NCBI GenBank assembly: GCA_965644315.1
Contig: CBFFRQ010000057.1
Span: forward strand, 496,001 to 560,000
Direction of reading: 5' to 3'
Length of the DNA: 64,000 bases
DNA from: Caecitellus pseudoparvulus
Lineage: Eukaryota; Protista; Bigyra: Bicosoecida
Both the position numbers and the translations under genes were made by a program. Each line of letters opens with the position of its first letter. Position 1 is the first letter of the stretch. Shown here one piece after another: positions 1 through 64,000 of the stretch. Under the pieces are notes generated by a model. The model did not search any database. It had not been told where the DNA came from and saw only the letters and a program-made list of their open reading frames with translations.

Positions 1-30
1 CTCATGCACCTCCCCCATCGCCACTCACAG

Positions 31-1142
31 AGGCTGCACGGTGGGCCATGGACCGCTGCGGGGTGGCATACGCAGAGGAAGCGTACCTTCCCATGTTGCA
101 CATGCCTGGCGTGTGGTGGAGCACCCTGGGCTGGACTGGGCGCCAAGCCAGCAACGTTTCCTCATCCTTCTCCACGCCCCTGCTCATGCTGCCTGGCGAG
201 TCGCCTCAGCTGCTGCACAGCAGCATTGGCATTGTGCAGTACGCAGACGAGCACCGCAGTGAGGGGGCACCGAGCCTCATGGCTGGCGCGCCCACGCCGG
301 GTGTGCCTTCGCAGCAAGAGGCGGCCCTTTTCACCTGGCTGCGTGAGCACTTGAGCCCCGCACCGCCAACCCAGCAACCCGTGCCGGATGCGCCCCTCCC
401 AGAGCACAAGCACCCTGGCCTGGCGGGCCTGGCCACCTGCGATGCCTGGGATGCCGCCACGCTGCCTGATGTGCCAGAGGCTGTCCTGGCTGCACTGCCG
501 CCTCCTGCGCAGCGGACTCTGGCCCACCCCTGCGCCACCCCGCCAACGCGCCTGCCCCTGGAGACGGAGCCAGCCAACCTGGAGGGCCTGGACGCCCTGG
601 CCCTCATGCAGCACATGCACGACCGTGTCGGGCCGCTGTCCAGGCGGGCGGGCTACCACGAAGTGTTCCGGCAGCCTGGCCTGTTCGGCAAGCTCGCCGC
701 CGCCAACGTGGCTGGCCTCCAGGCCTGGATCGCAGCCTCCCCCGCCCAGACCCTCATCATCCAGGGGGTGCGCAGCCTGAACATCAACGCCGCATCAGCA
801 GCCAAGGCCCGCAAGCACCTGCTGGCGGAGTTCGAGGCCGTGGGGCGCCGGCTGGAGGCGGGGGGGCCCTTCCTCTGCCCGGGCGGCTTCGGCGCGGCTG
901 ACCTGTACTGGGCGGCCATGGTGGCGCCTGCCTTGATGGTGCAGCCTGGGGAGGGCATGGGGGCGGTGTACCCCTGGGACGACCTGGCCGAGGAGTTCAA
1001 GGAGTACGCCCTGACCCTGCGGGGGAGCCTGGCTGGGCGCCATGCCCTGGCCTGCTTCGCGTTGTATCGCCACGCGTACTTGCAAGTGCCTGCGGCAGCA
1101 GCGACGGGGGGGGAGGGGGGCAAGCCAGACGCAAAGCTGTGA
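31..1142 (+). CDS. Glutathione S-transferase-like protein (5' partial; last exon)
   Basis: An intron acceptor (ctcacag) ends at 30 and is followed by AARWAMDRCGVAYAEEAYLPMLH, resembling the GST N-terminal 'ARWALD..G..Y.EE.H.P' motif. The C-terminal 'GPFLCPGGFGAADLYWAAM' resembles the GST-C 'F..G..FS.ADL' motif. Confidence 0.65.
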
Positions 1143-1272
1143 TGAGGGCAAATGAAACACCCCCACCGTTTCACCACCCCTGCCCGTCCTGCCCGTCCTG
1201 CGCCGTCCAGTGAACGGAGTTGTGTCGGCTCCGCAGGTGAGCAGCAGCACCCCACCACGCCATCGTCGCACC

Positions 1273-3869
1273 ATGGCGTCAGAGTCCCTCTCCAGCAATG
1301 AGAAGAAGCTGTTTGAGAAGTACATCGGCAGTGTGAAGGGAAAGACCTGTGGTGGTCACTCTGCCCCAACAGTGTTGAAGCACCTCATCAAGAAGCACAA
1401 TGGCAACGAGGGAAAGCTGACCGATGCCATCGCACTGTGGCTCACAGGTACGGGTGCCTGACACACCAGCGCCAGCGCAGCAGCCTGGCACGGGACTCGC
1501 CCTTGGGTGCGCAGAGGAACTGAACGTCGACGACTTGAGCACATGGTCCAAGGCCCCCTCCACAAAGACCCGAGGCAAGGTGTGTACTGACGCGGCGATG
1601 CGCGAGGGCTGTGCACGCTGACGAAACGCCACCTCACACGCTGTTCTGCTTCCCCCCGCCTCCCCTCGTGCCAGGCCTCACACAAGCACAGCCAAGGCGG
1701 CAGCTACAGGCGAGATGACCACCAGCGCTCCTCCAGGCCGGGGCCCAGGCGCCAGGACGGCCCAGCAGGGTGCGTGACGAGCCCTGCCTGCAGCGGCGAC
1801 TTTTCCGCGTTGGTGCCAGCAGTTGGCAGTGGCAGTCACCTGCAGCGGCGCATGCCAGGCAGTGTTCAGCGCGCGTCTCGCACGTATCACTTTCATACGC
1901 CCCACATCGCAGGGCGAGGAAGCCTGGCATGGGCCGTGGCAGTGGCAGCGCTCAGGCACCTGCCCCAGCAGCTGCCACTGGTCGAGCAAGTGGCCGGGCA
2001 GCCGGCCGAGGGCGCTCCACACAGCGAGCGCAGGTCAGGCCCAACATGGCAGCTGCAAGCAAGGCGGCGTCCACCCCTGCACCCGCCCCTGCACCACGTG
2101 CCGCGGTGCGTGCTGGCAGCGCCTGGAGCAAGCCCTTGGCCGCCACGCTGAAGGAGAAGGAGGCACAGGAGCAGGCCCAGCTGGCGGCACGCAAGGCACA
2201 GCAGGCGGCGAAGCTGCAGCAGGAGGAGCAGGCACGCAAGGAAGCAGCGAAGGCCGCTGCCGCCGCGGCAGCAGCGCCCAGTCCCCAGGACACACAGCAG
2301 GCGCTGGGCAGCCGCGCCCCCTCCAAGAAGCAGCAGCAGCAGCAGCAGCAGAGGCAGTCGGGCAAGAAGGCCAAGAAGGACGCACCCCCTTCCATGGCGG
2401 AGATGCTGGCAGGCAAGAAGCAGTGGGAGCTCAGCGCAGCCGACAAGGCCAAGGCTGCGAAGGAGGCGGCTGAGAAGGAAGCTGCCGCAGCCGCCGAGGC
2501 CGCTCGCGTGAAGGCTGAGCAGGAGGCAGCAGCCGCTGCCCAAGCTCAGGCAGAAGCGGAGGCTGCACAGGCACGTGCAGAGGAGGAGGCTGCTGCCCTC
2601 GCTCGCAAGCAGGCGGAAGATGCAGCTGCCAAGGCCAGGAAGGAGGCGGCTGAGAAGGAAGCTGCCGCTGCCGCAGCCGCCGAGGCCGCTCGCGTGAAGG
2701 CTGAGCAGGAGGCAGCAGCCGCTGCCCAAGCTCAGGCAGAAGCGGAGGCTGCACAGGCAGCCATGAGCAACCCTTGGCTGACCCAGGGCAGCCACGGAGC
2801 GTCCACCCCCCAGCAAGCCCTGAACTTCGGCCGCATCGGCAGCATGGCCAGCCCTGACCAGATCTCCTTCGGCGGAGTGGAGGTGCCGCAGCCCACGGTG
2901 CAGGAAGAGACCAAGGCGGAGCCCGTGCAGGCGCCCGCTCCCGAGCCTGCGCCCGCGACCATGGCCCCCCAGGGCCTGCAGCGCGCCAGCGACGTGGAGT
3001 CTGCTCTGGCTGCACAGGCCCAGGGCGGCATGCCCCAGCCGGTGGAGGCGGCGGCGCCCGCCCCCCCCACCACGTCACAGATGGCGCCGCCCCCCGGCAT
3101 GACCATGGAGCAGGCGCCCGCCGCCACCCAGCAGTACCCCCAGCACATGCACATGGGCATGCAGGGGTACCCCCACCAGATGCCCTTCGGGCAGCCTGAG
3201 GCGCTGTCCCAGGCCATGGCCCACCAGGGCGGCATGTCCTTGGGGCACATGCAGCAGCCCCAGCAGCAGCAGCCCCAGCAGCAGCAGGTGCTGGGCGGCG
3301 ACCCCACCAAGGGCGTGCAAGGCATGCAGCAGACCGTGCCCCAGCAGGGCATGGGCATGGGCATGGCCCCCCCCGCCACGGCTGGCTTTCCCCCCGCCTC
3401 CTTCCCCGCCGTGGACCCCAGCATGATGACGTACAACCCCAGCCTCATGTTCAACGGGTTCTACCCCGGCGCCTTCCCCCACGCCGCCTACCCCGCCCCC
3501 TCCTTCCAGCAGGGCATGTACCCTGGTGGCGTCATGCCTTCGGGGCAGTTCCCCCGCCAGGGCGTGCAGATGCCCCAGGGCACCGCGCCCCAGATGGCGC
3601 CTGTCAGCCAGCAGCTGCCCCAGCAGGGCATGCCTCTGCAGGGCATGCCTCAGCAGCAGATGCCTCAGCAGGGCATGCCTCAGCAGGGCATGCCTCAGCA
3701 GCAGATGCCTTTCGCGACGTACGGCGGCCTGGGCACCATGCCCCAGCACATGTACAGCACCGGCTCCGCACCTTTCACCCATGACATGGGCATGCAGAGC
3801 TCCATGCCGACCACTGGCCCTCAGGAGGGCATGTGGGGCACGACAAACCCTGCACCCCGTATGGGCTGA
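1273..3869 (+). CDS. Multi-exon low-complexity protein: short helical UBA/CUE-like N-terminus, RG-rich segment, Ala/Glu/Lys coiled coil, Q/P/M-rich C-terminus (UBAP2/Def1/GIP1-like architecture)
   Basis: ATG at 1273 (MASESLSSNEKK...DAIALWLT), several GT-AG introns, then the long frame ending at 3869. The family assignment rests on architecture only. Confidence 0.5.
2460..2760 (+). repeat. Intragenic direct duplication of about 115 bp (KEAAEKEAAAAAEAARVKAEQEAAAAAQAQAEAEAAQA x2)
   Basis: Near-identical copies at about 2460-2572 and 2640-2758. Confidence 0.9.
3620..3710 (+). repeat. 15-bp coding minisatellite (QQGMP/QQQMP repeats)
   Basis: Tandem cagcagggcatgcct units are directly visible. Confidence 0.85.
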
Positions 3870-3966
3870 CACGCTCGCGGCAGCACCTGAGCAGCAGCAC
3901 AATTCACACGGCACTACCAGCGTTGAGCCATGCCTGGCCCTTGTCACAGGCACACGAACGGCAGGT

Positions 3967-4635
3967 ATGAGTGCTGCTCGATCCAGTGAAGGGGCGGCCG
4001 CTGCCCGATGGGGGCGAGAGGCAGGCAGTGCGAGGTACGGCCAGCGTGGCGGAAATTGCTCCAGCAGCCTGCGTCATTGGCGCACCCCCCCCTCCCTGTG
4101 CAGAGGTCGAGAGCGCAGCCGCAGTCCGCCACAGCACCGACACGGTGATGTGCGACCTTGGTCCCGCCGCACAGCGGAGGATGCATCCCCCAGCCGGCGA
4201 CCTCAGCGGTGGCAGGAGGGCGGCGCCAGAGGTGACGAGCGGTCTTCGCGGCGGGCCCCTGGGCGCTACGATGCGCGGGCAGAGGAGCAGCGTGGCCCCC
4301 CTGCCCAGTCCAAGAAGCATGCAGATCAGTTTGCAGACAGTGACGACGACGAGGACGCCAGTGGGGAGCGGGGTGGCGGGGCTGCTGCGCCAGCGAAGGC
4401 ACGCGACACGTCGGCACTGCCCATGGTGCCTGCTGGCATGGAGAAGATGCCCGAGGAGGAGCTGCTGGCGCAGTTGATGGGCATGCAGAGCTTCGGCTCC
4501 AGCAAGGGCCAAGGCGTGGACGACAACAAGTACGGCGACGCACGAGGGGGCATGCGCAAGAACCAAGTGCGCAAGTACCGGCAGTACATGAACCGTAAGG
4601 GCGGCTTCAACCGCAGCCTGGACAAGATCAAGTGA
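3967..4635 (+). CDS. SNRNP27: U4/U6.U5 tri-snRNP 27 kDa protein
   Basis: RS-rich N-terminus plus the diagnostic C-terminus MGMQSFGSSKG...RKYRQYMNRKGGFNRSLD. The start codon and a possible intron near 4035-4104 are uncertain. Confidence 0.9.
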   Translation: MSAARSSEGAAAARWGREAGSARYGQRGGNCSSSLRHWRTPPSLCRGRERSRSPPQHRHGDVRPWSRRTAEDASPSRRPQRWQEGGARGDERSSRRAPGRYDARAEEQRGPPAQSKKHADQFADSDDDEDASGERGGGAAAPAKARDTSALPMVPAGMEKMPEEELLAQLMGMQSFGSSKGQGVDDNKYGDARGGMRKNQVRKYRQYMNRKGGFNRSLDKIK

Positions 4636-4907
4636 GGGTGTGGCAAAGAAGGGCCTGCAGAGCGGGCCCCTGGAAGGGGAGGGGCGGAGCAGGCCTTGGC
4701 AAGGTGCGCTTGCAGAGCCAGGACGGCGGCGCGTGCGGCCCGCCAAACCACACTTCCCGGTCAGCCCACGTGGCACCAGCCAGCCCAGGCCGACTTCGAG
4801 CCCTGTCTATTGCGCTGCACGCTTCGTGACAGCAGCTGGCGGCGCTGGTGTCCCTGCGTTGCTGCTCGGCAGTGTTGCGAAAAGGGAGCGCTGGCAATTT
4901 CCGCACA

Positions 4908-5930
4908 ATGAAACTGAAGAAGCTCGAGAGCCTGCTGTCCTCCTTGGAGCACTTCCACACGCCCAAGGTGGAATTGGAGCAGTACCCAACCTCTGCACAC
5001 CTTGCTGCGTGCATGGTGTGGGCTGCCCACACCATGCACGACGACATCGCCGACCGCACCGTGGCAGACTTGGGCTGTGGCACGGGAATGTTGACCGCTG
5101 GCGCGCTGCTGCTTGGCGCGCAGCACATCACCGCCCTGGACGTGGACCCAGACGCCATCGCCCAAGCACAGGACAACCTATCCAGCCTGGGCGCCGAGGA
5201 GGGCGAGGACGTCACCTTCCAGCTCGCCGACCTGGGCGCCAGCGACGGCGCAGCTGACGGCGCCTGCCCAGTGCCCCTCGTGGACACCGTCATCATGAAC
5301 CCGCCCTTCGGCACCCGCGTGGAGGGCATTGACGTGCACTTCCTCACCCTGGCCGTGCGCCGTGCTCGGCGGGCTGTCTACTCCATGCACAAGTCTAGCA
5401 CTCGTGCCCACATCCTGAAGGTGGCCAGCCAGATGGGCGCCCCCGCCACCACCCTGGCCACCATGCGCTTCCCCATCCCGCGCATGTACGCGCACCACAC
5501 CCAGGACAGTGTGGATGTGGAGGTGGACCTCGTGCGCCTGGACACGTCTGGCCTGGACCACACAGGCAGCGTGTCTGAGGGGGTCGGGTCGGCCACCCCG
5601 CCCACCGCAGCAGCGGCGGCAGCGGCAGCGGCGGCAGGGCCCCCACACCACGGTGGGGACAGCGAGGACCATGCGCCGGCTGAGGGTTGTGCAGGGGCCT
5701 CCTCGTCCGGCAGCGAAGGCGAGGGCAGCGATGGAGAGGGGGGGCCACCCCCCCTCCCTCATGATGACCTGGGGGACCTGCGCAGGCGTCCGACGGGGCA
5801 ACGTTGGAGTGGCAAGACGGGGGGTGGGGTTGGAAAGAAGAAGGGGGGTGGGCGAGGTGCCAAGGCTGGGGGAGGAGGGGGCCGTGGCCGGGGCAGGTCT
5901 GGAGGCAAGGGCAGAGGCAAGCGCAGGTAG
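4908..5930 (+). CDS. METTL5: 18S rRNA N6-adenosine methyltransferase METTL5 with an acidic and G/K/R-rich C-terminal extension
   Basis: MKLKKLES..F..PKVELEQYPT, VADLGCGTGML, DTVIMNPPFGT, VYSMHKSSTR, VDVEVD. Confidence 0.93.
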   Translation: MKLKKLESLLSSLEHFHTPKVELEQYPTSAHLAACMVWAAHTMHDDIADRTVADLGCGTGMLTAGALLLGAQHITALDVDPDAIAQAQDNLSSLGAEEGEDVTFQLADLGASDGAADGACPVPLVDTVIMNPPFGTRVEGIDVHFLTLAVRRARRAVYSMHKSSTRAHILKVASQMGAPATTLATMRFPIPRMYAHHTQDSVDVEVDLVRLDTSGLDHTGSVSEGVGSATPPTAAAAAAAAAAGPPHHGGDSEDHAPAEGCAGASSSGSEGEGSDGEGGPPPLPHDDLGDLRRRPTGQRWSGKTGGGVGKKKGGGRGAKAGGGGGRGRGRSGGKGRGKRR

Positions 5931-6047
5931 AGCCAATGCAATTTTCAACCCAGACAGAGGACGCCTTTCATTTTGTCCTGAGTTAGGGGGGGTTTCATGA
6001 CGTAGCCACCCTCCTCGCGTTGGCCACAGGCGCTTTGGGCCGGCACG

Positions 6048-7819
6048 ATGGCGAAACGCGAGGGAAACGCAGGCGCAGACCAGCTGGCCTGCATGCCCCC
6101 CCCAGCACCCCGGCGTACAAAGCAGGTGGTCCTGTCCGAGGAGGAGTACACTAGTCGGCTTGCAGCCATCATTGAGCGGGATTTCTTCCCAGACCTGCCC
6201 AAGACACGGGCCAAGCTGCAGGCAAGTGCTCTGGCGCAAGCCACCCACTGGCGCACCTGCACACAGCACCCCCGCCCCTGCACCCGCGACCGTCACAGTA
6301 CCTGAAGGCCGTGGATGATGGAGATGCAGCTGCCATCGCCTCAGCCGAGCAGGCTCTGGCCGTGGCCCAACAGCCTCAGCCCCCCTCCGCGCCAGGGGGT
6401 GTGGACGCCTTCCTGGCCCAGCACACGAGCGAAGACAACGCTGCCTTCCAGGAGCTGCAGCAGCAGGCCTTGGCTGCACACCGGGAGAAGCACTGGTGGC
6501 TGTATGAGCGCCATGACATCGGCGCGCGGGCGCTGGTGCTGGCGGGCGGGGACGCGCCAGCAGTGCAGTTGCTGCTGGCGCAGGGGAGGGCGGGGGGGGC
6601 TGCACCCCCCTCCGGCACGCAGCGGCAGAACGACGGGTTGGGCGAGGGCGAAGGCGTGAACAACTGGAAGTACCGCCCCCGCAACCAGCTCATGTTCACG
6701 CCAGACTTGGCCGTGTCAGCGCATGCCGCCGGCGTGTCGACGGCACCCGCCTTGGCGCATAGGCCAGGCCGGAGCAGGGGGGGTGTGGGGGAGGGGGCCT
6801 CGGCCCCACACCTGGCCAGGCTGCGTGATGCTGGGAAGGGGCAAGGCGGAGGGAGCGAGGGGGTGGAGGAGGAGGGTGAGGCTCCTGTGGTGCCGGCGTG
6901 GGTGGCACCGTCTGCCCCTGGCCCCGCCGCCCGTGTGCTGGTACCGCACACACGCACGAAGCCGGATGGGGGGGTGGTGCGGCCCAGAGCGCTGGCCCAC
7001 GCCGCCACACGGCTGCCGAGCCGAGGGGGGGACACGCCTGCACCTGCCGCCGCCGCCGCTCGCCCCAGCATGCAGGCTGTGCTGGCAGGGCAGGCTGGTG
7101 AGGGGGGGTACACGTACGTCGCTACACCCTCCCCCATGCCGGGGTCGGGGGTGGGTGTGCACGCCACGCCGGCCATCACCTGGGGCGCCGTCGCTGCGAC
7201 GCCCATGCTGAGCGAGGCGCCGGCGGCGGCGGGGACGCCTGGCGCCGCTCCCGACACCCTGCGCAGCCTGGACCCCGCCCTGCTGGCAGCGCTGCTGGAC
7301 ACGGCGGAGGGGGGGGGGGGCGGCATCCCCCCCGCACCCTCCCCCTTCCGTGTCCAGCCGCTGCCCGAGCGAGACGCCTTGGCCCACAGCATGGCCCGGC
7401 GGCAGGCGTCTGGCGGTCCGGGTGGACACGACGCCCCCCCCTCCACGCGCCCCACGTCCGCCCTGTCCGCTGCCGCCCTGTCCGCCGCCCGGTCTGCGCT
7501 GGGACTGCGGGAGCCCGGCACGCCCGCCTTCCCCTCCACAGCCACGGGGGAGGCGAAGGGGGGCCAACAAGACAGACGGGGGCGCAAGCGTGCCCAGCGG
7601 ACGCCGGGGGGGGGCGGGCGCGTCCCCCCCTCCCCAGCTGCTGCCGCGCTGGCTGCCAAGCTGGGCGTGAGCCTGACGCCAGGGCCGCGCCCGGCCAGCC
7701 ACCGAGCCAAGCGGCCACGGAAACGAGCGGAAGACAAAGACACTGCCAAGGCGTCATCACCACCGCCTGCAGTGGTGCCGGATGGGGCCGGGCAAGGCAT
7801 CACGGGGGGGCTGCTGTGA
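6048..7819 (+). CDS. ESS2: Splicing factor ESS2/DGCR14 (exons 6048-6221, 6299-7819)
   Basis: VLSEEEY...IIERDFFPDL, DAFL..HTSEDNAAF, WKYRPRNQLMF, GYTYVATPSPMPG, TPAITWG...TP. The exons join in frame through a GC-AG intron. Confidence 0.9.
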
Positions 7820-7973
7820 GGGCGAAGGCCAAGGTGCGCCGTGTGCACAAGCAGGCGTGCGCTGGCACATTCCTTCCGCCCAAGGCACGCCTTGCCCCAG
7901 CCCGCCCCAAACCTGGCATGCAGCTCACGCAAACCCCTGTTTGCGCGCCTGTCTCCCGCCCAGCTCCGACACC

Positions 7974-9968
7974 ATGATGCGCAGCACCATGCGCGCCGCC
8001 CGTGCGGTTTTTGAAGCTCGGCTCCCCCACACGCCAGCGCGGACCCTGCACGCGACGGGGGCAGCACTGGCGCACGTCCTGCTCTTGGACGGAATCAACC
8101 CCATGGCTGCACAAGTGCTGGAGGATGCAGGGCACACTGCCGACGTCTCTGCCGCCATGCCGGAGGAGGAGCTGCTGACGGTGCGGAAAATATTTCGCCG
8201 ACGCTGACTGGGACGCGTGGCGGCCTTGGCCGCTCGCCCCAGACGGCCCAGTGCAGCGGAGACACGCAGCCTGCCCTCACTGTTGCCTGTGCAGGTCATC
8301 CCCAAGTACGACGCCGTCGTGGTGCGCTCCAGCACCTTCATCACCCCTGCAGTGCTCAAGGTGGGCTGATGCGGGGTGTGCCGCCGCCACAGCCACGCGC
8401 TCCTCCCCCGCCTGCACCACACTGGCTGCGCCGCCCTCCCCCTTCCCCTGCAGGCAGGCCAGAACCTGAAGTTGATCGGGCGCGCAGGCGCAGGCACCGA
8501 CAACATCGACAAGCCCGCCGCCACCAAGGCTGGCGTGGTGGTCATGAACACGCCAGGCGGCAACACGCGCTCTGCAGCTGAGCTGACCGTGTCCCTCATG
8601 CTCAGCGTCGCACGGCGCCTGCCCCAGGCGGTGTCCAGCTTGAAGGCTGGGCGCTGGGAGCGCTCCCAGCACAAGGGTGTGGAGCTGCGCGGGAAGGCCA
8701 TCGCCATCGTGGGGGTGGGGGCCATTGGGCGAGAGGTGGCGCGGTGGGCGCAGGCCCTGGGCATGCAGGTGCTGGGGTATGACCCCGCCCTCACCTCCCA
8801 GGACGCCGAGGAGCTGGGCATCGAGAAGGTGGACAGCCTGGACTCCCTGTGGGGCGCCGCGGACGTCGTCTCCCTGCACGTGCCGGGGGAGGGTACACGG
8901 CACATGGTGGGCGCGGCAGAGCTCGCCGCCATGCGCCCCGGCGCCGTGCTCATCAACGTGGCGCGGGGTGGCGTCATCGACCCCGATGCGCTGCTGGGCG
9001 CACTGGAGTCGGGGCACCTCGGCGGCGCTGGGCTGGACGTGTACCCCACGGAGCCACCACCCCCCTCCATGACTCCCTTGCTGCAGCACCCCAGGGTGGT
9101 GTGCACGCCACACCTGGGCGCCAGCACGGAGGAGGCGCAGGTGAAGGTGGCAGTGGACATCGCGGCGCAGATCCGGGATGCCCTGGCCGGCAAGGCGTGG
9201 ACGGGGGTGGTGAATGCGCCCCACATCGCCCTGGCGGGTGCGCCCTCATCCGCCCCCCTGGTGGCCCTGGCAACCTCCCTGGGCAGCCTTGTCGCCCAGA
9301 TCACAGGGCACGTGAAGGACGACCCCATCACTGGCTTGAAGGTGCAGTTGGTGGGGGGGGGCATGACTGGGCCCACTGTGCCCAAAGCCACCCAGGCTGC
9401 CTACCGCCAACTGCTGGGCGCGGCGGCGGCGAGGGGGGCCTTGCCTGCCGCTCGCCCCAGCGTGCGCGGCGACACCCTGAACCTCGTCTCGGCCACGCAC
9501 GTGTCGGAGGAACAGGGCATTCCAGTGCAGGTGGCGGAGTTGGATTTGCTGATGGAGTACGTCTCTGGCGCGGCGGCGGCGTGCGAGTCGGGGTTGGCGG
9601 GGCACCCGCTCCTGGTGCGTGTGGCGGCCACCACCGCCAGTGGCGCTGCGCGGGAGGTGACGGGGACGGTGGAGGGCGGCAAGGTGCGCGTGGTGCAGGT
9701 GGATGCCTGGCCCTCCTTCCCCGCCTTCACTGCCAACGGCCATGTGGCGCTGCTGTCCAATGTGGACCGGCCGGGGGCGGTTGCTGCCATCACCCAGGAG
9801 CTGGCAGGTGAGGGGGTGAACATTGCTTTCTTGGGCGTGGCCCGGCAGCAAGAGGGTGCCCCCGCCCTCACCGTCGTCGTGACGGACTCCAAGCTGCCCA
9901 AGTCCCTGCAGCAGCGCCTGATTGCGACGGGGGAGGTGTCCAGCATCTCCGTGGCCAGCCTCGCCTGA
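7974..9968 (+). CDS. PHGDH: D-3-phosphoglycerate dehydrogenase, type I with ASB and ACT domains; predicted mitochondrial presequence (exons 7974-8180, 8295-8360, 8454-9968)
   Basis: GRAGAGTDNID, VMNTPGGN..SAAE, GVGAIG, INVARGG, TPHLGASTEEAQ, and the ACT motif NVDRPGAV. Both introns splice in phase. Confidence 0.93.
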
Positions 9969-10065
9969 GCCGAGGCACGGCGCCGCACTGCCCAATACAC
10001 ATGCCAATAGCACTTGCTCGCATGCGCCTTCACTGCACACCACTGAGACTCGTCCACGGCGCACC

Positions 10066-12322
10066 ATGGCTGCGCTGCCGCCGAACGCGTACAGCCCGGC
10101 CCGGAGCCCGTCCAGGCCGCTGGCACGCGCCAACGTTCGCGTCCAGCGCCACGGCAGCAACGGCCAGGCCAGGAAGGCCCAAGACTTTGGTGTGTGCGAC
10201 ATCTCTTTCGATGCAGATGCTGCTGAACTCAGCATCACCACAGTGCTCGAGGGGAAGGCGCTTTTCCTACCCATGGAAGGTGGCGTGTCAGGTGCGCGAA
10301 GTGCCGCAGGGTAAACGCCTGCTGCACTCCAGCGCCCAGCAGCACCCCGCCCGCGCCCCTTGCAGTGGAAATGAAGATGGCACAGCAAGGCAAGATGTCC
10401 ATCATGTGCGTGGATAAGGTGCACGTGCCAGTCGCCAGTCGCACCCGCAGACAGGCCGCCTCCGTCTGCACAGCAGTGTCGCTGTGTCACTTGCCAGCAC
10501 CACGCCACCCAGCCCCCTGTCACAGACACCGGAAGCACTCCCTCGTCATCATGCTGGCCGGCAGTACACACTTTGAACTGGCCTGTGTGGCGTGTGCCAT
10601 GGCTGGGCGCCCCTTGCCTCGGAAGCTTCGGCGCAAGGCACGCACCGCCCCGTCGCCCACCCTGCTCCTGGCCTCGCCCACTGCGGCCGCGTCACGACCC
10701 AGGCCCCAGAGTGCCCCGACACCACCCGCTTCCGCTGCAGTGGAGCTGTCTGCGAGACAGAAGTCTGTCATTCGAGCCGTGCTTGCGGGCAAGTCTGTCT
10801 TCTTCACGGGGCCAGCTGGCAGTGGCAAGAGTTTGCTGTTGCGGCAGCTCATCCGCCGCCTGCCCCCCGCAACGACAGCAGTAACGGCTTCCACGGGCAT
10901 TGCCGCGTGCAACATCGGCGGCGTGACACTGCACTCGTGGGCAGGCATGGGTCGCGCGTACTCCAGCACCCCTGCTGCCGACATCGCCCGCGCCATCCGG
11001 CGAAGGCGGGATGTGCTGGGTCGCTGGCTTGCGACGCGGGTACTGGTGGTGGACGAGGTGTCCATGGTGGAGGGTCCCTTCCTGGACAAGCTGGAGGCGG
11101 TTGCACGCGAAGTGCGCTCCTCCTCGGCAGCCTTTGGCGGCATCCAGCTGGTGCTCGTGGGGGATTTCTACCAGCTCCCGCCTGTCGCGAGCAAAGCCGA
11201 GCAAGTGCCCTTTGCCTTCCAAGCGGCGGCGTGGAAGCGCTGCATCCAGCACAACATTCAGCTGACCGACGTTTTCCGGCAGGCCCACGGCGAGTTTGTG
11301 GACATCCTGAACGAAGCTCGGGAGGGCAGCGTGAGTGACTCGCCCGCTGGCCGGCCGCCGACGCACACCCCGCACTGCACGCACCCGCTGCGCCACAGAT
11401 TTCACCCGCATCTCTTGACGTGTTGAACTCGCGCTGGGGGGTTGCATTGGACTGCGCGGCGGCTGGCATTGCCGCCACCAAGCTCATGACGCATAAGGGT
11501 GATGTGGATGCCCGTAACGCCGCTCAGCTCAAGAGCTTGCCCGGGGAAGCGCTGTCCTTTGCCGCCGCCGATGTCGCCACCAGTGGGAAGCCGGGGCACT
11601 TGGCCATGCTGAAGGCGAACTGCCGTGCCAGGGACACACTCCTGCTCAAGGCAGGCGCACAAGTCATGCTGATCAAGAGCATTTCCCCGGCTGAAGGGCT
11701 GGTGAATGGGACGCGCGGCGTGGTGAAAGAGTTCACCAAGGGAGCCACTCCTCACCCTGTCGTGCAGTTTGGCAATGGAGTGCTCCGGACCATCAGGCCT
11801 GTGGACTGGAACGTGTCTGTGGGCGGCGCCACAGTTGCCACGCGGCGGCAGCTGCCGCTGGACCTTGCGTGGGCACTCAGCATCCACAAGTCACAAGGCA
11901 TGACCCTGGACGCTGTGGAGGTGTCTTTGGGCCGCGTGTTTGAGTGTGGACAGGCGTACGTCGCTCTGTCGCGGTGCAGGTCCTTGGAGGGCCTGAGCCT
12001 CGTGGACCGCATCACCGCTGACAGCATTCGAGCGCACCCCGACGTGCAAGCCTTCTACGCTCAGCTGCAGGGCGCAGAGGCCCTCCACACTGCGGAAGAG
12101 CACCCATCAGCTGAGCGTACGGCGGCCCCCAGCGATGTGCCGCAGGCCAAGGGCAAACGGACACACTCCGCACGAGTGGCCATGTCCCCGACAAAACCAC
12201 CGGCTGGCCGCGCCGCCCTGGCTCCCATCCAAGGCACAACATCGGGCACCACCCCGGAGAAGAAGCGCAGCTCTGTGGCCCCTCCCGAAGAATGCTCTGT
12301 GGCACGCACGCTGGTGCTCTGA
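10066..12322 (+). CDS. PIF1: PIF1-family 5'-3' DNA helicase (multi-exon)
   Basis: FFTGPAGSGKS, ASTGIAACNIGGVTLHS, DEVSM, FGGIQLVLVGDFYQLPPV, GLVNGTRG, QLPLDLAWALSIHKSQGMTL, GQAYVALSR. An intron near 11331-11398 bridges the two ORFs; the N-terminal exon boundaries are approximate. Confidence 0.92.
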
Positions 12323-12337
12323 TGCATTGCCTGTCGT

Positions 12338-15300
12338 CTACTTGCGCTTGGCAGCGGCCATGGCAGCTTGTGCTGCTAGGGCAGCGCCCATTCCTCCCGC
12401 CGGGCCAGGCCCTCGCTTGGGGGTGGTCTTCTTGCCACTTGCACTGGCTGCTGCGGCTGCTGTGCCGCCACTGCCCCCGCCCTTGTCCTCCTTCTTCCGC
12501 AGCTCAGCAACCTCCCGCGCGCCACGCTGCAGCTTGCGTCCAAAGTCCGCCAAGATCGCGAAGAACCCGTCGCTGTCCATCTTCTTGGGGTCTTCGCCAT
12601 ACCCTCGCACGACAGCCACGAGCAGAGCGCGCAAGCTGCTCACCTGCTTGAACACTGACCCAAGTGCCTCCTCCGCATCCTCCACGAACGGCTGCACAAC
12701 CTCCGGCAACTTGTCCTCAGCAGGGTGCCCTCCTGCCTTGCGCGCAGCCTGGACGCTGTCCACCACCTTGGACGTAGCCTTCAGCGCCGCCCGCAGCTGC
12801 TCAGCATCCCCTGCCAGGTTCCCGAGGGACGCATCCCCCACGGCACGCACGATCCCCAGGCTGCGCAGCACTGCTGCCAGCAGGGACAGCCCTTCCCCAC
12901 CGGCAGCCTGGGACAGGTCTGCGAGGGAGGGCGTGCACTTGGACAGCGCCATGGGCGGCACCTTGTCCATCTTCAGCACAGCCTTGAGAGGGTCTGCGTC
13001 ACCGCCCTCAACTGTCGGCAGCGGGCGTAGCTTGTACTCGTCTGCGCTGGCAGCAGTGAGGCTGCACAGGTGCTCTGCCAGGAAATGCATGAGTGTGCGA
13101 CTAGGGTCGTTGGACTTGATGGATGCCATCTTGGCGAGGGAGTCTAACTTGAACCCGTACGCGCTGCCGCGTGAGGTGGAGGCATTCATGTAGTTGCCCA
13201 GCTTCAGCACCAGGCGCAGCAGCTCCAGGAACGCCGGCGAGCACGCCACCTCCCGCACAGCCGCCTGCACCGTCCCCAGGCCCTCCCCGATCTTCGGGAT
13301 GGCCGTGTCGAATGCACGCATGGTGCCGAGGCAGGACAGGCGGCCTTGCAGCTGGGGCAGCGTGGACAGCTGGTACATGAACATGTCCAGCTTCGGCATC
13401 TTGGCGTCGGGGGCCTTGTTGGCGATGGCGTCCTGCAGCATGATGGCTTCCTCAGACGTTGGCATGAGCGAACCCAGCACGCCACACAGCTCGCTGCCCA
13501 GCTTCGCAGAGTCCATGGCAAAGGCAGCCTCCTTGAGCTGCGCGAAGGTCAGGCGCACTCTGGCCACCGCGATGCCGCAGTTTTGCTGCCGCTTCCCGTC
13601 CAGCACAGACACCATCTTTGGCTTGCCGCTGGGCTTGCTGCTGGCGCTGCCCTTGGCTTTGTCTGTTGCTGCTGGTGCGGCCTCTCTCGAAAACAGCTCC
13701 ACGAGCTGAGAACCTGCCACCTCCACCCCCTCGTCATCGATGCCTTCAAAAATGGTGTTGTCAATCTTCTTGTCAGGGATCTTCGTCCAGAAGAAGGGTT
13801 TCATGTCCTTCTCTGGGACCTCTGCCTTCTTCACAGGGCGCTTCCGGGTTGACTTCTTGCTTCCCGGACCCGACACGCCTGGCCCTGCGACACCTGGCCC
13901 TTTCACTTTCACACCTCCTGCTCCTGCCGGTCGCGGGCCTGCTCCTGCCGGTCGTGGACCTGCTCCTGCCGGACGCGGACCAGCGCCGCCAGGCCGTGGG
14001 CCAGCACTGCCACCAGGCCGTGGGCCAGCACTACCACCAGGCCGTGGGCCAGCACTGCCACCAGGCCGAGGACCAGCGCCACCAGGCCGTGGGCCAGCAC
14101 TGCCACCAGGCCGAGGACCAGCGCCACCAGGCCGTGGGCCAGCACTGCCACCAGGCCGTGGGCCAGCACTGCCACCAGGCCGTGGGCCAGCACTGCCACC
14201 AGGCCGTGGGCCAGCACTGCCACCGGGTCGAGGACCAGCGCCACCAGGCCGTGGGCCAGCACTGCCACCGGGTCGAGGACCAGCGCCACCAGGCCGTGGG
14301 CCAGCACTGCCACTCGGTTGCGCAGCAGAGCCGCTTGATTGTGCTGCAGTAGCGGCTGCCAGCTGTGCTTTCAGCTCAGCAACCTGCTTCTTGAGAGCAG
14401 CTTCAGCCTCAGACACAGCCGGCTGCGGTGATGGAACAGGTGCTGCTGCAAGTTGCTCTTTCAAGGCCTTCACTTCCGCTTGCAGTTCCTGCACTTGGCT
14501 GGCTGCCTCTGCCGCTTGCGTTGACGCTTCACTTTCAGCGGCTGCCTCTGCGGCTTGCGTTGACGTTTCGCTTTCAGCGGCTGCCTCTGCCGCTTGCGCC
14601 TTTGCCTGCTCCAGAGCGGCCTGTTGCTCAGCGAGCTCGGCCCGCAGAGCATCACTTGCCTTCCCAGCAGCTTCAAGTTGCTCTTGGAGCTGCTGCAAGT
14701 CAGCTGCAGCGGAGGCGGCACTTGTCTCTGAGGCAGCCTTGGCCTGTGTGGCTTCGAGCAGCGACTCGTGCAGTGACTCCACCTGCTGCTTCAAGGTGGA
14801 GTTCTCAGCGATCAGGTTGGCGTTGGCCACCTTGTCACTGGCACCTGCTGGCCTAGCGGCCACTGTGCCGCGACGCACCACGACCTGGGCTGCATCTGCC
14901 GCTGCCTCAGCGGCCGCCGCCCGCTGCTCGGCATCCGCTGCAGTCTCCGCGGCCGCCTCCGCCTCCTCCACTGCCGCCTGGGCCGCTGCCTCCGCCTCCG
15001 CCTGCGCTTGCTGCGCGGAAGCCAGGGCAGCCTCCAGCTCCTCCACACGTGCCTGCAGCTCCTCTGCTTCTGACTGGCCCGAGGCAGCCTCCAGCTCCTC
15101 CACCCTCCTTCGCGACGCCTGCAGCATGGGGCGCAGGGCTTCCAACTCCTCCTTCAACTCATCAAACTCCGCTTGGCTAGGCCCACTGGAAGCGGCAGTC
15201 GCCGGTGCAGGGGAGGCTGGCGCGGGAGGTGGGCTGGAGGGCGGCGGCAGCACGCTCCCCTCGTCGGCTGCAGCAGGCGGAGGGGCGGCCTCGTCACCGG

Positions 15301-15922
15301 CTGCGCCGTCGCTGTCTTCCCCGCCCTCTGCCACGGATGCAGGACGAGGCGTGGTGCGAGTGCCGTCTCCGAGGCGCCGCATGGCCTGCGCCTGGCTGGA
15401 GGCGAGGGTCATGGCCAGCGACTCCCGGCGTTTCCACGTGGACTTCGTGTGGCGGGCCCGCGCCTTGTCCTCCACGGACATGCCCTTGCCTAGGCCAGCA
15501 CCAGAACGAAGGCTCGGCTTGGACAGTTCTTGCTGTGCCTCGACGCGTGCCTTGAGCGCGGAGATCCACGCCAGTAGCTCCTCCCTGTCCCGCGTTGCAG
15601 TGCTGAGGGTGAAGGTGCGAACTGGAGTGGTCAAGTCAAAGGCCAGGCCCGGGGGGTTCTTCGCCTCTTTGTTCTCTTCCACTGACAACACGATGGTGAG
15701 GTCAATGGAGCCGGTGGGTGCCCCTGCCACCTCCGTTTCGCTCTTGTAGTATGCCAGCACATCGTCTGCTGGGTCCAGCACAAACCACCGCTTCTGGTAG
15801 TGCGCGCTCTTGTTGAAGACTCCCTTCATAGCCTTGCCGAAGGACGCCACGCCACGCATGAGAGACCGCTCTTTGTCTGTGTCTGTCGCACGGGGTGCTC
15901 GCTTGAACAGATAGCCCTGCAT
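12338..15922 (-). CDS. Formin: N-terminal PH domain, coiled coil, atypical FH1-position repeat, FH2 domain
   Basis: PH: MQGYLFKR...QKRWFVL...LAYYKSE...W ISAL. FH2: KPFFWTKI, LDGKRQQNCGI, LKLGNYMN, AYGFKLDSL, TLMHFL. Confidence 0.92.
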   Translation of the reverse strand: MQGYLFKRAPRATDTDKERSLMRGVASFGKAMKGVFNKSAHYQKRWFVLDPADDVLAYYKSETEVAGAPTGSIDLTIVLSVEENKEAKNPPGLAFDLTTPVRTFTLSTATRDREELLAWISALKARVEAQQELSKPSLRSGAGLGKGMSVEDKARARHTKSTWKRRESLAMTLASSQAQAMRRLGDGTRTTPRPASVAEGGEDSDGAAGDEAAPPPAAADEGSVLPPPSSPPPAPASPAPATAASSGPSQAEFDELKEELEALRPMLQASRRRVEELEAASGQSEAEELQARVEELEAALASAQQAQAEAEAAAQAAVEEAEAAAETAADAEQRAAAAEAAADAAQVVVRRGTVAARPAGASDKVANANLIAENSTLKQQVESLHESLLEATQAKAASETSAASAAADLQQLQEQLEAAGKASDALRAELAEQQAALEQAKAQAAEAAAESETSTQAAEAAAESEASTQAAEAASQVQELQAEVKALKEQLAAAPVPSPQPAVSEAEAALKKQVAELKAQLAAATAAQSSGSAAQPSGSAGPRPGGAGPRPGGSAGPRPGGAGPRPGGSAGPRPGGSAGPRPGGSAGPRPGGSAGPRPGGAGPRPGGSAGPRPGGAGPRPGGSAGPRPGGSAGPRPGGSAGPRPGGAGPRPAGAGPRPAGAGPRPAGAGGVKVKGPGVAGPGVSGPGSKKSTRKRPVKKAEVPEKDMKPFFWTKIPDKKIDNTIFEGIDDEGVEVAGSQLVELFSREAAPAATDKAKGSASSKPSGKPKMVSVLDGKRQQNCGIAVARVRLTFAQLKEAAFAMDSAKLGSELCGVLGSLMPTSEEAIMLQDAIANKAPDAKMPKLDMFMYQLSTLPQLQGRLSCLGTMRAFDTAIPKIGEGLGTVQAAVREVACSPAFLELLRLVLKLGNYMNASTSRGSAYGFKLDSLAKMASIKSNDPSRTLMHFLAEHLCSLTAASADEYKLRPLPTVEGGDADPLKAVLKMDKVPPMALSKCTPSLADLSQAAGGEGLSLLAAVLRSLGIVRAVGDASLGNLAGDAEQLRAALKATSKVVDSVQAARKAGGHPAEDKLPEVVQPFVEDAEEALGSVFKQVSSLRALLVAVVRGYGEDPKKMDSDGFFAILADFGRKLQRGAREVAELRKKEDKGGGSGGTAAAAASASGKKTTPKRGPGPAGGMGAALAAQAAMAAAKRK
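13925..14312 (-). repeat. Coding tandem repeat of 21/24-bp units, 17 x (G/A)G(S)AGPRP
   Basis: Tandem ccaggccgtgggccagcactgcca / ccaggccgaggaccagcgcca units are directly visible. Confidence 0.95.
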
Positions 15923-16420
15923 GATCAGCGGAGTGAGCGGGTGGGCAGTGCTTGAAGGCTGACGAAGTGGACGAAGCGGCCTAGTGCCCTGCGGAGGCGT
16001 CAGCGCACCTGCAGCATGCCACGCTGTGCCATCATTGCAAAAGGCTGCTTCATCTCGAACTGGGCGGACTTCGTCCTCGTTGAAGGCCCGTCAGACGCCA
16101 TGGCGAAGTACACAAGCCCTGGACACCTTCACCACGCCTACTCAAGGTTGCCTGCGCCTCGACACAACCGCGCTGGCTGCCGTCCTGCAAGGTACAGACC
16201 AAGCCAATGACACACCCTCTATCCGAAGAGAGCGTGGGGAGTTGGATTTTGCGTGGACCTGCGGGTCTGCGTCAGTCCCGCCGGGTTTGGCTCTGGCCCA
16301 GCGTGCTGCTTCGCCTGGCGAGTGCCAAACCTCCCCGAGCGGCTGCAGCCCCTGCCTCACCCACACAGCCCTGGATACCAGCACAAGGCAAGTGAATCAA
16401 GCATGAACAGCCTGGCCGCC

Positions 16421-16993
16421 TCAGTACCCTGCCCGGGCCGCTGCTGCCCGCCTGTGCTCCCTGCTGCTCCCGCCTGCCTTGGCACGCCGCACTCTGCCCC
16501 GTGTCGCTGCAGCCTGCTGCCCGCCGCGGGCCTTCTTGCGCTGCCCAGGAACTGCCTGCCCTGCTGCCTTGCGGCGAGAGACATATGGAGCAGCGCTCAT
16601 GTGCTGCACCTTGCGCAGCCCGGTGCCCTGGTTGTCCTGGCTGGGGCTGGGGGCCCCGGCTGACAGGCCAGTCAGCGGCGCAGAAGGGCCGTTGGCAGCT
16701 TCCAGGTGTTTCTGCAGGGCAATGTAGGGAGATGCCTGGTACTGGGCCAATGAGGCGATGTTGGCCAGCCGGCTGGCTTCAGAGGCTGCAGCAGCTCGCA
16801 GCGCCTTGGATGCGTTGCGAGGAGCCTTCAAGGGAACAGCCACCTTGCCGTCGCCAGTGCCGAGGGCAGCCGCGACAGCCTGCATGGCATCTTCCATGGA
16901 CGTTGTCTGTGTGTCTTGCTTGCCTTTGGCAGCTCCTAGCATGGCCTGCTTGCGCAGGGTGCGAGCGTGCCTCCGCCGAGCAGCGTTGCTCAT
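16421..16993 (-). CDS. Small basic protein, possibly ribosome biogenesis factor Slx9/FAM207A-like
   Basis: Basic ORF containing 'EASRLANIASLAQYQASPYIALQKHL', similar to the Slx9 C-terminal 'E...F..V.....FQ..P...I..HL' motif. The match is weak. Confidence 0.45.
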   Translation of the reverse strand: MSNAARRRHARTLRKQAMLGAAKGKQDTQTTSMEDAMQAVAAALGTGDGKVAVPLKAPRNASKALRAAAASEASRLANIASLAQYQASPYIALQKHLEAANGPSAPLTGLSAGAPSPSQDNQGTGLRKVQHMSAAPYVSRRKAAGQAVPGQRKKARGGQQAAATRGRVRRAKAGGSSREHRRAAAARAGY

Positions 16994-17593
16994 TCTTGTG
17001 AACCCCGAGTCTGCACCGCGCAACCGAGCAACACACATGCAAAGGCGCAGACGACGGCAGCGCTGCTAACGGCGCACCTGCTTCAATGCCTGCCCCATTC
17101 GTGGAGGCTGGCGGGGCCCTGACGCGCTGCCGCTCACGGACGTCCTTCGGCATGTCCAGCAAAATGTTCCAATTTCCGCACACAACACAAGTGGTGGTCG
17201 AGTGGGCGATGCGGTGCCTGGGGCAACTTCCCGTGCATGTGGTAGTGACACTCCACGTGGACTGAGTTTTTGGGCGCTCACTTGGCGCTAAGGGTTTGTG
17301 TCTGGGGACGAGCCCCCCCCCCCTGCGAAGGATTGGCACAGGTTGACTGCACAGCTTCTCCACTTCACACGAGCAGGCACCAGTTCGACAAAAACAAGAG
17401 TGCAAAAAGCAGTATTGGTTTTGCTTTATGCGCACTGGCACACGCCTTTTCATGTCGTGGGCTTTGCACAACCAGGCACTACAGATCAAGCGTTTCTCCG
17501 CCGGCTTAGTGCTCCACCACGCCAGAATCTGCGGACCCGCCGCGCCAGAAGCTGAGGGAGCTGTTGTGGACCCTTCAACTCAGTAGTTTCAAT

Positions 17594-18389
17594 ATGCTTG
17601 GGTGGCTGATGGGGTGCGTTGAACTCCCGAACAGCCAAGTCTTGTTGGCCGCACGTCCCTCCACTTTGACTGGCTCTCCCCGTCCGCAGCACCAGCTCAG
17701 ACAAAAACAAAACCTACAAGCCCCTGAAGCACCACAAGCAAGGAACCAAGCGGTTTGACTTGCACAAGACTGCAGTCCAGACCTTGGGTTCCGGGGACAT
17801 GCGCCTGGCCGTGCAGCGGCCAGAGGGCGAGGATGAGCACGAGTGGATGGCGGTGCACACTGTGGACTGCTACAATGAGTTGAGCCTGCTGGTGGGCGCC
17901 ATTGTGGAGCAGTTGACGGAGGACCGCTTCCCCAAGATGCGAGTGAAGGGCAACGAGTACCGGTGGGCAGACTCGCAGCACCCCACCCCCATCGCTGTGT
18001 CAGCGCCAGCCTACTTTGACTACGTGCTGACTTGGGTGCAGGCCAACATCAATGACGAGGCCATTTTCCCCGTGTCCGTGGACGTGTCCTTCCCTGCGAA
18101 CTTCAAAGAGACGGTGTCCTCCATGTTCCGTCGCATGTTCCGGCTGTACGCCTTCCTCTACGACCAGCTGTACGACGACTTCAAGGCCATCATGGTGGAC
18201 GGCCCCGAGGGCGACCAAGCCCCTGCCAGTGCACACCTGAACACCTGCTTCAAGCACTTTCTGTACTTCACCCTGGAATTCGACTTGGTGTCTGACGAGG
18301 AGCTGTCCGTCATGCAGGACCTCATCGACGCCATCCTCGCGAAGGACGGCATGTCTGTCTCCACCGCAGCGGCTGCAGCTGGCACCTGA
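17594..18389 (+). CDS. MOB1: MOB kinase activator (MOB1-like); exons 17594-17613, 17690-18389
   Basis: KTYKP, TLGSGDMRLAV..PEGEDEHEWMAVHTVD, EYRWAD, SAPAYFDYVLTW, AHLNTCFKHF..F..EFDLV. The intron 17614-17689 splices in phase. Confidence 0.93.
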
Positions 18390-18428
18390 CCCCCACCCTG
18401 AAATGCACATGCGTGGCAGAGGCGGGCC

Positions 18429-19550
18429 TCACCCACTAGCCCCGGAGCGCTCTTTTTTGCCAGTGGCCATTGCTTGAGCAAGCCTCTGCTGGCCTCGGAG
18501 CGCGGCTTGGGCGGCTTCTCGCATTGCAGCCGAATCACTGCCTGCCGCCTGCGCCGCAGGAACCAAGAACGCCCCCGCCTCACCTTGCACGACGACAGAG
18601 CCGGCATCCTGCAGGACTTGAAGTTTGGCCTTGTCGGCACCCCACGCTACCCTTGCTGTGGACTGCTTCATGGTCGCGTCTGCTTCGTCCAGAAATGCAC
18701 GAAGCTCAGCGGCTGCGCTGGCTGCCTGCCCTGCCATGTGGTGCCCAGACGCTGCTGCGGCGCTGAACAGGCGCAGTGCTGCAGAGTAGTCCAGCTGCAC
18801 GCCTTGTCCGTGGAGGTGCATGGTGCCGAGGAAGTACTGCGAGCCGCCATGCCCGTGCTGCTCAACCGCTTGCGAAAACAGCGCAGCCGCAGCCTCGTGA
18901 CTCTGCTCCACGCCCCGCCCATACGCTTTCAACAAGCCCAGATGATACAATGACTCGGCGTGCCCGAGTCGTGCAGCCTTGGCATACGCCTCGGCCGCAC
19001 CAGCCCAATCAGCTGTACCTCCCAGCCCGTACTCCTGCATCAGCCCGAGGTAGTGCCAGCCTTGCCCAGCGCCGCCCTCCCCTGCCTCGCGAAACACCGC
19101 CCGAGCTTGTACGTGGAGAGGGCTTCCTGCTGTTTTCGAACCCTCACGGTAAAGCAACTCCCCGTACCGCCAAGCAGCCTCTGCACTGCCAGCATCCGCA
19201 GCGGCTTTCAACCACGCTTTCGCGGCGGCTGATGACCCAGCCTGCTGCAAGATCATGCCAAGGTTACCTGCAGCAAGGGCATGGCCCTGATCTGCAGCTT
19301 TTCGAAACCATTGCGTGGCCTCATGTGGCTTGGCTGTCACTCCATGCCCGTAGAACAGTGCGACACCGTACATGTACTGGGCCTCTGCGTTGCCAGCCAG
19401 CGCAGCGTGGTGCAGACTGAAAATGCGCTCGGATGAGACACCCTCCAGCCCCAGCGTGGTGTCAGGCAACAAAGGCTGTGCGCTGAGTGCGCTACTGCGA
19501 CAGCACAGCACCGCCATGCAGCCCCAAGCGAGAAACAAGCGGTGCATCAT
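18429..19550 (-). CDS. Secreted/ER Sel1-like repeat protein
   Basis: Hydrophobic N-terminal signal followed by repeated 'A..G...AQ..LG.....G.GV' units. Confidence 0.85.
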   Translation of the reverse strand: MMHRLFLAWGCMAVLCCRSSALSAQPLLPDTTLGLEGVSSERIFSLHHAALAGNAEAQYMYGVALFYGHGVTAKPHEATQWFRKAADQGHALAAGNLGMILQQAGSSAAAKAWLKAAADAGSAEAAWRYGELLYREGSKTAGSPLHVQARAVFREAGEGGAGQGWHYLGLMQEYGLGGTADWAGAAEAYAKAARLGHAESLYHLGLLKAYGRGVEQSHEAAAALFSQAVEQHGHGGSQYFLGTMHLHGQGVQLDYSAALRLFSAAAASGHHMAGQAASAAAELRAFLDEADATMKQSTARVAWGADKAKLQVLQDAGSVVVQGEAGAFLVPAAQAAGSDSAAMREAAQAALRGQQRLAQAMATGKKERSGASG

Positions 19551-19702
19551 CCCGCTGCAGCTGCGGAAATCGGACCCGGCGCCTCAAACACCCCAACCAA
19601 TGCAAGCAAGGAAAGGCGCCTGGAAGCCCCGGTGTCCCTTCAGTGTCGGTCATGTGAGCGATCAGCGCCACGCGGCGGCATGTGTGAATTGCACAGCCAG
19701 GC

Positions 19703-20676
19703 TCAAGCCAGGTGCTTGCCAAAGAAGCCCAGCAGGTGGCCCCAGGCGGCATTGATGGCAGTGGGGTTGTGGGAAGGACGCCCAAGCTTCTCATTCAGCT
19801 CCTTGCCAACTGGCGTGGAGTTCATGAAGCCATGCCCCACACCTTCGTGAGAAACCAGCTCGAACTCCACGCCGGCCTTCTCCAGCTTGCCCTTGAGGGT
19901 CTCCACAGCAGTGGGGTCTGAGAACCCCTGCAGGTCATCCTCACTGCCGAACTGACCCAGGACAGGGACCTTGATGGTGGACACGTCGGCAAGTCCGTCG
20001 GGCGGAGTTCCATAGAAGGGTGCGGAAGCCACGATGTCGGGGCACAGGGTGGCACTGGCCAGGGCCAGCGCGCCGCCCATGCAGAAACCAGTCACGCCCA
20101 CCTTCTCCGCTCCACCCTCCTTCAGGTGCTTGGCAGCACCGGCAATCTGTAGAAAGCGCGCAGTGTCGGCGGCCGTGGCGGGTTGGCCGTGCGTGCACTT
20201 GGCGGGGTGGAAACACGTACGTCCTGTACGGCGCCAGGCCAGTCCAGCCCTGTCATGGTGTGCTCCGCCTCCTTCGCATCGAGGGTCAACTTGCCCCTGT
20301 ACAGGTCTGGAATGAGCACTCGGTAGCCTGCATGGGACAAGGCGAATCAGTCCAAGTGCGGCACGAGGCTTGTGCAGGCGGGCAGCCCAACCTCCGCACC
20401 TTGCTGGGCGATGTAGTCTGCCTGCGCCTTGCAGTCATCGGTGACTCCCCACCATTCCTGGATGACAATCACCGCCCCCTTGGCGTCTGTGCTGCCGAAA
20501 GCAAGTCCAGGCACTTCCGTGCTGCCATCTGGGCGGGTCCATGTCACTGCCGTCCCTGCAGCGGCTTCTGTTGCCGGCACTGTCGTGCTTGACGCTGCCA
20601 TGGCTCCTTTGGGAATGTGGCACAGGAAGCAGCGGGAGGAGGCTCGGACGAAGCGGGCTGAGCTGGATGCGAGCAT
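19703..20676 (-). CDS. Dienelactone hydrolase / carboxymethylenebutenolidase family (3 exons), possible mitochondrial presequence
   Basis: VIQEWWG, PDLYRG, GVTGFCMGG (Cys nucleophile), PFYG, GHGFMN. Confidence 0.9.
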
Positions 20677-21099
20677 ATTCGGCAGTGCATCGACGTGGTC
20701 AGGGGTCGTCAGTATGGGTCAGTTGGTTTGAATTTGCCTGGAAACTTGCACGGACTTTGACCCATGGACCACACCAAGAAAGGAGAGGGCAGTCATTTCA
20801 GCAAACGCCAAGCCTGGAACACGCAGGACCTTCACAGCTCAAACTGCGCGGCTCTGCCAGCACTCGTGGTCCCTCTCCCAGCCGCCCCAAGTGAGAGCGC
20901 CAGCCCGGTGACTTCGTGCCAGACGCAACAAAGTCCGCTACCGACACGCCTTCAACCTGCAAGCACCGTGCACAACGATCGCTGTTTCTGCCACGTGCAG
21001 CATGCTCCCTGCTCGTTGGGGTCTTACCGCGCTGGGCCCACGCCCTTGACGAGCGGGTCCGAGCAGGCCATGGGGAGCATTGTCGCCCACAGCGCTTGG

Positions 21100-21618
21100 C
21101 CACACTTGGTTCAACACGTCAAAGCACAAGCGCCTTCAAGATCACTTGTCGAGCCTCGCGTGCTTTGGGCTGCACGAGCTCACTCCCCACTGACCTGGCA
21201 CCAGCTTCCCCCCTGTCCGCCTCGCGGAAGCACCAAAAGGCACCTGTGCAGGTCCTGCACCCACCGCTAGCCAAAGTGGAGTTTCGGGGCGCTCATCCGT
21301 GGTTGCGACTGCATCGGCTCCAGCATCAAGAAGCACTTTCACCGCCGGTGCGCAACAATGCCGCACAGCCCACTGCAACATAGTGGCCCCTGCTCGCACG
21401 CCCTGAGCGCAGCCGGCAGGGTCTCGCTCGACAATGAGTCTGATCACCTCTTCCTCTGATCTGCTTTCCAATGAAGATTACAAGATGCCCAGAAGCTTGG
21501 GCGTGTCTGCAGGGAGGCAGAGCGCCTGCAGGGTTGCGTGAAGGCTGGCCTTGTCGCTCAGATCTGCACCAGCCTCTGGACTCTTGGCTGCAGCAGCAGC
21601 GGTTGTGGCTCTCTCCAT
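21100..21618 (-). pseudogene. Ankyrin-repeat gene fragment, probably disrupted
   Basis: Ankyrin-like TMLQWAVRHCCAPAVKVLLDAGAD and ETPLWLAV. There is an in-frame TAA at 21478-21480 just upstream, no ATG in the exon and no clean downstream continuation. Confidence 0.4.
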
Positions 21619-22229
21619 GTTTGATTACTGATGCACTTCTAGCAAGCTCGTCGGCATGAGGGTAGCCTCCTCCACGCGGCCTTCGCTCTTTATATGGCGG
21701 TGGTGTCTCAGTGTTTGGCGTGGTGCGGATTTTGAGCCAGCGACAGGCAGCTCCACTTGCTGTGACGCGTCAACAAGAGTGCACCGTAAAGACTCGGTGA
21801 ACCTCGAATCGCAGGGTGTTTTGACTGCTGGCTTTGCACGTGGGGCGACCGGGGGGGGGAATATTGGAGCCAAGCTCCTCGAGTCAGACTGCACACGAGA
21901 CTGGCAAGCATGCAGGCATAGACGTCCGCAGCTTGCAGGTTCAGCTGGTGTAGAGAGCTGTCCAAGTTAACCATGATGCCGTATGCGTGCTGCTACGCTT
22001 TGGAGTAGGCCTCTTCCGAAGCGACACTGCTGTCGTCTCTTCACATCACGTAGGTAGGGCAAGCAGTTGACGTAACCAAGTGCAACATCGCGCTTACCTC
22101 ACAACCAATGCCCTCTGAATGACCTTGCCGCCCTGTCGCCTCCCCACCTGCCGCCAGCAGTGCTGCATCGGGTGCCTCGTGTGCCTGGCCAAGGTTTGTC
22201 GCAAAATCCTAGCTCCACAATCGCCAACC

Positions 22230-25200
22230 ATGTCCAATGCCGCAGGCAACGTGCCGAAAGCATCAGGTGCACCTGGCAGAGCATCCGTATTCATTGCCGC
22301 TGAAGAGTGCCGAATTCTCCTCCAAACCACTCCAGCTCCCGAGACCCTTGGCTCTGTCTCGCTGTGAGTGTGCTGGTCGACTTGCGGACTTGGACGTGCG
22401 TGCTGGCTCATCTGGCTCTGGAAAACTCCCCCGCAGAGGACACACCGTGCGGTGCGACGTCAAGCGCTCAAGCAACAACTCCTCAGGGTGAGTGCCCCCA
22501 CCCCCCCCACCTCCGTGCGACTTGTGCTTCACTCTGTCGCTTGCTTCGCAGGGATTTGGTGCTGGAAGCAGCCTCGGCCGCGTGAGCATAGCCTCCTCTT
22601 GCACCTGCCCCGCTGCGAGCCACTGCACACATGTTCCTCCCTTCCGTACAGTCACCATGCAGCACAAAGTGTGCCACCCGGAGGGCAGTGCGCTGTCCTG
22701 CAAGGCAAGGCTGTCGTGTGCAGCAACTCCTGTGCCCCAAACGGCGGCCGGTTGCCCATCAAGGCGCAAGCTCTGCGCAAGATCTTGACTTCTTCGCCAG
22801 AAAGCTTGATCGGAACGCGCCTGTGGTCACGCGCTGTGGAGTGCGTAAGCCAGGGGGAGTCGCAGCCAAGCAGCAAAGACTGCCTGTGTGCTCTGTGTGG
22901 TGAGCCGTTTCGGGCGCACTCTGGCTTTGACTGCCCCGCATCCGCTTTAAAACACGAAGCATCGGCAGGCCGCACATGGGCCTTGGATGGTGCAGAAGGG
23001 CACGTTTGGTTGCCAGCTGGCACGTCAAAGCGACAGGCACTTGTTCAAGACGAAACTCTTTGGGGATGGGGGAAGTTGACTGGACACTTGGGTGGCACTG
23101 TTTTCACAGCAGAGTACACGGAAGGCATGGCACTCGCAGATGGCCCAACTGTCGTGAACTTGGACCCATGGGTCATTGGGATCCAGGAGGAGGCCTACCC
23201 TGGCTCGGAAGCCTTTCTTCCTCTCCACGTGCTGGATGCGTCGGATGTGCGCAGGGTGGTGCTGTCCGAGCTTGGGGTGAGACTCGGCCCTGGCGTCGCT
23301 GAACAGCTTCCTGCCTTGCCAGCGATGGGGTCTACCTCCGGAGACATCCTGAAGCAGCTGATGGGTGTATTCGAACAGCGCATCGCGGGGGGGCAGTCAA
23401 TGCTCTCCGCCATGCTTGCTTCCAGTGTGGTACCTCGGGACCAGGCGGAGTGGGCTGGCAAGGAAGCGAAGCTGCCACCCCTGCTTCTGGCCTGGCATTC
23501 TCACCTCCCCGCACTGGACATCCCCACACCAAGTGATGCTTTCCGAGCGGAGTGGGCTTCCGATGTCGTTCGAGAGCGCCTTCAACAGTTTGCCGCTTTG
23601 CCTGAACGATATGCAGGCGAAGCTGCTGGACCATCTGAAGGTGGTCAGAGCAAGGGGCAACCTGCCAGAGGCGTGCTGCAACGTGTGATAGTGCTTTGTC
23701 ACTTGCTATGTGATGTGCCTGACGATGCGCTGGCCACCCCGGCCAAGTGGCTCGGGGAAAGTGCCGTGGCCCGGTTGATGTTGAGCATGCTGCTGCCGCT
23801 AGCTCGATCCTTGTCAGAGCACCTCAGCGACCCGATTATCCAGGAAACGCTGGCATCGGGCCTGAATGTACAAGGCTGTATTCAGAGTGACTCCAGAGAT
23901 GCAACTGCACAGGGTCTCGGGGACAGTGTGTTTGCGGCAGCCAACGTGCTCCGACACTGGGCGGCGAGCTCTGCACCACCCCAAGTTTCTGTCTGCCGTG
24001 AGGTGGGATCCGAAGTGCCCCCAGCTGGAGCCCTTGCTCTGGCTCACGCAATGAGTACAACCGGGACAGAGCAGCTCCAGCAATCTGTGCAAACCACGCA
24101 TTCTGGCGCTGAGTTGCCTCACTATGCCATGCCACGCCGGCCGTTCTCGGTGCCTCCACCATCTGTGCTCATGGACCACCACGACAAAATCATCAACGGA
24201 CTTGCTTGTATCCAAGCAAGCTCGGGCGACATGGACCTGACGTCTGTCTTCAGGTATGCCAGCAGTCTGGGTGGCGGCGACTCTCCGCAGCGTGACGTCA
24301 GCTTTGCAGCGCTGGTCGCAGCTTTGCGAAGCCAGCTGCTCAGCTTGTCATTCTCAGGAGGCCTTGCTAGGGACACTGATGCGATTGCTACAGCACTTTC
24401 GTGCGCAAGCGTTGGGGACGAAGTGTCGCTGAAGCTCCAGGTGCAGTCCAACTTCGCTCCCGCTGCACGCCTGCTGCTGGCTGGGCATGGGTATGCACGT
24501 GTAGCACTCGAGCGAAGCAGAGCTGCATTCCTGGGCCCCCCAGAGGCCTCTGAATTGCCCGCTTCCCCGGCTTCTTTCCACTCTTGCATGCACACGCTCA
24601 CCAAGATGGTCGCTGCACGGAAGCAGATGCAAACTGTTCGCTCTGGGAGCACCGCACATGCGTTCTACGTGCAGTGGTTGCTGCTGCAGTTGCAGCTTGT
24701 CGTGGAGGCTTCCAGTCTTTGTCAAGACAATGTGTGGCACTCGCTGCACGCACTGCAGGCAGATCCTGTCACGCTTGGCGGCCTCCTGGATCTGATGAAG
24801 CAAGATTCAGTCGACCCTCGCTCAAGCTCAGATTCTCTAGACTATGAGCTGCCCCCTGAGACTCCCTCACAGCTGCTTTTGCGTTTGGCCGAGATGCCCG
24901 AGGCCATCGTTGGGAAATGGGACTCCATCATCGCATTGCCGCACCTTGACCTCAAGCTGCAAGGTCCAAAGCGAGACAAAGCTCTTGCTTTGCTGTCATC
25001 CTCCACATCTTCCAATCCCTCCAAATCTGCAACTCTCGATCGAGCACCAGGCAGCTTTCAGGTTGGGGACCGGGTTTGCGTCACAAGTGGCGTGACTCCC
25101 CTCTACGGCTGGGGTAATGTCGAACCTGGTGACGTTGGCACGGTGACGAAGGTAAAGCCATCAATGATTGTCGTAAGGTTCCCCACATACCCTGAATGGA

Positions 25201-28200
25201 ACGGCCTCCCTTCGGAACTGACATTGGTAACGGCTGCATCAGAAGTGCCCACTTTCAAAGTTGGTCAACAGGTCAGGCTGAAGGCAAGCGTGTCATCCCC
25301 CACGTACGGTATGGGTGCCGTGGACCATGGTGAGATTGGGACTGTCACTGATGTTGACGGGGACGATCTTTGGGTGAGTTTTCCTTTTCAAGACCGCTGG
25401 CGGGCGTATGCCCCTGAAATGGAGGCTGTGGGTCACACTGCCCAGGTGGGCTGCAAGGTCAGGCGGAAGGCATCTACATCTGGTGCAGCTTCGGCAACGG
25501 GGGCGGGGAGTGGCGAAGAAGAAGTTGGAACCCTCACCTTTATGGATGGTGAACGGATCAAGGTGGACTTTCCCAGCGAACGTGGGTGGCAGGGGGCGCT
25601 GGATCAGGTTGACATTGTCAACGATGCGCCGAGTGTGTACTCTGCCTCTCAGCAAGCAGCCTTGAGGGCCCTTCCCCAGTCTGACATTGCGCTGTTGGTG
25701 GATGCGTATCGGTCTTGGCGACAGCTGTCGCAGTTTGATGCCATCAAAGAAATCGATGGGCTTTCCGGCAAAGTTGCTGGGCCAGAGAAAGCTGCGGCAC
25801 TGGCAGCGTTGGCAAAGATCGAGCGAGGGGAAATCAAGCAGAATGGACATGCTCGAGTTAAACCTTCGGTGGATGAGCCGTCCCTTGGGTGGGGTTCCGT
25901 TCAACATGGGCAAGTTGTGTTCATCATGGACTACGCAGAGGAAGCCTGCGTCGCCCAGTGTGAGGTCGGGGATTCTGAGCGCTGGCACTGCTTTGCCCAT
26001 GAAATTGAGCCCATCCCAACAGACTCAGATCTCAGAAGCATTGCCGAAGCTCACAAGGCTTGGGTCAACTCCGGCTCTTCGTCAGGCGGATCGGCTGTCG
26101 AGGAGCAAGTTTCACCACCAGAGGCAGCAGCGCAAGAGCGCAGTGTGGCAGGCGCAGGTCTGCCTGCTGCCATGTTTATTCCTCCTCCCGCAGTTGAGAC
26201 GGTGGGATCCACGGGTGATTACGCTCTGTTTTCGCCGACCGGGATAGCGTCGCCGACGCAAGTGCCCGGCCTGGAGCAGATTTACGATGTTAAGCTCTCA
26301 GCAAAGCAGGTTCAGGAAGTCATCTCCGCCGTGACCATCGGGGATGTGATTGTCGACTCTTTCCAGGACTTTATTCTTCCCGTCCAGGTGCTTGACGCTC
26401 TTCCTCAGCCCCAAGCAGCCTCCATCGTGCACCTGGTGCACTTGCCTTGGTTCCCACGCATGCTACGCGGTTCTCACCGAGATGCGGCTCTCCAGGCAGT
26501 CCAGGAAGCCCGGCGCGCTCCCGCGGAAGGATCCAGTGTCATGTGCGCTTCGGGGGTCTTTTCGGATGACTGTGTGCAGGCAAAGGTCGTCTGCGTCCAA
26601 GACGGGTCCAAGCCACTGTGTGTACGCAACGAAAAAGGCGAGGAGAGACATTGCAGCGCTGATGCCGTCTCGCAGCAGCTGGACACGACAGCTGAAATCG
26701 CAATCCTGTCAGCGTACGCAGAGTGGAGGCAGCACTGTCGAGCCCATGCTGGCTCACTGAGCGTGGCTCGGCTGGCTGTGGACCCGTCTGTGGTGGCCAA
26801 TTGCCGTGCAGCCCGAAGCGACGCAGGGGAAGCGCAGGTTCCTTCTTCAGTCTGGTCAGCGGTCATGCCTGATGTGACGACGAGCAGCTCTGGGTCCGCT
26901 GTGTTGGAGCCTCAGAGTGAAAGCCTTCTCTCGGCATCCGTAGTGCTGCTTGACGCTGTCTTGTCTGCTGCTCTGGCATTTGCCATGTCTCCACAAGACA
27001 CGGAGCTCGTAAACCAGCTGCTCTCAGCGCGTGCGGAAGGAACCTTGGAGACATGCGTGTCCGCCGCTTGCCCTGGCGCCCAGGCTTCGGAAGTCCAGCG
27101 CATTGTGCAGCTCGTGCAGAACGCAACGGCCGGGGGTGCGTCCGCGGAGAAGGGCACCGCCTCGCATCGAAGCTGTTCCAGCGTCGCAGAAGCCATGGCG
27201 TGGCTTGCAAGTGGGCTGTGGAGCCAGTTTGGTCCTGTACCCCAGGCTGGTACAGCCTCCTCGTCCGGGCCCGACGAGGCACATTCTGCAGCGGTGTGGG
27301 ATGAGCAGTACGAGGCTCTCGCCGATGCAGAGGAGGTGACATTTGGCACACCTAGTGCAAAGGAAGCCTTCACGGAGGATGCGTACAAGTCGCAGGAGTA
27401 TTTGAGCAAGAGTGCAGGACGCACCTGTGCCGCTCTGCTGTTGCCGCCGCTGCAAGTGGCGGTCGGCACACGCTTGCTGCAGTTGATCCGCCCGAGGCTC
27501 GCCCTGCTTGACACACTTGAAGACGGTGAGGGCGCTGTGCATGCAGACCACAGCTTCCGGCTGGTGGAGCAGCTGAAGGCCTGGGGCGTGCTGCCGCCGC
27601 CTTTCTTCAAGGCTCTGAAGCGCCAGCTGCTGACCGAGCCGCCTTCTGGGCACGAAGTAGGGAGTGAGTCCTCCGTCAAGTCGAGGCAGATGAACCGCCA
27701 AGCGATTGCTGCCCTTGAGGCTCTTCTTGAGCTTCAGCATCGCGCTCAAGGCGCAAGCAGATCGCGGCACATTCTGCTGCGAGGATTGGCGGAGTCACTG
27801 CTCTGGAGCACCAGTGACTGCTCACCATTCACTGCGGTTTCATCTGACGATGGTAGGAGCTTGGTCACCTTTAATGGAGGAGATATGACGCACAGAGACT
27901 TCAGTGCTGGAATCCGAGCAAGCACTGGGTGGGTGGAGGGCAGCCATACATGGCGAGTAGCTGTGATGCCCAGTGATGACACGGACTCGGATTGCTTGAC
28001 CGAGGTTGGTGTCTGCACATCCAATGTCTTGGTTCACCTGGATCAAGCGACATGCCTGTTTGGTGGTGTCCTGACCGCCGGACAGGCTTGGGCATTCTCA
28101 GTTGGCAATGCCAGCGGCCTGAACAGCGGAGGCCGACAGTTGCTGTCCCAAGAAGACCCCCCTCCGCACTTCAAGCAGTGCAAAGTGAGTTCCAGTGCCC

Positions 28201-29522
28201 TTTCTCAGCACGCCTCAGGCAGCATTGAGCTGCAGTGGACGCTGGACTGCGATGGGCGGACCATCTCACTCAGCAGCGTGGTCGTGAAGGGTGGACAAGA
28301 CCTGCTACACCTGGCAACCTGGAGCATTGATGGAATCTGGGACGGGAAAACGCCGCTGCATCCATGTGCAGCAAGCACAGGCAAAGGTGTCTCCGTCTCC
28401 CTTCAGGGGCAGCCAACCGAGGAGGTTCTCAGCTTCCGTGAGTACTCACGGCGCCTGCGACAGGCCCAGATGACAGCGCTGGCAGCAGAAGAGGCCTTGA
28501 TGGGGCAGATCGGTCTTCATGAGGAGCCCGGCATTGCAAACGTTGACAGCGAGTACTCTCAGCAGATTGGGTTGTCGCAAGCTGTGTCTGAGTCTGGCGC
28601 TGCAGCAGCGGGCGCTGACACGTCCAGCATGAAGAGGGTGCCGAGAGAATCCGTGAAAGACATCGAACACCTTGGATCAGGCAGCTTTGGCGAAGTCAAA
28701 CTGGTTTCGTGCGACGAATACCCTGGGTTGAGCTTGGCGTGCAAGTTCTTGACGAACGGCAAGACGTTCGATTCCAGCAAGGAGCTGAGCGCCACACTCG
28801 CATTGATGGAAGGCCAGAGCCACCCCAATGTCATTCAGACGCACGCCTTGGTGGAAGACCAAGGAAGTTGTGTTGGCCTGCTCATGGAGTATGCTGCAGG
28901 GGGGAACCTGGCGGACGCAATATTTCCGGGCGAAAGGCCAATGCTTGTGGAGGACGCCGCGAACCCTATTTCATTTGAGCAGCGTTTGGTGTGGAGCATC
29001 CAAATTGCATCGGCCCTCACCAAAGTTCACGAAATGCGGGTATGGCACCGGGACCTGAAGCCCGACAACGTCCTGTTGACGTCTTCCACTGCATCCGAAG
29101 CGCAAGCAAAGCTGTCAGACTTGGGGCAAAGCAAGCTGGCTGCGTCTTTTGCTACCCAACCAACAAATACCACGACGACTCTGATTTATTGCGCCCCAGA
29201 AGGATTTCACGAAATTTGGGGTCCCGCATCAGACGTTTTCCAGCTCGGCCTGACGCTCTACCAACTGCTGACTGGTAGGTACGCCTGGGAGAGCTACCGT
29301 GAATCGCGTGCCTTTCCGCAGTGCATCGTAGGTTTCCTGTTCTCAGCGGAGGATCTGCCAGAGAAGGTTGGCTCTTGGCCTGGGCTTGTCCCCGAGGCGG
29401 TGCGAGACATTGTCAAGAGGTGCTTGGAAGCTGATCGCAGCTTGCGACCCACTGCCCGCGAAGTGGCTAGGGTGCTTGCTCAAGCTCGCGTCAGGCTCCT
29501 CCGCGACGGAAGGGCCAAATGA
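22230..29522 (+). CDS. Giant (~2,300 aa) protein with four HERC2/KEG/Mind-bomb-type SH3-like repeats, a SPRY-like domain and a C-terminal TKL-type protein kinase; N-terminal exons uncertain
   Basis: Repeats FQVGDRV..P.YGWG.V..G.VGTV...V.FP....W at about 25056, 25254, 25440 and 25833. SPRY-like segment about 27800-28410. Kinase LGSGSFGEV/LACK/HRDLKPDN/SDLG/YCAPE at 28662-29480. Probable ATG at 22230 with GTGAGT donors at about 22364 and 22488. Confidence 0.85.
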
Positions 29523-29612
29523 GGCGCACTCAGATGAATACAATGTGGCGTGTGAACTTCGGTGCACATCAGAACAGTGCAGTGTGCGCTGACTGTGCGA
29601 CAGGGCCGCGCT

Positions 29613-32600
29613 CTAGTCCCACTTTAAAGCTCTAAACTCCTGCAGGAGCACATCCCCCTTCTTTGCTGCCTGCTGCAGAGTTGCAAACGCCATTGGTTGC
29701 ATGGTAGGTGGGGCAGGTGCGGCGGCTCTGGCTTCGCTGTGCTCCCGCATCCACGAGAACGCATCGCAGTCCATGCACTGGCGATAGGACCAGCGCTCGC
29801 TGGGGCACCAAGCCAGCATGCCAAGTAGAAGGGCTTCGAGGCCTGGCAAGGCCTCCATGCGTGCTCTGGCCCGGACCAGAAGAGGGTGCTCTCCGCTCTG
29901 CAGGCTGTACTGGGCACAGTCTCGCCGGTACTGACCTGCGCAGTTGTCGGCTTCAGGGAAGAGTGCGCGCACAGGGTCTCCCTTTTTGGGTGCTGCGCGC
30001 CGCCCACGCCCCTTGCGCACCGCAGCTTGCACTTCGGGCAGGTCGCGTGCGCTGGTGTCACCCAGTGCCAGGCGCAGCAGCGCCATGACGGGGCCCTCCC
30101 CTGCCCCACGCGCTGGCGGCAGTCCAAGGAGAACTGCATACCGCCACAGCGTGTGTGGCAGCACACCCTCGTCATCGAATTCCACCGCCGCAAGCAAGGC
30201 TTCGGCCGGGGCGTGCTGCTCGCCTGCCAGTGGAGCAACCTTGCGCCCTTTGCCCGCTCCCCGTACCAACGCAGACAGACACCCACACTGCCACACCCGG
30301 TGCAGGGCCGCCGCCAGGGAGGGGGGGCACCGCACCTCCTCCAGCACTTCCTCGTACGGCTTGCTGCCAGTGAGCAGGTGCAGCAGGCAGAGACCAGTGG
30401 CCCAGATGTCGAGAGCGTGCCCTTGGCGCGCAGCGTCACCGTCCACCAGCATCTCAGGGGCAGCGTTCTCAAACGTTGTAAACTGCGCCAATGAAATCGG
30501 CTCACCCATGCTGTCAACGCTCGTGTCCGCGGTGCCGAAGTCAACGAGCTTGGGCAGGAACGCCTCCAGCTGGCATGGGGAGTGCGCTGGGCCCAGGCAG
30601 GCCTGCACACAGCTCGCGCCTGGAGCTGAGAATCGCAGCACTGCCCTCGGCGCCTGGCTACCTGCGTCGGTCGTGACGTCGCTGACGGGTTTGAGCAGCA
30701 CGTTCAACAGCTTCATGTCGTAGTGGCGCATGGCTGCTCGCTGAGCGGCAGCTTCCAGAGCTTGCAGCACTTGGAACGTGGCTTGGGCGATGGCGTGGGC
30801 GTCAAGGTGTGCTGCAGCTTGGGCGTCTGCTTCGTAGGCTGCCTGCACGGCGGCCTCCACCGCAGCCAGGTGCTCTTCCACGTCGCCCCCTGCACACAGC
30901 TCCATGCGCACGAGCTGCCAGGCCCCTGGTGTCGTGGGCTGGGGTGGGAAGGCGGGGGCCGCCTTGCGTGGCCTCCCGCGTCGCCTCTTGCCCTGGGCCG
31001 GCGCTGGGTGCGGCAGGGCGGTGGCGCCTGGGAACGGCCCCATGGGACTCTTGGCATCAGGGCAGCCCCACACGGCTGCCGGCGGCGGGTGTGCCACAGG
31101 CAGCACCTGCAGCGTCTGGACGAAGCCGGGCGTCACGTGTGTGGTGGCGAGCTGAGAGACCATGCAGCCCGTCAGAACCTCGGCACGCACCATGCCAGCC
31201 TGGCCACTGGCCACCACGCCAGCCATGTCCATGAGCGAGACGGCCTCCAGCACTCCCCTGGCGGCGTTGAACACCTTGAACACGCGCTTGAAGCCCCCCT
31301 CCGCGAGGAAGGCCGCCCAGGGGAAGGCACGCTGGTAGCCTGCCCAAGGCGCCAGCAGGGCGCTGTCCATGGCCAGGCGCACCTCCTGCCCCTCGGCGTC
31401 CAGGACGGTCGTGGCGCGTGCCTCCCCCTCCTCTGCCTCCTGCACGCCAGCGGCCCGCCAGGAGAAGGCGCTGGTGGCCAGGCGACGCCACTCGCGGCTC
31501 ACGGCAGGCGCGGTGTGCAGGAGCATCGCGTCAGGCAGCCACTCCAGGACAGAGGAGAGGACGAGGGACAAGGCGGCGTCGCTGTCCCCGTGCGTGGCAT
31601 CCTGCTGCACTGCTGCTGGCGCCTGGGATGCAGGGGCGGTGGGGAGGGTGGCCACGGGGGATGCGGGCCCCTGCTCCGCTGGTGCGCTCCGCGCTGGCGC
31701 TGTGAAGCTGGCGCTGCCAACCAGGGACATGCGGCGGGAGGGGGCAGGGTGGAGTGCACCGGGCGCCAGGCCGGGCAGCCTCACCGCGCCAGGCGGCAGC
31801 GGCACACCAGAGACGGTGCCCCGTCTGCCTCCCCCCGACGGCGCTGGGGGGCGGAAGGCTGCCATGCCTACCGACACGCGCCGTAGAGCGGCCGAGGAGA
31901 GGGTGGGTGCTGCTGCGTGGGCGGCAAGGGAGGTGCGCTGGCGGGCAGCGGTGGACTGGCGGGGCCGGGCCAGGCCTGGCAGCGGCACCCCTCGCACCAT
32001 GCTCAGTCGGCTTCGCTGTGCGACACGCTTGAGAGAGGGGGCTGCCGCGGCACCTGCACCTGCCGCTGCTGTGCTTGTGCTGGTGGCAGCAGGGGGGGGC
32101 AGGGGCGGTGCCAGGGGGGGTAGGTCCCCCACCACGTCATCTTCCTCCGTCACCAGTGCCCCCACGCTGGAGAAGCTGAGCATGCTGAGGGCGGAGGCGG
32201 CGGACGCCACGGAGGTGACGGACTCCAAACTCGCACGCTTGTCGGCAAGGACCTCGGTGGGGACGACGGGGGGCGGCGCCAGGTCGGAGGGGGGCGAGGG
32301 GGGGGGCACCTCGCCTGGCGTCGCGGTCTGCGGCACCTCAGCGAGAGGCCGTCGCTGCGCCCGCTGCTTCGGTTTGCCTGCCGCCTTGGGCTTGGGCTTG
32401 GAGGCCTTTTTGGCTATGCGACGGCGAGGCAGTTTGCTGGGAGTGGGCACGCCCAGCTCTTCGAATTCGTCGTCCAACGCTTGCGTGATAGAGGCTGCCT
32501 GGTGCTTGGCCCGTGCTAACGGCTGCACTGCAGTGGGGCTGGCCCCCAAGATGCGGGCGTGCAAGTCACTGGCTGATCCATTGAGGCGACTTCTGTAGGT

Positions 32601-32636
32601 TCTCGCCGGTGCCCGTGAGCGATTGGCCCACGCCAT
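29613..32636 (-). CDS. Atypical Ser/Thr protein kinase with an F-box-like motif
   Basis: LAEGGFKRVFK, RMELCAGGD, HYDMKLLN, DFG, APE, DIWATG. The F-box-like segment LSLVLSSVLEWLP...PAVSREWRRLA lies at about 31475-31575. Confidence 0.85.
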   Translation of the reverse strand: MAWANRSRAPARTYRSRLNGSASDLHARILGASPTAVQPLARAKHQAASITQALDDEFEELGVPTPSKLPRRRIAKKASKPKPKAAGKPKQRAQRRPLAEVPQTATPGEVPPPSPPSDLAPPPVVPTEVLADKRASLESVTSVASAASALSMLSFSSVGALVTEEDDVVGDLPPLAPPLPPPAATSTSTAAAGAGAAAAPSLKRVAQRSRLSMVRGVPLPGLARPRQSTAARQRTSLAAHAAAPTLSSAALRRVSVGMAAFRPPAPSGGGRRGTVSGVPLPPGAVRLPGLAPGALHPAPSRRMSLVGSASFTAPARSAPAEQGPASPVATLPTAPASQAPAAVQQDATHGDSDAALSLVLSSVLEWLPDAMLLHTAPAVSREWRRLATSAFSWRAAGVQEAEEGEARATTVLDAEGQEVRLAMDSALLAPWAGYQRAFPWAAFLAEGGFKRVFKVFNAARGVLEAVSLMDMAGVVASGQAGMVRAEVLTGCMVSQLATTHVTPGFVQTLQVLPVAHPPPAAVWGCPDAKSPMGPFPGATALPHPAPAQGKRRRGRPRKAAPAFPPQPTTPGAWQLVRMELCAGGDVEEHLAAVEAAVQAAYEADAQAAAHLDAHAIAQATFQVLQALEAAAQRAAMRHYDMKLLNVLLKPVSDVTTDAGSQAPRAVLRFSAPGASCVQACLGPAHSPCQLEAFLPKLVDFGTADTSVDSMGEPISLAQFTTFENAAPEMLVDGDAARQGHALDIWATGLCLLHLLTGSKPYEEVLEEVRCPPSLAAALHRVWQCGCLSALVRGAGKGRKVAPLAGEQHAPAEALLAAVEFDDEGVLPHTLWRYAVLLGLPPARGAGEGPVMALLRLALGDTSARDLPEVQAAVRKGRGRRAAPKKGDPVRALFPEADNCAGQYRRDCAQYSLQSGEHPLLVRARARMEALPGLEALLLGMLAWCPSERWSYRQCMDCDAFSWMREHSEARAAAPAPPTMQPMAFATLQQAAKKGDVLLQEFRALKWD

Positions 32637-32822
32637 GCTGCGTGGTGCGTGGAACCTGCTGGGGTGTCACGCTGCGACACTTGCGGAAATTGCGGTGTCA
32701 CTGGCGGCGACCCGGCAAATCCTGCAGCACACGTCGCCACTGCAGAACAGTTTGTCGCGTAATATGGGGCAAATCAGGGTGGATGGTGCATTTGGAATTG
32801 ACCGCCGCTTCGTTTCTTCGGT

Positions 32823-33689
32823 ATGAGCGCGTCTCCCGGCGAACAGGCGACACCCGCTGCCAAAGCTGGCATGCTGGCGGTGTTTGCCTTGAGCACAAGC
32901 ACGTTGGCCGTGTGGCCAGTGTGGGTGGCTTGCGGGGGGCACTTCCCCGCCTGGATCCCCTGGCTGCCAGCCCTGAACGCCGCGCTGCAGCTTGGCGGAG
33001 ATGGACTGCTGGTGCCAGTCGTCGCCAACCTCGCCCTGGCCCTTGCTTTTGGCGCCCTGCACACGGCTACGGCGCAGCTCTCCGTGCAGAAGAGTGCCTG
33101 CTCTGTGCTAGGTTTGCCGCCCAGCTTTGTGCGAGCCACCTTCACCTGCATCGCTGCGACCACGCACTTGGCCATGCTGCTGGCGTGGCAGGCAGTGCCT
33201 GGTCGCCTGTGGCACCTGCCCATTCCCGCAGCGCTGGGCGGGGAGCCCTCCAGGGAAATCGTGGATGCTGTGTCCACCCTTGCATTGCTGTGCGCCATGA
33301 GCTGGACGTCCCTGTCCGCTCATGGCGGCGCGCTGGCGTTTGCAGGGCTGCCTCAGATTCTGTCTGGGCGCAGCACCCTTGCCGTGGCCCAGCCTGATGC
33401 CGCCTGCCCAGCAGGCAAGCTCATCACTTCTGGCTGGTACGGATGGGTGCGGCACCCCATGTACACCCTCACGCTGCTGGCATGCGTCGTGCATTCAACC
33501 ATGCCCGCCCAGCTAGCTACCTACGTAGCCGGGCTGCTGCTGTACCTGCACGGCTTCGGACTGCAGTGGGAAGAAGCCAAGCTGGTGCAGCAGTTCGGGC
33601 AGGCGTACGTGCAATACCAGGGCACGACGCCTGCTGTCGTGCCGCTGTCGTGTGGGCGTGGCGCCGGGCCAGCGCGCAAGGCCGCATGA
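32823..33689 (+). CDS. Membrane methyltransferase of the ICMT/PEMT superfamily, nurim/MddA-like
   Basis: Multiple TM helices; FGALHT, RATF, WQAVPGRLW, G.Y..VRHPMY, EEAKL...FG..Y..Y....P. Confidence 0.85.
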   Translation: MSASPGEQATPAAKAGMLAVFALSTSTLAVWPVWVACGGHFPAWIPWLPALNAALQLGGDGLLVPVVANLALALAFGALHTATAQLSVQKSACSVLGLPPSFVRATFTCIAATTHLAMLLAWQAVPGRLWHLPIPAALGGEPSREIVDAVSTLALLCAMSWTSLSAHGGALAFAGLPQILSGRSTLAVAQPDAACPAGKLITSGWYGWVRHPMYTLTLLACVVHSTMPAQLATYVAGLLLYLHGFGLQWEEAKLVQQFGQAYVQYQGTTPAVVPLSCGRGAGPARKAA

Positions 33690-33690
33690 G

Positions 33691-34335
33691 TCACATGATG
33701 TTCCACTTGCCCGTCTTGCGGTAGGAGGCCATGACTTGGTGCGCCTTCCGCCTGGTCTTCTTGTTGGTGTCACGGTTCAGCTCGTACACGGCATCCATCA
33801 CCTGAGGCGCGAAGGGTGCGGGGGGGAGGTGTGTGTGCGTGCGCTGGCCGACTGCGACCTGCGCGGCACGCACCCTCTCCTCCAAGTGGGACGGCGAGCC
33901 GTCGCACAGCGTGTGCAGGACCTGATACCTCACATCCTCGTCGTCGTCATCAACCATTTCTGGGGAGGCAGGGCGTTGCTGGCGCGTGCCGTGGCTGGCG
34001 GGGCCTGCAGCAATGCAGCCAGCGTCACGCACCAAACACACGGTCCCAGAAGGCAGGCACATCGTCCTTGACGTGGCAGGGGCACAACTCCTTCAGAGCG
34101 CGCTTGCGAATCCTGGCGTCGGAGTTCTTGGTCAGCTCGATGATGGCGTCCTCGTCGTACTTCTCCTTTGCCTGGAGTGCACGCAGGGGGCTCGGCGTGG
34201 TGAGCCAGGAATGGCGGCAGGAATGGGGGGAGGAACCAGGCCTGCGCCAGAATCCCGCCCCGGCGACGCCGCCCTCACCTTCTCAATCAAATCCTCTGCG
34301 TCCCTAAAGGACAACTTTGCGGCTGCTGCGGCCAT
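33691..34335 (-). CDS. Small (~130 aa) HEAT-repeat-like protein; exons 34335-34279, 34171-34033, 33959-33874, 33801-33691
   Basis: Three GT-AG introns splice in phase to give MAAAAAKLSF...RKRALKELCPCHVKDD..FWDRVFEMVDD...VRYQVLHTLCDGSP...RRKAHQVMASYRKTGKWNIM. Confidence 0.8.
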
Positions 34336-34589
34336 ATTGTGTGTGGTGCCCTGCGAACATGCCCCAGCGTCGGAGGGTGGGGTGCCGTAACTGTTGCTGG
34401 CGCTGGCTCGCTGCTTGTGCTGGGCAACCGGCGCCGCAGTGCCCACTCACTGTACTGTTCAAGCGAAGACTGGTGCAATGGAAGTGTATGGGGTGTTTCC
34501 TTGCTCTGTTAGCAGTGGGGTAGGGCAAATGGCTAGTTTGTGGATTGTGCCGCGCCGAGTGACATGGAGAGCCTGCATGCACACCCCCC

Positions 34590-35534
34590 TCAGGCATCAG
34601 TCGTGGGGGGGGCCTCCACCCGCGCCTTCTTGGCGGGGCTGGCAGCGATTTGTTCCAGGATGTCTGCTGCGTTGTCTTGCAGGTGCTTCTTCAGCATGCC
34701 CAGTGCCACAGCCCGGTGGGACATGCCATTCTTCACGTCCTTCTCCAGCTCAGCGTATCTGTGCAATGAAAGAGAAGGGGACCAGGGACGTGGCAACGCT
34801 GCACCGCACGGCATCAAGCTCTGCCAGCACTCACGTTTTGTCGAAGCCATCAGGCTGGAAGACGGGGTCCCAGCCGAAGTCAGTGGGCCCGCGCGGCGGC
34901 ACGATGGTGCCAGGCACCTTGCCTGCAAACGTGATGGGCTCCACGCCGGGGCCGGGGGTGAAAGCGAAGATGCACTGAGCATACGCCGACTTGTCTTCGA
35001 AGCCAGCAAGCATCTTGTTCTGGGGCGGGGGCGCGCGGAGGGCCGGTCCAGCGGGCAGACACGCAGCGCTGGCGCTGCAGGGCGTACCAAGCCATCGTGT
35101 CCCAACTTGCCCAAGAACCACTTGATGTACACTCCGGGAAGTCCGCCCAGGGCGTTGAAACAGAGTGACGTGTCCTCGCAGAAGACAGGCCCTCCCACCT
35201 GTGGCAATCGTGGGTGGAGCATGTCCCGCCATGTGCGCGAACCTGGCTCGCTGCCGTATCACGCACCTCCGCTGCTGCGAGCTTGCACTTCTCAGCGGCG
35301 ACTTCTTCGGGCTCTCCCTGGAGCTCTGGAAGGTCTAGGCTCTTGTTGGTGATGGAGAACGGCAGCTCCCCATCAGCGAGGATCTTTTGCACCTCCTGCA
35401 AGAGCCGCGGCGTGGTGGATGCGCACCCTCAAAAACCGCCGCTCGAAGCGCTCCCCACACACCAACAACTTGTTCTTGTTGCCTGTGACGAAGGTCAAGT
35501 TCACAGCTGATGATGATGGTGTGCTGGCAGCCAT
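34590..35534 (-). CDS. ITPA: Inosine triphosphate pyrophosphatase (Ham1 family), 5 exons; an upstream in-frame ATG at 35591 may add a presequence
   Basis: [53 protein letters not shown]. Confidence 0.95.
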
Positions 35535-35989
35535 GGTTCGAGTGTGACGTCGGGTGCAGCTTGCGAGCAGCCGGCAGCTCGTGGACAGCATGCAGGTGGA
35601 GCAGTCAAACTGGAGCGGACGGGGCAGCTCAACACCTGGAAGGCAAGAGAGAGCGAGTGCGACCAGGAGGTGGGGAAATGAGCATCGAGCGTGTCTATTT
35701 GAATGTGCCAGTCATCGTCGCTCTGCGCAGCGAGCCGGCACTACGCTGTCATGAACCTCGCGCGCCTGGTGAGCGTGGCGCCTGGTTGCCCAGCCCGCGC
35801 CCTACATAACACACTTCTGCACACCCCCCACACAACCCAAGACCCCACCAGCATGTTTGCCTATGCACCCTGCTGTGCCCAGCTGCTTTGCACCCCTTGC
35901 TCCAACGTGGTCTTGACCTAACCACGGCGACAGCGACACGGCCAGCGGGCGTTTTTGGACGGGGCGGTGTACACCGGGCGACAGACATC

Positions 35990-38107
35990 ATGTCCAGTGC
36001 TACACCCCCTGGCACACCTGCATCGGTGAAGCGTGGTGGCACAGCTGACTCGGGGGCTTCTCGGCCCTCACGCATGAAGTCTGAGCGCAGCGCCGGTGCA
36101 GGTCGCACAGCGACACGCTCCAGCTCACGAGGCAGCAACAGAGGCACCCGCCAGCCCACTGGGCGCAGCACCCGCAGCACGCGGACGGCACCAAAGCCAA
36201 AGGAGCCCATTCGGAAGATGTTCAGCCCCATGCCAGACGTCCCGCTGGCCAAGCTGCCTGAAGGCGCTCTGCTGTACCGAGCGGTGGTGCTGCCCGGCAC
36301 CGAGGCGCAGGAGGGCGCCGTCGCTGCGTCGGAGGTCTTCGCGCCCGGCGGCGCACCCACCCTGTTCGCGCGCAGCCCCGAGGAGGCCCTGCTGCTGCCT
36401 GATGCTCCCGCCTTGCCTGCCGGCTTCTTCACCGGCAACTCCCTGGCCAAAGCCTGGTTCCAGTCCCTGCGGGAGGCTGAGCTGCGCAGGCGGGCTGGGG
36501 CGCAAGCCGAGGCCCAGGCTGCAGCAGAAGCCGCCGCCAAGGCTGCAGCAGACTCCCCCAGCAGCAAGGCTGGCTCCCCTCGCCGCGGCTCGCCCAAGCG
36601 ACAGGGCTCTGGCGTGGGCTTTGGCCGCAAGGGCAGCAAAGCCAGCGTGGCTTCCAGCGCAGGCGCAGGGCCAGGCGAGGCGGGCACCGCCGCCGCGCCT
36701 GCACTGGAGCGAAGCCACCCCGTGTTCACCGACGCAGACGTCGCTCAGGCGTTTGCAGAGGAGCTGGCTTCCTCTCCTGCCGCGGGCGTGTTCAAGTCCG
36801 CGGGGGCCCGCCCGGTGGTGGTGGGGGTGCAGGTGACGGCGGCCCAGGCAGTGGCAGCCTTCCCCGACGATGACGCCGCTGGCTACGCCAAGCTGTGGGC
36901 TGCCGTCATGGGCAGGGACATCCCAGAGCAAGCCACGGTGGCACTGAGTCCTGCCGTCCCTGCTGAGGAGGGTGTGCCTGCTCTGCAGATGTCAGGCCCC
37001 TCATCCTCGCAGGAGGAGGGCAAGGGGGACGAAGGGGGGGATGAAGGGGGGTCACCGCAGGAGGAGGGCAAGGAGGGCGTGGACAGCGATGGGGGCGGGG
37101 CGGCCTCCGGTGACGTGCTGTCCCTGGCGACGGGCGGCGCGTTCCAGCTGCTGCAGGGAGAGCACCCCCTCACCCGCGCCTTCTACCGCAACCTGCAGCT
37201 GCACGGCGTCGGCGGCTTTGCCTGCCGCCTGCCCCACCGCCATGAGCTGGCTCGCTTAGTGGGTGCGTACGCTGCTGCCCACTTGGCTGGGCGCCTGCCA
37301 AGCCAGCCGCCAGGGGGCGAGCCTGGCGCGGGCGACGCCGCCGAGGCGTCTGAGCAGAAGAGCGAGGGGAAGGATGGTGGCGCCAGGGAGGCGGAGGAGG
37401 AGGCGGGAAGGGGGGGTGCCGTGCCCACGCCACGCATGGTGTCGCCTCGCAGCCGCGCCACGGTGCCGGTGCAGGCCGCGCCGTCTGTGGGGGTGTTCGA
37501 GGCGCGTGGCGGCGGTGGCGGGGCGGACATGGCGGATGCCGTCGCCGCGCACAACGCCGTGGCGCTGAGCGGGGGACAGGAGGGGGGGCTGCCCCCCCAT
37601 GCCACGGTGCCCGTCGTGGCCGTGACTCATGCAGCCGAGTGCACGAGCCTGCACAGCCTGGCGAGCATCCCCCTCCCCCCCACCGCCGTGACCCTGCACT
37701 TGACGGGCGTGGAAGAGGGGGGTGGCCTGCTGTCGCTGCAGTTCGACGCACACACGCCGTGGGCGCATGTGGCGGCTGGCTTGCGGGCGGTGCACCCCGC
37801 CCTCGGCGCCGCGGAGCGCATGGCCTTTGCGCTGCCCTCTGGCCCGGTGTACGTGGATGAGTTGCCGGTGGAGTCGGGTGACGGGGCGGGCACGGTGGTG
37901 TCCTCCCGCTCCGGCACAGGCAGCAGCAAGCGGGACAAGAAGGGGGCTGCAGGGGGGCTGAGTGAAGAGGCCCTGCGGGATGGCACGCGCACCCTGCGCT
38001 CCTCTGGCCTGGTCAAGGCGGCAGTTGTGCAGGTGACGGTGACGCTGCCGCCGCCTCCGACGGTGGAAGTGGAGGCGACCAAGAAGAAGCGGAAGGGGGG
38101 CAAGTGA
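35990..38107 (+). CDS. Uncharacterised protein with a possible C-terminal ubiquitin-like/UBX fold and basic tail
   Basis: Long ORF with host-like codon use. The C-terminus VTLHL...LSLQFDAHT......TLRSSGLVKAAVVQV resembles a beta-grasp pattern and ends in KKKRKGGK. Confidence 0.6.
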   Translation: MSSATPPGTPASVKRGGTADSGASRPSRMKSERSAGAGRTATRSSSRGSNRGTRQPTGRSTRSTRTAPKPKEPIRKMFSPMPDVPLAKLPEGALLYRAVVLPGTEAQEGAVAASEVFAPGGAPTLFARSPEEALLLPDAPALPAGFFTGNSLAKAWFQSLREAELRRRAGAQAEAQAAAEAAAKAAADSPSSKAGSPRRGSPKRQGSGVGFGRKGSKASVASSAGAGPGEAGTAAAPALERSHPVFTDADVAQAFAEELASSPAAGVFKSAGARPVVVGVQVTAAQAVAAFPDDDAAGYAKLWAAVMGRDIPEQATVALSPAVPAEEGVPALQMSGPSSSQEEGKGDEGGDEGGSPQEEGKEGVDSDGGGAASGDVLSLATGGAFQLLQGEHPLTRAFYRNLQLHGVGGFACRLPHRHELARLVGAYAAAHLAGRLPSQPPGGEPGAGDAAEASEQKSEGKDGGAREAEEEAGRGGAVPTPRMVSPRSRATVPVQAAPSVGVFEARGGGGGADMADAVAAHNAVALSGGQEGGLPPHATVPVVAVTHAAECTSLHSLASIPLPPTAVTLHLTGVEEGGGLLSLQFDAHTPWAHVAAGLRAVHPALGAAERMAFALPSGPVYVDELPVESGDGAGTVVSSRSGTGSSKRDKKGAAGGLSEEALRDGTRTLRSSGLVKAAVVQVTVTLPPPPTVEVEATKKKRKGGK

Positions 38108-38144
38108 GGGGGCGGTGGCGGCGAGCGACCCCCACCCGCCGCCG

Positions 38145-39281
38145 TCACATGAATGCATTCAAATACAGCCGCGTGCCCTGCATGCTGACATCGCGGCACA
38201 GGACCCCCGCGCACTCCGCCTGCCACAGGTGCTCCTTGGCCAGGGCCAGGGGGATGCCCCAGTCGCTGGCCAGGGACAGCACAGTCACGTACGCCAAGCC
38301 CTGTCCGTCCCGCTGCACACAGGCGGCCGCGCCGTCCTCCAAGGCACGCACGATGCGCCTGCGGGAGGCGGTGTGCGAGAGGGACGTCAGCTGCAGCACC
38401 CGCACGCCGCTGCCGAAGGTGGCGGGTGTCAGTCCGTGGCTGTTCACCAGCGCACACGCCTGGGCGAAGTCAGACGGTGACACCAGCTCCGTGCCGCGCG
38501 CGCGGTTGTACAGGCAGTACAAGTCTGTGAGGGGCAGGATGCCGCCGGCAGTCTTCACCTTGGGCGCGGCAAAGGCGGCCACCTCCCGCGCCAGGGCGGG
38601 CAGGTAGCCCCCCCCCGCCGTGGCGCGGGTGACGGGGTTCACCAGTCCCAAGTTCCGGGAGATGGCCGCCACCTGCCTGCCCTCGCCGTCCTGGGCAGCG
38701 GCGGCCGCAGTGCCCTTGGCCCTGGCCAGCTTGGCTGACACAGACGACGCCATGCCCGCCACCAGGCGTGCGTTGGCCATCAGCGCCTTCACGTCAGCGA
38801 AGGCCTGCGCAGACAGGTCACTGGCGGCCGCCCGGTCCGCGGCTGCCTGCGCGCGGAGGCCAGCGAGGCCTGTGCGCTCGTGCGTCGCCCCTCGGGCTCG
38901 CTTGGCGGGGGGGGGCGCTGCCCACGACCGCCGCTGCACGGCTGTCTGCAGCATGTGCGTGAAGGCTGCGCTGCCGCCGGACTGGAAGCTGAGCTGGACG
39001 TGGCGGCCGCCCTTCAGCGCCACCCGCGCCTTGGGGTGGGAGAACACCATGAAGCCCGGCACTTCGTCCACTTGCTGCACGTCGCCAAGGTGCCAGAACA
39101 CCGCCTTGTCCGGGTGCGTGTACATTAGGCGGTGGGTCGTCAACAACGCCACGCCGCCTCTGTGCTGCTTCGTGTCGCCATCGTAGAGGTCCACGTGCTC
39201 CTGCCGAAGGTGCTGGATTTCATCACGGGACAAGACAGGTTCACCCCCCTTCCCTGTGATGAGGCCCTTCGCAAGGTCCAT
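38145..39281 (-). CDS. VPS36: ESCRT-II subunit VPS36 (GLUE domain + winged helices)
   Basis: VDLYDGD...G...LTTHRL, SHPK, LSF..GG, AFADVKALM..A, LG...PVTR, LTDLYCLYNRARGTELVSP.D, G.LCRD....G...YLN.F. Confidence 0.93.
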   Translation of the reverse strand: MDLAKGLITGKGGEPVLSRDEIQHLRQEHVDLYDGDTKQHRGGVALLTTHRLMYTHPDKAVFWHLGDVQQVDEVPGFMVFSHPKARVALKGGRHVQLSFQSGGSAAFTHMLQTAVQRRSWAAPPPAKRARGATHERTGLAGLRAQAAADRAAASDLSAQAFADVKALMANARLVAGMASSVSAKLARAKGTAAAAAQDGEGRQVAAISRNLGLVNPVTRATAGGGYLPALAREVAAFAAPKVKTAGGILPLTDLYCLYNRARGTELVSPSDFAQACALVNSHGLTPATFGSGVRVLQLTSLSHTASRRRIVRALEDGAAACVQRDGQGLAYVTVLSLASDWGIPLALAKEHLWQAECAGVLCRDVSMQGTRLYLNAFM

Positions 39282-39461
39282 GCACAGGTGGAAGGGGGGG
39301 GGCGAGCGAGACAGGGCGCTGCAAGCAAATTCCGCAGCCGCCTGCACCGCTGCTCAACCCTCCCACGCTGACCTGGAGCGGGCCAACGGGTGTACGGCGC
39401 TGGCGCACACGTCTGCACACAGCTCGCTGCAATTGCATTGTGCAGCACCACGCACATGGCT

Positions 39462-41400
39462 TCAAACCCCCCCTTTGCCGACGGGGCCCACGGGCGCAGC
39501 GACAGGCACTGCACCGCCAGGAGCAGTGAAGCGGTCGTAGCCTGCCTTCTGCATGACGGAAGGGAAGGCCTCCATCCACGCAGTGAGGAGCTTGCCGAAT
39601 TCCTCCGGGTGGGTGTCTGCCAGTGCCTCTGGCGCCTCGGCCCAGCACACGTACACCGTCTGCACCGCCGAGTGAATGACGCTGGTGACGATGCTGCAGA
39701 GGCCCAGGCCGAAGATGAAGCCCAGCACACCGCCGATGACCATGCCCACCTCCCGTGCATCAGTGCCCTCCTTGCCAAAGGCCAGCCCGAAGGCGACGCC
39801 CAGCCCCGCATTGGCCAGGGCCACCAGCAGCACGCCCAGGCTCAGGGCACGGTCCACAATGACGTCGTTGATGATGGTGGTGAAGCCGCGGTCCCGGAAC
39901 AGGCTCATGACGCGGGAGGCGCTCTGGTAGAAGGTCGTCCCGTACAGCGCCGCCATGACGAAGGCGTAGGAGGTGAAGTACTCCGCCAGCCGCTCGATGC
40001 AGCCGATGCAGCACTGGAGGCAGGCCAGGGCGACCCGGGCGCCGCCCTGGGAGTTGCGGCGGGCGTTGCGCACCATGGCCTTAAGGGCCTGGATGATGGC
40101 GATGATGAGACTGCCCAGGGCGATGGTGCCGAAGGAGGTGGTCATGGCGCGGCACAGGGCGCCGTAGGTGGGTGACTCGGGGCGGGCCTGGCGCCACCAG
40201 GTGCCGACGGTGCCGGCGATGGTGGTGTGCAGGACGTTGCGGCACACTTGCACGCCCCAGTAGAACGAAATGAGCATGACGAAGGTCAGCAGCGTGAACT
40301 TCGCCGCGGCGCCGGAGCTGGGGTCCACGTCCTCTGGCGTGCCGCCGTTGTTGGCGTGGCCAGGGTCGTCGGAGGTGGTGCCAGCCAGCAGGCGGCTCTG
40401 GGAGTCGCCCTGCTGGGCCATGTCCTTGTTGATGATGGTGACGAAGATGCCCGCGACGGCGGTGGACCACAGGGCCACCCACACGAAGCTGGCCAGCAGC
40501 GCCCCGAAGGCAGTGAAGAGGGTGGCGGGGTACAGGCCGACGGCGCCGGCGCCCACCTCCACGTTGGCGCCGGCGAAGGCCAGGCGCTTGCGCACACAGC
40601 AGTACCACAGGAGGCCCAGGCACCCCGCGAGGCACCAGATGATGAGCAGGGCGATTTGCTTGGTCAGGATGTACAGCCCGATGCCCATGCCGACGGAGAT
40701 GACAACCTTGAAGAGGATGGTGAAGATGATGAAGGACTTGGCGCAGCGGATGAGGAAGGTGACCCACAGGCCGCTGAGGATGGTGGCCATGCCGGCCGTG
40801 AAGAGGAGGATGTACAGCACCTCCTTGCCGCTGACGTCCACGGTGGTCTCTGGCTCCACATCGGTGCTCGTGCTGTGGTGGCTGTTGGAGTGCGACTCCT
40901 TCTCCAGGTGCTCAATTTCATCGTACAGTTGCTTGCCACCCCAGCCTGTGAGCAGGGAGCGGGGGGTGTGGTGCGGGCGGGAGCCCTTGGCGGCATGCGG
41001 GGGCAAGTGAAACCCCACGCCAGGGTGGGGTGCTCCGCGGCCGCTTCTCGGAATGTGCACGGGCGGCGCACGCACCGGCCAGACCCACGATGACCAGCGC
41101 ATGCAGCCAAAAAGCAACCATCCACAGGACATCTCGGTACCCTCCCCCAGTAGTTGGGGCGGGGGCTGCTGACGAGTCTGCCAACAGCGCCGTCTTGTCC
41201 ACGCCGGTAGACTTGCTGGCGCTGTACGATGGCTGCGGCTGGTACTGCCCAGAAGAAGGTGGCGGAGGCACAGGCACAGCGCCGTACTGAGGCTGACCGC
41301 CGGCGGAGTAGGACGTGGAGTATTCAGGCCCTCCCATGGATTGAGAAGGGGGGTACATGGGCGGTTGCCCTGGGGCATGCCCGTAGTTGTTGCTTGCCAT
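39462..41400 (-). CDS. Choline transporter-like protein (CTL/SLC44, PNS1-like); one intron near 40945-41076
   Basis: YRDVLW, YWGVQV..N..H.TIAG.VG.WW, RAMTTSFGTIALGSLI, YF.SYAF...ALYG..F..SA, C.AE.P; about 10 TM helices. Confidence 0.92.
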
Positions 41401-41877
41401 GGCGAAAGCCAAGAGATGCAGTGCACTTGACACGCCGAGTCGCCCAGGGAACGTGTGCGGAGTGACGGAGTCACTCAGGAAATACACAGGGAGGGAGCTA
41501 CCGTTGTGAAACGGGGGCTTGGTGTTTTGAGGAAGTGCTGTAGTGGAGCAGGGCGCCTTGAACGTCGCTGAGGGGCTGGGGCAGGTTGGCCGAGGGTGTT
41601 GTGGGGGGGTCCAAGAGGAATGCTGCCGCGTGTGTGCCGCCGAACGGCGCTCGGAAGCGCTGCCGCCTGCCAGCAACATCCCCTACCACACAACCTTTCA
41701 AATTCCACGTGCAGGTGACGGAAGTGCTTGTGCTCGGCTCACTGCCCCCCAGCTGCCGCTTCAGCCAATTCCATTTCCGCACACCTGCGCGGCGGGCCCG
41801 CGCTCCCCTCACGACGAGAGCAGGCCTCCCGGAGGCCTCCAGGGCAGCTTGACCTCCGCCATCTTCACCCTCTGACC

Positions 41878-42285
41878 ATGGCTTCCTCGTCTTCCTTCTG
41901 GTACTGGTTCTTCCGGGATGTGGGCTTCATGCGCAAGGCATCCACTGGCGTCTACTTTGCTGCAAAGCCCTGGCTGGCCATGGCAGTGGTAGTGTACTCT
42001 GGCGCACACCTTCTGGAGTACAAGATGCAGCGGACTGGCCACCTGCCTGTGGAGGACAAGCGCATGCCGGTGCGTAGTCCTGTGGCGACCTGCGCCAGCG
42101 GAACTTGACTGGCGCCAGTGTGGAGCACCCTTTGCACACCGCCCTTCCCTCCGCTACACTCGCAGTGGGCTGGGTACGACTCCGCGGAGCCTGCAGCTCT
42201 GCCCATTGGCGCATTGAGGGACGATGTGGACGTCCCGACACAGCTTGCCGCTGCCGCGGCTGCGCATGCCCACGACAGGCACTGA
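41878..42285 (+). CDS. Small (103 aa) predicted single-TM protein of unknown function; exons 41878-42069, 42166-42285
   Basis: A canonical GTGCGT...CGCAG intron splices in phase 0. Codon bias is strong, and there is a hydrophobic stretch PWLAMAVVVYSGAHLL. Confidence 0.65.
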
Positions 42286-42358
42286 GCAGCCCCCCCTGCA
42301 CCTTCCCTTCAATGCACATGTCTCAGTCAATGGAAGCGCTCCATGAATTGCATATGCG

Positions 42359-45300
42359 TCACTCACTTGCCGTGCTGTGGCTGGCCTGGCTGCCCTCCTC
42401 GGCCTCCGGCGGCTCCACGTGGTCGCTGGCCTGGCTGGCATCCGACGAGGCGCGGCCTGGCAGGGCGCGGTGCCTGGACTCGGGTGGCGGCGGCGGCGGC
42501 GGCTGAGGGGTGCCCGGCCGACTGCCGTCCTGCAGGGCGGGGCTCTGCCCCCACAGCTCTGCGCCCATCCACAGCCGAGTGTCTGGGGCTCCCTGTGCCT
42601 TGGGCCTGGGCAGGTCGCCAGGCCCCCCAGCCGACGCTGACCCCTCCTCGGCGGAGCTGTCCAGGCGGTGCAGCAGCCACACCACCTGCTCCCGCAGGCG
42701 CACCAGCAAGGGAGACGTGAGCGTGCCCACCACGGTGATGGTGAGCACCAGCAGGTACACCTTGCGAGACAGCATGCCCATGGCGTGGGCTTTGCCCGTG
42801 AAGGCCAGGCCGAATTCAGCCATCTGCGCCATGGCCACCGCCGCGGTGGCGGCCGTCGTCGCCTGCAGGCGGAAGGCGCGCAGGATAATGTACAGGAGGC
42901 CTGCTTTGGCTGCCAGCAGGAAGGCCAGGGCTGCCAGGAGGACCCACGCGTGGCGCAGCATGAAGGTGGGGCTGAGTACCAGCCCCACGGACGCCAGGAA
43001 CATGGCCCCGAACAGGCCTGACAACGGTGTGACAGCGGCCGTGAGGGTGGGGATGGGGTACGGCGCGGCAGAGGCCAGGGCCAGCCCTGCGACGAAGGCG
43101 CCCATCTCCAGCGACAGCCCCATGAGCTGGGTGGTGAGGGCGCCCACCAGGCAGCTGCTCACCAGCCCCAGCAGGAAGATGTCGGCACTGCTCTCCCCGG
43201 AGCCCTCCTCGGGGGAGCCTTGCAAGGGCATGTGCAGCCCCGAGCAGCACCGCTGGCGGCCGACGCAGGGCAGGCGCGCAGCCAAGGACGCCCATGCCGT
43301 GGCGGCGCCGCGCTGCAGGGCGCCCCGGGACAGCAGCTGCACGAGGGCCACCAGGGCGGCGAAGGCGATGCCCGACTGCAGCAGGGACCAGGCCGCCAGC
43401 AGCGCGCCGTCCATGTCGCTGATGCCCAGGGCGCTGGACAGGGACCAGGCGGAGCCGGGCGCCTCGTGTGTGCCGCTGCGCACCTCTGCCGCCGCCCACG
43501 CGTTGGGCATGGACAGCAGGAAGCCCATGATGAGGTCCTGCACCGCCAACATGGCCAGGGACACCTGCCCGCCTTGGGACGACAGGGCGCCGGCCAGCTG
43601 CAGGTTGCCGATGGCCACGGCGGGGGAGGACAGGGACAGGGCGAGGCCGACGAGGAGGCCCTCTGAGGGGCCTGCTGTCAGCCCCGTGAGGGCCCCCCCC
43701 GCCATGGTCACGGCGGTGAAGGCCAGCATGAGGAGGACGCTGGCCTGCACAGCCGCGCGGGTGGTGGCGACGGTGTTCTTGAACTTGGACCCGAACAGCA
43801 TGCCGTTGCGGAAGAGCGGGAAAACGACGCCGAACTGCGCGACGCTGGACACGGCGGGTGTGCTGTGCAGGATGTTGAAGCCGTTGGGGCCCACGGCCAT
43901 GCCCATGACCAGGAAGCCGAAGCCGGGCGGCAGGTGCAGCGCAGAGAAGGCCAGCCCCCCCAGCGCCGCCACGCACATCAACACGCCGATGTCCTGCAGC
44001 AGGACAATGTCGTAGTGCAGCATGGCTGGGTCGGGGAGCAGGGGCGCCTCTGCGTCAGGCCCCGCCACCGGCGCCCCCTGCCGCCCCCCGTCAGCCGCGT
44101 CACCGCCAGCGGGTGGCCCGCCCAGCGCCCCCTCCGCCGGGCGCTCAGGAGGGCCTGCGCCCTGCCCCTTGCCGACAGAGTGCTCACCGTCGCCCCACTG
44201 CGCATGCCCGGCGCGGGCCTGGTCGTGCAGCTGCTTGAGGCGCTGCATGGCCTCCCCCGAGGACATCTTGCTGCCGTCCTTCAGCGTCACCATGCCCGTC
44301 TCGTAGTCCACCTTGCGCTGCTGCAGGGACTTCATGATGTCGGCGATCTCTGCCTCCGCGGCGTCGATGGCCTGCAGCTTGGCCAGGTGGGCCTGAGTGG
44401 CTGCCAGGGTGGCGGCAGTGCCGTTGAAGCGCTGGATGAGCTGCCCCACTGCGCCGGCCAGGGCTGCCACGCGGTCCTGCTCGGCCACCTTCTGCCGCAT
44501 GTTGTGCTGCAGGGCGTGCTTGAGCATGGCGTTGGCGTTGGCCAGGCGGCTGTGCACGGCGCAGGGGCAGAGGCGCTGGGCAAGGGGGGACGCCTCCTCA
44601 CACGCGGTGCGGGCCCGCCCGTGGAAGGAGTCGGCAGCCAGGAAGCAGACGGGCGCAGCTTCCCCAGGCAGCAGGACAGCTGCAGGCTTCTCGCCGCCCT
44701 CCATGGCCAAGCACTTGCTGTCCCCGCCGCAGCCGAAAGCGGCGTTCAGCATGGCGCACTCGTTCACCTCCGGGAAGCCGTCCTCGTCGCAGGCAAGGTC
44801 CCCCTCCCCCACGCGGTGGCAGGCAGCGGCACAGTCCTCGCCCACGTGAGACCGCACGTGCACGAGTGCGGGCCGGGGCGCCTGGCCAGGGGGCTGCTCG
44901 GGGCCACTCCCTGCCCCCCCCCCGCTCGACCCGCCACTTTCCGCAGCGCTGCCGCCCTCCACACGCACGATGTCGGCGGCGGCGGCCTGCTTCAACTTCG
45001 CCATGACGGCAGCCTGTGACACGGATGACTGCTCTTCTTCCACTTCGTTGTCGCCTGCGAGCGCCAGCGTCTCGTTGTCTTTGCGCAGCTCTGCTGCGTT
45101 CTCTGCCAGCAACGCCTGCAGCTCAGCCTGCACGTCCACGGCTGCCTTTTCCCACGCGACGCCGCCATCTCCCGCCCCGCTCTCCGGCTGCTGCGCCGTG
45201 GCGTTCACGACTTCGGTGTGGTCGACTTCTTCGGATGCGTAGTCTGCAGGCACGCCTGCACCACCCGTGAGAGGTGACGGCGGAGGGGTGGCGCCGGGGT

Positions 45301-45499
45301 GTGAAAGAACCCCCTCAGGCTGCAAGCCCTCAAGGTCCATGCCCGCCGCTGTTGTGCTAAGGACTGGCCTTTCAAACACCTCCTCCGACTCTTCAGAGGC
45401 GGTCAGCCGCTGGTGCTGCTCCCCTGCACCTGCCCTCGCTGCCAGGGCCAGCAACAGGACACAGGCGGCAGCAAGGCTGAAACGCCATGTCGCGGCCAT
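42359..45499 (-). CDS. CPA2-family K+/H+ antiporter (KEA4-6/TMCO3-like) with signal peptide, Cys-rich lumenal module and coiled coil
   Basis: DPAMLHYDIVLLQDI, G...GP.G, VAQFGVVF.LF..G, LSLSSPAV, LAVQD, GLSLEMGAFVAG, FLASVG, AQMAEF. Confidence 0.9.
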   Translation of the reverse strand: MAATWRFSLAAACVLLLALAARAGAGEQHQRLTASEESEEVFERPVLSTTAAGMDLEGLQPEGVLSHPGATPPPSPLTGGAGVPADYASEEVDHTEVVNATAQQPESGAGDGGVAWEKAAVDVQAELQALLAENAAELRKDNETLALAGDNEVEEEQSSVSQAAVMAKLKQAAAADIVRVEGGSAAESGGSSGGGAGSGPEQPPGQAPRPALVHVRSHVGEDCAAACHRVGEGDLACDEDGFPEVNECAMLNAAFGCGGDSKCLAMEGGEKPAAVLLPGEAAPVCFLAADSFHGRARTACEEASPLAQRLCPCAVHSRLANANAMLKHALQHNMRQKVAEQDRVAALAGAVGQLIQRFNGTAATLAATQAHLAKLQAIDAAEAEIADIMKSLQQRKVDYETGMVTLKDGSKMSSGEAMQRLKQLHDQARAGHAQWGDGEHSVGKGQGAGPPERPAEGALGGPPAGGDAADGGRQGAPVAGPDAEAPLLPDPAMLHYDIVLLQDIGVLMCVAALGGLAFSALHLPPGFGFLVMGMAVGPNGFNILHSTPAVSSVAQFGVVFPLFRNGMLFGSKFKNTVATTRAAVQASVLLMLAFTAVTMAGGALTGLTAGPSEGLLVGLALSLSSPAVAIGNLQLAGALSSQGGQVSLAMLAVQDLIMGFLLSMPNAWAAAEVRSGTHEAPGSAWSLSSALGISDMDGALLAAWSLLQSGIAFAALVALVQLLSRGALQRGAATAWASLAARLPCVGRQRCCSGLHMPLQGSPEEGSGESSADIFLLGLVSSCLVGALTTQLMGLSLEMGAFVAGLALASAAPYPIPTLTAAVTPLSGLFGAMFLASVGLVLSPTFMLRHAWVLLAALAFLLAAKAGLLYIILRAFRLQATTAATAAVAMAQMAEFGLAFTGKAHAMGMLSRKVYLLVLTITVVGTLTSPLLVRLREQVVWLLHRLDSSAEEGSASAGGPGDLPRPKAQGAPDTRLWMGAELWGQSPALQDGSRPGTPQPPPPPPPESRHRALPGRASSDASQASDHVEPPEAEEGSQASHSTASE

Positions 45500-45793
45500 G
45501 TGGCAAGCCCACAACCAGCCCCAAACCTGCTCCCAACGCAATCAAGCCTTGGGCTATGTCCAGACCTGCGGCTTTGTGCTTGACTGCACAGCCGGCTTAA
45601 GGGCTGCTGCTCAATGCGGCACAGACCCTTCCAAGCAACGTGGCTAATGGTGGCCCTAATTCCGCAGCTTCGCGTCACTGCGCAGCGGCTCCACACTGCG
45701 TGTGCGGTGACAGCAAGGAGCCTATGGTGTGCGCTGAAGATAATTGCGGTGGATTGAATTGCCTGCATGTGATGCATGCGCACGGCATTGCCC

Positions 45794-48700
45794 TCACAGC
45801 TTGCTGGCTCCAAACACACGCACACTGGCGATGCGCGCCGTCGCTGCCATGCCAGGGGGCGCCTGCTGAATGCGGGCCAAGGCAGCGGGGTCTGTCGGGG
45901 ACAGCATGTGGTTCACACGGTGCTCCACGCGGCACCCCATGCAGCAGCTGAAGAGGTAGCTGCGGCACTGTGCAGTGAGGGAGCCTTGCCGCACACGCTC
46001 AGCCACGCCCCGCTGCGGCTGCAGGCTGCGCGGCGTCACAGCCCCGAAGGGCACCCCACAGCACATGCACGACAGCGTGGACAGCAGGGGGGTTCCACGA
46101 GCAGCCAAGATGAGGGCGGGGTCCCCACGCTGCGCAGCCCCTCGCAGCCGCCAAGGCAGGCAGCACGCCAGCGCCGAGGGGCAGTGCAGCACGATGCACG
46201 AGGCGAAGGACCTGCGCAGGGCCACGGCACACAGGCCGGCGGGGAAGTAGCAGGGGGGGGGCAGGGAGGACCGCTGCAGGTACCGCCAAAGCATCTCGAT
46301 GCGGTAGACGTTCCACGCGCCACGCGACGTGTCCCGGGCGGTTTGGTAGCTGTCCCCCAACACGGCGATGAGGATGTTGAGGAGGATGATGAGGGCGACG
46401 ATGAGGTACAGGGCCATCATGGACACGCCGAGGGTGACGAGGGGCTGCACAGTGGCCTGCCCCGAGTCCACTGCGAAGTCCACGGGCAGCTCCCAGTCCC
46501 CGAACACGCTCCAGAGCAGTGCGGAAATGTCCCCCACCGAGCTGTTGCCGAAGGGTGACACGACGTAGATGGAGATGAGGGGGATGATGAAGGACGCCAC
46601 CACCAGAGCGAACAGCAGCAGGAAAATGAACACGTCCACCATGGAGAACGCTGCACCGTTGGCGATGGTGAAGACGCGCGGGCCCAAGTATGCGCCTGTG
46701 CTCAGGTACTCCAGCAGCAGCGGGTACGAGATGAAGGCGAGGATGATGAGGGTGCCATACGCGAGGATGTCCGTCAAGTAGCCCAAGCACTCCGAGCCGG
46801 TTGTGCGGGACATCCAGGCGACCACCTGGCAAACAGCTGCCAGGGCTGTTAGGGCGTACTTCAACATGTTGGCCTTGGCCAGCAGGAGGCGAAACCGCCC
46901 CGCACCGCCGCCCACTAAATCGGACAGGGCGGCAGACAGCGACCACCAGAACAGCAGCACGCGCAGTCCGATGGAGAGGTCCAAGGAAATGCGATTCGTG
47001 AGGTGCGGCTCGTAGCTGTGCGCCCCTGCCACAGTGCTGCCTCCACTATTGTCGTCGCACGTGAGCATGTCCCGCAAAACGCCTGGCTCTGACGCACAGC
47101 AGGCGTCGTGGTTGGCGAACCCGCCCTCGCTCGTCAGCAGCACAGCTGAGTGCAGGGCTGCGAAGGCGAGTTCGGACATGCCGTACATGGCATGTTTCAC
47201 GGCGGGCGGGAGCAGCGGCGGGGTCGCGGGGCCGTACGCAGCTGTTGACGGGTCCAGCAAGGGCGCTGCCTCCAGGCCTGTGCCGTCGTCGTCGTCGCCA
47301 CCACCCTCCGCCGCAGCCTCCTCTGCTGCCTCCAAAACAGCATCCTCCTCTTCGTCGCTGTCTGAATGCAGCCGGCGCTGGGTGCTGCCCCTCCCGGCCG
47401 CTCCCAGTCGGGACCTGGCGATGACAGAAGCGCTTCGCGTTCCACTGGGTGCTCCAGGCTCCAGCACAGCTTGATGGCGCTCCAGGGCCACGCCAGCTGC
47501 GCCCCCCTCCATATACGCCCGGCTCCAGACATCTTCCGAGACACTGGAGAGCCCGGTGCTGCCTAGCAGGGGGGGCGGCAAACTGCCTGGGTGTGTGCCA
47601 GACAGGGCCGCGGACTGCTGCGACTGGTGAGTCCCCAGGGACGGCCCGTGGAGAGGGGAAAAGCCAGGGGACATCTCCGTGCTAGAGGGGGGCGGCGGGC
47701 GCAGGGGGGAACCAGCGGTGGCAGTTTGGGCGCGCAGGGGAAGGGGGCCCGTGGGGGGCGACACCAGTGGACTGCCCTCCTCACCTTCCCCACGCGCGGC
47801 GTCCCCTGCCGCTTGCCCGCCGCCCTCCTCCCCCTCCCCCTCCTCCTCCTCCTCCTCTACGTCAACCAGGCCCACGAGGCCTGAGAAGGTGCCTGTGCGC
47901 GTGAAGGGTGCTGGCTTGGCCTCCCGCGCCGCCTGCTCCAGGTCGGCGAAGGCTGCCTGCTCCAGGCGCTTCAGGCGCCGAGCCAGGGCGTGCATGCTGG
48001 GGCGGGCCTCGGGGTCCAGGGCCCAGCAGGACGCGATCAAAGATCGCAAGCCAGGCGGGGTGTCCTTGGGCAGGCGGGACTCCAGGGTCATGCCTTCGGC
48101 CACGCTCAGCTTCACCAGCGCCTCGCTGTCGCCACGCCACGGGAGCTGCCCGCCGGTACACATCTCCCACAGCAGCACGCCAAAGGCGTACACGTCAGAG
48201 GCGCGGCTGACCTGCCGGGCTGCGCCCAGTGTCTCCGGGGCACCCCATCGCACCCTGGGCTCCGACGAGGACGGCAAGGTGACGAACTGCAGCGGCTCCA
48301 CACCGGGGCTTGCAGCGGTGCCGCCCAGGGCAAGGGTGGAGTCACTGCGGGCCAGGCGCCGGGTGGGCTTGCCCTCGTTGGTGCCGCTGGGCTGCACCAG
48401 CACGGCGTTGCCCAGGTTCGCCACACAGGCATGCAGGACGGGGCGTGGCGGCAGGCTGGGCGCGTCTGCCCCTGTCTCGCTGCGGGTGCTGTCGGAGCGC
48501 ACGCCCCGTGAGAGGTCAAGCACAGAGTGCCGGCGCACCTTCGCTGCCAAGTGCCCGTGGGCCGTGGCGTCGCCGCCCTGGCTGCTGCCCAGGCCCTGGT
48601 GTTCATCCCAACTGTCGGAACACCGCAGCAGGACATTCGCGCTGCACAGGTCGCAGTGCAGGACGCCGGCATCGTGCAGCACCGCGACGGCGTGTGCGAC

Positions 48701-51700
48701 CTGCCGTCCCAGTCGCATGACGTCGATGAAGGTCCACAGCGGGGCATACGCCACCGCTGCCGCGGCGGCGGGCAGGGTCATGGCGGTGCCGGACGCGAGC
48801 ACTGCCTGCGCTGCCGCCATGTCTGCAGCCGGGATGTCCTGCTGCATGTCTGGCGCCTCCCACCGTACGCCTGCCCACTGCAGGGGCGGGGAGGGCTCAT
48901 GCTGCAGGGCCCGGGCCTTGTGCAAGGAGGCTAGGAAGCGGTCCAGGTTGCCGAGGGGGTAATACCCCATGAGGATGCCTGCCACGCGCACTGCCACCGT
49001 GCGGCCGATGGTAAGCACGCCGCGCTCCTTGGCTGTCTGCAGCGCCTCGCTGGACACCTCGCGCTCTGCCTCCAGCTCCTGACTGGACTGAGCAGCCAGC
49101 GTGGCGCTGCCACGCCGGGAATGCACGGGGGAACGCACCGAGGGCAGGTCCCGCACTGGAGCTGTGATGACGCTGTACACGCGGACGAGCGTGGGGGGCA
49201 GCACACGCAGCAGCTCTTGCATGTTGCCCAGCACGTTCTGCCCACTGCTGTACAGGCGGGCTACGGCGTGCGTGTCCAGCATGTCCCCTCCATCCTCGGC
49301 CCTCTGCGTGGCCAAGGGCGGGGCAGGGGGGGGTGCAGTGGGCGGAGGCGGGGGCGCACCCCGCGCCACGCCCGCAGACTCCGCCGCCTCGCCCCCCTCC
49401 TGCACCGTGTCCAGGGTGCCCCGCATGTGCAGCGACGCTGCCAGGGCGCTCACACCCTTGCGCCACCGAGCACGAGAGCGCGCACGGGAGCGCAGCAGTG
49501 CCCACACCAGCAGACGCGTCCAAGCAGCAAGCTCCGTGACCAGGCTCTGCTCACCAGCCACACGATCCCTGTGCGTACCGCGCCGCAGCTGCAGCGCCGC
49601 CATGGCACCCTGGGCCTCTCCGCCCGCCACGGCTGAGCCGGGGAGCAGGGGGGACAGCGCCGTCCACCACGCAGGCACTGTTCGAAGCATGAACAGGTCC
49701 GAGTGACTGCCCATGGCTGCTTGCTGAGCCCACCCGGGCAGCTGCCCGTCCGCCGTGGCCCACCGAGGGTGAGCCCGCAGCAGCATGGCCTGCGGCGTGA
49801 CAGTGACGGCACGCCCCACCCCGCACAGCGTCAGGTCCAGCTGGGGCAGCACCATCAGCGCCAACTCCTGCGCTGCGGAGCTGAGCATGATGCCCCGCTG
49901 CCCGCTCACAGACCTGACGCCTGCCATGAGCGTGTCGCCCTGTGGCTTGCCGGCGTCGGGGTCCACGAGGCCCTCGCCCTCCCCAAACAGGGCCGCCACC
50001 CGCGCCCGCACTTTGGCCTGCCGAGTCACCTCCATGCGCAACTCGAAGCCCGGGCGCCGGTCTGCTGCAGGGCGGTGCAGGCTGCTCGAAATGCCACTAG
50101 CGTGGGACAGGGCACTGCTGGCGCCGGCGCCCTCTGGTCCCACGGAAGCCTCCTCCGCGAGATCGGACGCCACGCCCCATCGGGAAGAAGTGCTGCTGCT
50201 GACGGAACTGAAGGCGACAGAGGCGCCCTCATCATGCACCTCGTCAGTGGTCTCCACCGGCAGGGCGATGGCCGGGGCCGGCCGCTGCCGCTGCTGCCGC
50301 CGCGTGGCCTCCTTGCGCAAGGCTGCGAAGGCCTTGGCCTCAGGCGCGTTCCAACGCCGCAGCGCTTCCATGGCCCCCAGCAGGCGGGCCCAGTGGATGG
50401 GTGAGATGCTGGCTTCTTGCCTGTCTCGCTCGCGCAGCGCAAACACGTCCAGCGTCGAGCGCACGCCCAGTCCAGCCAAGTTGCGCGTGATGGCTTGTAG
50501 ACGGAAGCGCTGCAGGAACATGGTCAAGTCCGCCAGGGGCCAGCCACCCCCTGCGTCCCTGCTCGCACTTGCATGAAGTGTGGAGGCGCGCAGCTTGGCG
50601 CGCAGCGCTTGCATGCGCGCCCGGCGTGCGGCGCCCAGCTGTAGACGCACCACGCCTTGCACTGCCAGGATCCCCGCTGCCCCCGGCCGGGATAAGCGGC
50701 TGCGAGACGAGGCACCCAAGGACGACCCAACGGTGCTCGAGCGGCCTGCCAAGCGCAGCATGCGAGAAGACAGTCCGGGCGGTGGCGCGGCCTGCGCTGT
50801 GGGGCGCGGTGGCGCGGCACACCACCAACCTCGTGCCGCGGAGGCCTTGCTGAGCTGTGCCCCGGCCTTGGCCTGTCGGGAGGAGTTGAGCCATGCAGAG
50901 AGAAGCGTAGCCTGGGCCTCGCCGTGCAGCCACACGCCGCTGTTCCAGACGTTGCTGATGAGCAGTTGCACGACGTCCAGTGCCAGGAAGCGGCGGCAGC
51001 CTGCTCGAACGGCCAGCTTCAGCATGTTCTTGTGGGTGCCTGAGAACGACAAGCCTGGCAGCTGCAACGCCCAGCCCAGCACATCTCGCGCGTACAGCGG
51101 GTCGAACGGCGTGAACAGGAACGTGCGAGTGATGTTTGTGTGGTACGGTGCCAGCAGCACCGCCAAGGCGGCATCCACAATGGCCCACGCAGGCTCAGCG
51201 GGCGTGAGGAGCCACATGGCAGCTTGCGCCTTCTCCTTCTCCGTCCAGTGAATGCTGACGCTCTCGTCGTGCACCGCGGTGAGCAGCTTGATGGCGAGGC
51301 TCTCGAACACCTCCCCCTGCTGCTGCAGCTCCTCAACGTCGTTCAACACGGACGTCTGCGACAGGGATCCCTGGTCTGCCAAGCGCCGCAGCACGAGCGT
51401 CACCAGCAGAGCCGTGCGCAGGGGCTGCGTCGTGTGGCTCAACAGGGCGATGGCGACGCGGAACTTGCCGTTCACGGCGGCCCACACGATGCGCAGGACG
51501 CGAAGCGCCTCTTGGCACTCAGCAAGCCATCGAGGCTTCTGATGAATCGTGATGCCTGCCGCTGCTCGCGCGTCCTGCAGCGCTTCCTGCCCTGCGACGC
51601 CCGCTGGCGTAGGGGGGCCGCCATGACCCATGGAGTCTTGACTCGTGACGTGCATCAAGTTCCTGGAGCTGGCGGTGTGGGCCACAGCCGCGGCGACGGC

Positions 51701-54700
51701 TTCCGGCGCGGGCGTGGCTGTGGCTGTCGCGGATGGCGCGCCCAGCTCCTCTGCCCTGCGCCGGGCGGCATCCACTTCAGCCTCCAACATGAGCGTCCTA
51801 CCGTCAAAGAACCGGACAAACGCCGTGTACCAGTGCAGCAGCCGCTCCGTCACGAGGCGTGTGGAGGCGTGGGCAGTGGGCAGCACGAAGCGCCGGCCGT
51901 GGTGCTGGGAGCTCGCTGAGCGAGCCGAGGTCAGGCGCAGCGCAGTCGTGTCGAGCGCGTTGCACACTTGCCGGGACAGCAAGTGGAAGGGGTGGGGGTC
52001 CTCCAGCAGCCCGTTCTTCAGCAGGATGTTCACCAGCACCGGGTCGTCCTCCAACCACGCGAAGCTGAGAACGTCAGCCAGCACGACCCGCTCAGACTTG
52101 GGCATGGGCCGCCGCCGTGCCCGCCGTCGCTGGGACAGCACCTCATGGATGAGCGTGTCGCAGTCCCACAGCGCGGACATCTTCAGCCACTCGCGGCCCT
52201 GGCCCTCGTGCAGCGGCTGCCCTGGGCTGGGCGCCAGGCGCCGCAGAATGGACGTGCGCAGGCGAATGGCCGAGGCTGGCGTGTGCGGCACAAAGGAAGC
52301 CTCCACTGCCGCTGCCCCCCCCTCGCCCTTCGCTTCATGCTGCCCGGCGCCCAGCTCGCGCTCCAACGCCAGGAGGCGCTGCGTGCTTTGATCACGGGAC
52401 AGGGATACACCCACCTCCTGCTGAGACTCCAGGTCTGCCTCCAGCCGCCCCACCCTTGCCTGGGCCGCCTGGGCGGTGGGGGCTTTCGGCCTGTTTGAGG
52501 CAGCTTCGTCGGCGCCCAGGAGCTGCAGCACTGCAGGCGCAGGCACGGCTGACGTACCTTGGCGAGAGCCGTACTCAGCCTGCTGAATACGCTCGATGAC
52601 GATGACGCGGCCGACACGCCCCGTGCCCCCACCCGCGCTGGGCGTGCTGCTGTGCAGCAGCCGGACAGCCGCCCGCCCCCACACACCCTGTGACACGCTC
52701 ATACCGGAGTGCGTGCTGGTCAGGCCGCCTCCCCATGCAGCGTTGCTGCCTTGCTGCAAGAAACAGTTGCGCCAGGCGCCATGCCAGACCTCCCCCAAGG
52801 CGCATGACCGCGCACCGCCAGCAGTGGCGAAGCCCGCCTGCACCACAGCCCGCGCCTTGCCCCAGCACTGTGCCATGATGCTGCCGTACTGCGCCAGTAC
52901 CGCGGCATACGTCATGGGCTGCCTCCTGAGCAGCGTGCGTGCCACAAGCCACGCCAGCTTGCAGAATGCGGAGCGGCGCAGAGGAAACAGCGGGTTGGCG
53001 TTGCTGGGGTCTGCCGCACACGCCTGCTGCCACAGGCAGTCCACCAGGATGGGCGGGAAGGTCTCGCTTGGCAGCAGCCACTGGCTGCTCAGAGAGTCCT
53101 GCGACAGCTGCTCCGGCGGCAAGGTCAAGCCGGCGCTGGGCGCCGCCCAAGCAAGCGATGCCGGCACCCCCGGCAAAGGCGTGCGGGCCGCCACCTCCCG
53201 AACAGCCAGCAGAGCCTCGTCCACAGCCAAGCAGGGTGTGGGCAGCTTCGCCAGGGCTTCGGCGCCCTGCCGTGCTGCGGCAAAGGCAGCCACGTGCGCC
53301 GCCGCCCGAGCCCTGCCTGGCGGACCAGCCACGGGCCCGGAGGTCGCTGCGCCTGGCGCATTCCCAGCGTCGTACGCAAGCGACGCCGACACGCCTTCCT
53401 TGACGTACTGAAGCAGCTTTCGCACGAGGGAGCGGGCAGAGGGAGCAAAGGCCACCGAGCCAGAGTACCGGGCCTGGGCCAGAAGGGCACTCCGCTCCAG
53501 GGACAGATCAGCGAGGGTGCTGGCCAGGCCGAAGGTGGCGTTGGCGTAGGCGAGGGCCATGCCGCCTGCTGAGCGTGAGGAGGAATTGCCCATAGCGTCC
53601 AGGTTCTCCCCCCGCGTGTGTGTACCCAGCAGGACAGTGGGACTGCTGGTCATGAGGGAGCCGTTGGCAGACTCCCCAAGGACGGCAGCAGTGTTGCTCC
53701 AGGCGGCTGACGTGCGGGCGACGGCGTCCGAGTACACCGCATCTGCCGCCTCTTCTGAAGCAGACAAGACGTGCTGTGCGCCGCCTCCCACGTGGCTCAG
53801 GGTGGCCGGTCCGACGGCTTCCATGATCAGGCGCCCGTCACGGTCATCGGCGCTGAAGCCGGGGCTCAGCTGCTGGTACGACGTCAGCTGGCTGCTGTGG
53901 TACAGCATGACCAAGTCTGTGAGGTCCCCCCCAATGACAAATCGCACTGCCGCATGCAGGGGCATGATCATCTCAAAGCTCCGGCGGAAGGCAGCAGCCA
54001 CACTGGCGTCGTGCGCAAGCACGGGGGAGTGCCGAGGCAGCGCCAAGTCCCCTGCCGTCACCGGCGCCAAGTATCCCTCGTCCGTCTCTTCTGACGGCTG
54101 CACGTCATCAGACGACAAGTGGACGGCGGCATCCATGACACCCCCTCCGCCCGCATCTGCTCCAAAGGCGCCAATGAGGTGGTCGCCAGAAGCGTCCGGC
54201 GTCGGCGAGGCGTCACCTTCCTCCGGGGTGTCATCCCCCACAGCAGCGCTGTCCAGCCCGTCTCGGCGATTCTGGAAGCCCAGGAGGTGCGCCACCGTGG
54301 GCACATCCACCGCCACATTGGACGAGCCAAATGGGTGCTGGTTGTCCTCGCCAGACGAAAACGTAGAACCCAGGTCGTCAGCGGAGTCGGGGCCGGGTCC
54401 GCCTGAGGGACGGCGGACCCGGCGTCCGGAGCCTGTCATGACCGCCGACGGCCGAATAGGGGTGCCTGGCGTGTCCTCTTCGTCAACAAAGATGAACAGG
54501 GAATGCGTCGTGTCCAGCCCGCTCTCTGTGGGTGTCCAGCATTGAGCAGACAGCCCACCTGAGCTGCCACCGCCGGGTCCGCGGCCATCAGCAGCCTGGC
54601 CCAGGGATGCTGTCAGGGCAGCCAGCACGGAGCGCTGCGTGTCAGGGGGCATGGGGGCGAACCAGTGCGTTGGCAGGGCGGCCATGCGGTCGAGCGGCGG

Positions 54701-57700
54701 CGTGTTGGTCATGCCGATGACTGGCCGAGGGCGGCTGCTCTGAGCATTGACCTGCGCGACGAAGCCATCAGCCCCCTCCGCTGACCCATCCGTGATGATC
54801 CAGGCCTTGCCATCTCCAGCTGCCGCCGCTACCTCCCGGACCAGGTCACGCGTGGCAGAGCCAAGGCGCCCAGCGCGTTGGTCCTGGCTGTCCACCACAC
54901 TGATGAGGGTGCTGGGCACGTCCATGCCAAACAGTGGGGACAACTTGGACTTGCCGTGGCCGAGAGGCATGCCTTGCGCGTCAGCCGCGTGGCTGGCCCC
55001 CCAGTCTGAGCCGATCAGCCACAGGAACAACTGCCTCACGTTGCACCGTGGCCCCACTCGCACAAACGGCACCCACGAGGTGATGAGCCCTGCCACAGTT
55101 GGGTCTGCCACGCCGCGCCGGCCGTCAGCGATGTGGCTGGCCCAGCCGTCTGCCAGGTGGCTGGAAGCCGACTGCAAGCTGTCGGAGATGAAGCTGTCAT
55201 CCAGGAAGGGGATGCGGCCCCAAGCCAGGACACCCGGAGGGGGCGGCGGCAGCGGGGGCAGCTCCACCGTGGACCCCTGGCCATCCGCATACCGCACCTT
55301 AGCACCGGCTGATGCTCGCAGGGCGTAACGGGGCAGGGGAAGACCTGTCCCAGCCTCCCCATGGTGGGGCGTCAGGTGCAGGGCGGTGCACACTGGGTCC
55401 TCCCGCAGCCTGCTGATGGTGGTCGCAGGCAGGGAGCCCGCCACTGCCTGCTTGCTGCGCAGGAGGCGCACTTGCTGCGCGTCTGCGGCATGCCGCCCCG
55501 TCAGCACGTGGGACACCCGCGCGCCGCGCTTGAACAAGAGGGAGGCGACCAGGTGTGGGAAGCATGGCAGCGGCACCGGGAGGGGCGTGCCCAGAGAAGC
55601 CTCGGGCACGGCCTTTAGTGCCCTTGCCACGAGGAGGGGCACGGGGCTGCCATCCACGGCTTGCCGACCGCCTGCATGAGCAAGGCGCTGCCTGCCGCCC
55701 CCTTCTCCTGGAAGGTGCGCAGGCAGCTGCAGCGTCACGGTGAACGGAGCACCCAAGGACACGCTCACCGCTGCGTCGTGGTGCAGTGCGATGCCCATGG
55801 GGTGGGCAGCAGTGTCCAGCAGCTCCATGGGGTCTGCCACGGCGTGGGCCTGCCCCCCATGCACAGCTGACACCAGGTCCTGCTCAAAGCCCCTAGCAGC
55901 AGCGGCGGTGTACACGTTGTCTGCAGAGGTGGCGAGGAAGGATAGCTGGCTGGCGTCAAAGCCAGAATCCAGGAGGAAGCGCAGCGTGCTGAGGCGGCTG
56001 GCGTGCTGCTTCTCCAGCTCGCCTTCCGCTCTGGTGGTTACTGGCACGACAAGGAAGGGCGACGGCTGCGTCGCTGCAGCAGGCTGCTCCGCTGACGTGG
56101 CTACCCGCGCGCCTGGCCCCCCCCTCCCTTTGCCCAGCGTCGCGACGAGGGAGTTCGTGACTTCCAGGAGCCGCCCCCACAGTGCTGACTGCACCCGGGT
56201 CGGCAGAAGGCTGCTCAGGATGCGGTGGAAGCGCACATCCGAAGGCAGTGGGCGGAAGACGACCAACTGCACCTGCACCTGCAGCGCCTCTTGCAGGGCC
56301 TGGGCCGCGTTGGGGGCTCCAGGCGGCGGCAGAGGGCTCATGGGGGTGATGACGGGGATAGCTTGGGGGGGGATGTCTGGGAACATGTCAACATCGTCCA
56401 GGGATGCCAAATACCGCGCGATGCCCCAGTTGCCCGTGCGGAAGGCAATGCTGAGGGCAGAGTCCCCGCTCACCGCCGACCGCACGTTCACGTTGGCACC
56501 CGCCACCTCCACCATGTAGCGTACGAGGGACACCGGCGCACCCCCTGCCATCCCACACACATGCATGAGGGCCGTCCAGTGCTCGGTGCTCGGACCCAGC
56601 AGCCCTGCTGCCTGCTGGTCCAGGCTGCGAAGTTGGTGTTCCAACAGGGCCAGAGGCGCTCCCACCTCGTCGGCAGCACTCTCAAGCCGTGCTGCAAAGG
56701 GTTGGCTCAGTCGCACGGCGATTTGACGGTGCACGGCCTTGGGGAAGAGGGGTTCGGATGGGTCCAGGCCGGCACCCCCCGGCACCCCAGCCGAGTGCGC
56801 GAACGCCTGGCAGCCCGCAGCCAGCAGCGCTCGAGCTGCTCGGATGCGAGCTGCCAGGACTGTCAGGGCATCACTCGGCTTTACTGCTGCGGTGGTGGGC
56901 TGGTGCAGGGGGGGGGCACCAACCTCCCCCTCGCCTGCCAACGCCAGCTCTGTCGCTGCCTCTCCCGGGGCAGGTGAGTGTACCAGCCACGACGCCAGCT
57001 CGGTGTGGGCACCAGTGGAGTCGTGCCCGACGGCCCCTTTGAAGCCCTCTAACAGCCGGCGCACCCGGCGCTGTGACGCCTTCTCCAGCGTCGCGTCCAT
57101 GCGCGCAGCCACTGTGCGGTTTGGGAGGGCCCCCGCCATTCCCTCGTCCAACAGCCCCTGCAGCTGCCCCAGCACCTCTGACGTGCTCACGAACTCCCAC
57201 GCGCTAAGCAATTGGTGCACGATGTCTTTGTGGCCGGAGCGGGCGGCGTGGTACAGAGGCCCCCGGCCATGAGAATCCTGGTGAGCCATACCGCTGCCCT
57301 TCCACGACAGGGGCACTCGCCCCCCAGCGCCGCCGCCGCCGCTGGTCTGCCGAGAGGGCGAGCCGGGCACCTCCGCGCTACTGGCGCCGCCGTCTTGGTC
57401 ATCTGCCGCCGCCACATACATGGTGTGCACGTCGGACGGGAAGAAATCTACTTGTGGGTCGGAGTACACATAGAAATCGAGCAGTTCCTGCACCGCCTCC
57501 TCGTGACCCCCCCTGCAAGCCGCGATGAGGGGGGTCTGCAGTCGCGGGGGCGTGTGGTCCGTCATGGGCGACGTGGCCATGTGGTTGGCTGTCAAGTACA
57601 ACCGTCTATACAGCAGGGGCAGCATGTCGTGCAGTGCGGCCGCATCCCCTGCCGCTGCAGCAGCAGTCATAGCGTTCACCGCTTGCTGCCTCAAGGCGGC

Positions 57701-59229
57701 AATTTGACGCCGCACACCTGCACCTGACGAGGACCCCTCTGCCCGTGCGTCGCCAGACATAGATCCGCTCATGGAGTGCGCTATCGCTTCAAACTCTCCC
57801 TGCGCCGCTTCCAGTGCATCTGACTCACGCAGCGCGTCCTCTCCAGATTGCACGGCTGCCTTCAGGGCCGCCTGTCGTGCGCTCGACGCCATGGACTGTA
57901 GGAGGTCATTGCAGCCTTGCAACACCCCCATGCACTCGCGGATGAAGGGGTTCTCCTCCTCCTGTAGTCCGCCCTGCACACCACCGTGCAGGGCGGCCTG
58001 GCGGGCAGCCATGTCCAGGCCCAATGTGCCCATCTGCAGAGAGGGGATGCGGCAGGAGCCGCCGCCCCCGCCACCGTCCTCCCCACTCGCATCGCTGCCC
58101 GCCTGGTCGTCAGAGTCGGAGCCATGCCTCGAGGTGTCACCATTTCCCTGCCGCCGCAGGGATGCCGCGTGTGACGCGCGCATGCTCTCCGCACGAGCCT
58201 GCTCTCGACACAGCAGCATGCTGCGAGCCGCGACCTCGCTCGTGCCGTCTAGGCGGTCTGTGCCGAGGAAAAGGCCGCGCAGGGACGTGTTGGACTTCAC
58301 GCCCCCGCACAGGTCCACAGTTCCCTTGGACCCCAGCTCCGTATAGGACACACTCAGGTGTTGCAGGTGGCGGTTCGTCACCAGCATGCTGCCCAGCGCT
58401 GCACCGCTAGCAGGCCCCAAGCAGTTACTAGAGAGACGCAGGCGCTCCAGGGTGTTATTGTAGCGAAGGGCCTGGCACATGGCACCCACTCCACTGTCCC
58501 CTAGCCTATTCCCCGTCAGCAGGAGCTCCCGCACACCCCCTCGACGGATACGGGGTGGGGCCCGCTTGCTGCCCTCCTGACAACTGGGGTGGGCTAGCAG
58601 CAGGCATAAGGATGGGACAACATCCGCTGAGAGCTGGTTTCCATCCAGCTGCAGAGAGCTGGTGCCGCTGAGCCCTCCTGAGTATGCAATGGCGGCGGCC
58701 GCGGCACAAATGAAGAGGCCTGGTGGTGGCCAGCAGTTGGTCACAGCCAGTGTGGATGGAGCAAAGGGAGACCCCAGGGCCTGCCAAGCAAGAGAGGTGC
58801 TGGCAGGTGGCAGTTCGCAGCGTTGAAAGCGCAGCATTTCAAGCCTGTGGCGGAGGGGCATGGGTGGTCTGTGTGAGAAAGCGAGCTGGCAGAGCGGTGC
58901 CTGGCCGCGACGCACGATGCAAGGCTCCTGTCTGATGCGCAGGCGGCGTTTCGGGTGCACACAGCATGCAGCACTGCATCCACCAGCTGCGAGGGGCTGT
59001 GATCGGGCCCTCGCAAGGCCCCGACGATGGACAGCTCCGCCAGCGTGCGGGGCAGCGGGGCCAGCTGCAGCTGCTCAACGAGCTCTTGCTGGAACGCGAG
59101 CGACTTGACTCGAAAGAGCAGGGTGCTGGCTGAGGCTTCATATTGCACATGTTTAGGGAACTTGTCAGCGAAGGCTTCCCATGACGCATGCAGCAGCATG
59201 TGCGCGGGGGCGTCCTGGCTTCCTGACAT
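45794..59229 (-). CDS. Giant TRPM-like cation channel (~4,439 aa): LRR - ankyrin - SLOG/MHR1-4 - SAM - TK-like pseudokinase - 6TM channel - TRP box; exons 59229-58961, 58844-45794
   Basis: 13-kb open frame. MHR motifs: PFVRV, PSTLISV, AWIITDG, LDTTHSLFIFVD, WAAVNG, LKLAV...F......Q....VW. Channel motifs: LGPRV, WSVFGD, LLNILIAVL, WNVYR, LPPP. A phase-2 intron at 58960-58845 joins the upstream ATG exon in frame. Confidence 0.9.
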
Positions 59230-59445
59230 GGCAAGCTCAAAATCCGCACTGCACGCGCCCCTACAAGTGCCTGCCCCCTCAGACTTGGGGCGGCTACGCC
59301 GGGTCCACTACTGCGCTGGTCCGCAGCAACTGACGTGCATGACACTTGCATTAAATTTTCACCCTGGTGGTGGTTGTCGGGTTTGACTTGAAGTCACCCT
59401 TGAGACCCAGGCAGCGAAGGGAATGCATCATCTGGGACCGGGGCA

Positions 59446-60977
59446 CTATCCACGGCCCCCTCCCCACCAGAAGCTCACAGAAATGGACGCTGTCTCAGCA
59501 CGCACGTGGTGCCACCAGCCAGGGGGGATGTACAACATTTCACCGGGCTGCAAGTGCACGTAGGTGCAGCTCAAGCCAGGCGCACGTGCACCGCTCCCAT
59601 GCCCCGGCTCCTGCTGCCTCGAATATGGCGCCAAAGTGGCAGTGTTCCACGCCGCCCCACCACATGACGTCAGCGCTGATGAAGCGGTGGGGGGTAGTAA
59701 AAGCACAGTCTTGCAGCCAGCCACCTGCGCGAGAAGGTTGTGTGGCTCGTCAAAGTGCAGGTTGGAGGTGGTGCCTGCCGGCCCCAGCCAGATTTGCTGC
59801 AGCACCTCTGTGTCGCCGTAGCCGCTGACTGTGCGTGGGTGCCACCAGTGCTCTCCCACGCGTACTTCAGGGGCTCCTCCATGAGGCTTCACGCTGTGGT
59901 CACTGTCTGCCCGAGCACGCTTTGCAGCTGGCGGCTGCAGGTGGTGCAGTAAGGCGAGGTCAGGGATGGGAGCAGCCGACTGCAGGGAGGGCACTTGCTG
60001 CACCAGGCAGTGCTGGGCGAGATATTTGATGGGTACGCGCGGCTTTGCGTGGGGACAGGCGTCTGCTGCACACATTTGACCCAGCACAGCAGACGTGGGC
60101 TGTAGGCGCTGCGACCACCCCTCCGCCATGTACGAAGCCCCCTCCTCCACCGGCACAGTTCTGTGCCCCAGCAGTGCATGCCAGAACCTTAGCGAGTGCC
60201 ATTTACCTTGTTGAAAGGCCGGCCAGTGGCCCATGCTGCCCCGGACGACAGCCGGCGCCCCAGCTGCAAGGCAGCGAGATTGGAACTCCAGCGCAGTCGG
60301 GGAGTGCAAGACGGCCACAGGAGAGATCGAGCCTCCCAGCAGTCCAATTGGCAGTGGCCAGTGTGAACAGGTGCAGTGCGCATTCAGGGTGCAGCTGCAG
60401 CTGCATGGGGCCGCAGGGGGCGGCAGGGCTTCCACCAGGCTCTGGGCTACCTCAGCGTCCAGTGCATGCCCCAGCATGCATGCGACATCCAAGGCCTGGA
60501 AAATCGAAAGAAGGGACTGCTCTGGAATGGAACTATCTTTAGACAGTGAAGACAACTGAATGCACACGCGTAGCCTTGCAAACAGGCTGTACAAGTGCCT
60601 CCAACCGGGATGCACCTCCTTCCAATTACCGCAGTGCAGCGCATTCCACGCACATTGCTGCAGGCGGCACAGGGCCGGAAGAAACTGCAGCAATTTGCCT
60701 GTCTCTGCTTGCATAATGTCATTGCTGAGGGTTTGGATGTCGGACAGGCACGCAGCACAACCAGGACCTGAAATACAAGGAAGGCGAGCAGGTACACGCA
60801 CGGCGAGCAGGTGTCCATGCAGCAATGCTCACCTGCCCCGTCACACAGCGCCTGCAAGGGCCCATGAACTCGAGCCGCATGAAGGTCTCGTTCCAAGACA
60901 CTGACTGCTCTTCTCCTTGCCAAGCCCAGGTCGCGGCAGCCTGCCTCCTTCCCGTCTGCCGGCAGCTCGGCAGCCAT
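59446..60977 (-). CDS. KDM8: JmjC-domain hydroxylase JMJD5/KDM8 (one intron near 60767-60832)
   Basis: AWNALHCGNWKEV, HWPA, RTVPVEEG, YLAQH, WLGPAGT.S.LHFD..HNLLAQV.G.K, PGEMLYIPPGWWHHV...S.SVSFWW. Confidence 0.9.
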
Positions 60978-61231
60978 GTGTCTCCGCAGCAACCTCACGG
61001 CCAACGTTTGCCAAGTCAACAGTCGCCCTGGTGCCCAAGGTGTGGACCCCCAGAGAGTCGAGGGCGTCCAAGATGCCTACGATGGCGTTAGGAGTGCTGA
61101 TCACCGCAAAATTGTGAAAAGAATCATGGATGTGACAAGAAAGTGCGCTGTCGAGAAGAAGGCGAACGCTTTGCGCAAGCACCAAAATGAATCCTGCTCC
61201 TTTCCAATGACAACACAATCCTAGCCGATGG

Positions 61232-62521
61232 ATGACCGACCCTCTAAAAAGAGGATGCCATGAAAGCCATGCCAAGACTGTGGAGGCTTTTCTCGTTCAC
61301 TGGCTTGCGTCGATGGAGCCAGTCAGCGGCGCAGCTGGCTCCTCACCCGTTGCCAAGCAGACCAGCCATCCAAGCATGCCTGTCACAGCCAGCCTGCTGA
61401 GAGGGGTACAGCTAAGTGACAGGGTCTTGGGAGTATTGGGTTTTATCCTTGGCAGCGTGTTGTTTTGGTATGAGCGTGATAGTCGGTGTGTTGGCGACGC
61501 GTTGTGGTTGTCATTTGTGGCGCGTCATGGACCAATTTCCGCATGCAGCTCCCCTGCACAGTTGATGGTGGGAGCAGACCGGGCCTGTCGCCTGACCCAG
61601 TGGAGCGAACTGCTGTCATGGATCACCGTCCGCATTTCATGGCCCGGCAGTAACGAAGAAGTTACTGCTGAGGGTCTGAGAGAAGTCGTCAGTGCGCTAC
61701 TGGCGTTGCTTGGCAGCACTGTTGCTGCATCCAACCCGGCACGCCGACGGGAGCGCAGTACCTACCGCCTGGTAGCGGCGCTAAGGTTGGCCAAACATTG
61801 CAACTGGTCGCAGTCTCCCCGCGTTGCTCAAGGAAAGCTCCCCCTCCGCACAGGGGCATTCAGCAGCAGCGCCGCTTGCAACCGAAGCGTTGCAAGCGGC
61901 GAGCACAGCAGCCACAAAAGTCATAGCAGCCACAGCAGCCACAGCAGCGGCTATTCAAGCTCGAGTGCTCCAGGCGCCCACCTGCCTGCTCCCCGCACCA
62001 TGGCAGAGTTCATTGCCCGGCGTCGCTGTGCCAGTGGGGGCGCCCCCCTGTCCTTGACCAGCCTGCGCGAGGGTGCAGCAATGTGCATGGATGCATGGAG
62101 AATGGAGGCCCTGAAGGTTGCACACAGTCCTCAAGTGCCGTTGACTGTGCCGGAAGGCAGTCCCAAGGCCCCCTCGGGCGGCAGGCTTGTTCGTGCCAAA
62201 GAGCTGGTGCCCGCGCTGGCCATGCTTTCACCGTCACCGCCCAGGAGGCGGGTGGGCAACGCTGGCTTCTCGTGGCAGGCAGGGAGTGTAACGTCTAGAG
62301 CGCCAGTCAGGCCGGGCAAGGACGAATGTGGAGCGCCTCAACTGCCTTGTGATGTGGGTGCCACGGCGGACGTCACCCAGAACTCAGACATTTCCTGGGC
62401 AGTAAGCTCGACACGCAGCAGTAGGTGCTTGTCTTCTTGCTCTCATATCTCCAATGTGATGCAGGGGCATGACAAGGAGGACGTTGACTCCCCAGGAAGC
62501 CCGGCCTTGATGTTCTTGTAG
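61232..62521 (+). CDS. Hypothetical protein (5' end uncertain)
   Basis: A 429-codon ORF fills an otherwise empty interval; no motif was recognised. Confidence 0.4.
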   Translation: MTDPLKRGCHESHAKTVEAFLVHWLASMEPVSGAAGSSPVAKQTSHPSMPVTASLLRGVQLSDRVLGVLGFILGSVLFWYERDSRCVGDALWLSFVARHGPISACSSPAQLMVGADRACRLTQWSELLSWITVRISWPGSNEEVTAEGLREVVSALLALLGSTVAASNPARRRERSTYRLVAALRLAKHCNWSQSPRVAQGKLPLRTGAFSSSAACNRSVASGEHSSHKSHSSHSSHSSGYSSSSAPGAHLPAPRTMAEFIARRRCASGGAPLSLTSLREGAAMCMDAWRMEALKVAHSPQVPLTVPEGSPKAPSGGRLVRAKELVPALAMLSPSPPRRRVGNAGFSWQAGSVTSRAPVRPGKDECGAPQLPCDVGATADVTQNSDISWAVSSTRSSRCLSSCSHISNVMQGHDKEDVDSPGSPALMFL

Positions 62522-62960
62522 CCGTGGCCTCTCTGCGCGCTGGTGCGATTGGCAATGTGTCGATGTGCAGCATGCGCATGCAGGCAATGCACTTTGTCCA
62601 GAGCGAGCGTGTGCGTACATCTGAGACTCTGTGGCTGGGAATGAGGGGTGCTTCGCCGGCGTTGCCTGTCTTCTTGAACGCGTTGAAAGCAAGGCTGCGC
62701 TGATGCATGCCTGAGCACAGCACGTAATCGTGACTGTGGAACAATTCGCAAGCTCATGGTGGCAATTGGATTTCCCACACAGGCGGCGCTAGTGTCCGAG
62801 CATCCCTTCCGCATGGTTGCAGGCCGACTCCCACCCCATCGCCGAGCCAGCCATAGTCCGCAGCATCACTGCCTCCTGCGACAGCGAGCATCTGCCGAGG
62901 CTCGCCCAGCTCCGGCTGACCAGGAGCACTCGCCCAACCACCCCGTACAGCAGCCTCTCC

Positions 62961-64000
62961 ATGTCTCTTGTTTCGTTTGCAGACACCCTAGGCAAGGGGG
63001 GTGAGTGCTCGCTGGCGTTGGGCCGCTCAACGGCAGCTGCCAAGTCCACGCCTGCCTTGAACGCCTGCACACGCCACCATTGCCCACGCAGACACTCGTG
63101 CACGGCTGAAAGTAATTGGGGAAATCGTAGGGCACTTCGAGCAGCATGACATTTTCATGGTGAGCCTGCCCGTGGGGTGCAGCCCTTGCCTGCGTCAAGT
63201 GCATTTCCCCGCCTGAGAAAGCACAGGATGGAGATTGCCATGACCTCCTGCTGCGCCTATGCGAGTCAGTCAACGACAACAACCCCAAGGTTGCATCAGG
63301 TGCAGTGTCATCCCTCCAACTAGCTGTTGAGCAGGTAAGCAAGGCGCAGGTCTGCCTGCTCCATTTTCCGCACACACGCTTCGGATTCACACACCCCGCT
63401 CCTCTCAGCTGGGGGCAGAAGTGGCACCCTTGAAGAACACTATGATTGATGCACTACTTACAGCCACCGGAAGCCAGAGAGAAACCGTCCGTGATGGGTC
63501 CTTGGAAGTCCTCATCTCGCTCATGCTGGCTCTCGGCATTCCCAGTGTGGTGGACGCCCGCTTCCGTGACCTGCACCGCTCTTCCAACATGAACTTGAGG
63601 GAGCAGCTGGCAGTGCTTTATGCCCGCATGTTGTTTGACGTCGTGCCCACGCTGGGAGATGGCCCCGCTGGGAACTTCGACTTCGGGCTTGTGCAGCGGC
63701 AGTGCGTGTCTCTTCTCTCGGACGGGGCATCGCGTGTGCGCGAGGCTGCGCTGGACGCCTTGGCCGTCATGACTGCCATGTACGGAGACGATATTGTGCA
63801 GCAGTTGCAAGGGGCGGGCGTCCGGCAGAGCCACTTGCAGACTGTGCAGCAGCGCGCAGCCGAGCTGCGGGAGGGCGAGGAGGAGGACGTTGCTCAGCCC
63901 GCCGCTGCTGCCGCTGCAGCAGCCTCCGCACCCCAGTTCCAACACGCCACGCTCCCCCCTGCAGCTTACGGACGCGCAGACCCCACTCCAGATTCCGAGC
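62961..64000 (+). CDS. CLASP-like TOG/HEAT microtubule-binding protein (3' partial); exons 62961-63000, 63092-63159, 63227-63334, 63409->64000
   Basis: The spliced product MSLVSFADTLGKGDTRARLKVIGEI...VNDNNPKVA...ETVRD...LRE...LLSDGASRVREAA matches the CLASP TOG1 pattern. All three introns are GT-AG and in phase. The ORF track missed this gene because it is spliced and truncated. Confidence 0.75.

Follow-up and report, generated by a model that had tools for sequence, protein, structure and literature searches.

To our knowledge, nearly all work on TRPM channels concerns animals and the unicellular organisms most closely related to them. In TRPC channels, the linker helices are immediately preceded by four ankyrin repeats, and a SLOG domain is absent. 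The TRPM/TRPS channels are defined by their melastatin region, and the fusion of SLOG domain and channel has been placed in 'a rather early eukaryote', with no sequences from distant groups in support (PMC13143021). The alpha-kinase of TRPM6 and TRPM7 is located at the extreme C-terminus and was gained in vertebrates (PMC13143021). Protist TRP channels with added domains include the very large oomycete subunit PKDRR, which bears RyR domains (PMC7399828), and choanoflagellate TRPW, which bears WD40 (bioRxiv 10.64898/2026.06.15.732245); a leucine-rich repeat (LRR) region together with a kinase fold is reported for neither (PMC7399828; bioRxiv 10.64898/2026.06.15.732245). In the literature searched, no description of a TRP channel with the order LRR, ankyrin, TRPM-like scaffold, kinase and pore was found.

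In this study, we analysed a giant gene within a window of 64,000 nucleotides, the window being the whole stretch of DNA under analysis. With a probability of roughly 0.68, its product is a very large TRP cation channel subunit with a highly divergent TRPM-type core, to which LRR and ankyrin repeats, inserts and a degenerate-kinase module are joined. This reading builds on the observed reading frame, the selection acting on it, the content and order of its domains and their conservation in a second species. For comparison, two sequences were used, an environmental contig with 98.6% identity and a ~50%-identical ortholog of the second species. The following features were located, listed in the direction of the gene:

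58975..59229, minus strand: candidate first exon with its ATG at 59229, in a different frame from the main ORF; coding-type composition, unproven
58649..58974, minus strand: stretch without codon periodicity, a possible intron of ~310-335 nt, called from the loss of periodicity and with an ambiguous junction
45794..58960, minus strand: main ORF, 4,388 codons plus stop, uninterrupted
58241..58663, minus strand: RI-type leucine-rich repeats, aa about 100-240 (LRR_6 profile)
56399..57538, minus strand: ankyrin repeats in three clusters, aa 475-854 (Ank profiles)
53861..55081, minus strand: SLOG-like MHR1/2 region, aa about 1294-1700 (LSDAT_euk, sub-threshold)
54041-54478, minus strand: low-complexity insert of ~145 residues splitting the SLOG-like region
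52301..53860, minus strand: conserved block, aa about 1700-2220 (~52% identity to the ~50%-identical ortholog)
50891..52279, minus strand: MHR3/4-like helical region, aa about 2228-2690 (PF25508, sub-threshold)
50945-51022, minus strand: pre-S1-type motif within the MHR3/4-like region
50360..50527, minus strand: conserved block of ~56 residues, earlier labelled SAM (45% identity to the ~50%-identical ortholog)
47960..49288, minus strand: protein-kinase fold with a long activation-segment insert (PK_Tyr_Ser-Thr)
46253..47050, minus strand: membrane domain, pore and TRP helix, aa about 3971-4236 (hydrophobicity and PDB matches)
45797..46252, minus strand: Cys-rich C-terminal tail, with Cys clusters and the last 35 residues conserved in the ~50%-identical ortholog

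The main ORF is real and of a length far beyond chance. Counted from stop to stop it spans 4,426 codons. Stop codons make up ~2% of random codons at the local base composition, so that random frames close after ~50 codons, whereas this one stays open over 13.2 kb; the ORFs in other frames of the region reach only 150-430 codons. GC3 lies at 0.71-0.85 throughout. The 145 differences to the 98.6%-identical contig are distributed 35/19/91 over the three codon positions, dN/dS is 0.19 for the whole ORF and at most 0.38 in each block, linkers included, and the sole indel is 6 bp long and in-frame. Thus, purifying selection acts along the entire main ORF. The idea of an artefact of the gene model, meaning at least two adjacent genes, retained in-frame non-coding DNA or a kinase block that is spliced out, draws on the spurious long frames that arise in GC-rich DNA, on an ORF predicted from genomic DNA, and on codons 1-100 of the main frame, which lack coding periodicity. 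We consider it highly improbable: the open length, the third-position bias and low dN/dS in all blocks and the lone in-frame indel argue against it, as do the ~50%-identical ortholog, in which a single frame of >9 kb runs through scaffold, kinase and pore, and the intergenic flanks, which at 58-59% GC do contain stops. The single polypeptide of ~4,440 aa described in the earlier note stands as one open frame of 4,388 codons that holds LRR, ankyrin repeats, TRPM-like scaffold, kinase fold and TRP pore. A pseudogene was dropped as an explanation in view of the dN/dS of 0.19, and so was a bacterial origin, the adjacent genes being ordinary eukaryotic ones (CLASP, ESCRT-II, JmjC). In the preferred reading, the locus is a single genuine gene in a marine protist whose genome is GC-rich and poor in introns.

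The start of the gene had been placed at 59229, which lies in another reading frame and would need an intron or a frame change near 58650-58980. The candidate first exon has a coding-type composition (GC1/2/3 of 0.73/0.41/0.74), its codon periodicity persists down to ~58980, and only 0.7% of its sites differ from the 98.6%-identical contig vs 3.2% in the DNA immediately upstream. Scanned alone, it matched no Pfam family. Many GT-AG pairs within 58649..58974 leave the frame open, and the candidate 5' end consists of the ATG at 59229 and a probable intron.

The ~50%-identical ortholog is collinear with the main ORF from aa 1614 to the C-terminus and shows the same domain order from mid-scaffold onwards. 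Its single frame change is likely an assembly indel, since it is located inside a poly-G run. The ortholog contig does not contain the N-terminal 1,600 residues, and therefore the link to LRR and ankyrin repeats is seen in one lineage only. Carriers of the gene were confined to these two species, and the giant channel is a finding from sequence in two environmental or isolate genomes. Using phmmer against 1.84 billion representative proteins, no relatives of aa 1297-2496 were detected beyond the near-identical copy; word-indexed protein searches with the pore (two length ranges) and with the N-terminal 1,620 residues returned only P0001 and P0002, or nothing, and two metagenome scans found no relatives.

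Both N-terminal repeat types named earlier were recovered by Pfam. The RI-type LRRs matched LRR_6 (E 2.1e-10) in three stretches, the best at aa 167-189, and the ankyrin repeats matched Ank_2 (4.5e-14), Ank (2.4e-11) and Ank_3 (6.7e-9). Together they would form an N-terminal extension of ~1,290 residues added onto the channel core. Whole-protein and piecewise Pfam scans gave no NACHT, NB-ARC, ROC-COR, TIR or death-fold domain, and the central NTPase of NLR, STAND or ROCO receptors was likewise absent from these scans; the suggestion of an 'all-in-one immune or stress receptor' is not borne out. ROCO/LRRK-type proteins are likewise of giant size and combine LRR and ankyrin repeats with a TKL-like kinase fold, but the protein described here has no detected ROC GTPase or COR, follows another domain order and is attached to a channel.

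The evidence for a TRPM-type scaffold consists of several matches below family thresholds. LSDAT_euk aligned to aa 1345-1407 with 18.2 bits (E 0.0017; Pfam cut-off 25.7), and PF25508, the TRPM2-like domain, reached 15.3 bits (E 0.023; cut-off 27); the earlier calls of SLOG/MHR1-2 and MHR3-4 are thus weakly supported in position and family, though not at Pfam significance. Each of the two profiles was the top or only match on its piece, in the correct order and with a per-model p of ~1e-7 to 1e-6. PF25508 recurred at the same place in the ~50%-identical ortholog (E 0.11), in which the second half of the SLOG-like region is also strongly conserved. A protein-language-model search gave 'SLOG in TRPM' for every neighbour of the SLOG-like region (best score 0.90) and 'TRPM2-like domain' for those of the MHR3/4-like region (0.91), and the ten best named neighbours all agreed with the two TRPM-specific families. 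When a two-species MHR profile was compared with the PDB, TRPM7 was the sole match (E 2.5, two collinear stretches). The collinearity of the sub-threshold matches, their recurrence in the ortholog and their agreement with the language-model search make a TRPM-type scaffold likely. The giant ORF was not returned when the genome was scanned with LSDAT_euk, LSDAT_prok and PF25508, BLASTP found no similarity between its SLOG-like region and the other SLOG protein of the same genome, and the conserved block at aa about 1700-2220 had no Pfam match. AlphaFold2 models of the SLOG region and of MHR3/4 plus the SAM-like block, built from 3-row alignments, were unusable (pLDDT 30.1 and 35.1, respectively), and Foldseek with both yielded meaningless rows only.

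The membrane domain shows four strong hydrophobic segments (S3-S6; aa 4032-4050, 4058-4084, 4096-4139 and 4169-4208), while the candidates for S1 and S2 are weaker and conserved in the ~50%-identical ortholog. The filter FGD (aa 4153-4155), the S6 Asn (4195) and the TRP box (aa 4216-4220) are followed by a Pro triplet (4234-4236); the first three of these elements can be aligned to TRPM7. A TRP pore with S6 and TRP box had been proposed before, and the PDB comparisons agree. With the single sequence, phmmer gave TRPM7 as best match (4.5e-9), with TRPC3 at 5.6e-8; phmmer and the two-species profile retrieved TRPM and TRPC chains only (E 4.5e-9 to 1e-4), in alignments running from S4/S5 past the TRP box. 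All 64 PDB matches of the two-species pore profile at E up to 0.001 were TRPM or TRPC (64/64). The affinity to either family was judged by score ranking, in which TRPC4, TRPC5 and TRPC3 were level with TRPM7, and on this measure the pore by itself cannot tell TRPM from TRPC. The C-terminal tail comprises 150 residues rich in Cys, Pro and Gly, and the C-terminal piece had no Pfam match to a coiled coil or TRPM_tetra at E up to 10.

A rival reading is a group-1 TRP channel that is TRPC-like or precedes the TRPM/TRPC division, with SLOG and MHR matches due to chance and a cytoplasmic part made of a lineage-specific helical and repeat scaffold. The equal pore ranking would fit such a channel, as would the N-terminal ankyrin repeats, also found in TRPC, and the pre-S1-type motif at 50945-51022, which TRPC channels share. 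The SLOG and MHR matches, all under their cut-offs, and the missing C-terminal coiled coil lend it further weight; the weak S1 and S2 also speak against the TRPM-type channel. We nevertheless regard it as unlikely: two distinct TRPM-specific families match in the right order, best or only on their pieces, the language-model search independently returns the same two, TRPM7 is the one structure found with the MHR profile, and the ankyrin repeats are >3,000 residues away from the pore. In TRPC these repeats adjoin the linker helices, whereas here they are far upstream with TRPM-specific family matches in between.

We therefore favour the TRPM-type reading, in which the core would be a highly divergent channel with SLOG-like MHR1/2, helical MHR3/4, six membrane segments, an acidic filter and a TRP helix, and in which inserts were added within and behind the SLOG region. 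Its order of SLOG-like MHR1/2, helical MHR3/4, S1-S6 and TRP helix would be that of the TRPM channels of animals and choanoflagellates (TRPM2, TRPM7). It differs from them by MHR similarity under the family cut-offs, by the ~1,290 extra N-terminal residues with canonical LRR and ankyrin repeats, by large inserts (~1,250 residues between MHR4 and S1), by a Cys-rich tail in place of NUDT9-H, alpha-kinase or C-terminal coiled coil, and by a length 3-4 times the usual one.

The ~1,250-residue module between MHR4 and S1 appears to hold a degenerate Tyr/TKL-like kinase fold. The fold itself, which the earlier note had recognised, is firmly supported by PK_Tyr_Ser-Thr (E 2.4e-24 to 5.6e-26; 86.5-91.8 bits, cut-off 23.1), and its best PDB matches were TYK2, PTK6 and ROS1, with MLK also matched (~1e-14). 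A SAM domain had been assigned ahead of it; pieces of 80 and 200 residues drew no Pfam match up to an E of 10, no SAM protein was among the PDB matches of the block profile, and the AlphaFold2 model over the block stayed below pLDDT 50. What is left is a block of ~60 residues that is conserved in the ortholog.

The catalytic loop retains His-x-Asp...Asn (aa 3435-3442), but the DFG position reads NLG (aa 3515-3517; DLG in the ~50%-identical ortholog), no beta3 Lys stands at the expected place in either species, the glycine-rich loop is unrecognisable, and the N-lobe is barely detectable by sequence reading. Because the DFG Asp, the beta3 Lys and the glycine loop are missing, the domain is probably a pseudokinase and the label 'chanzyme' probably wrong. 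An enzyme active in an atypical way, phosphorylating the channel or its partners, seems quite unlikely to us. The preserved catalytic loop and APE motif, the well-conserved entire C-lobe, the absence of any non-synonymous change in the kinase block between the near-identical strains and the Asp of the ortholog would suit it; the metal-binding Asp is replaced by Asn in the present species, however, the N-lobe defects are as described, and the TYK2 pseudokinase domain is part of one of the top two PDB matches. Instead of catalysis, protein docking or allosteric control could be the task of the pseudokinase and of the LRR/ankyrin arm.

A single chain with both a TRPM-type pore and a kinase-type domain is a trait that the giant channel has in common with TRPM6 and TRPM7. 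A Pfam scan of the whole protein detected neither a NUDIX nor an alpha-kinase domain, and the catalytically degenerate-looking fold lies ahead of S1. As a Tyr/TKL-like eukaryotic protein-kinase fold before the membrane domain, and not a C-terminal alpha-kinase, it supports the earlier proposal of a fusion that arose independently of the one in TRPM6/7. A kinase-type domain and a TRPM-type channel would have been joined a second time, in a separate event.

We infer assembly, ion selectivity, ligand and gating route as follows. The subunit would form a tetramer, as in the solved TRPM and TRPC channels; a complex prediction with four membrane-domain copies scored 0.18, which is evidence for neither side. 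Cations including Ca2+ or Mg2+ are probably conducted, because an Asp occupies the position of the filter Glu of TRPM7 and more acidic residues follow. Gating would probably come from the cytoplasm, with a nucleotide-derived molecule as a possible ligand of the SLOG-like domain. If the melastatin scaffold is true, this stramenopile channel would provide a distant outgroup for the gating of the pore by the scaffold. It is a doubtful further step to assume that stramenopiles hold the SLOG-MHR-TRP (melastatin) architecture by vertical descent, so that TRPM-type channels would predate the split of animals and stramenopiles, and that a megadalton receptor-channel couples protein recognition by LRR/ankyrin repeats and pseudokinase, together with a nucleotide signal at SLOG, to Ca2+ entry.

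The giant channel is a further example of the very large TRP subunits, equipped with unusual cytoplasmic domains, that occur in protists. It shares this trait with PKDRR and TRPW, whose pores (polycystin and TRPW clade, respectively) and accessory domains belong to other families. A PKDRR-like frame of 3,767 codons is also present in the same genome.

One conserved polypeptide, encoded on the minus strand, carries leucine-rich repeats (LRRs), ankyrin repeats, a scaffold with SLOG-like and TRPM homology region (MHR)-like parts, a kinase fold that is degenerate, and a TRP pore whose filter contains acidic residues. Its main open reading frame (ORF) runs uninterrupted from 58960 to the stop codon at 45794-45796. 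Counted from its first listed start it comprises 4,388 codons; between flanking stops the open frame extends over 4,426. At a GC content across the window of 58-73%, ORFs in the other frames over the same DNA reach 150-430 codons at most, so that this 13.2-kb frame is not attributable to base composition; GC3 is 0.71-0.85 in all 300-codon blocks. A near-identical environmental contig (L002), which encodes the protein copy P0001, shows 98.6% identity to the window across 17.5 kb. In the main ORF, 145 differences (35/19/91 by codon position; 94 synonymous and 51 non-synonymous) and a sole indel of 6 bp were found. The resulting dN/dS (Nei-Gojobori) of 0.19 overall and ≤0.38 in each block, including linkers, argues for the single giant coding frame proposed in the earlier note.

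A 10.4-kb contig of a diverged second species (L001, protein P0002) is collinear with the giant ORF from aa 1614 to the C-terminus. The two proteins are ~52% identical over the scaffold, 34-41% over the SAM-like/kinase part and 57% over the channel-bearing C-terminal piece (63% for the channel residues alone). Its one frame break (L001:1415-1480) sits within long G runs coding for a Gly-rich linker and is probably a homopolymer assembly indel rather than a true frameshift; scaffold, kinase block and pore therefore share one reading frame in two species. Since the 5′ end of this contig is cut off, the attachment of LRRs and ankyrin repeats to the channel was observed in the window's lineage only.

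The ATG at 59229, previously taken as the start, is not in frame with the main ORF. Its own frame shows coding-type GC1/2/3 values (0.73/0.41/0.74) with codon periodicity down to ~58980; periodicity is absent from ~58980 to ~58650, and that of the main frame begins at ~58648, immediately past a good acceptor-like site. This frame switch (58649-59229, minus strand) suggests a single intron of ~310-335 nt in a gene otherwise intron-less over 13 kb. Alternatively, translation could start at codon 42, the first ATG in the main frame and the start that the gene caller picked for P0001. With regard to the intron reading, 0.7% of sites in the candidate first exon differ from L002, compared to 3.2% in the DNA just upstream; numerous GT-AG pairs are compatible with an open frame, with no single junction singled out, and the candidate exon scanned by itself for families gave no match.

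Pieces of the giant were scanned against 24,736 Pfam models, to which the E-values refer. The following features, all encoded on the minus strand, were located by these scans, by alignment and by motif:

aa ~100-240, minus strand: RI-type LRRs (LRR_6, E 2.1e-10)
aa 475-854, minus strand: ankyrin repeats in three clusters (ankyrin families, best E 4.5e-14)
between scaffold and S1, minus strand: protein-kinase fold (PK_Tyr_Ser-Thr, E 5.6e-26; Pkinase, E 2.1e-15)
aa 3435-3442: catalytic loop His-x-Asp plus Asn, kept
aa 3515-3517: DFG position, NLG in the giant and DLG in the relative
aa 3574-3576: APE motif, present
aa 4153-4155: selectivity filter FGD (alignment), Asp at the position of the TRPM7 Glu
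aa 4195: conserved Asn of S6 (alignment)
aa 4216-4220: TRP box (alignment), followed by a Pro triplet

The LRRs, ankyrin repeats and protein-kinase fold named in the earlier note were thus recovered, all three above threshold. NUDIX, alpha-kinase, NACHT, NB-ARC, ROC-COR and TIR domains were sought in the Pfam scans of the giant and not found.

When the C-terminal 538 residues were compared with 177,635 PDB sequences, TRPM and TRPC chains were the only matches (TRPM7 4.5e-9, TRPC3 5.6e-8, TRPM3 2.6e-7), the alignment spanning S4/S5, pore helix, filter and S6 to beyond the TRP box, in agreement with the TRP-type pore recognized before. With a two-species pore profile, TRPC4/5/3 were level with TRPM7 (3e-8 to 8e-8), so that sequence comparison places the pore in the TRPC/TRPM group without separating the two families. 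Hydropathy revealed four strong segments (S3-S6); the S1/S2 candidates are weaker yet conserved. The tail after the TRP helix (45797-46252, minus strand), in which no coiled coil was found, is Cys-rich; several Cys pairs/triplets and the last ~35 residues are conserved in the diverged relative, and the Cys clusters may be lipidation or metal sites.

TRPM and TRPS channels are defined by the melastatin region (PMC13143021), and a SLOG- and Nudix-linked state without ankyrin has been inferred for their common ancestor (PMC7306681). In the giant, the SLOG family LSDAT_euk was the sole Pfam match at aa 1345-1407, with E 0.029 on a 500-residue piece and 0.0017 on 170 residues (18.2 bits, below the cut-off of 25.7). 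The TRPM2-like domain PF25508 was the top match at aa 2480-2567 (E 0.077 to 0.023; 15.3 bits, below the cut-off of 27) and also occurred at the homologous site of L001 (E 0.11). If the scans are taken as a test directed at these two families, the E-values translate into p ~1e-7 to 1e-6 each, and both matches lie in the correct order upstream of the TRPM/TRPC-type pore. In protein-language-model searches, the best named neighbours were 'SLOG in TRPM' for the SLOG-like region (0.90, 188/256 features) and 'TRPM2-like domain' for the MHR3/4 region (0.91, 188 features), the ten best being unanimous in both. A two-species MHR3/4 profile matched TRPM7 alone in the PDB, at a non-significant E of 2.5, in two collinear stretches, one of which is the motif immediately before pre-S1. 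No relative besides the near-identical copy was obtained by phmmer with aa 1297-2496 against 1.84 billion proteins, genome-wide scans with the SLOG family and PF25508 did not return the giant ORF, and AlphaFold models of the two regions (pLDDT 30 and 35) gave no fold confirmation. We consider a TRPM-type scaffold, the weakest part of the finding, roughly 70-75% probable; the SLOG/MHR1-2 and MHR3-4 family matches are collinear and agree with the language model, and all of them score below the Pfam cut-offs.

The only clear SLOG protein of the genome is a 1,919-residue ORF (contig C65; L010:4237-9993, minus strand). WD40 propellers occupy its N-terminal part and a SLOG domain (LSDAT_prok 3.4e-36, far above threshold) its C-terminal part. 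No channel part was found in it, and it shows no similarity to the SLOG-like region of the giant.

The best PDB matches of the kinase block (~1e-14) were TYK2, PTK6, ROS1, MLK and FAK, the matched TYK2 chain including its pseudokinase domain. The C-lobe is well conserved, and the activation segment bears a ~120-residue insert. The beta3 Lys is absent in both species at its expected place (~aa 3228-3240, located by eye) and no glycine-rich loop is visible; together with NLG at the DFG position, this makes a pseudokinase or docking module likelier than the 'chanzyme' proposed earlier. As the giant has a eukaryotic protein-kinase fold ahead of S1 and TRPM6/7 a C-terminal alpha-kinase (PMC13143021), the kinase-channel fusion is independent of that in TRPM6/7, as had been suggested. 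The SAM domain claimed for a ~56-residue block (aa 2812-2867) conserved in L001 is a guess: Pfam gave nothing at E up to 10, and SAM proteins were absent among the matches of a PDB profile search.

By analogy to solved TRPM and TRPC channels, the protein would form a tetramer of nearly 2 MDa, cation-permeable, probably also for divalent ions, with gating from the cytoplasm. As a ligand site, the SLOG-like domain would be the best candidate, because SLOG domains bind nucleotides and MHR1/2 of zebrafish TRPM2 binds ADP-ribose (PMC13143021). Candidate protein-docking parts are the LRR/ankyrin arm and the module with the kinase fold. Within an incomplete coverage of the literature, we found no TRP channel described as having LRRs, nor one in which a eukaryotic protein-kinase fold lies within the scaffold. 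Protist TRP channels with unusual cytoplasmic domains have been described, namely choanoflagellate TRPW with WD40 (bioRxiv 10.64898/2026.06.15.732245) and oomycete PKDRR (PMC7399828).

Another giant frame in the same assembly, 3,767 codons long (G000:C39:195867-207167, plus strand; L005:3867-9998 and L006:2-5164), combines a PKD_channel pore with ankyrin repeats, a pair of RyR domains and a polycystin domain, and is a PKDRR-like chimera of the family known from oomycetes (PMC7399828). The genes in the neighbourhood of the TRPM-like giant are plainly eukaryotic. Those directly flanking it lie on the same strand and encode a Na+/H+ exchanger of ~1,050 residues (42359-45541, minus strand) and a JmjC/Cupin_8 protein (59446-60825, minus strand), with intergenic gaps of only ~250-480 nt in a compact arrangement.

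What the first reader, a model, noticed from the sequence alone, without database searches (positions are those of the whole stretch)
47215..50935. SAM + kinase module inserted inside the TRPM scaffold, between MHR4/pre-S1 and S1
The MHR4 end motif (LKLAVRAGCRRFLALDVVQLLISNVWNSG, compare TRPM 'CLKLAV....F.....Q..L...W.G') and the S1 start (PPAVKHAMYGMSELAF, compare 'AP.VKF.....SY..F') are only on the order of 100 aa apart in known TRPMs. Here about 1,240 aa separate them, containing the SAM and kinase domains. This is an internal insertion at the membrane-proximal pre-S1 region rather than a terminal fusion. It would place four SAM/kinase units next to the voltage-sensor-like domain, and SAM polymerisation could cluster channels (inference).
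Basis: partly seen in the sequence, partly recalled or inferred. Interest (0 to 1): 0.8.

Follow-up and report, generated by a model that had tools for sequence, protein, structure and literature searches.

The report
Kinase module inside a TRPM-like channel
A giant ion-channel gene of an uncultured marine microbe carries a roughly 1,240-residue block, holding a small SAM-like domain and a degenerate protein kinase, inserted in the cytoplasmic loop just before the channel's first membrane helix; known channel-enzymes of this family carry their enzyme at the C-terminal end.

Summary
One uninterrupted 4,388-codon frame (45794-58960, minus strand) encodes LRR, ankyrin, a SLOG-like region, MHR3/4, the insert, S1-S6 with TRP helix, and a Cys-rich tail.

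- **Flanks are TRPM-type.** Profile comparison with 23 TRPM-like proteins aligns aa 2210-2691 to MHR3/4 (E 3.9e-11; TRPC control 0.11; reversed 0.52). It aligns aa 3891-4249 to S1 through the TRP helix (E 8e-21).
- **The spacing is exceptional.** They lie 48-133 residues apart in 22 relatives and 395 in one. Here the distance is 1,249, and 1,464-1,473 in two orthologues.
- **The insert is coding.** The frame is open in orthologues from two other species. Strain differences are mostly synonymous, and metatranscriptome contigs cross both borders without joints.
- **Kinase.** It is a eukaryotic-type domain (Pfam 7e-27). It lacks a glycine loop and the beta3 lysine, and reads NLG in place of DFG, so it is probably a pseudokinase here.
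- **SAM.** This is supported only at fold level from a low-confidence model; no sequence profile detects it.
- **Origin and function.** No relative without the insert was found. Clustering of channels by SAM polymers is untested.

First readers noted this same stretch before; the scan has not reported it on other DNA.

The parts
45794..58960 (-). Whole open reading frame, 4,388 aa plus stop: the giant TRPM-like channel subunit
   Evidence: 99% identical proteins P0001/P0152 and colinear orthologues P0154 (4,848 aa) and P0002 (2,585 aa; its contig ends within 1.7 kb upstream, so probably incomplete).
56399..58678 (-). N-terminal LRR (RNI-like) and ankyrin repeat region, aa about 95-854
   Evidence: Pfam LRR_6, Ank, Ank_2, Ank_3; the same families in P0154.
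54482..54952 (-). SLOG (MHR1/2)-like core, aa about 1337-1493
   Evidence: Pfam LSDAT_euk below cut-off (E 0.053 here, 0.023 in P0154). hhalign E 2.3e-4 to the SLOG of TRPM-like proteins, against 0.46 for TRPC and 0.52 reversed. The top PDB profile hits are human TRPM2, with three colinear motifs.
50888..52333 (-). MHR3/4 homology region, aa 2210-2691, ending in the LKLAV...Q..L...W.G motif (aa 2647-2675, window 50936-51022)
   Evidence: hhalign probability 97.2%, E 3.9e-11 against the TRPM-like alignment; E 0.11 against the TRPC-like alignment. TRPM7 chains are the top PDB hits with two colinear pieces. 67-83% identical to P0154.
47215..50935 (-).
   Evidence: Spacing of 1,249 aa against 48-133 in 22 relatives and 395 in one. 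No segment hydrophobic enough for a membrane helix.
50546..50935 (-). Linker 1, aa 2676-2805: low-complexity Ala/Ser/Arg-rich stretch ending in a basic helix (about aa 2765-2795)
   Evidence: Orthologue alignment; helix 2-23 in the 111-aa model at low confidence; flat codon-position GC.
50345..50545 (-). SAM-like helical domain, aa 2806-2872
   Evidence: No Pfam or PDB sequence hit. Language-model features are nearest SAM_1/SAM_2 at 0.86. A trimmed AF2 model has pLDDT 67. The Foldseek PDB list is almost all SAM domains (best E 0.57, TM 0.5-0.64). A search of 48,161 chains is led by tankyrase, liprin, Sans, Scm and SARM1 SAM domains (Z 5.6-6.3, rmsd 2.5-3.3 A, 61-72 of 74 residues).
49361..50083 (-). 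Conserved middle region of unknown fold, aa 2960-3200
   Evidence: Conserved blocks in P0002 and P0154. No Pfam family. No paralogue in the genome. The atlas feature hit to FhuF has low recognition and was discounted.
47957..49279 (-). Eukaryotic-type protein kinase domain with long inserts, aa about 3228-3668; degenerate N-lobe
   Evidence: PF07714 E 6.9e-27 and PF00069 E 3.9e-16. PDB hits to the TYK2 pseudokinase-kinase chain, PTK6, ROS1, MLK1, ACK1 and FAK cover mainly the C-lobe. Motif states: no glycine loop; beta3 K replaced by R here and D in the orthologues; HCD/HND; NLG here and DLG in the orthologues; APE kept.
47216..47956 (-). Linker 3, aa 3669-3915: acidic and Ser/Pro-rich low-complexity stretch leading to the pre-S1 segment
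   Evidence: Orthologue alignment. A metatranscriptome contig at 47002-47270 runs across its junction with S1.
46214..47209 (-). S1-S6 channel domain with pore and TRP helix, aa 3918-4249
   Evidence: PDB phmmer hits TRPM7, TRPC3 and TRPM3 at E 4e-9 and weaker. hhalign E 8e-21 to TRPM-like and 2.1e-19 to TRPC-like alignments. Hydrophobic peaks at S4, S5 and S6.
45797..46213 (-). Cys-rich C-terminal tail, aa 4250-4388
   Evidence: Translation; many invariant Cys in three orthologues. No TRPM_tetra or other Pfam hit.

Best explanation
Shown: the ORF encodes one subunit of a lineage-specific TRPM-type cation channel. Its cytoplasmic loop between the end of MHR4 (pre-S1 elbow region) and the pre-S1 helix/S1 has been expanded from the usual 50-130 residues to about 1,240.

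The expansion is a conserved module with these parts, in order:
- a basic low-complexity linker;
- a small SAM-fold domain;
- a roughly 240-aa conserved region of unknown fold;
- a eukaryotic-type TK/TKL-like kinase domain with long inserts;
- an acidic Ser/Pro-rich linker.

The whole is translated as one frame and is kept in at least three related marine species.

Inferred: the channel assembles as a tetramer like other TRPMs. The loop is cytoplasmic, and no membrane helix lies in the insert, so four copies of the module would hang at the periphery of the S1-S4 domain, next to the TRP helix.

The kinase lacks the glycine loop and the beta3 lysine in all three species, and has NLG for DFG in this one. 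It therefore most likely acts as a pseudokinase: a nucleotide- or partner-binding regulatory scaffold whose conformation or docking modulates gating. The SAM-like domain would supply protein-protein contacts, either between subunits or to partners. This is a regulatory module built into the gating periphery, not a catalytic tail as in TRPM6/7.
For: - Continuous frame of 4,388 codons. The chance of the 1,240-codon insert being open is about 1e-10, with 14-16 stops in the other frames and the same GC3>GC1>GC2 pattern as the flanks.
- MHR3/4 profile match E 3.9e-11 and TM match E 8e-21. Reversed controls 0.44-0.52. TRPC-like control for MHR3/4 E 0.11.
- SLOG: hhalign E 2.3e-4; top PDB hits are TRPM2, with three colinear motifs.
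- Spacing between the two motifs is 48-133 aa in 22 relatives and 395 in one. It is 1,249 here, 1,473 in P0002 and 1,464 in P0154.
- Orthologues are colinear across the insert: P0002 34% and P0154 38% identity there. The fragment P0003 also joins the kinase C-lobe to the TM domain.
- Strain differences inside the insert: 19 synonymous against 11 non-synonymous, with 21 of 30 at codon position 3.
- Metatranscriptome contigs are colinear over 47002-47270 and 50647-51016, which are both borders, with no joints.
- Kinase: Pfam E 6.9e-27; motif states.
- SAM fold.
- No TM-grade hydrophobic segment in the insert.
Against: - The SLOG evidence is weak: Pfam gives 13-14 bits against a cut-off of 25.7.
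- SAM is not detected by any sequence profile, and the model has pLDDT of only 67.
- RNA support is three short contigs from one metatranscriptome, which could contain DNA.
- Nothing shows that the protein stays in one piece, tetramerises or conducts ions.
- The orthologues keep HxD, the catalytic-loop Asn, DLG and APE, so residual or atypical kinase activity cannot be excluded. This argues against 'pseudokinase' for the family as a whole.
- No TRPM C-terminal coiled coil was found.
Confidence: 0.75

Rival explanations
1. The insert, or a large part of it, is not in the mature protein: it is an intron read through in frame, or the ORF is an assembly or gene-model fusion of two neighbouring genes.
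For: High-GC genomes give long chance ORFs; antisense and other-frame ORFs of 400 aa and more occur in this window. Linker 1 (aa 2676-2805) has a flat codon-position GC profile. RNA evidence is thin.
Against: - The chance of an open frame is about 1e-10.
- The same order and an open frame occur on independent contigs of two other species, with conserved blocks inside the insert.
- Synonymous differences are in excess.
- RNA contigs cross both borders with no joints.
- A bona fide kinase domain lies in the same frame.
Confidence: 0.04
2. The channel is a generic TRP of the TRPC/TRPM group rather than a TRPM. The N-terminal 'MHR' similarity would then be only the linker-helical motif shared with TRPC, so 'inside the TRPM scaffold' overstates the case.
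For: The TM domain matches TRPC-like and TRPM-like profiles about equally (2.1e-19 against 8e-21). Single-sequence Pfam hits to LSDAT_euk and the TRPM2 domain are below cut-off. The protein also carries ankyrin repeats, as TRPC does.
Against: - The MHR3/4 profile match is TRPM-specific (3.9e-11 against 0.11 for TRPC).
- The SLOG core matches TRPM-like proteins (2.3e-4) and not TRPC (0.46).
- Each of the three regions, searched separately, has a TRPM chain as its top PDB hit.
- The ankyrin repeats lie far upstream of the SLOG region.
Confidence: 0.07
3. One gene but two functional products. An internal start or proteolysis in the disordered linkers would separate a soluble LRR-Ank-SLOG-MHR-SAM-kinase protein from a short TRP channel, so the module would not be physically inside an assembled scaffold.
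For: Three long low-complexity linkers are plausible cleavage sites.
Against: MHR4 and S1 are normally contiguous and pack together in TRPM structures (established knowledge of TRPM cryo-EM structures). An RNA contig runs from linker 3 into S1. No evidence for an internal promoter was found, but none was sought.
Confidence: 0.1
4. The kinase is active in an atypical way, with a relocated lysine as in WNK kinases, making this a true channel-kinase that phosphorylates itself or its partners.
For: The catalytic Asp, the catalytic-loop Asn and APE are kept in all three species, and DLG is kept in two. The C-lobe is the best-conserved part of the insert, at 53-55% identity to P0154.
Against: No glycine loop is present. 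The beta3 position is R here and D in the orthologues. In this species the DFG Asp is Asn. The closest PDB match includes the TYK2 pseudokinase-kinase chain.
Confidence: 0.2

Closest known systems
TRPM6/TRPM7 channel-kinases (vertebrates)
   Same: A TRPM-type channel covalently joined to a kinase domain. The TM domain's best PDB hit is TRPM7 (E 4e-9), and the MHR4-end motif aligns with TRPM7 residues 719-748.
   Different: In TRPM6/7 the kinase is an atypical alpha-kinase added at the C-terminus in a vertebrate ancestor (PMC13143021, read). Here it is a eukaryotic-type (PF07714) and probably inactive kinase placed internally, before S1, together with a SAM-like domain. No alpha-kinase and no C-terminal coiled coil were found.
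TRPM2 and choanoflagellate/cnidarian TRPM2 chanzymes (NUDT9-H)
   Same: A TRPM scaffold with a SLOG N-terminus. The SLOG profile's top PDB hits are human TRPM2, and chanzyme chains appear among the TM hits.
   Different: Their enzyme domain is a C-terminal Nudix hydrolase. No Nudix domain is present here. The glycine motifs of the SLOG core are replaced (about aa 1354-1396).
TRPM-like proteins of Physarum polycephalum and animals (P0006, P0019, P0037, P0056, P0053)
   Same: They are the nearest distant relatives of the TM domain (E 1e-10 to 1e-5), with the order SLOG, TRPM2 domain, channel.
   Different: Their loop from MHR4 to S1 is 48-133 aa, and 395 aa without a recognised domain in the Gordionus TRPM3-like protein. 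None carries a kinase or SAM domain there.
Eph receptors and other proteins that combine a kinase with a SAM domain
   Same: A TK-like kinase and a SAM fold in one polypeptide. EphA kinase and SAM chains appear in both hit lists.
   Different: In Eph receptors the SAM domain follows the kinase at the C-terminus of a single-pass receptor. Here the SAM-like domain comes about 350 aa before the kinase, and both sit inside a channel subunit. There is no sign of common descent as a module: the genome has no paralogue of the SAM plus middle region.

Membership tests
TRPM (melastatin TRP channels) | N-terminal SLOG/LSDAT domain (MHR1/2) | tested here: inconclusive
   Pfam LSDAT_euk scores 13.3 bits (E 0.053) here and 14.5 bits (E 0.023) in P0154, below the 25.7-bit cut-off. 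hhalign E 2.3e-4 to the right part of TRPM-like proteins, with controls at 0.46-0.52. The top PDB hits are TRPM2 at E 0.12, with three colinear motifs. This leans towards met.
TRPM (melastatin TRP channels) | MHR3/4 helical region (Pfam TRPM2-like domain) ending in the ...LA....F.....Q..L...W.G motif | tested here: met
   hhalign probability 97.2%, E 3.9e-11 over aa 2210-2691. TRPC-like control E 0.11 and reversed control 0.52. Pfam on single sequences gives only E 0.09-0.15.
TRPM (melastatin TRP channels) | Six-helix TRP channel domain with pore loop and TRP helix after S6 | tested here: met
   PDB phmmer hit to TRPM7 at E 4e-9, covering the stretch from about S4 through S6, the TRP helix Trp and the PPP motif. 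hhalign E 8e-21 from S1 to the TRP helix. This feature does not separate TRPM from TRPC.
TRPM (melastatin TRP channels) | C-terminal coiled-coil tetramerisation domain | tested here: not met
   No TRPM_tetra or other coiled-coil family in the Pfam scan of the whole ORF at E<=1. The tail is Cys-rich instead. I did not check whether the distant TRPM-like relatives have this domain.
TRPM6/7-type channel-kinase | Alpha-kinase domain at the C-terminus | tested here: not met
   The only kinase families found are PF07714 and PF00069, at aa about 3228-3668, upstream of S1.
Eukaryotic protein kinase superfamily (TK/TKL-like) | Domain match above the curated cut-off | tested here: met
   PF07714 scores 94.8 bits against a cut-off of 23.1; PF00069 scores 59.7 against 31.7. 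There are 998 PDB kinase chains at E<=0.001.
Eukaryotic protein kinase superfamily (TK/TKL-like) | Catalytic residues: glycine loop, beta3 Lys, HRD Asp, DFG Asp | tested here: not met
   Read from the orthologue alignment. There is no glycine loop, and the beta3 position is R here and D in the orthologues. HCD/HND keeps the Asp. DFG reads NLG in this species and DLG in P0002 and P0154. The assignment of beta3 was made by eye and not from a structure.
SAM (sterile alpha motif) domain | Sequence-profile match to SAM_1/SAM_2/SAM_PNT | tested here: not met
   No Pfam family at E<=10 for this species or for the P0002 and P0154 segments. No PDB chain at E<=10 with a two-sequence profile.
SAM (sterile alpha motif) domain | Compact helical bundle of about 65-70 aa with a long C-terminal helix, superposable on solved SAM domains | tested here: inconclusive
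   The trimmed AF2 model has pLDDT 66.8 and four helices. Its best matches among 48,161 chains are SAM domains at Z 5.6-6.3, rmsd 2.5-3.3 A, over 61-72 of 74 residues, and SAM domains are the most frequent fold among the 50 listed matches. The Foldseek list is nearly all SAM domains but E>=0.57. Z under 8 can arise from common helical arrangements, and the longer 111-aa model gave no SAM match.

The most novel reading that the evidence does not exclude
This would be a third, independently evolved kind of TRPM 'chanzyme'. A eukaryotic-type kinase or pseudokinase with a SAM domain is wired into the pre-S1 loop, so that nucleotide binding, phosphorylation or SAM-mediated oligomerisation acts directly on the S1-S4/TRP-helix gating periphery, or arrays channels into clusters. 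That would be a gating or clustering principle not described for any TRP channel.
Probability: 0.25. Interest if true: 0.8.

Novelty: new variant of a known kind. Interest (0 to 1): 0.6.

Why it matters
Channel-enzyme fusions (TRPM2, TRPM6/7) are the textbook cases of an enzyme domain controlling, or being controlled by, an ion channel, and in both the enzyme is a C-terminal appendage. A natural TRPM-type channel that tolerates a module of about 1,240 residues in the pre-S1 loop shows that this loop is a permissive site.

It also offers a natural experiment on how a folded domain next to the S1-S4 bundle influences gating. It extends SLOG-bearing TRPM-like channels to an uncultured marine protist lineage. 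Finally, it points to a site that could be used for engineering sensor domains into TRP channels. The limits are that the organism is uncultured and that nothing functional is known.

Tried and rejected
- **Metagenome scans.** Two JGI metagenome scans, with TM-domain alignments A3 and A4, found no further orthologues.
- **SLOG word search.** A word-indexed search with the SLOG piece alone found nothing within its length band, so the SLOG profile stayed at two sequences.
- **First SAM model.** It was 111 aa and included flanking helices (pLDDT 63). It gave only generic helical-bundle matches. The SAM signal appeared only after trimming to 74 aa.
- **Middle region.** Atlas features for aa 2960-3200 pointed to bacterial FhuF-like proteins at low recognition (1428). 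I regard this as a composition artefact.
- **Paralogues in the same genome.** The only other SLOG match (contig C65) is a WD40 plus LSDAT_prok protein unrelated to the channel. The TM domain and the SAM plus middle region have no paralogue. Kinase paralogues match only the C-lobe at 31-42% identity. No donor gene or insert-free copy could therefore be named.
- **Exhaustive search.** The TM domain against 1.84 billion representatives gave only 174 hits at E<=0.001, and no close relative without the insert.
- **Single-sequence comparisons.** MHR3/4 against individual TRPM or TRPC proteins gave weak results (E 0.004-0.037); only the family profile is decisive.
- **Organism identity.** Vps36 from the window has no named close relative: beyond the near-identical hit (99%), the best are unnamed metagenome proteins at 43% and an MMETSP transcript at 33%.
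- **Literature.** Searches found no description of a TRP channel with an internal eukaryotic-type kinase or SAM domain.
- **Not run.** I did not run complex prediction on SAM self-association.

Full report
**1. What is at the coordinates**

The window is about 68% G+C. It holds one uninterrupted reading frame on the minus strand, 45794..58960, of 4,388 codons. The finding's interval, 47215-50935, corresponds to aa 2676-3915 of that frame.
- The second motif, PPAVKH..., starts at aa 3918, just after the interval.
- The distance from the W of the first motif to the V of VKH is 1,249 aa.

**2. Are the flanks really MHR4 and S1 of a TRPM?**

Single-sequence searches are weak upstream of the insert and clear downstream.
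- The C-terminal 499 aa hit TRPM7, TRPC3, TRPM3 and TRPM2 chains in the PDB, best E 4e-9. The TRPM7 alignment covers roughly S4 through S6, the TRP helix and the PPP motif.
- Pfam gives only sub-threshold hits upstream: LSDAT_euk ('SLOG in TRPM') at E 0.053 near aa 1377-1407, and the TRPM2-like domain at E 0.09 near aa 2480-2567. The orthologue P0154 gives the same two at the equivalent places.

I therefore ran an exhaustive search of 1.84 billion representatives with the TM region.
- Only 174 proteins reached E<=0.001.
- Of the eight long hits I scanned with Pfam, six carry the TRPM-specific TRPM2-like domain with Ion_trans, and five of those also carry LSDAT_euk. One is TRPC-like and one shows only Ion_trans.
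- These hits include Physarum, Ciona and Gordionus proteins.

I aligned 23 TRPM-like hits and compared the alignment with small profiles of our protein and its orthologues, using hhalign.
- aa 2210-2691 align to MHR3/4 with probability 97.2% and E 3.9e-11.
- aa 3891-4249 align from S1 to the TRP helix with probability 99.3% and E 8e-21. VKH falls in the family's 'VKF' column at the start of S1.

Controls:
- Reversed queries give E 0.44-0.52.
- A 21-sequence TRPC-like alignment gives E 0.11 for the MHR3/4 block but 2.1e-19 for the TM block. The TM domain therefore does not separate TRPM from TRPC, whereas the N-terminal region is specifically TRPM-type.

The SLOG core is weaker.
- hhalign gives E 2.3e-4 to the right part of the TRPM-like alignment, against 0.46 for TRPC.
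- A two-sequence profile against the whole PDB puts human TRPM2 first at E 0.12. Three hallmark blocks are colinear: the strand followed by the AWIIT.GS..G motif, the (D/N)HS.F(I/L)(F/L)VD block, and the ...EGSG block.
- Each of the three regions, searched separately, has a TRPM chain as its top PDB hit.

I regard the TRPM scaffold as established, with the SLOG part diverged.

**3. Is the spacing unusual?**

In the 23-sequence alignment, the W column of the MHR4-end motif and the VKF column of S1 are 48-133 residues apart in 22 proteins. They are 395 apart in the Gordionus TRPM3-like protein, which has no recognised domain there. Here the distance is 1,249. It is 1,247 in the near-identical P0001 and P0152, 1,473 in P0002 and 1,464 in P0154. 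In detail: this is an internal expansion of roughly 1,100-1,400 residues at one loop.

**4. Is the insert coding?**

- At its own base composition, 1,240 open codons have a chance of about 1e-10. The other two frames of the same strand hold 14 and 16 stops.
- Codon-position G+C follows the same GC3>GC1>GC2 pattern as the flanks. The exception is the first low-complexity linker, which is flat.
- Orthologues from independent contigs keep the frame and the order of parts.
  - P0002 is 2,585 aa, and its contig ends within 1.7 kb upstream of it. It is 55% identical in MHR3/4 and 34% across the insert.
  - P0154 is 4,848 aa on a 101-kb contig, colinear from residue 143 to the end, and 38% identical across the insert.
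  - The fragment P0003 joins the kinase C-lobe to the TM domain.
- Identity to P0154 is 0.67-0.83 in MHR3/4 and 0.6-0.82 in most of the TM domain. It is 0.22-0.55 in the insert, highest in the kinase C-lobe. The module evolves faster but is retained.
- Of the 30 listed differences inside the insert between this sequence and contigs of other strains in marine metagenomes, 21 are at codon position 3. Nineteen are synonymous and 11 are not. Forty-four further differences over the whole 5.8-kb stretch laid were not listed by the tool.
- One metatranscriptome has three short contigs colinear with the genome at 47002-47270 and 50647-51016, which are the two borders of the insert. No run showed a joint. 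This is thin evidence, because DNA can be present in such libraries.
- No segment in the insert or upstream of it is hydrophobic enough for a membrane helix, so the module lies on the same cytoplasmic side as the N-terminus.

**5. What the insert contains**

a. aa 2676-2805: an Ala/Ser/Arg-rich linker ending in a basic helix.

b. aa 2806-2872: a small helical domain conserved in the three species.
- No Pfam family at E<=10 in any of the three, and no PDB sequence hit.
- Language-model features are nearest to SAM_1/SAM_2 clusters, at 0.86, which is a lead only.
- A first 111-aa model gave no SAM match.
- A trimmed 74-aa model (pLDDT 66.8) gives a Foldseek list that is almost entirely SAM domains, including SLy1, DGK-delta, EphA1/2/7/8, SARM1 and Shank2. 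Best E is 0.57 and TM scores are 0.5-0.64.
- A Foldseek-independent search of 48,161 chains is led by tankyrase, liprin, Sans, Scm/Sfmbt, BICC1 and SARM1 SAM domains (Z 5.6-6.3, rmsd 2.5-3.3 A, 61-72 of 74 residues). SAM domains are the most frequent fold in the top 50.
- I put the SAM fold at about 0.8. Membership of the SAM family by sequence is not shown.

c. aa 2960-3200: conserved blocks without a recognised family.

d. aa about 3228-3668: a eukaryotic-type kinase, with PF07714 at E 6.9e-27. PDB matches to TYK2, PTK6, ROS1, MLK1, ACK1 and FAK cover mainly the C-lobe. In the three-species alignment:
- there is no glycine loop;
- the position I read as beta3 Lys is R here and D in the orthologues;
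- HRD reads HCD or HND;
- DFG reads NLG here and DLG in the orthologues;
- APE and the C-lobe are kept.

This species' domain is probably inactive. The family may be atypical rather than dead.

e. aa 3669-3915: an acidic Ser/Pro-rich linker. It ends in a short conserved pre-S1 segment, which reads ...LFAPAVKH in the orthologues.

**6. Origin**

- The genome is 30.6 Mb in 215 contigs. It holds no second copy of the TM domain or of the SAM plus middle region.
- Other kinases in the genome match only the C-lobe, at 31-42% identity.
- The only other SLOG match is an unrelated WD40 plus LSDAT_prok protein.
- No relative without the insert was found in the exhaustive search or in JGI metagenomes.
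- The insertion therefore predates the split of the three sampled species. It cannot be dated further with these data.
- The organism is an uncultured marine eukaryote: its DNA is held by marine metagenome runs. Its Vps36 has no close named relative.

**7. How it most likely works**

Shown: the architecture, and that it is coding and conserved.

From established knowledge of TRPM structures: the loop after the MHR4-end motif leads through the pre-S1 elbow and helix to S1, at the cytoplasmic face on the outer rim of the S1-S4 bundle, close to the TRP helix. Part of that loop is disordered in several solved TRPMs.

Inferred: a tetramer would carry four SAM plus pseudokinase modules on long flexible linkers at that rim.
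- The most economical role is regulatory. A pseudokinase would bind a nucleotide or a partner, and a SAM-fold domain would mediate subunit or partner contacts, tuning gating or localisation.
- SAM-driven polymerisation of channels is possible but untested.

**8. Comparison with what is known**

- The known TRPM enzyme fusions are C-terminal. These are NUDT9-H in TRPM2-type channels and an alpha-kinase in TRPM6/7, the latter described as added once to the vertebrate TRPM6/7 ancestor (PMC13143021).
- Four literature searches found no TRP channel with an internal eukaryotic-type kinase or SAM domain. The library is not exhaustive.
- I class this as a new variant of a known kind: a TRPM-type channel with a covalently attached enzyme-like domain. 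It differs in the type of kinase, in its position, and in the accompanying SAM-like domain.

**9. Verdict**

'SAM' is probable at fold level only, the kinase is probably a pseudokinase in this species, and the function is inferred. First readers of this scan had already noted the same stretch.

Noticed in passing
G000 contig C65:182735-188494 (L006:2735-8494, minus): A 1,919-aa ORF combining an N-terminal WD40 propeller with a C-terminal prokaryote-type SLOG domain (LSDAT_prok E 3.4e-36). It has no channel domain and is unrelated to the TRPM-like gene.
   Followed up: partly
P0053 (Gordionus sp. TRPM3-like, 2,030 aa), residues about 1100-1490: An animal TRPM with about 395 residues between the MHR4-end motif and S1, against 48-133 in other relatives. 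No Pfam domain lies there, which shows that the same loop tolerates expansion elsewhere.
   Followed up: partly
window 50576-50668 (aa about 2765-2795): A basic helix just upstream of the SAM-like domain, rich in R, Q and L (VRLQ...RRAR...LRAKLR here; LQRLQRLAR in the orthologues). It resembles an IQ-type or calmodulin-binding helix, or a short coiled coil. No Pfam hit.
   Followed up: no
window 45797-46213 (aa 4250-4388): The tail after the TRP helix is Cys-rich, with CC, CMCCG and GC clusters, many of them invariant in three species. It stands where other TRPMs have a coiled coil. It could be a palmitoylation or metal-binding region.
   Followed up: no
window 46960-47140 (aa about 3940-4000): The S1-S2 loop carries conserved cysteines (F-A-x-x-D-A-C-C-A and T-C) in all three orthologues, which suggests a disulfide-stabilised extracellular loop.
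   Followed up: no
window 54780-54900 (aa about 1354-1396): In the SLOG core, the glycine motifs of TRPM2 (...SVTGGA... and ...TGGS.TG...) read ...SVVDSQD... and ...TDGSAEG.... The nucleotide- or ligand-binding loop therefore looks altered.
   Followed up: partly
window 16000-30000: G+C drops to 0.58-0.62 over about 14 kb, against 0.65-0.73 elsewhere in the window.
   Followed up: no
window 12338-15922 (minus), 38145-39347 (minus), 59446-60825 (minus): Neighbouring ORFs are ordinary eukaryotic genes: a PH plus FH2 formin, a Vps36/EAP30 ESCRT-II subunit and a JmjC/cupin protein. All are single long ORFs, consistent with an intron-poor genome.
   Followed up: partly
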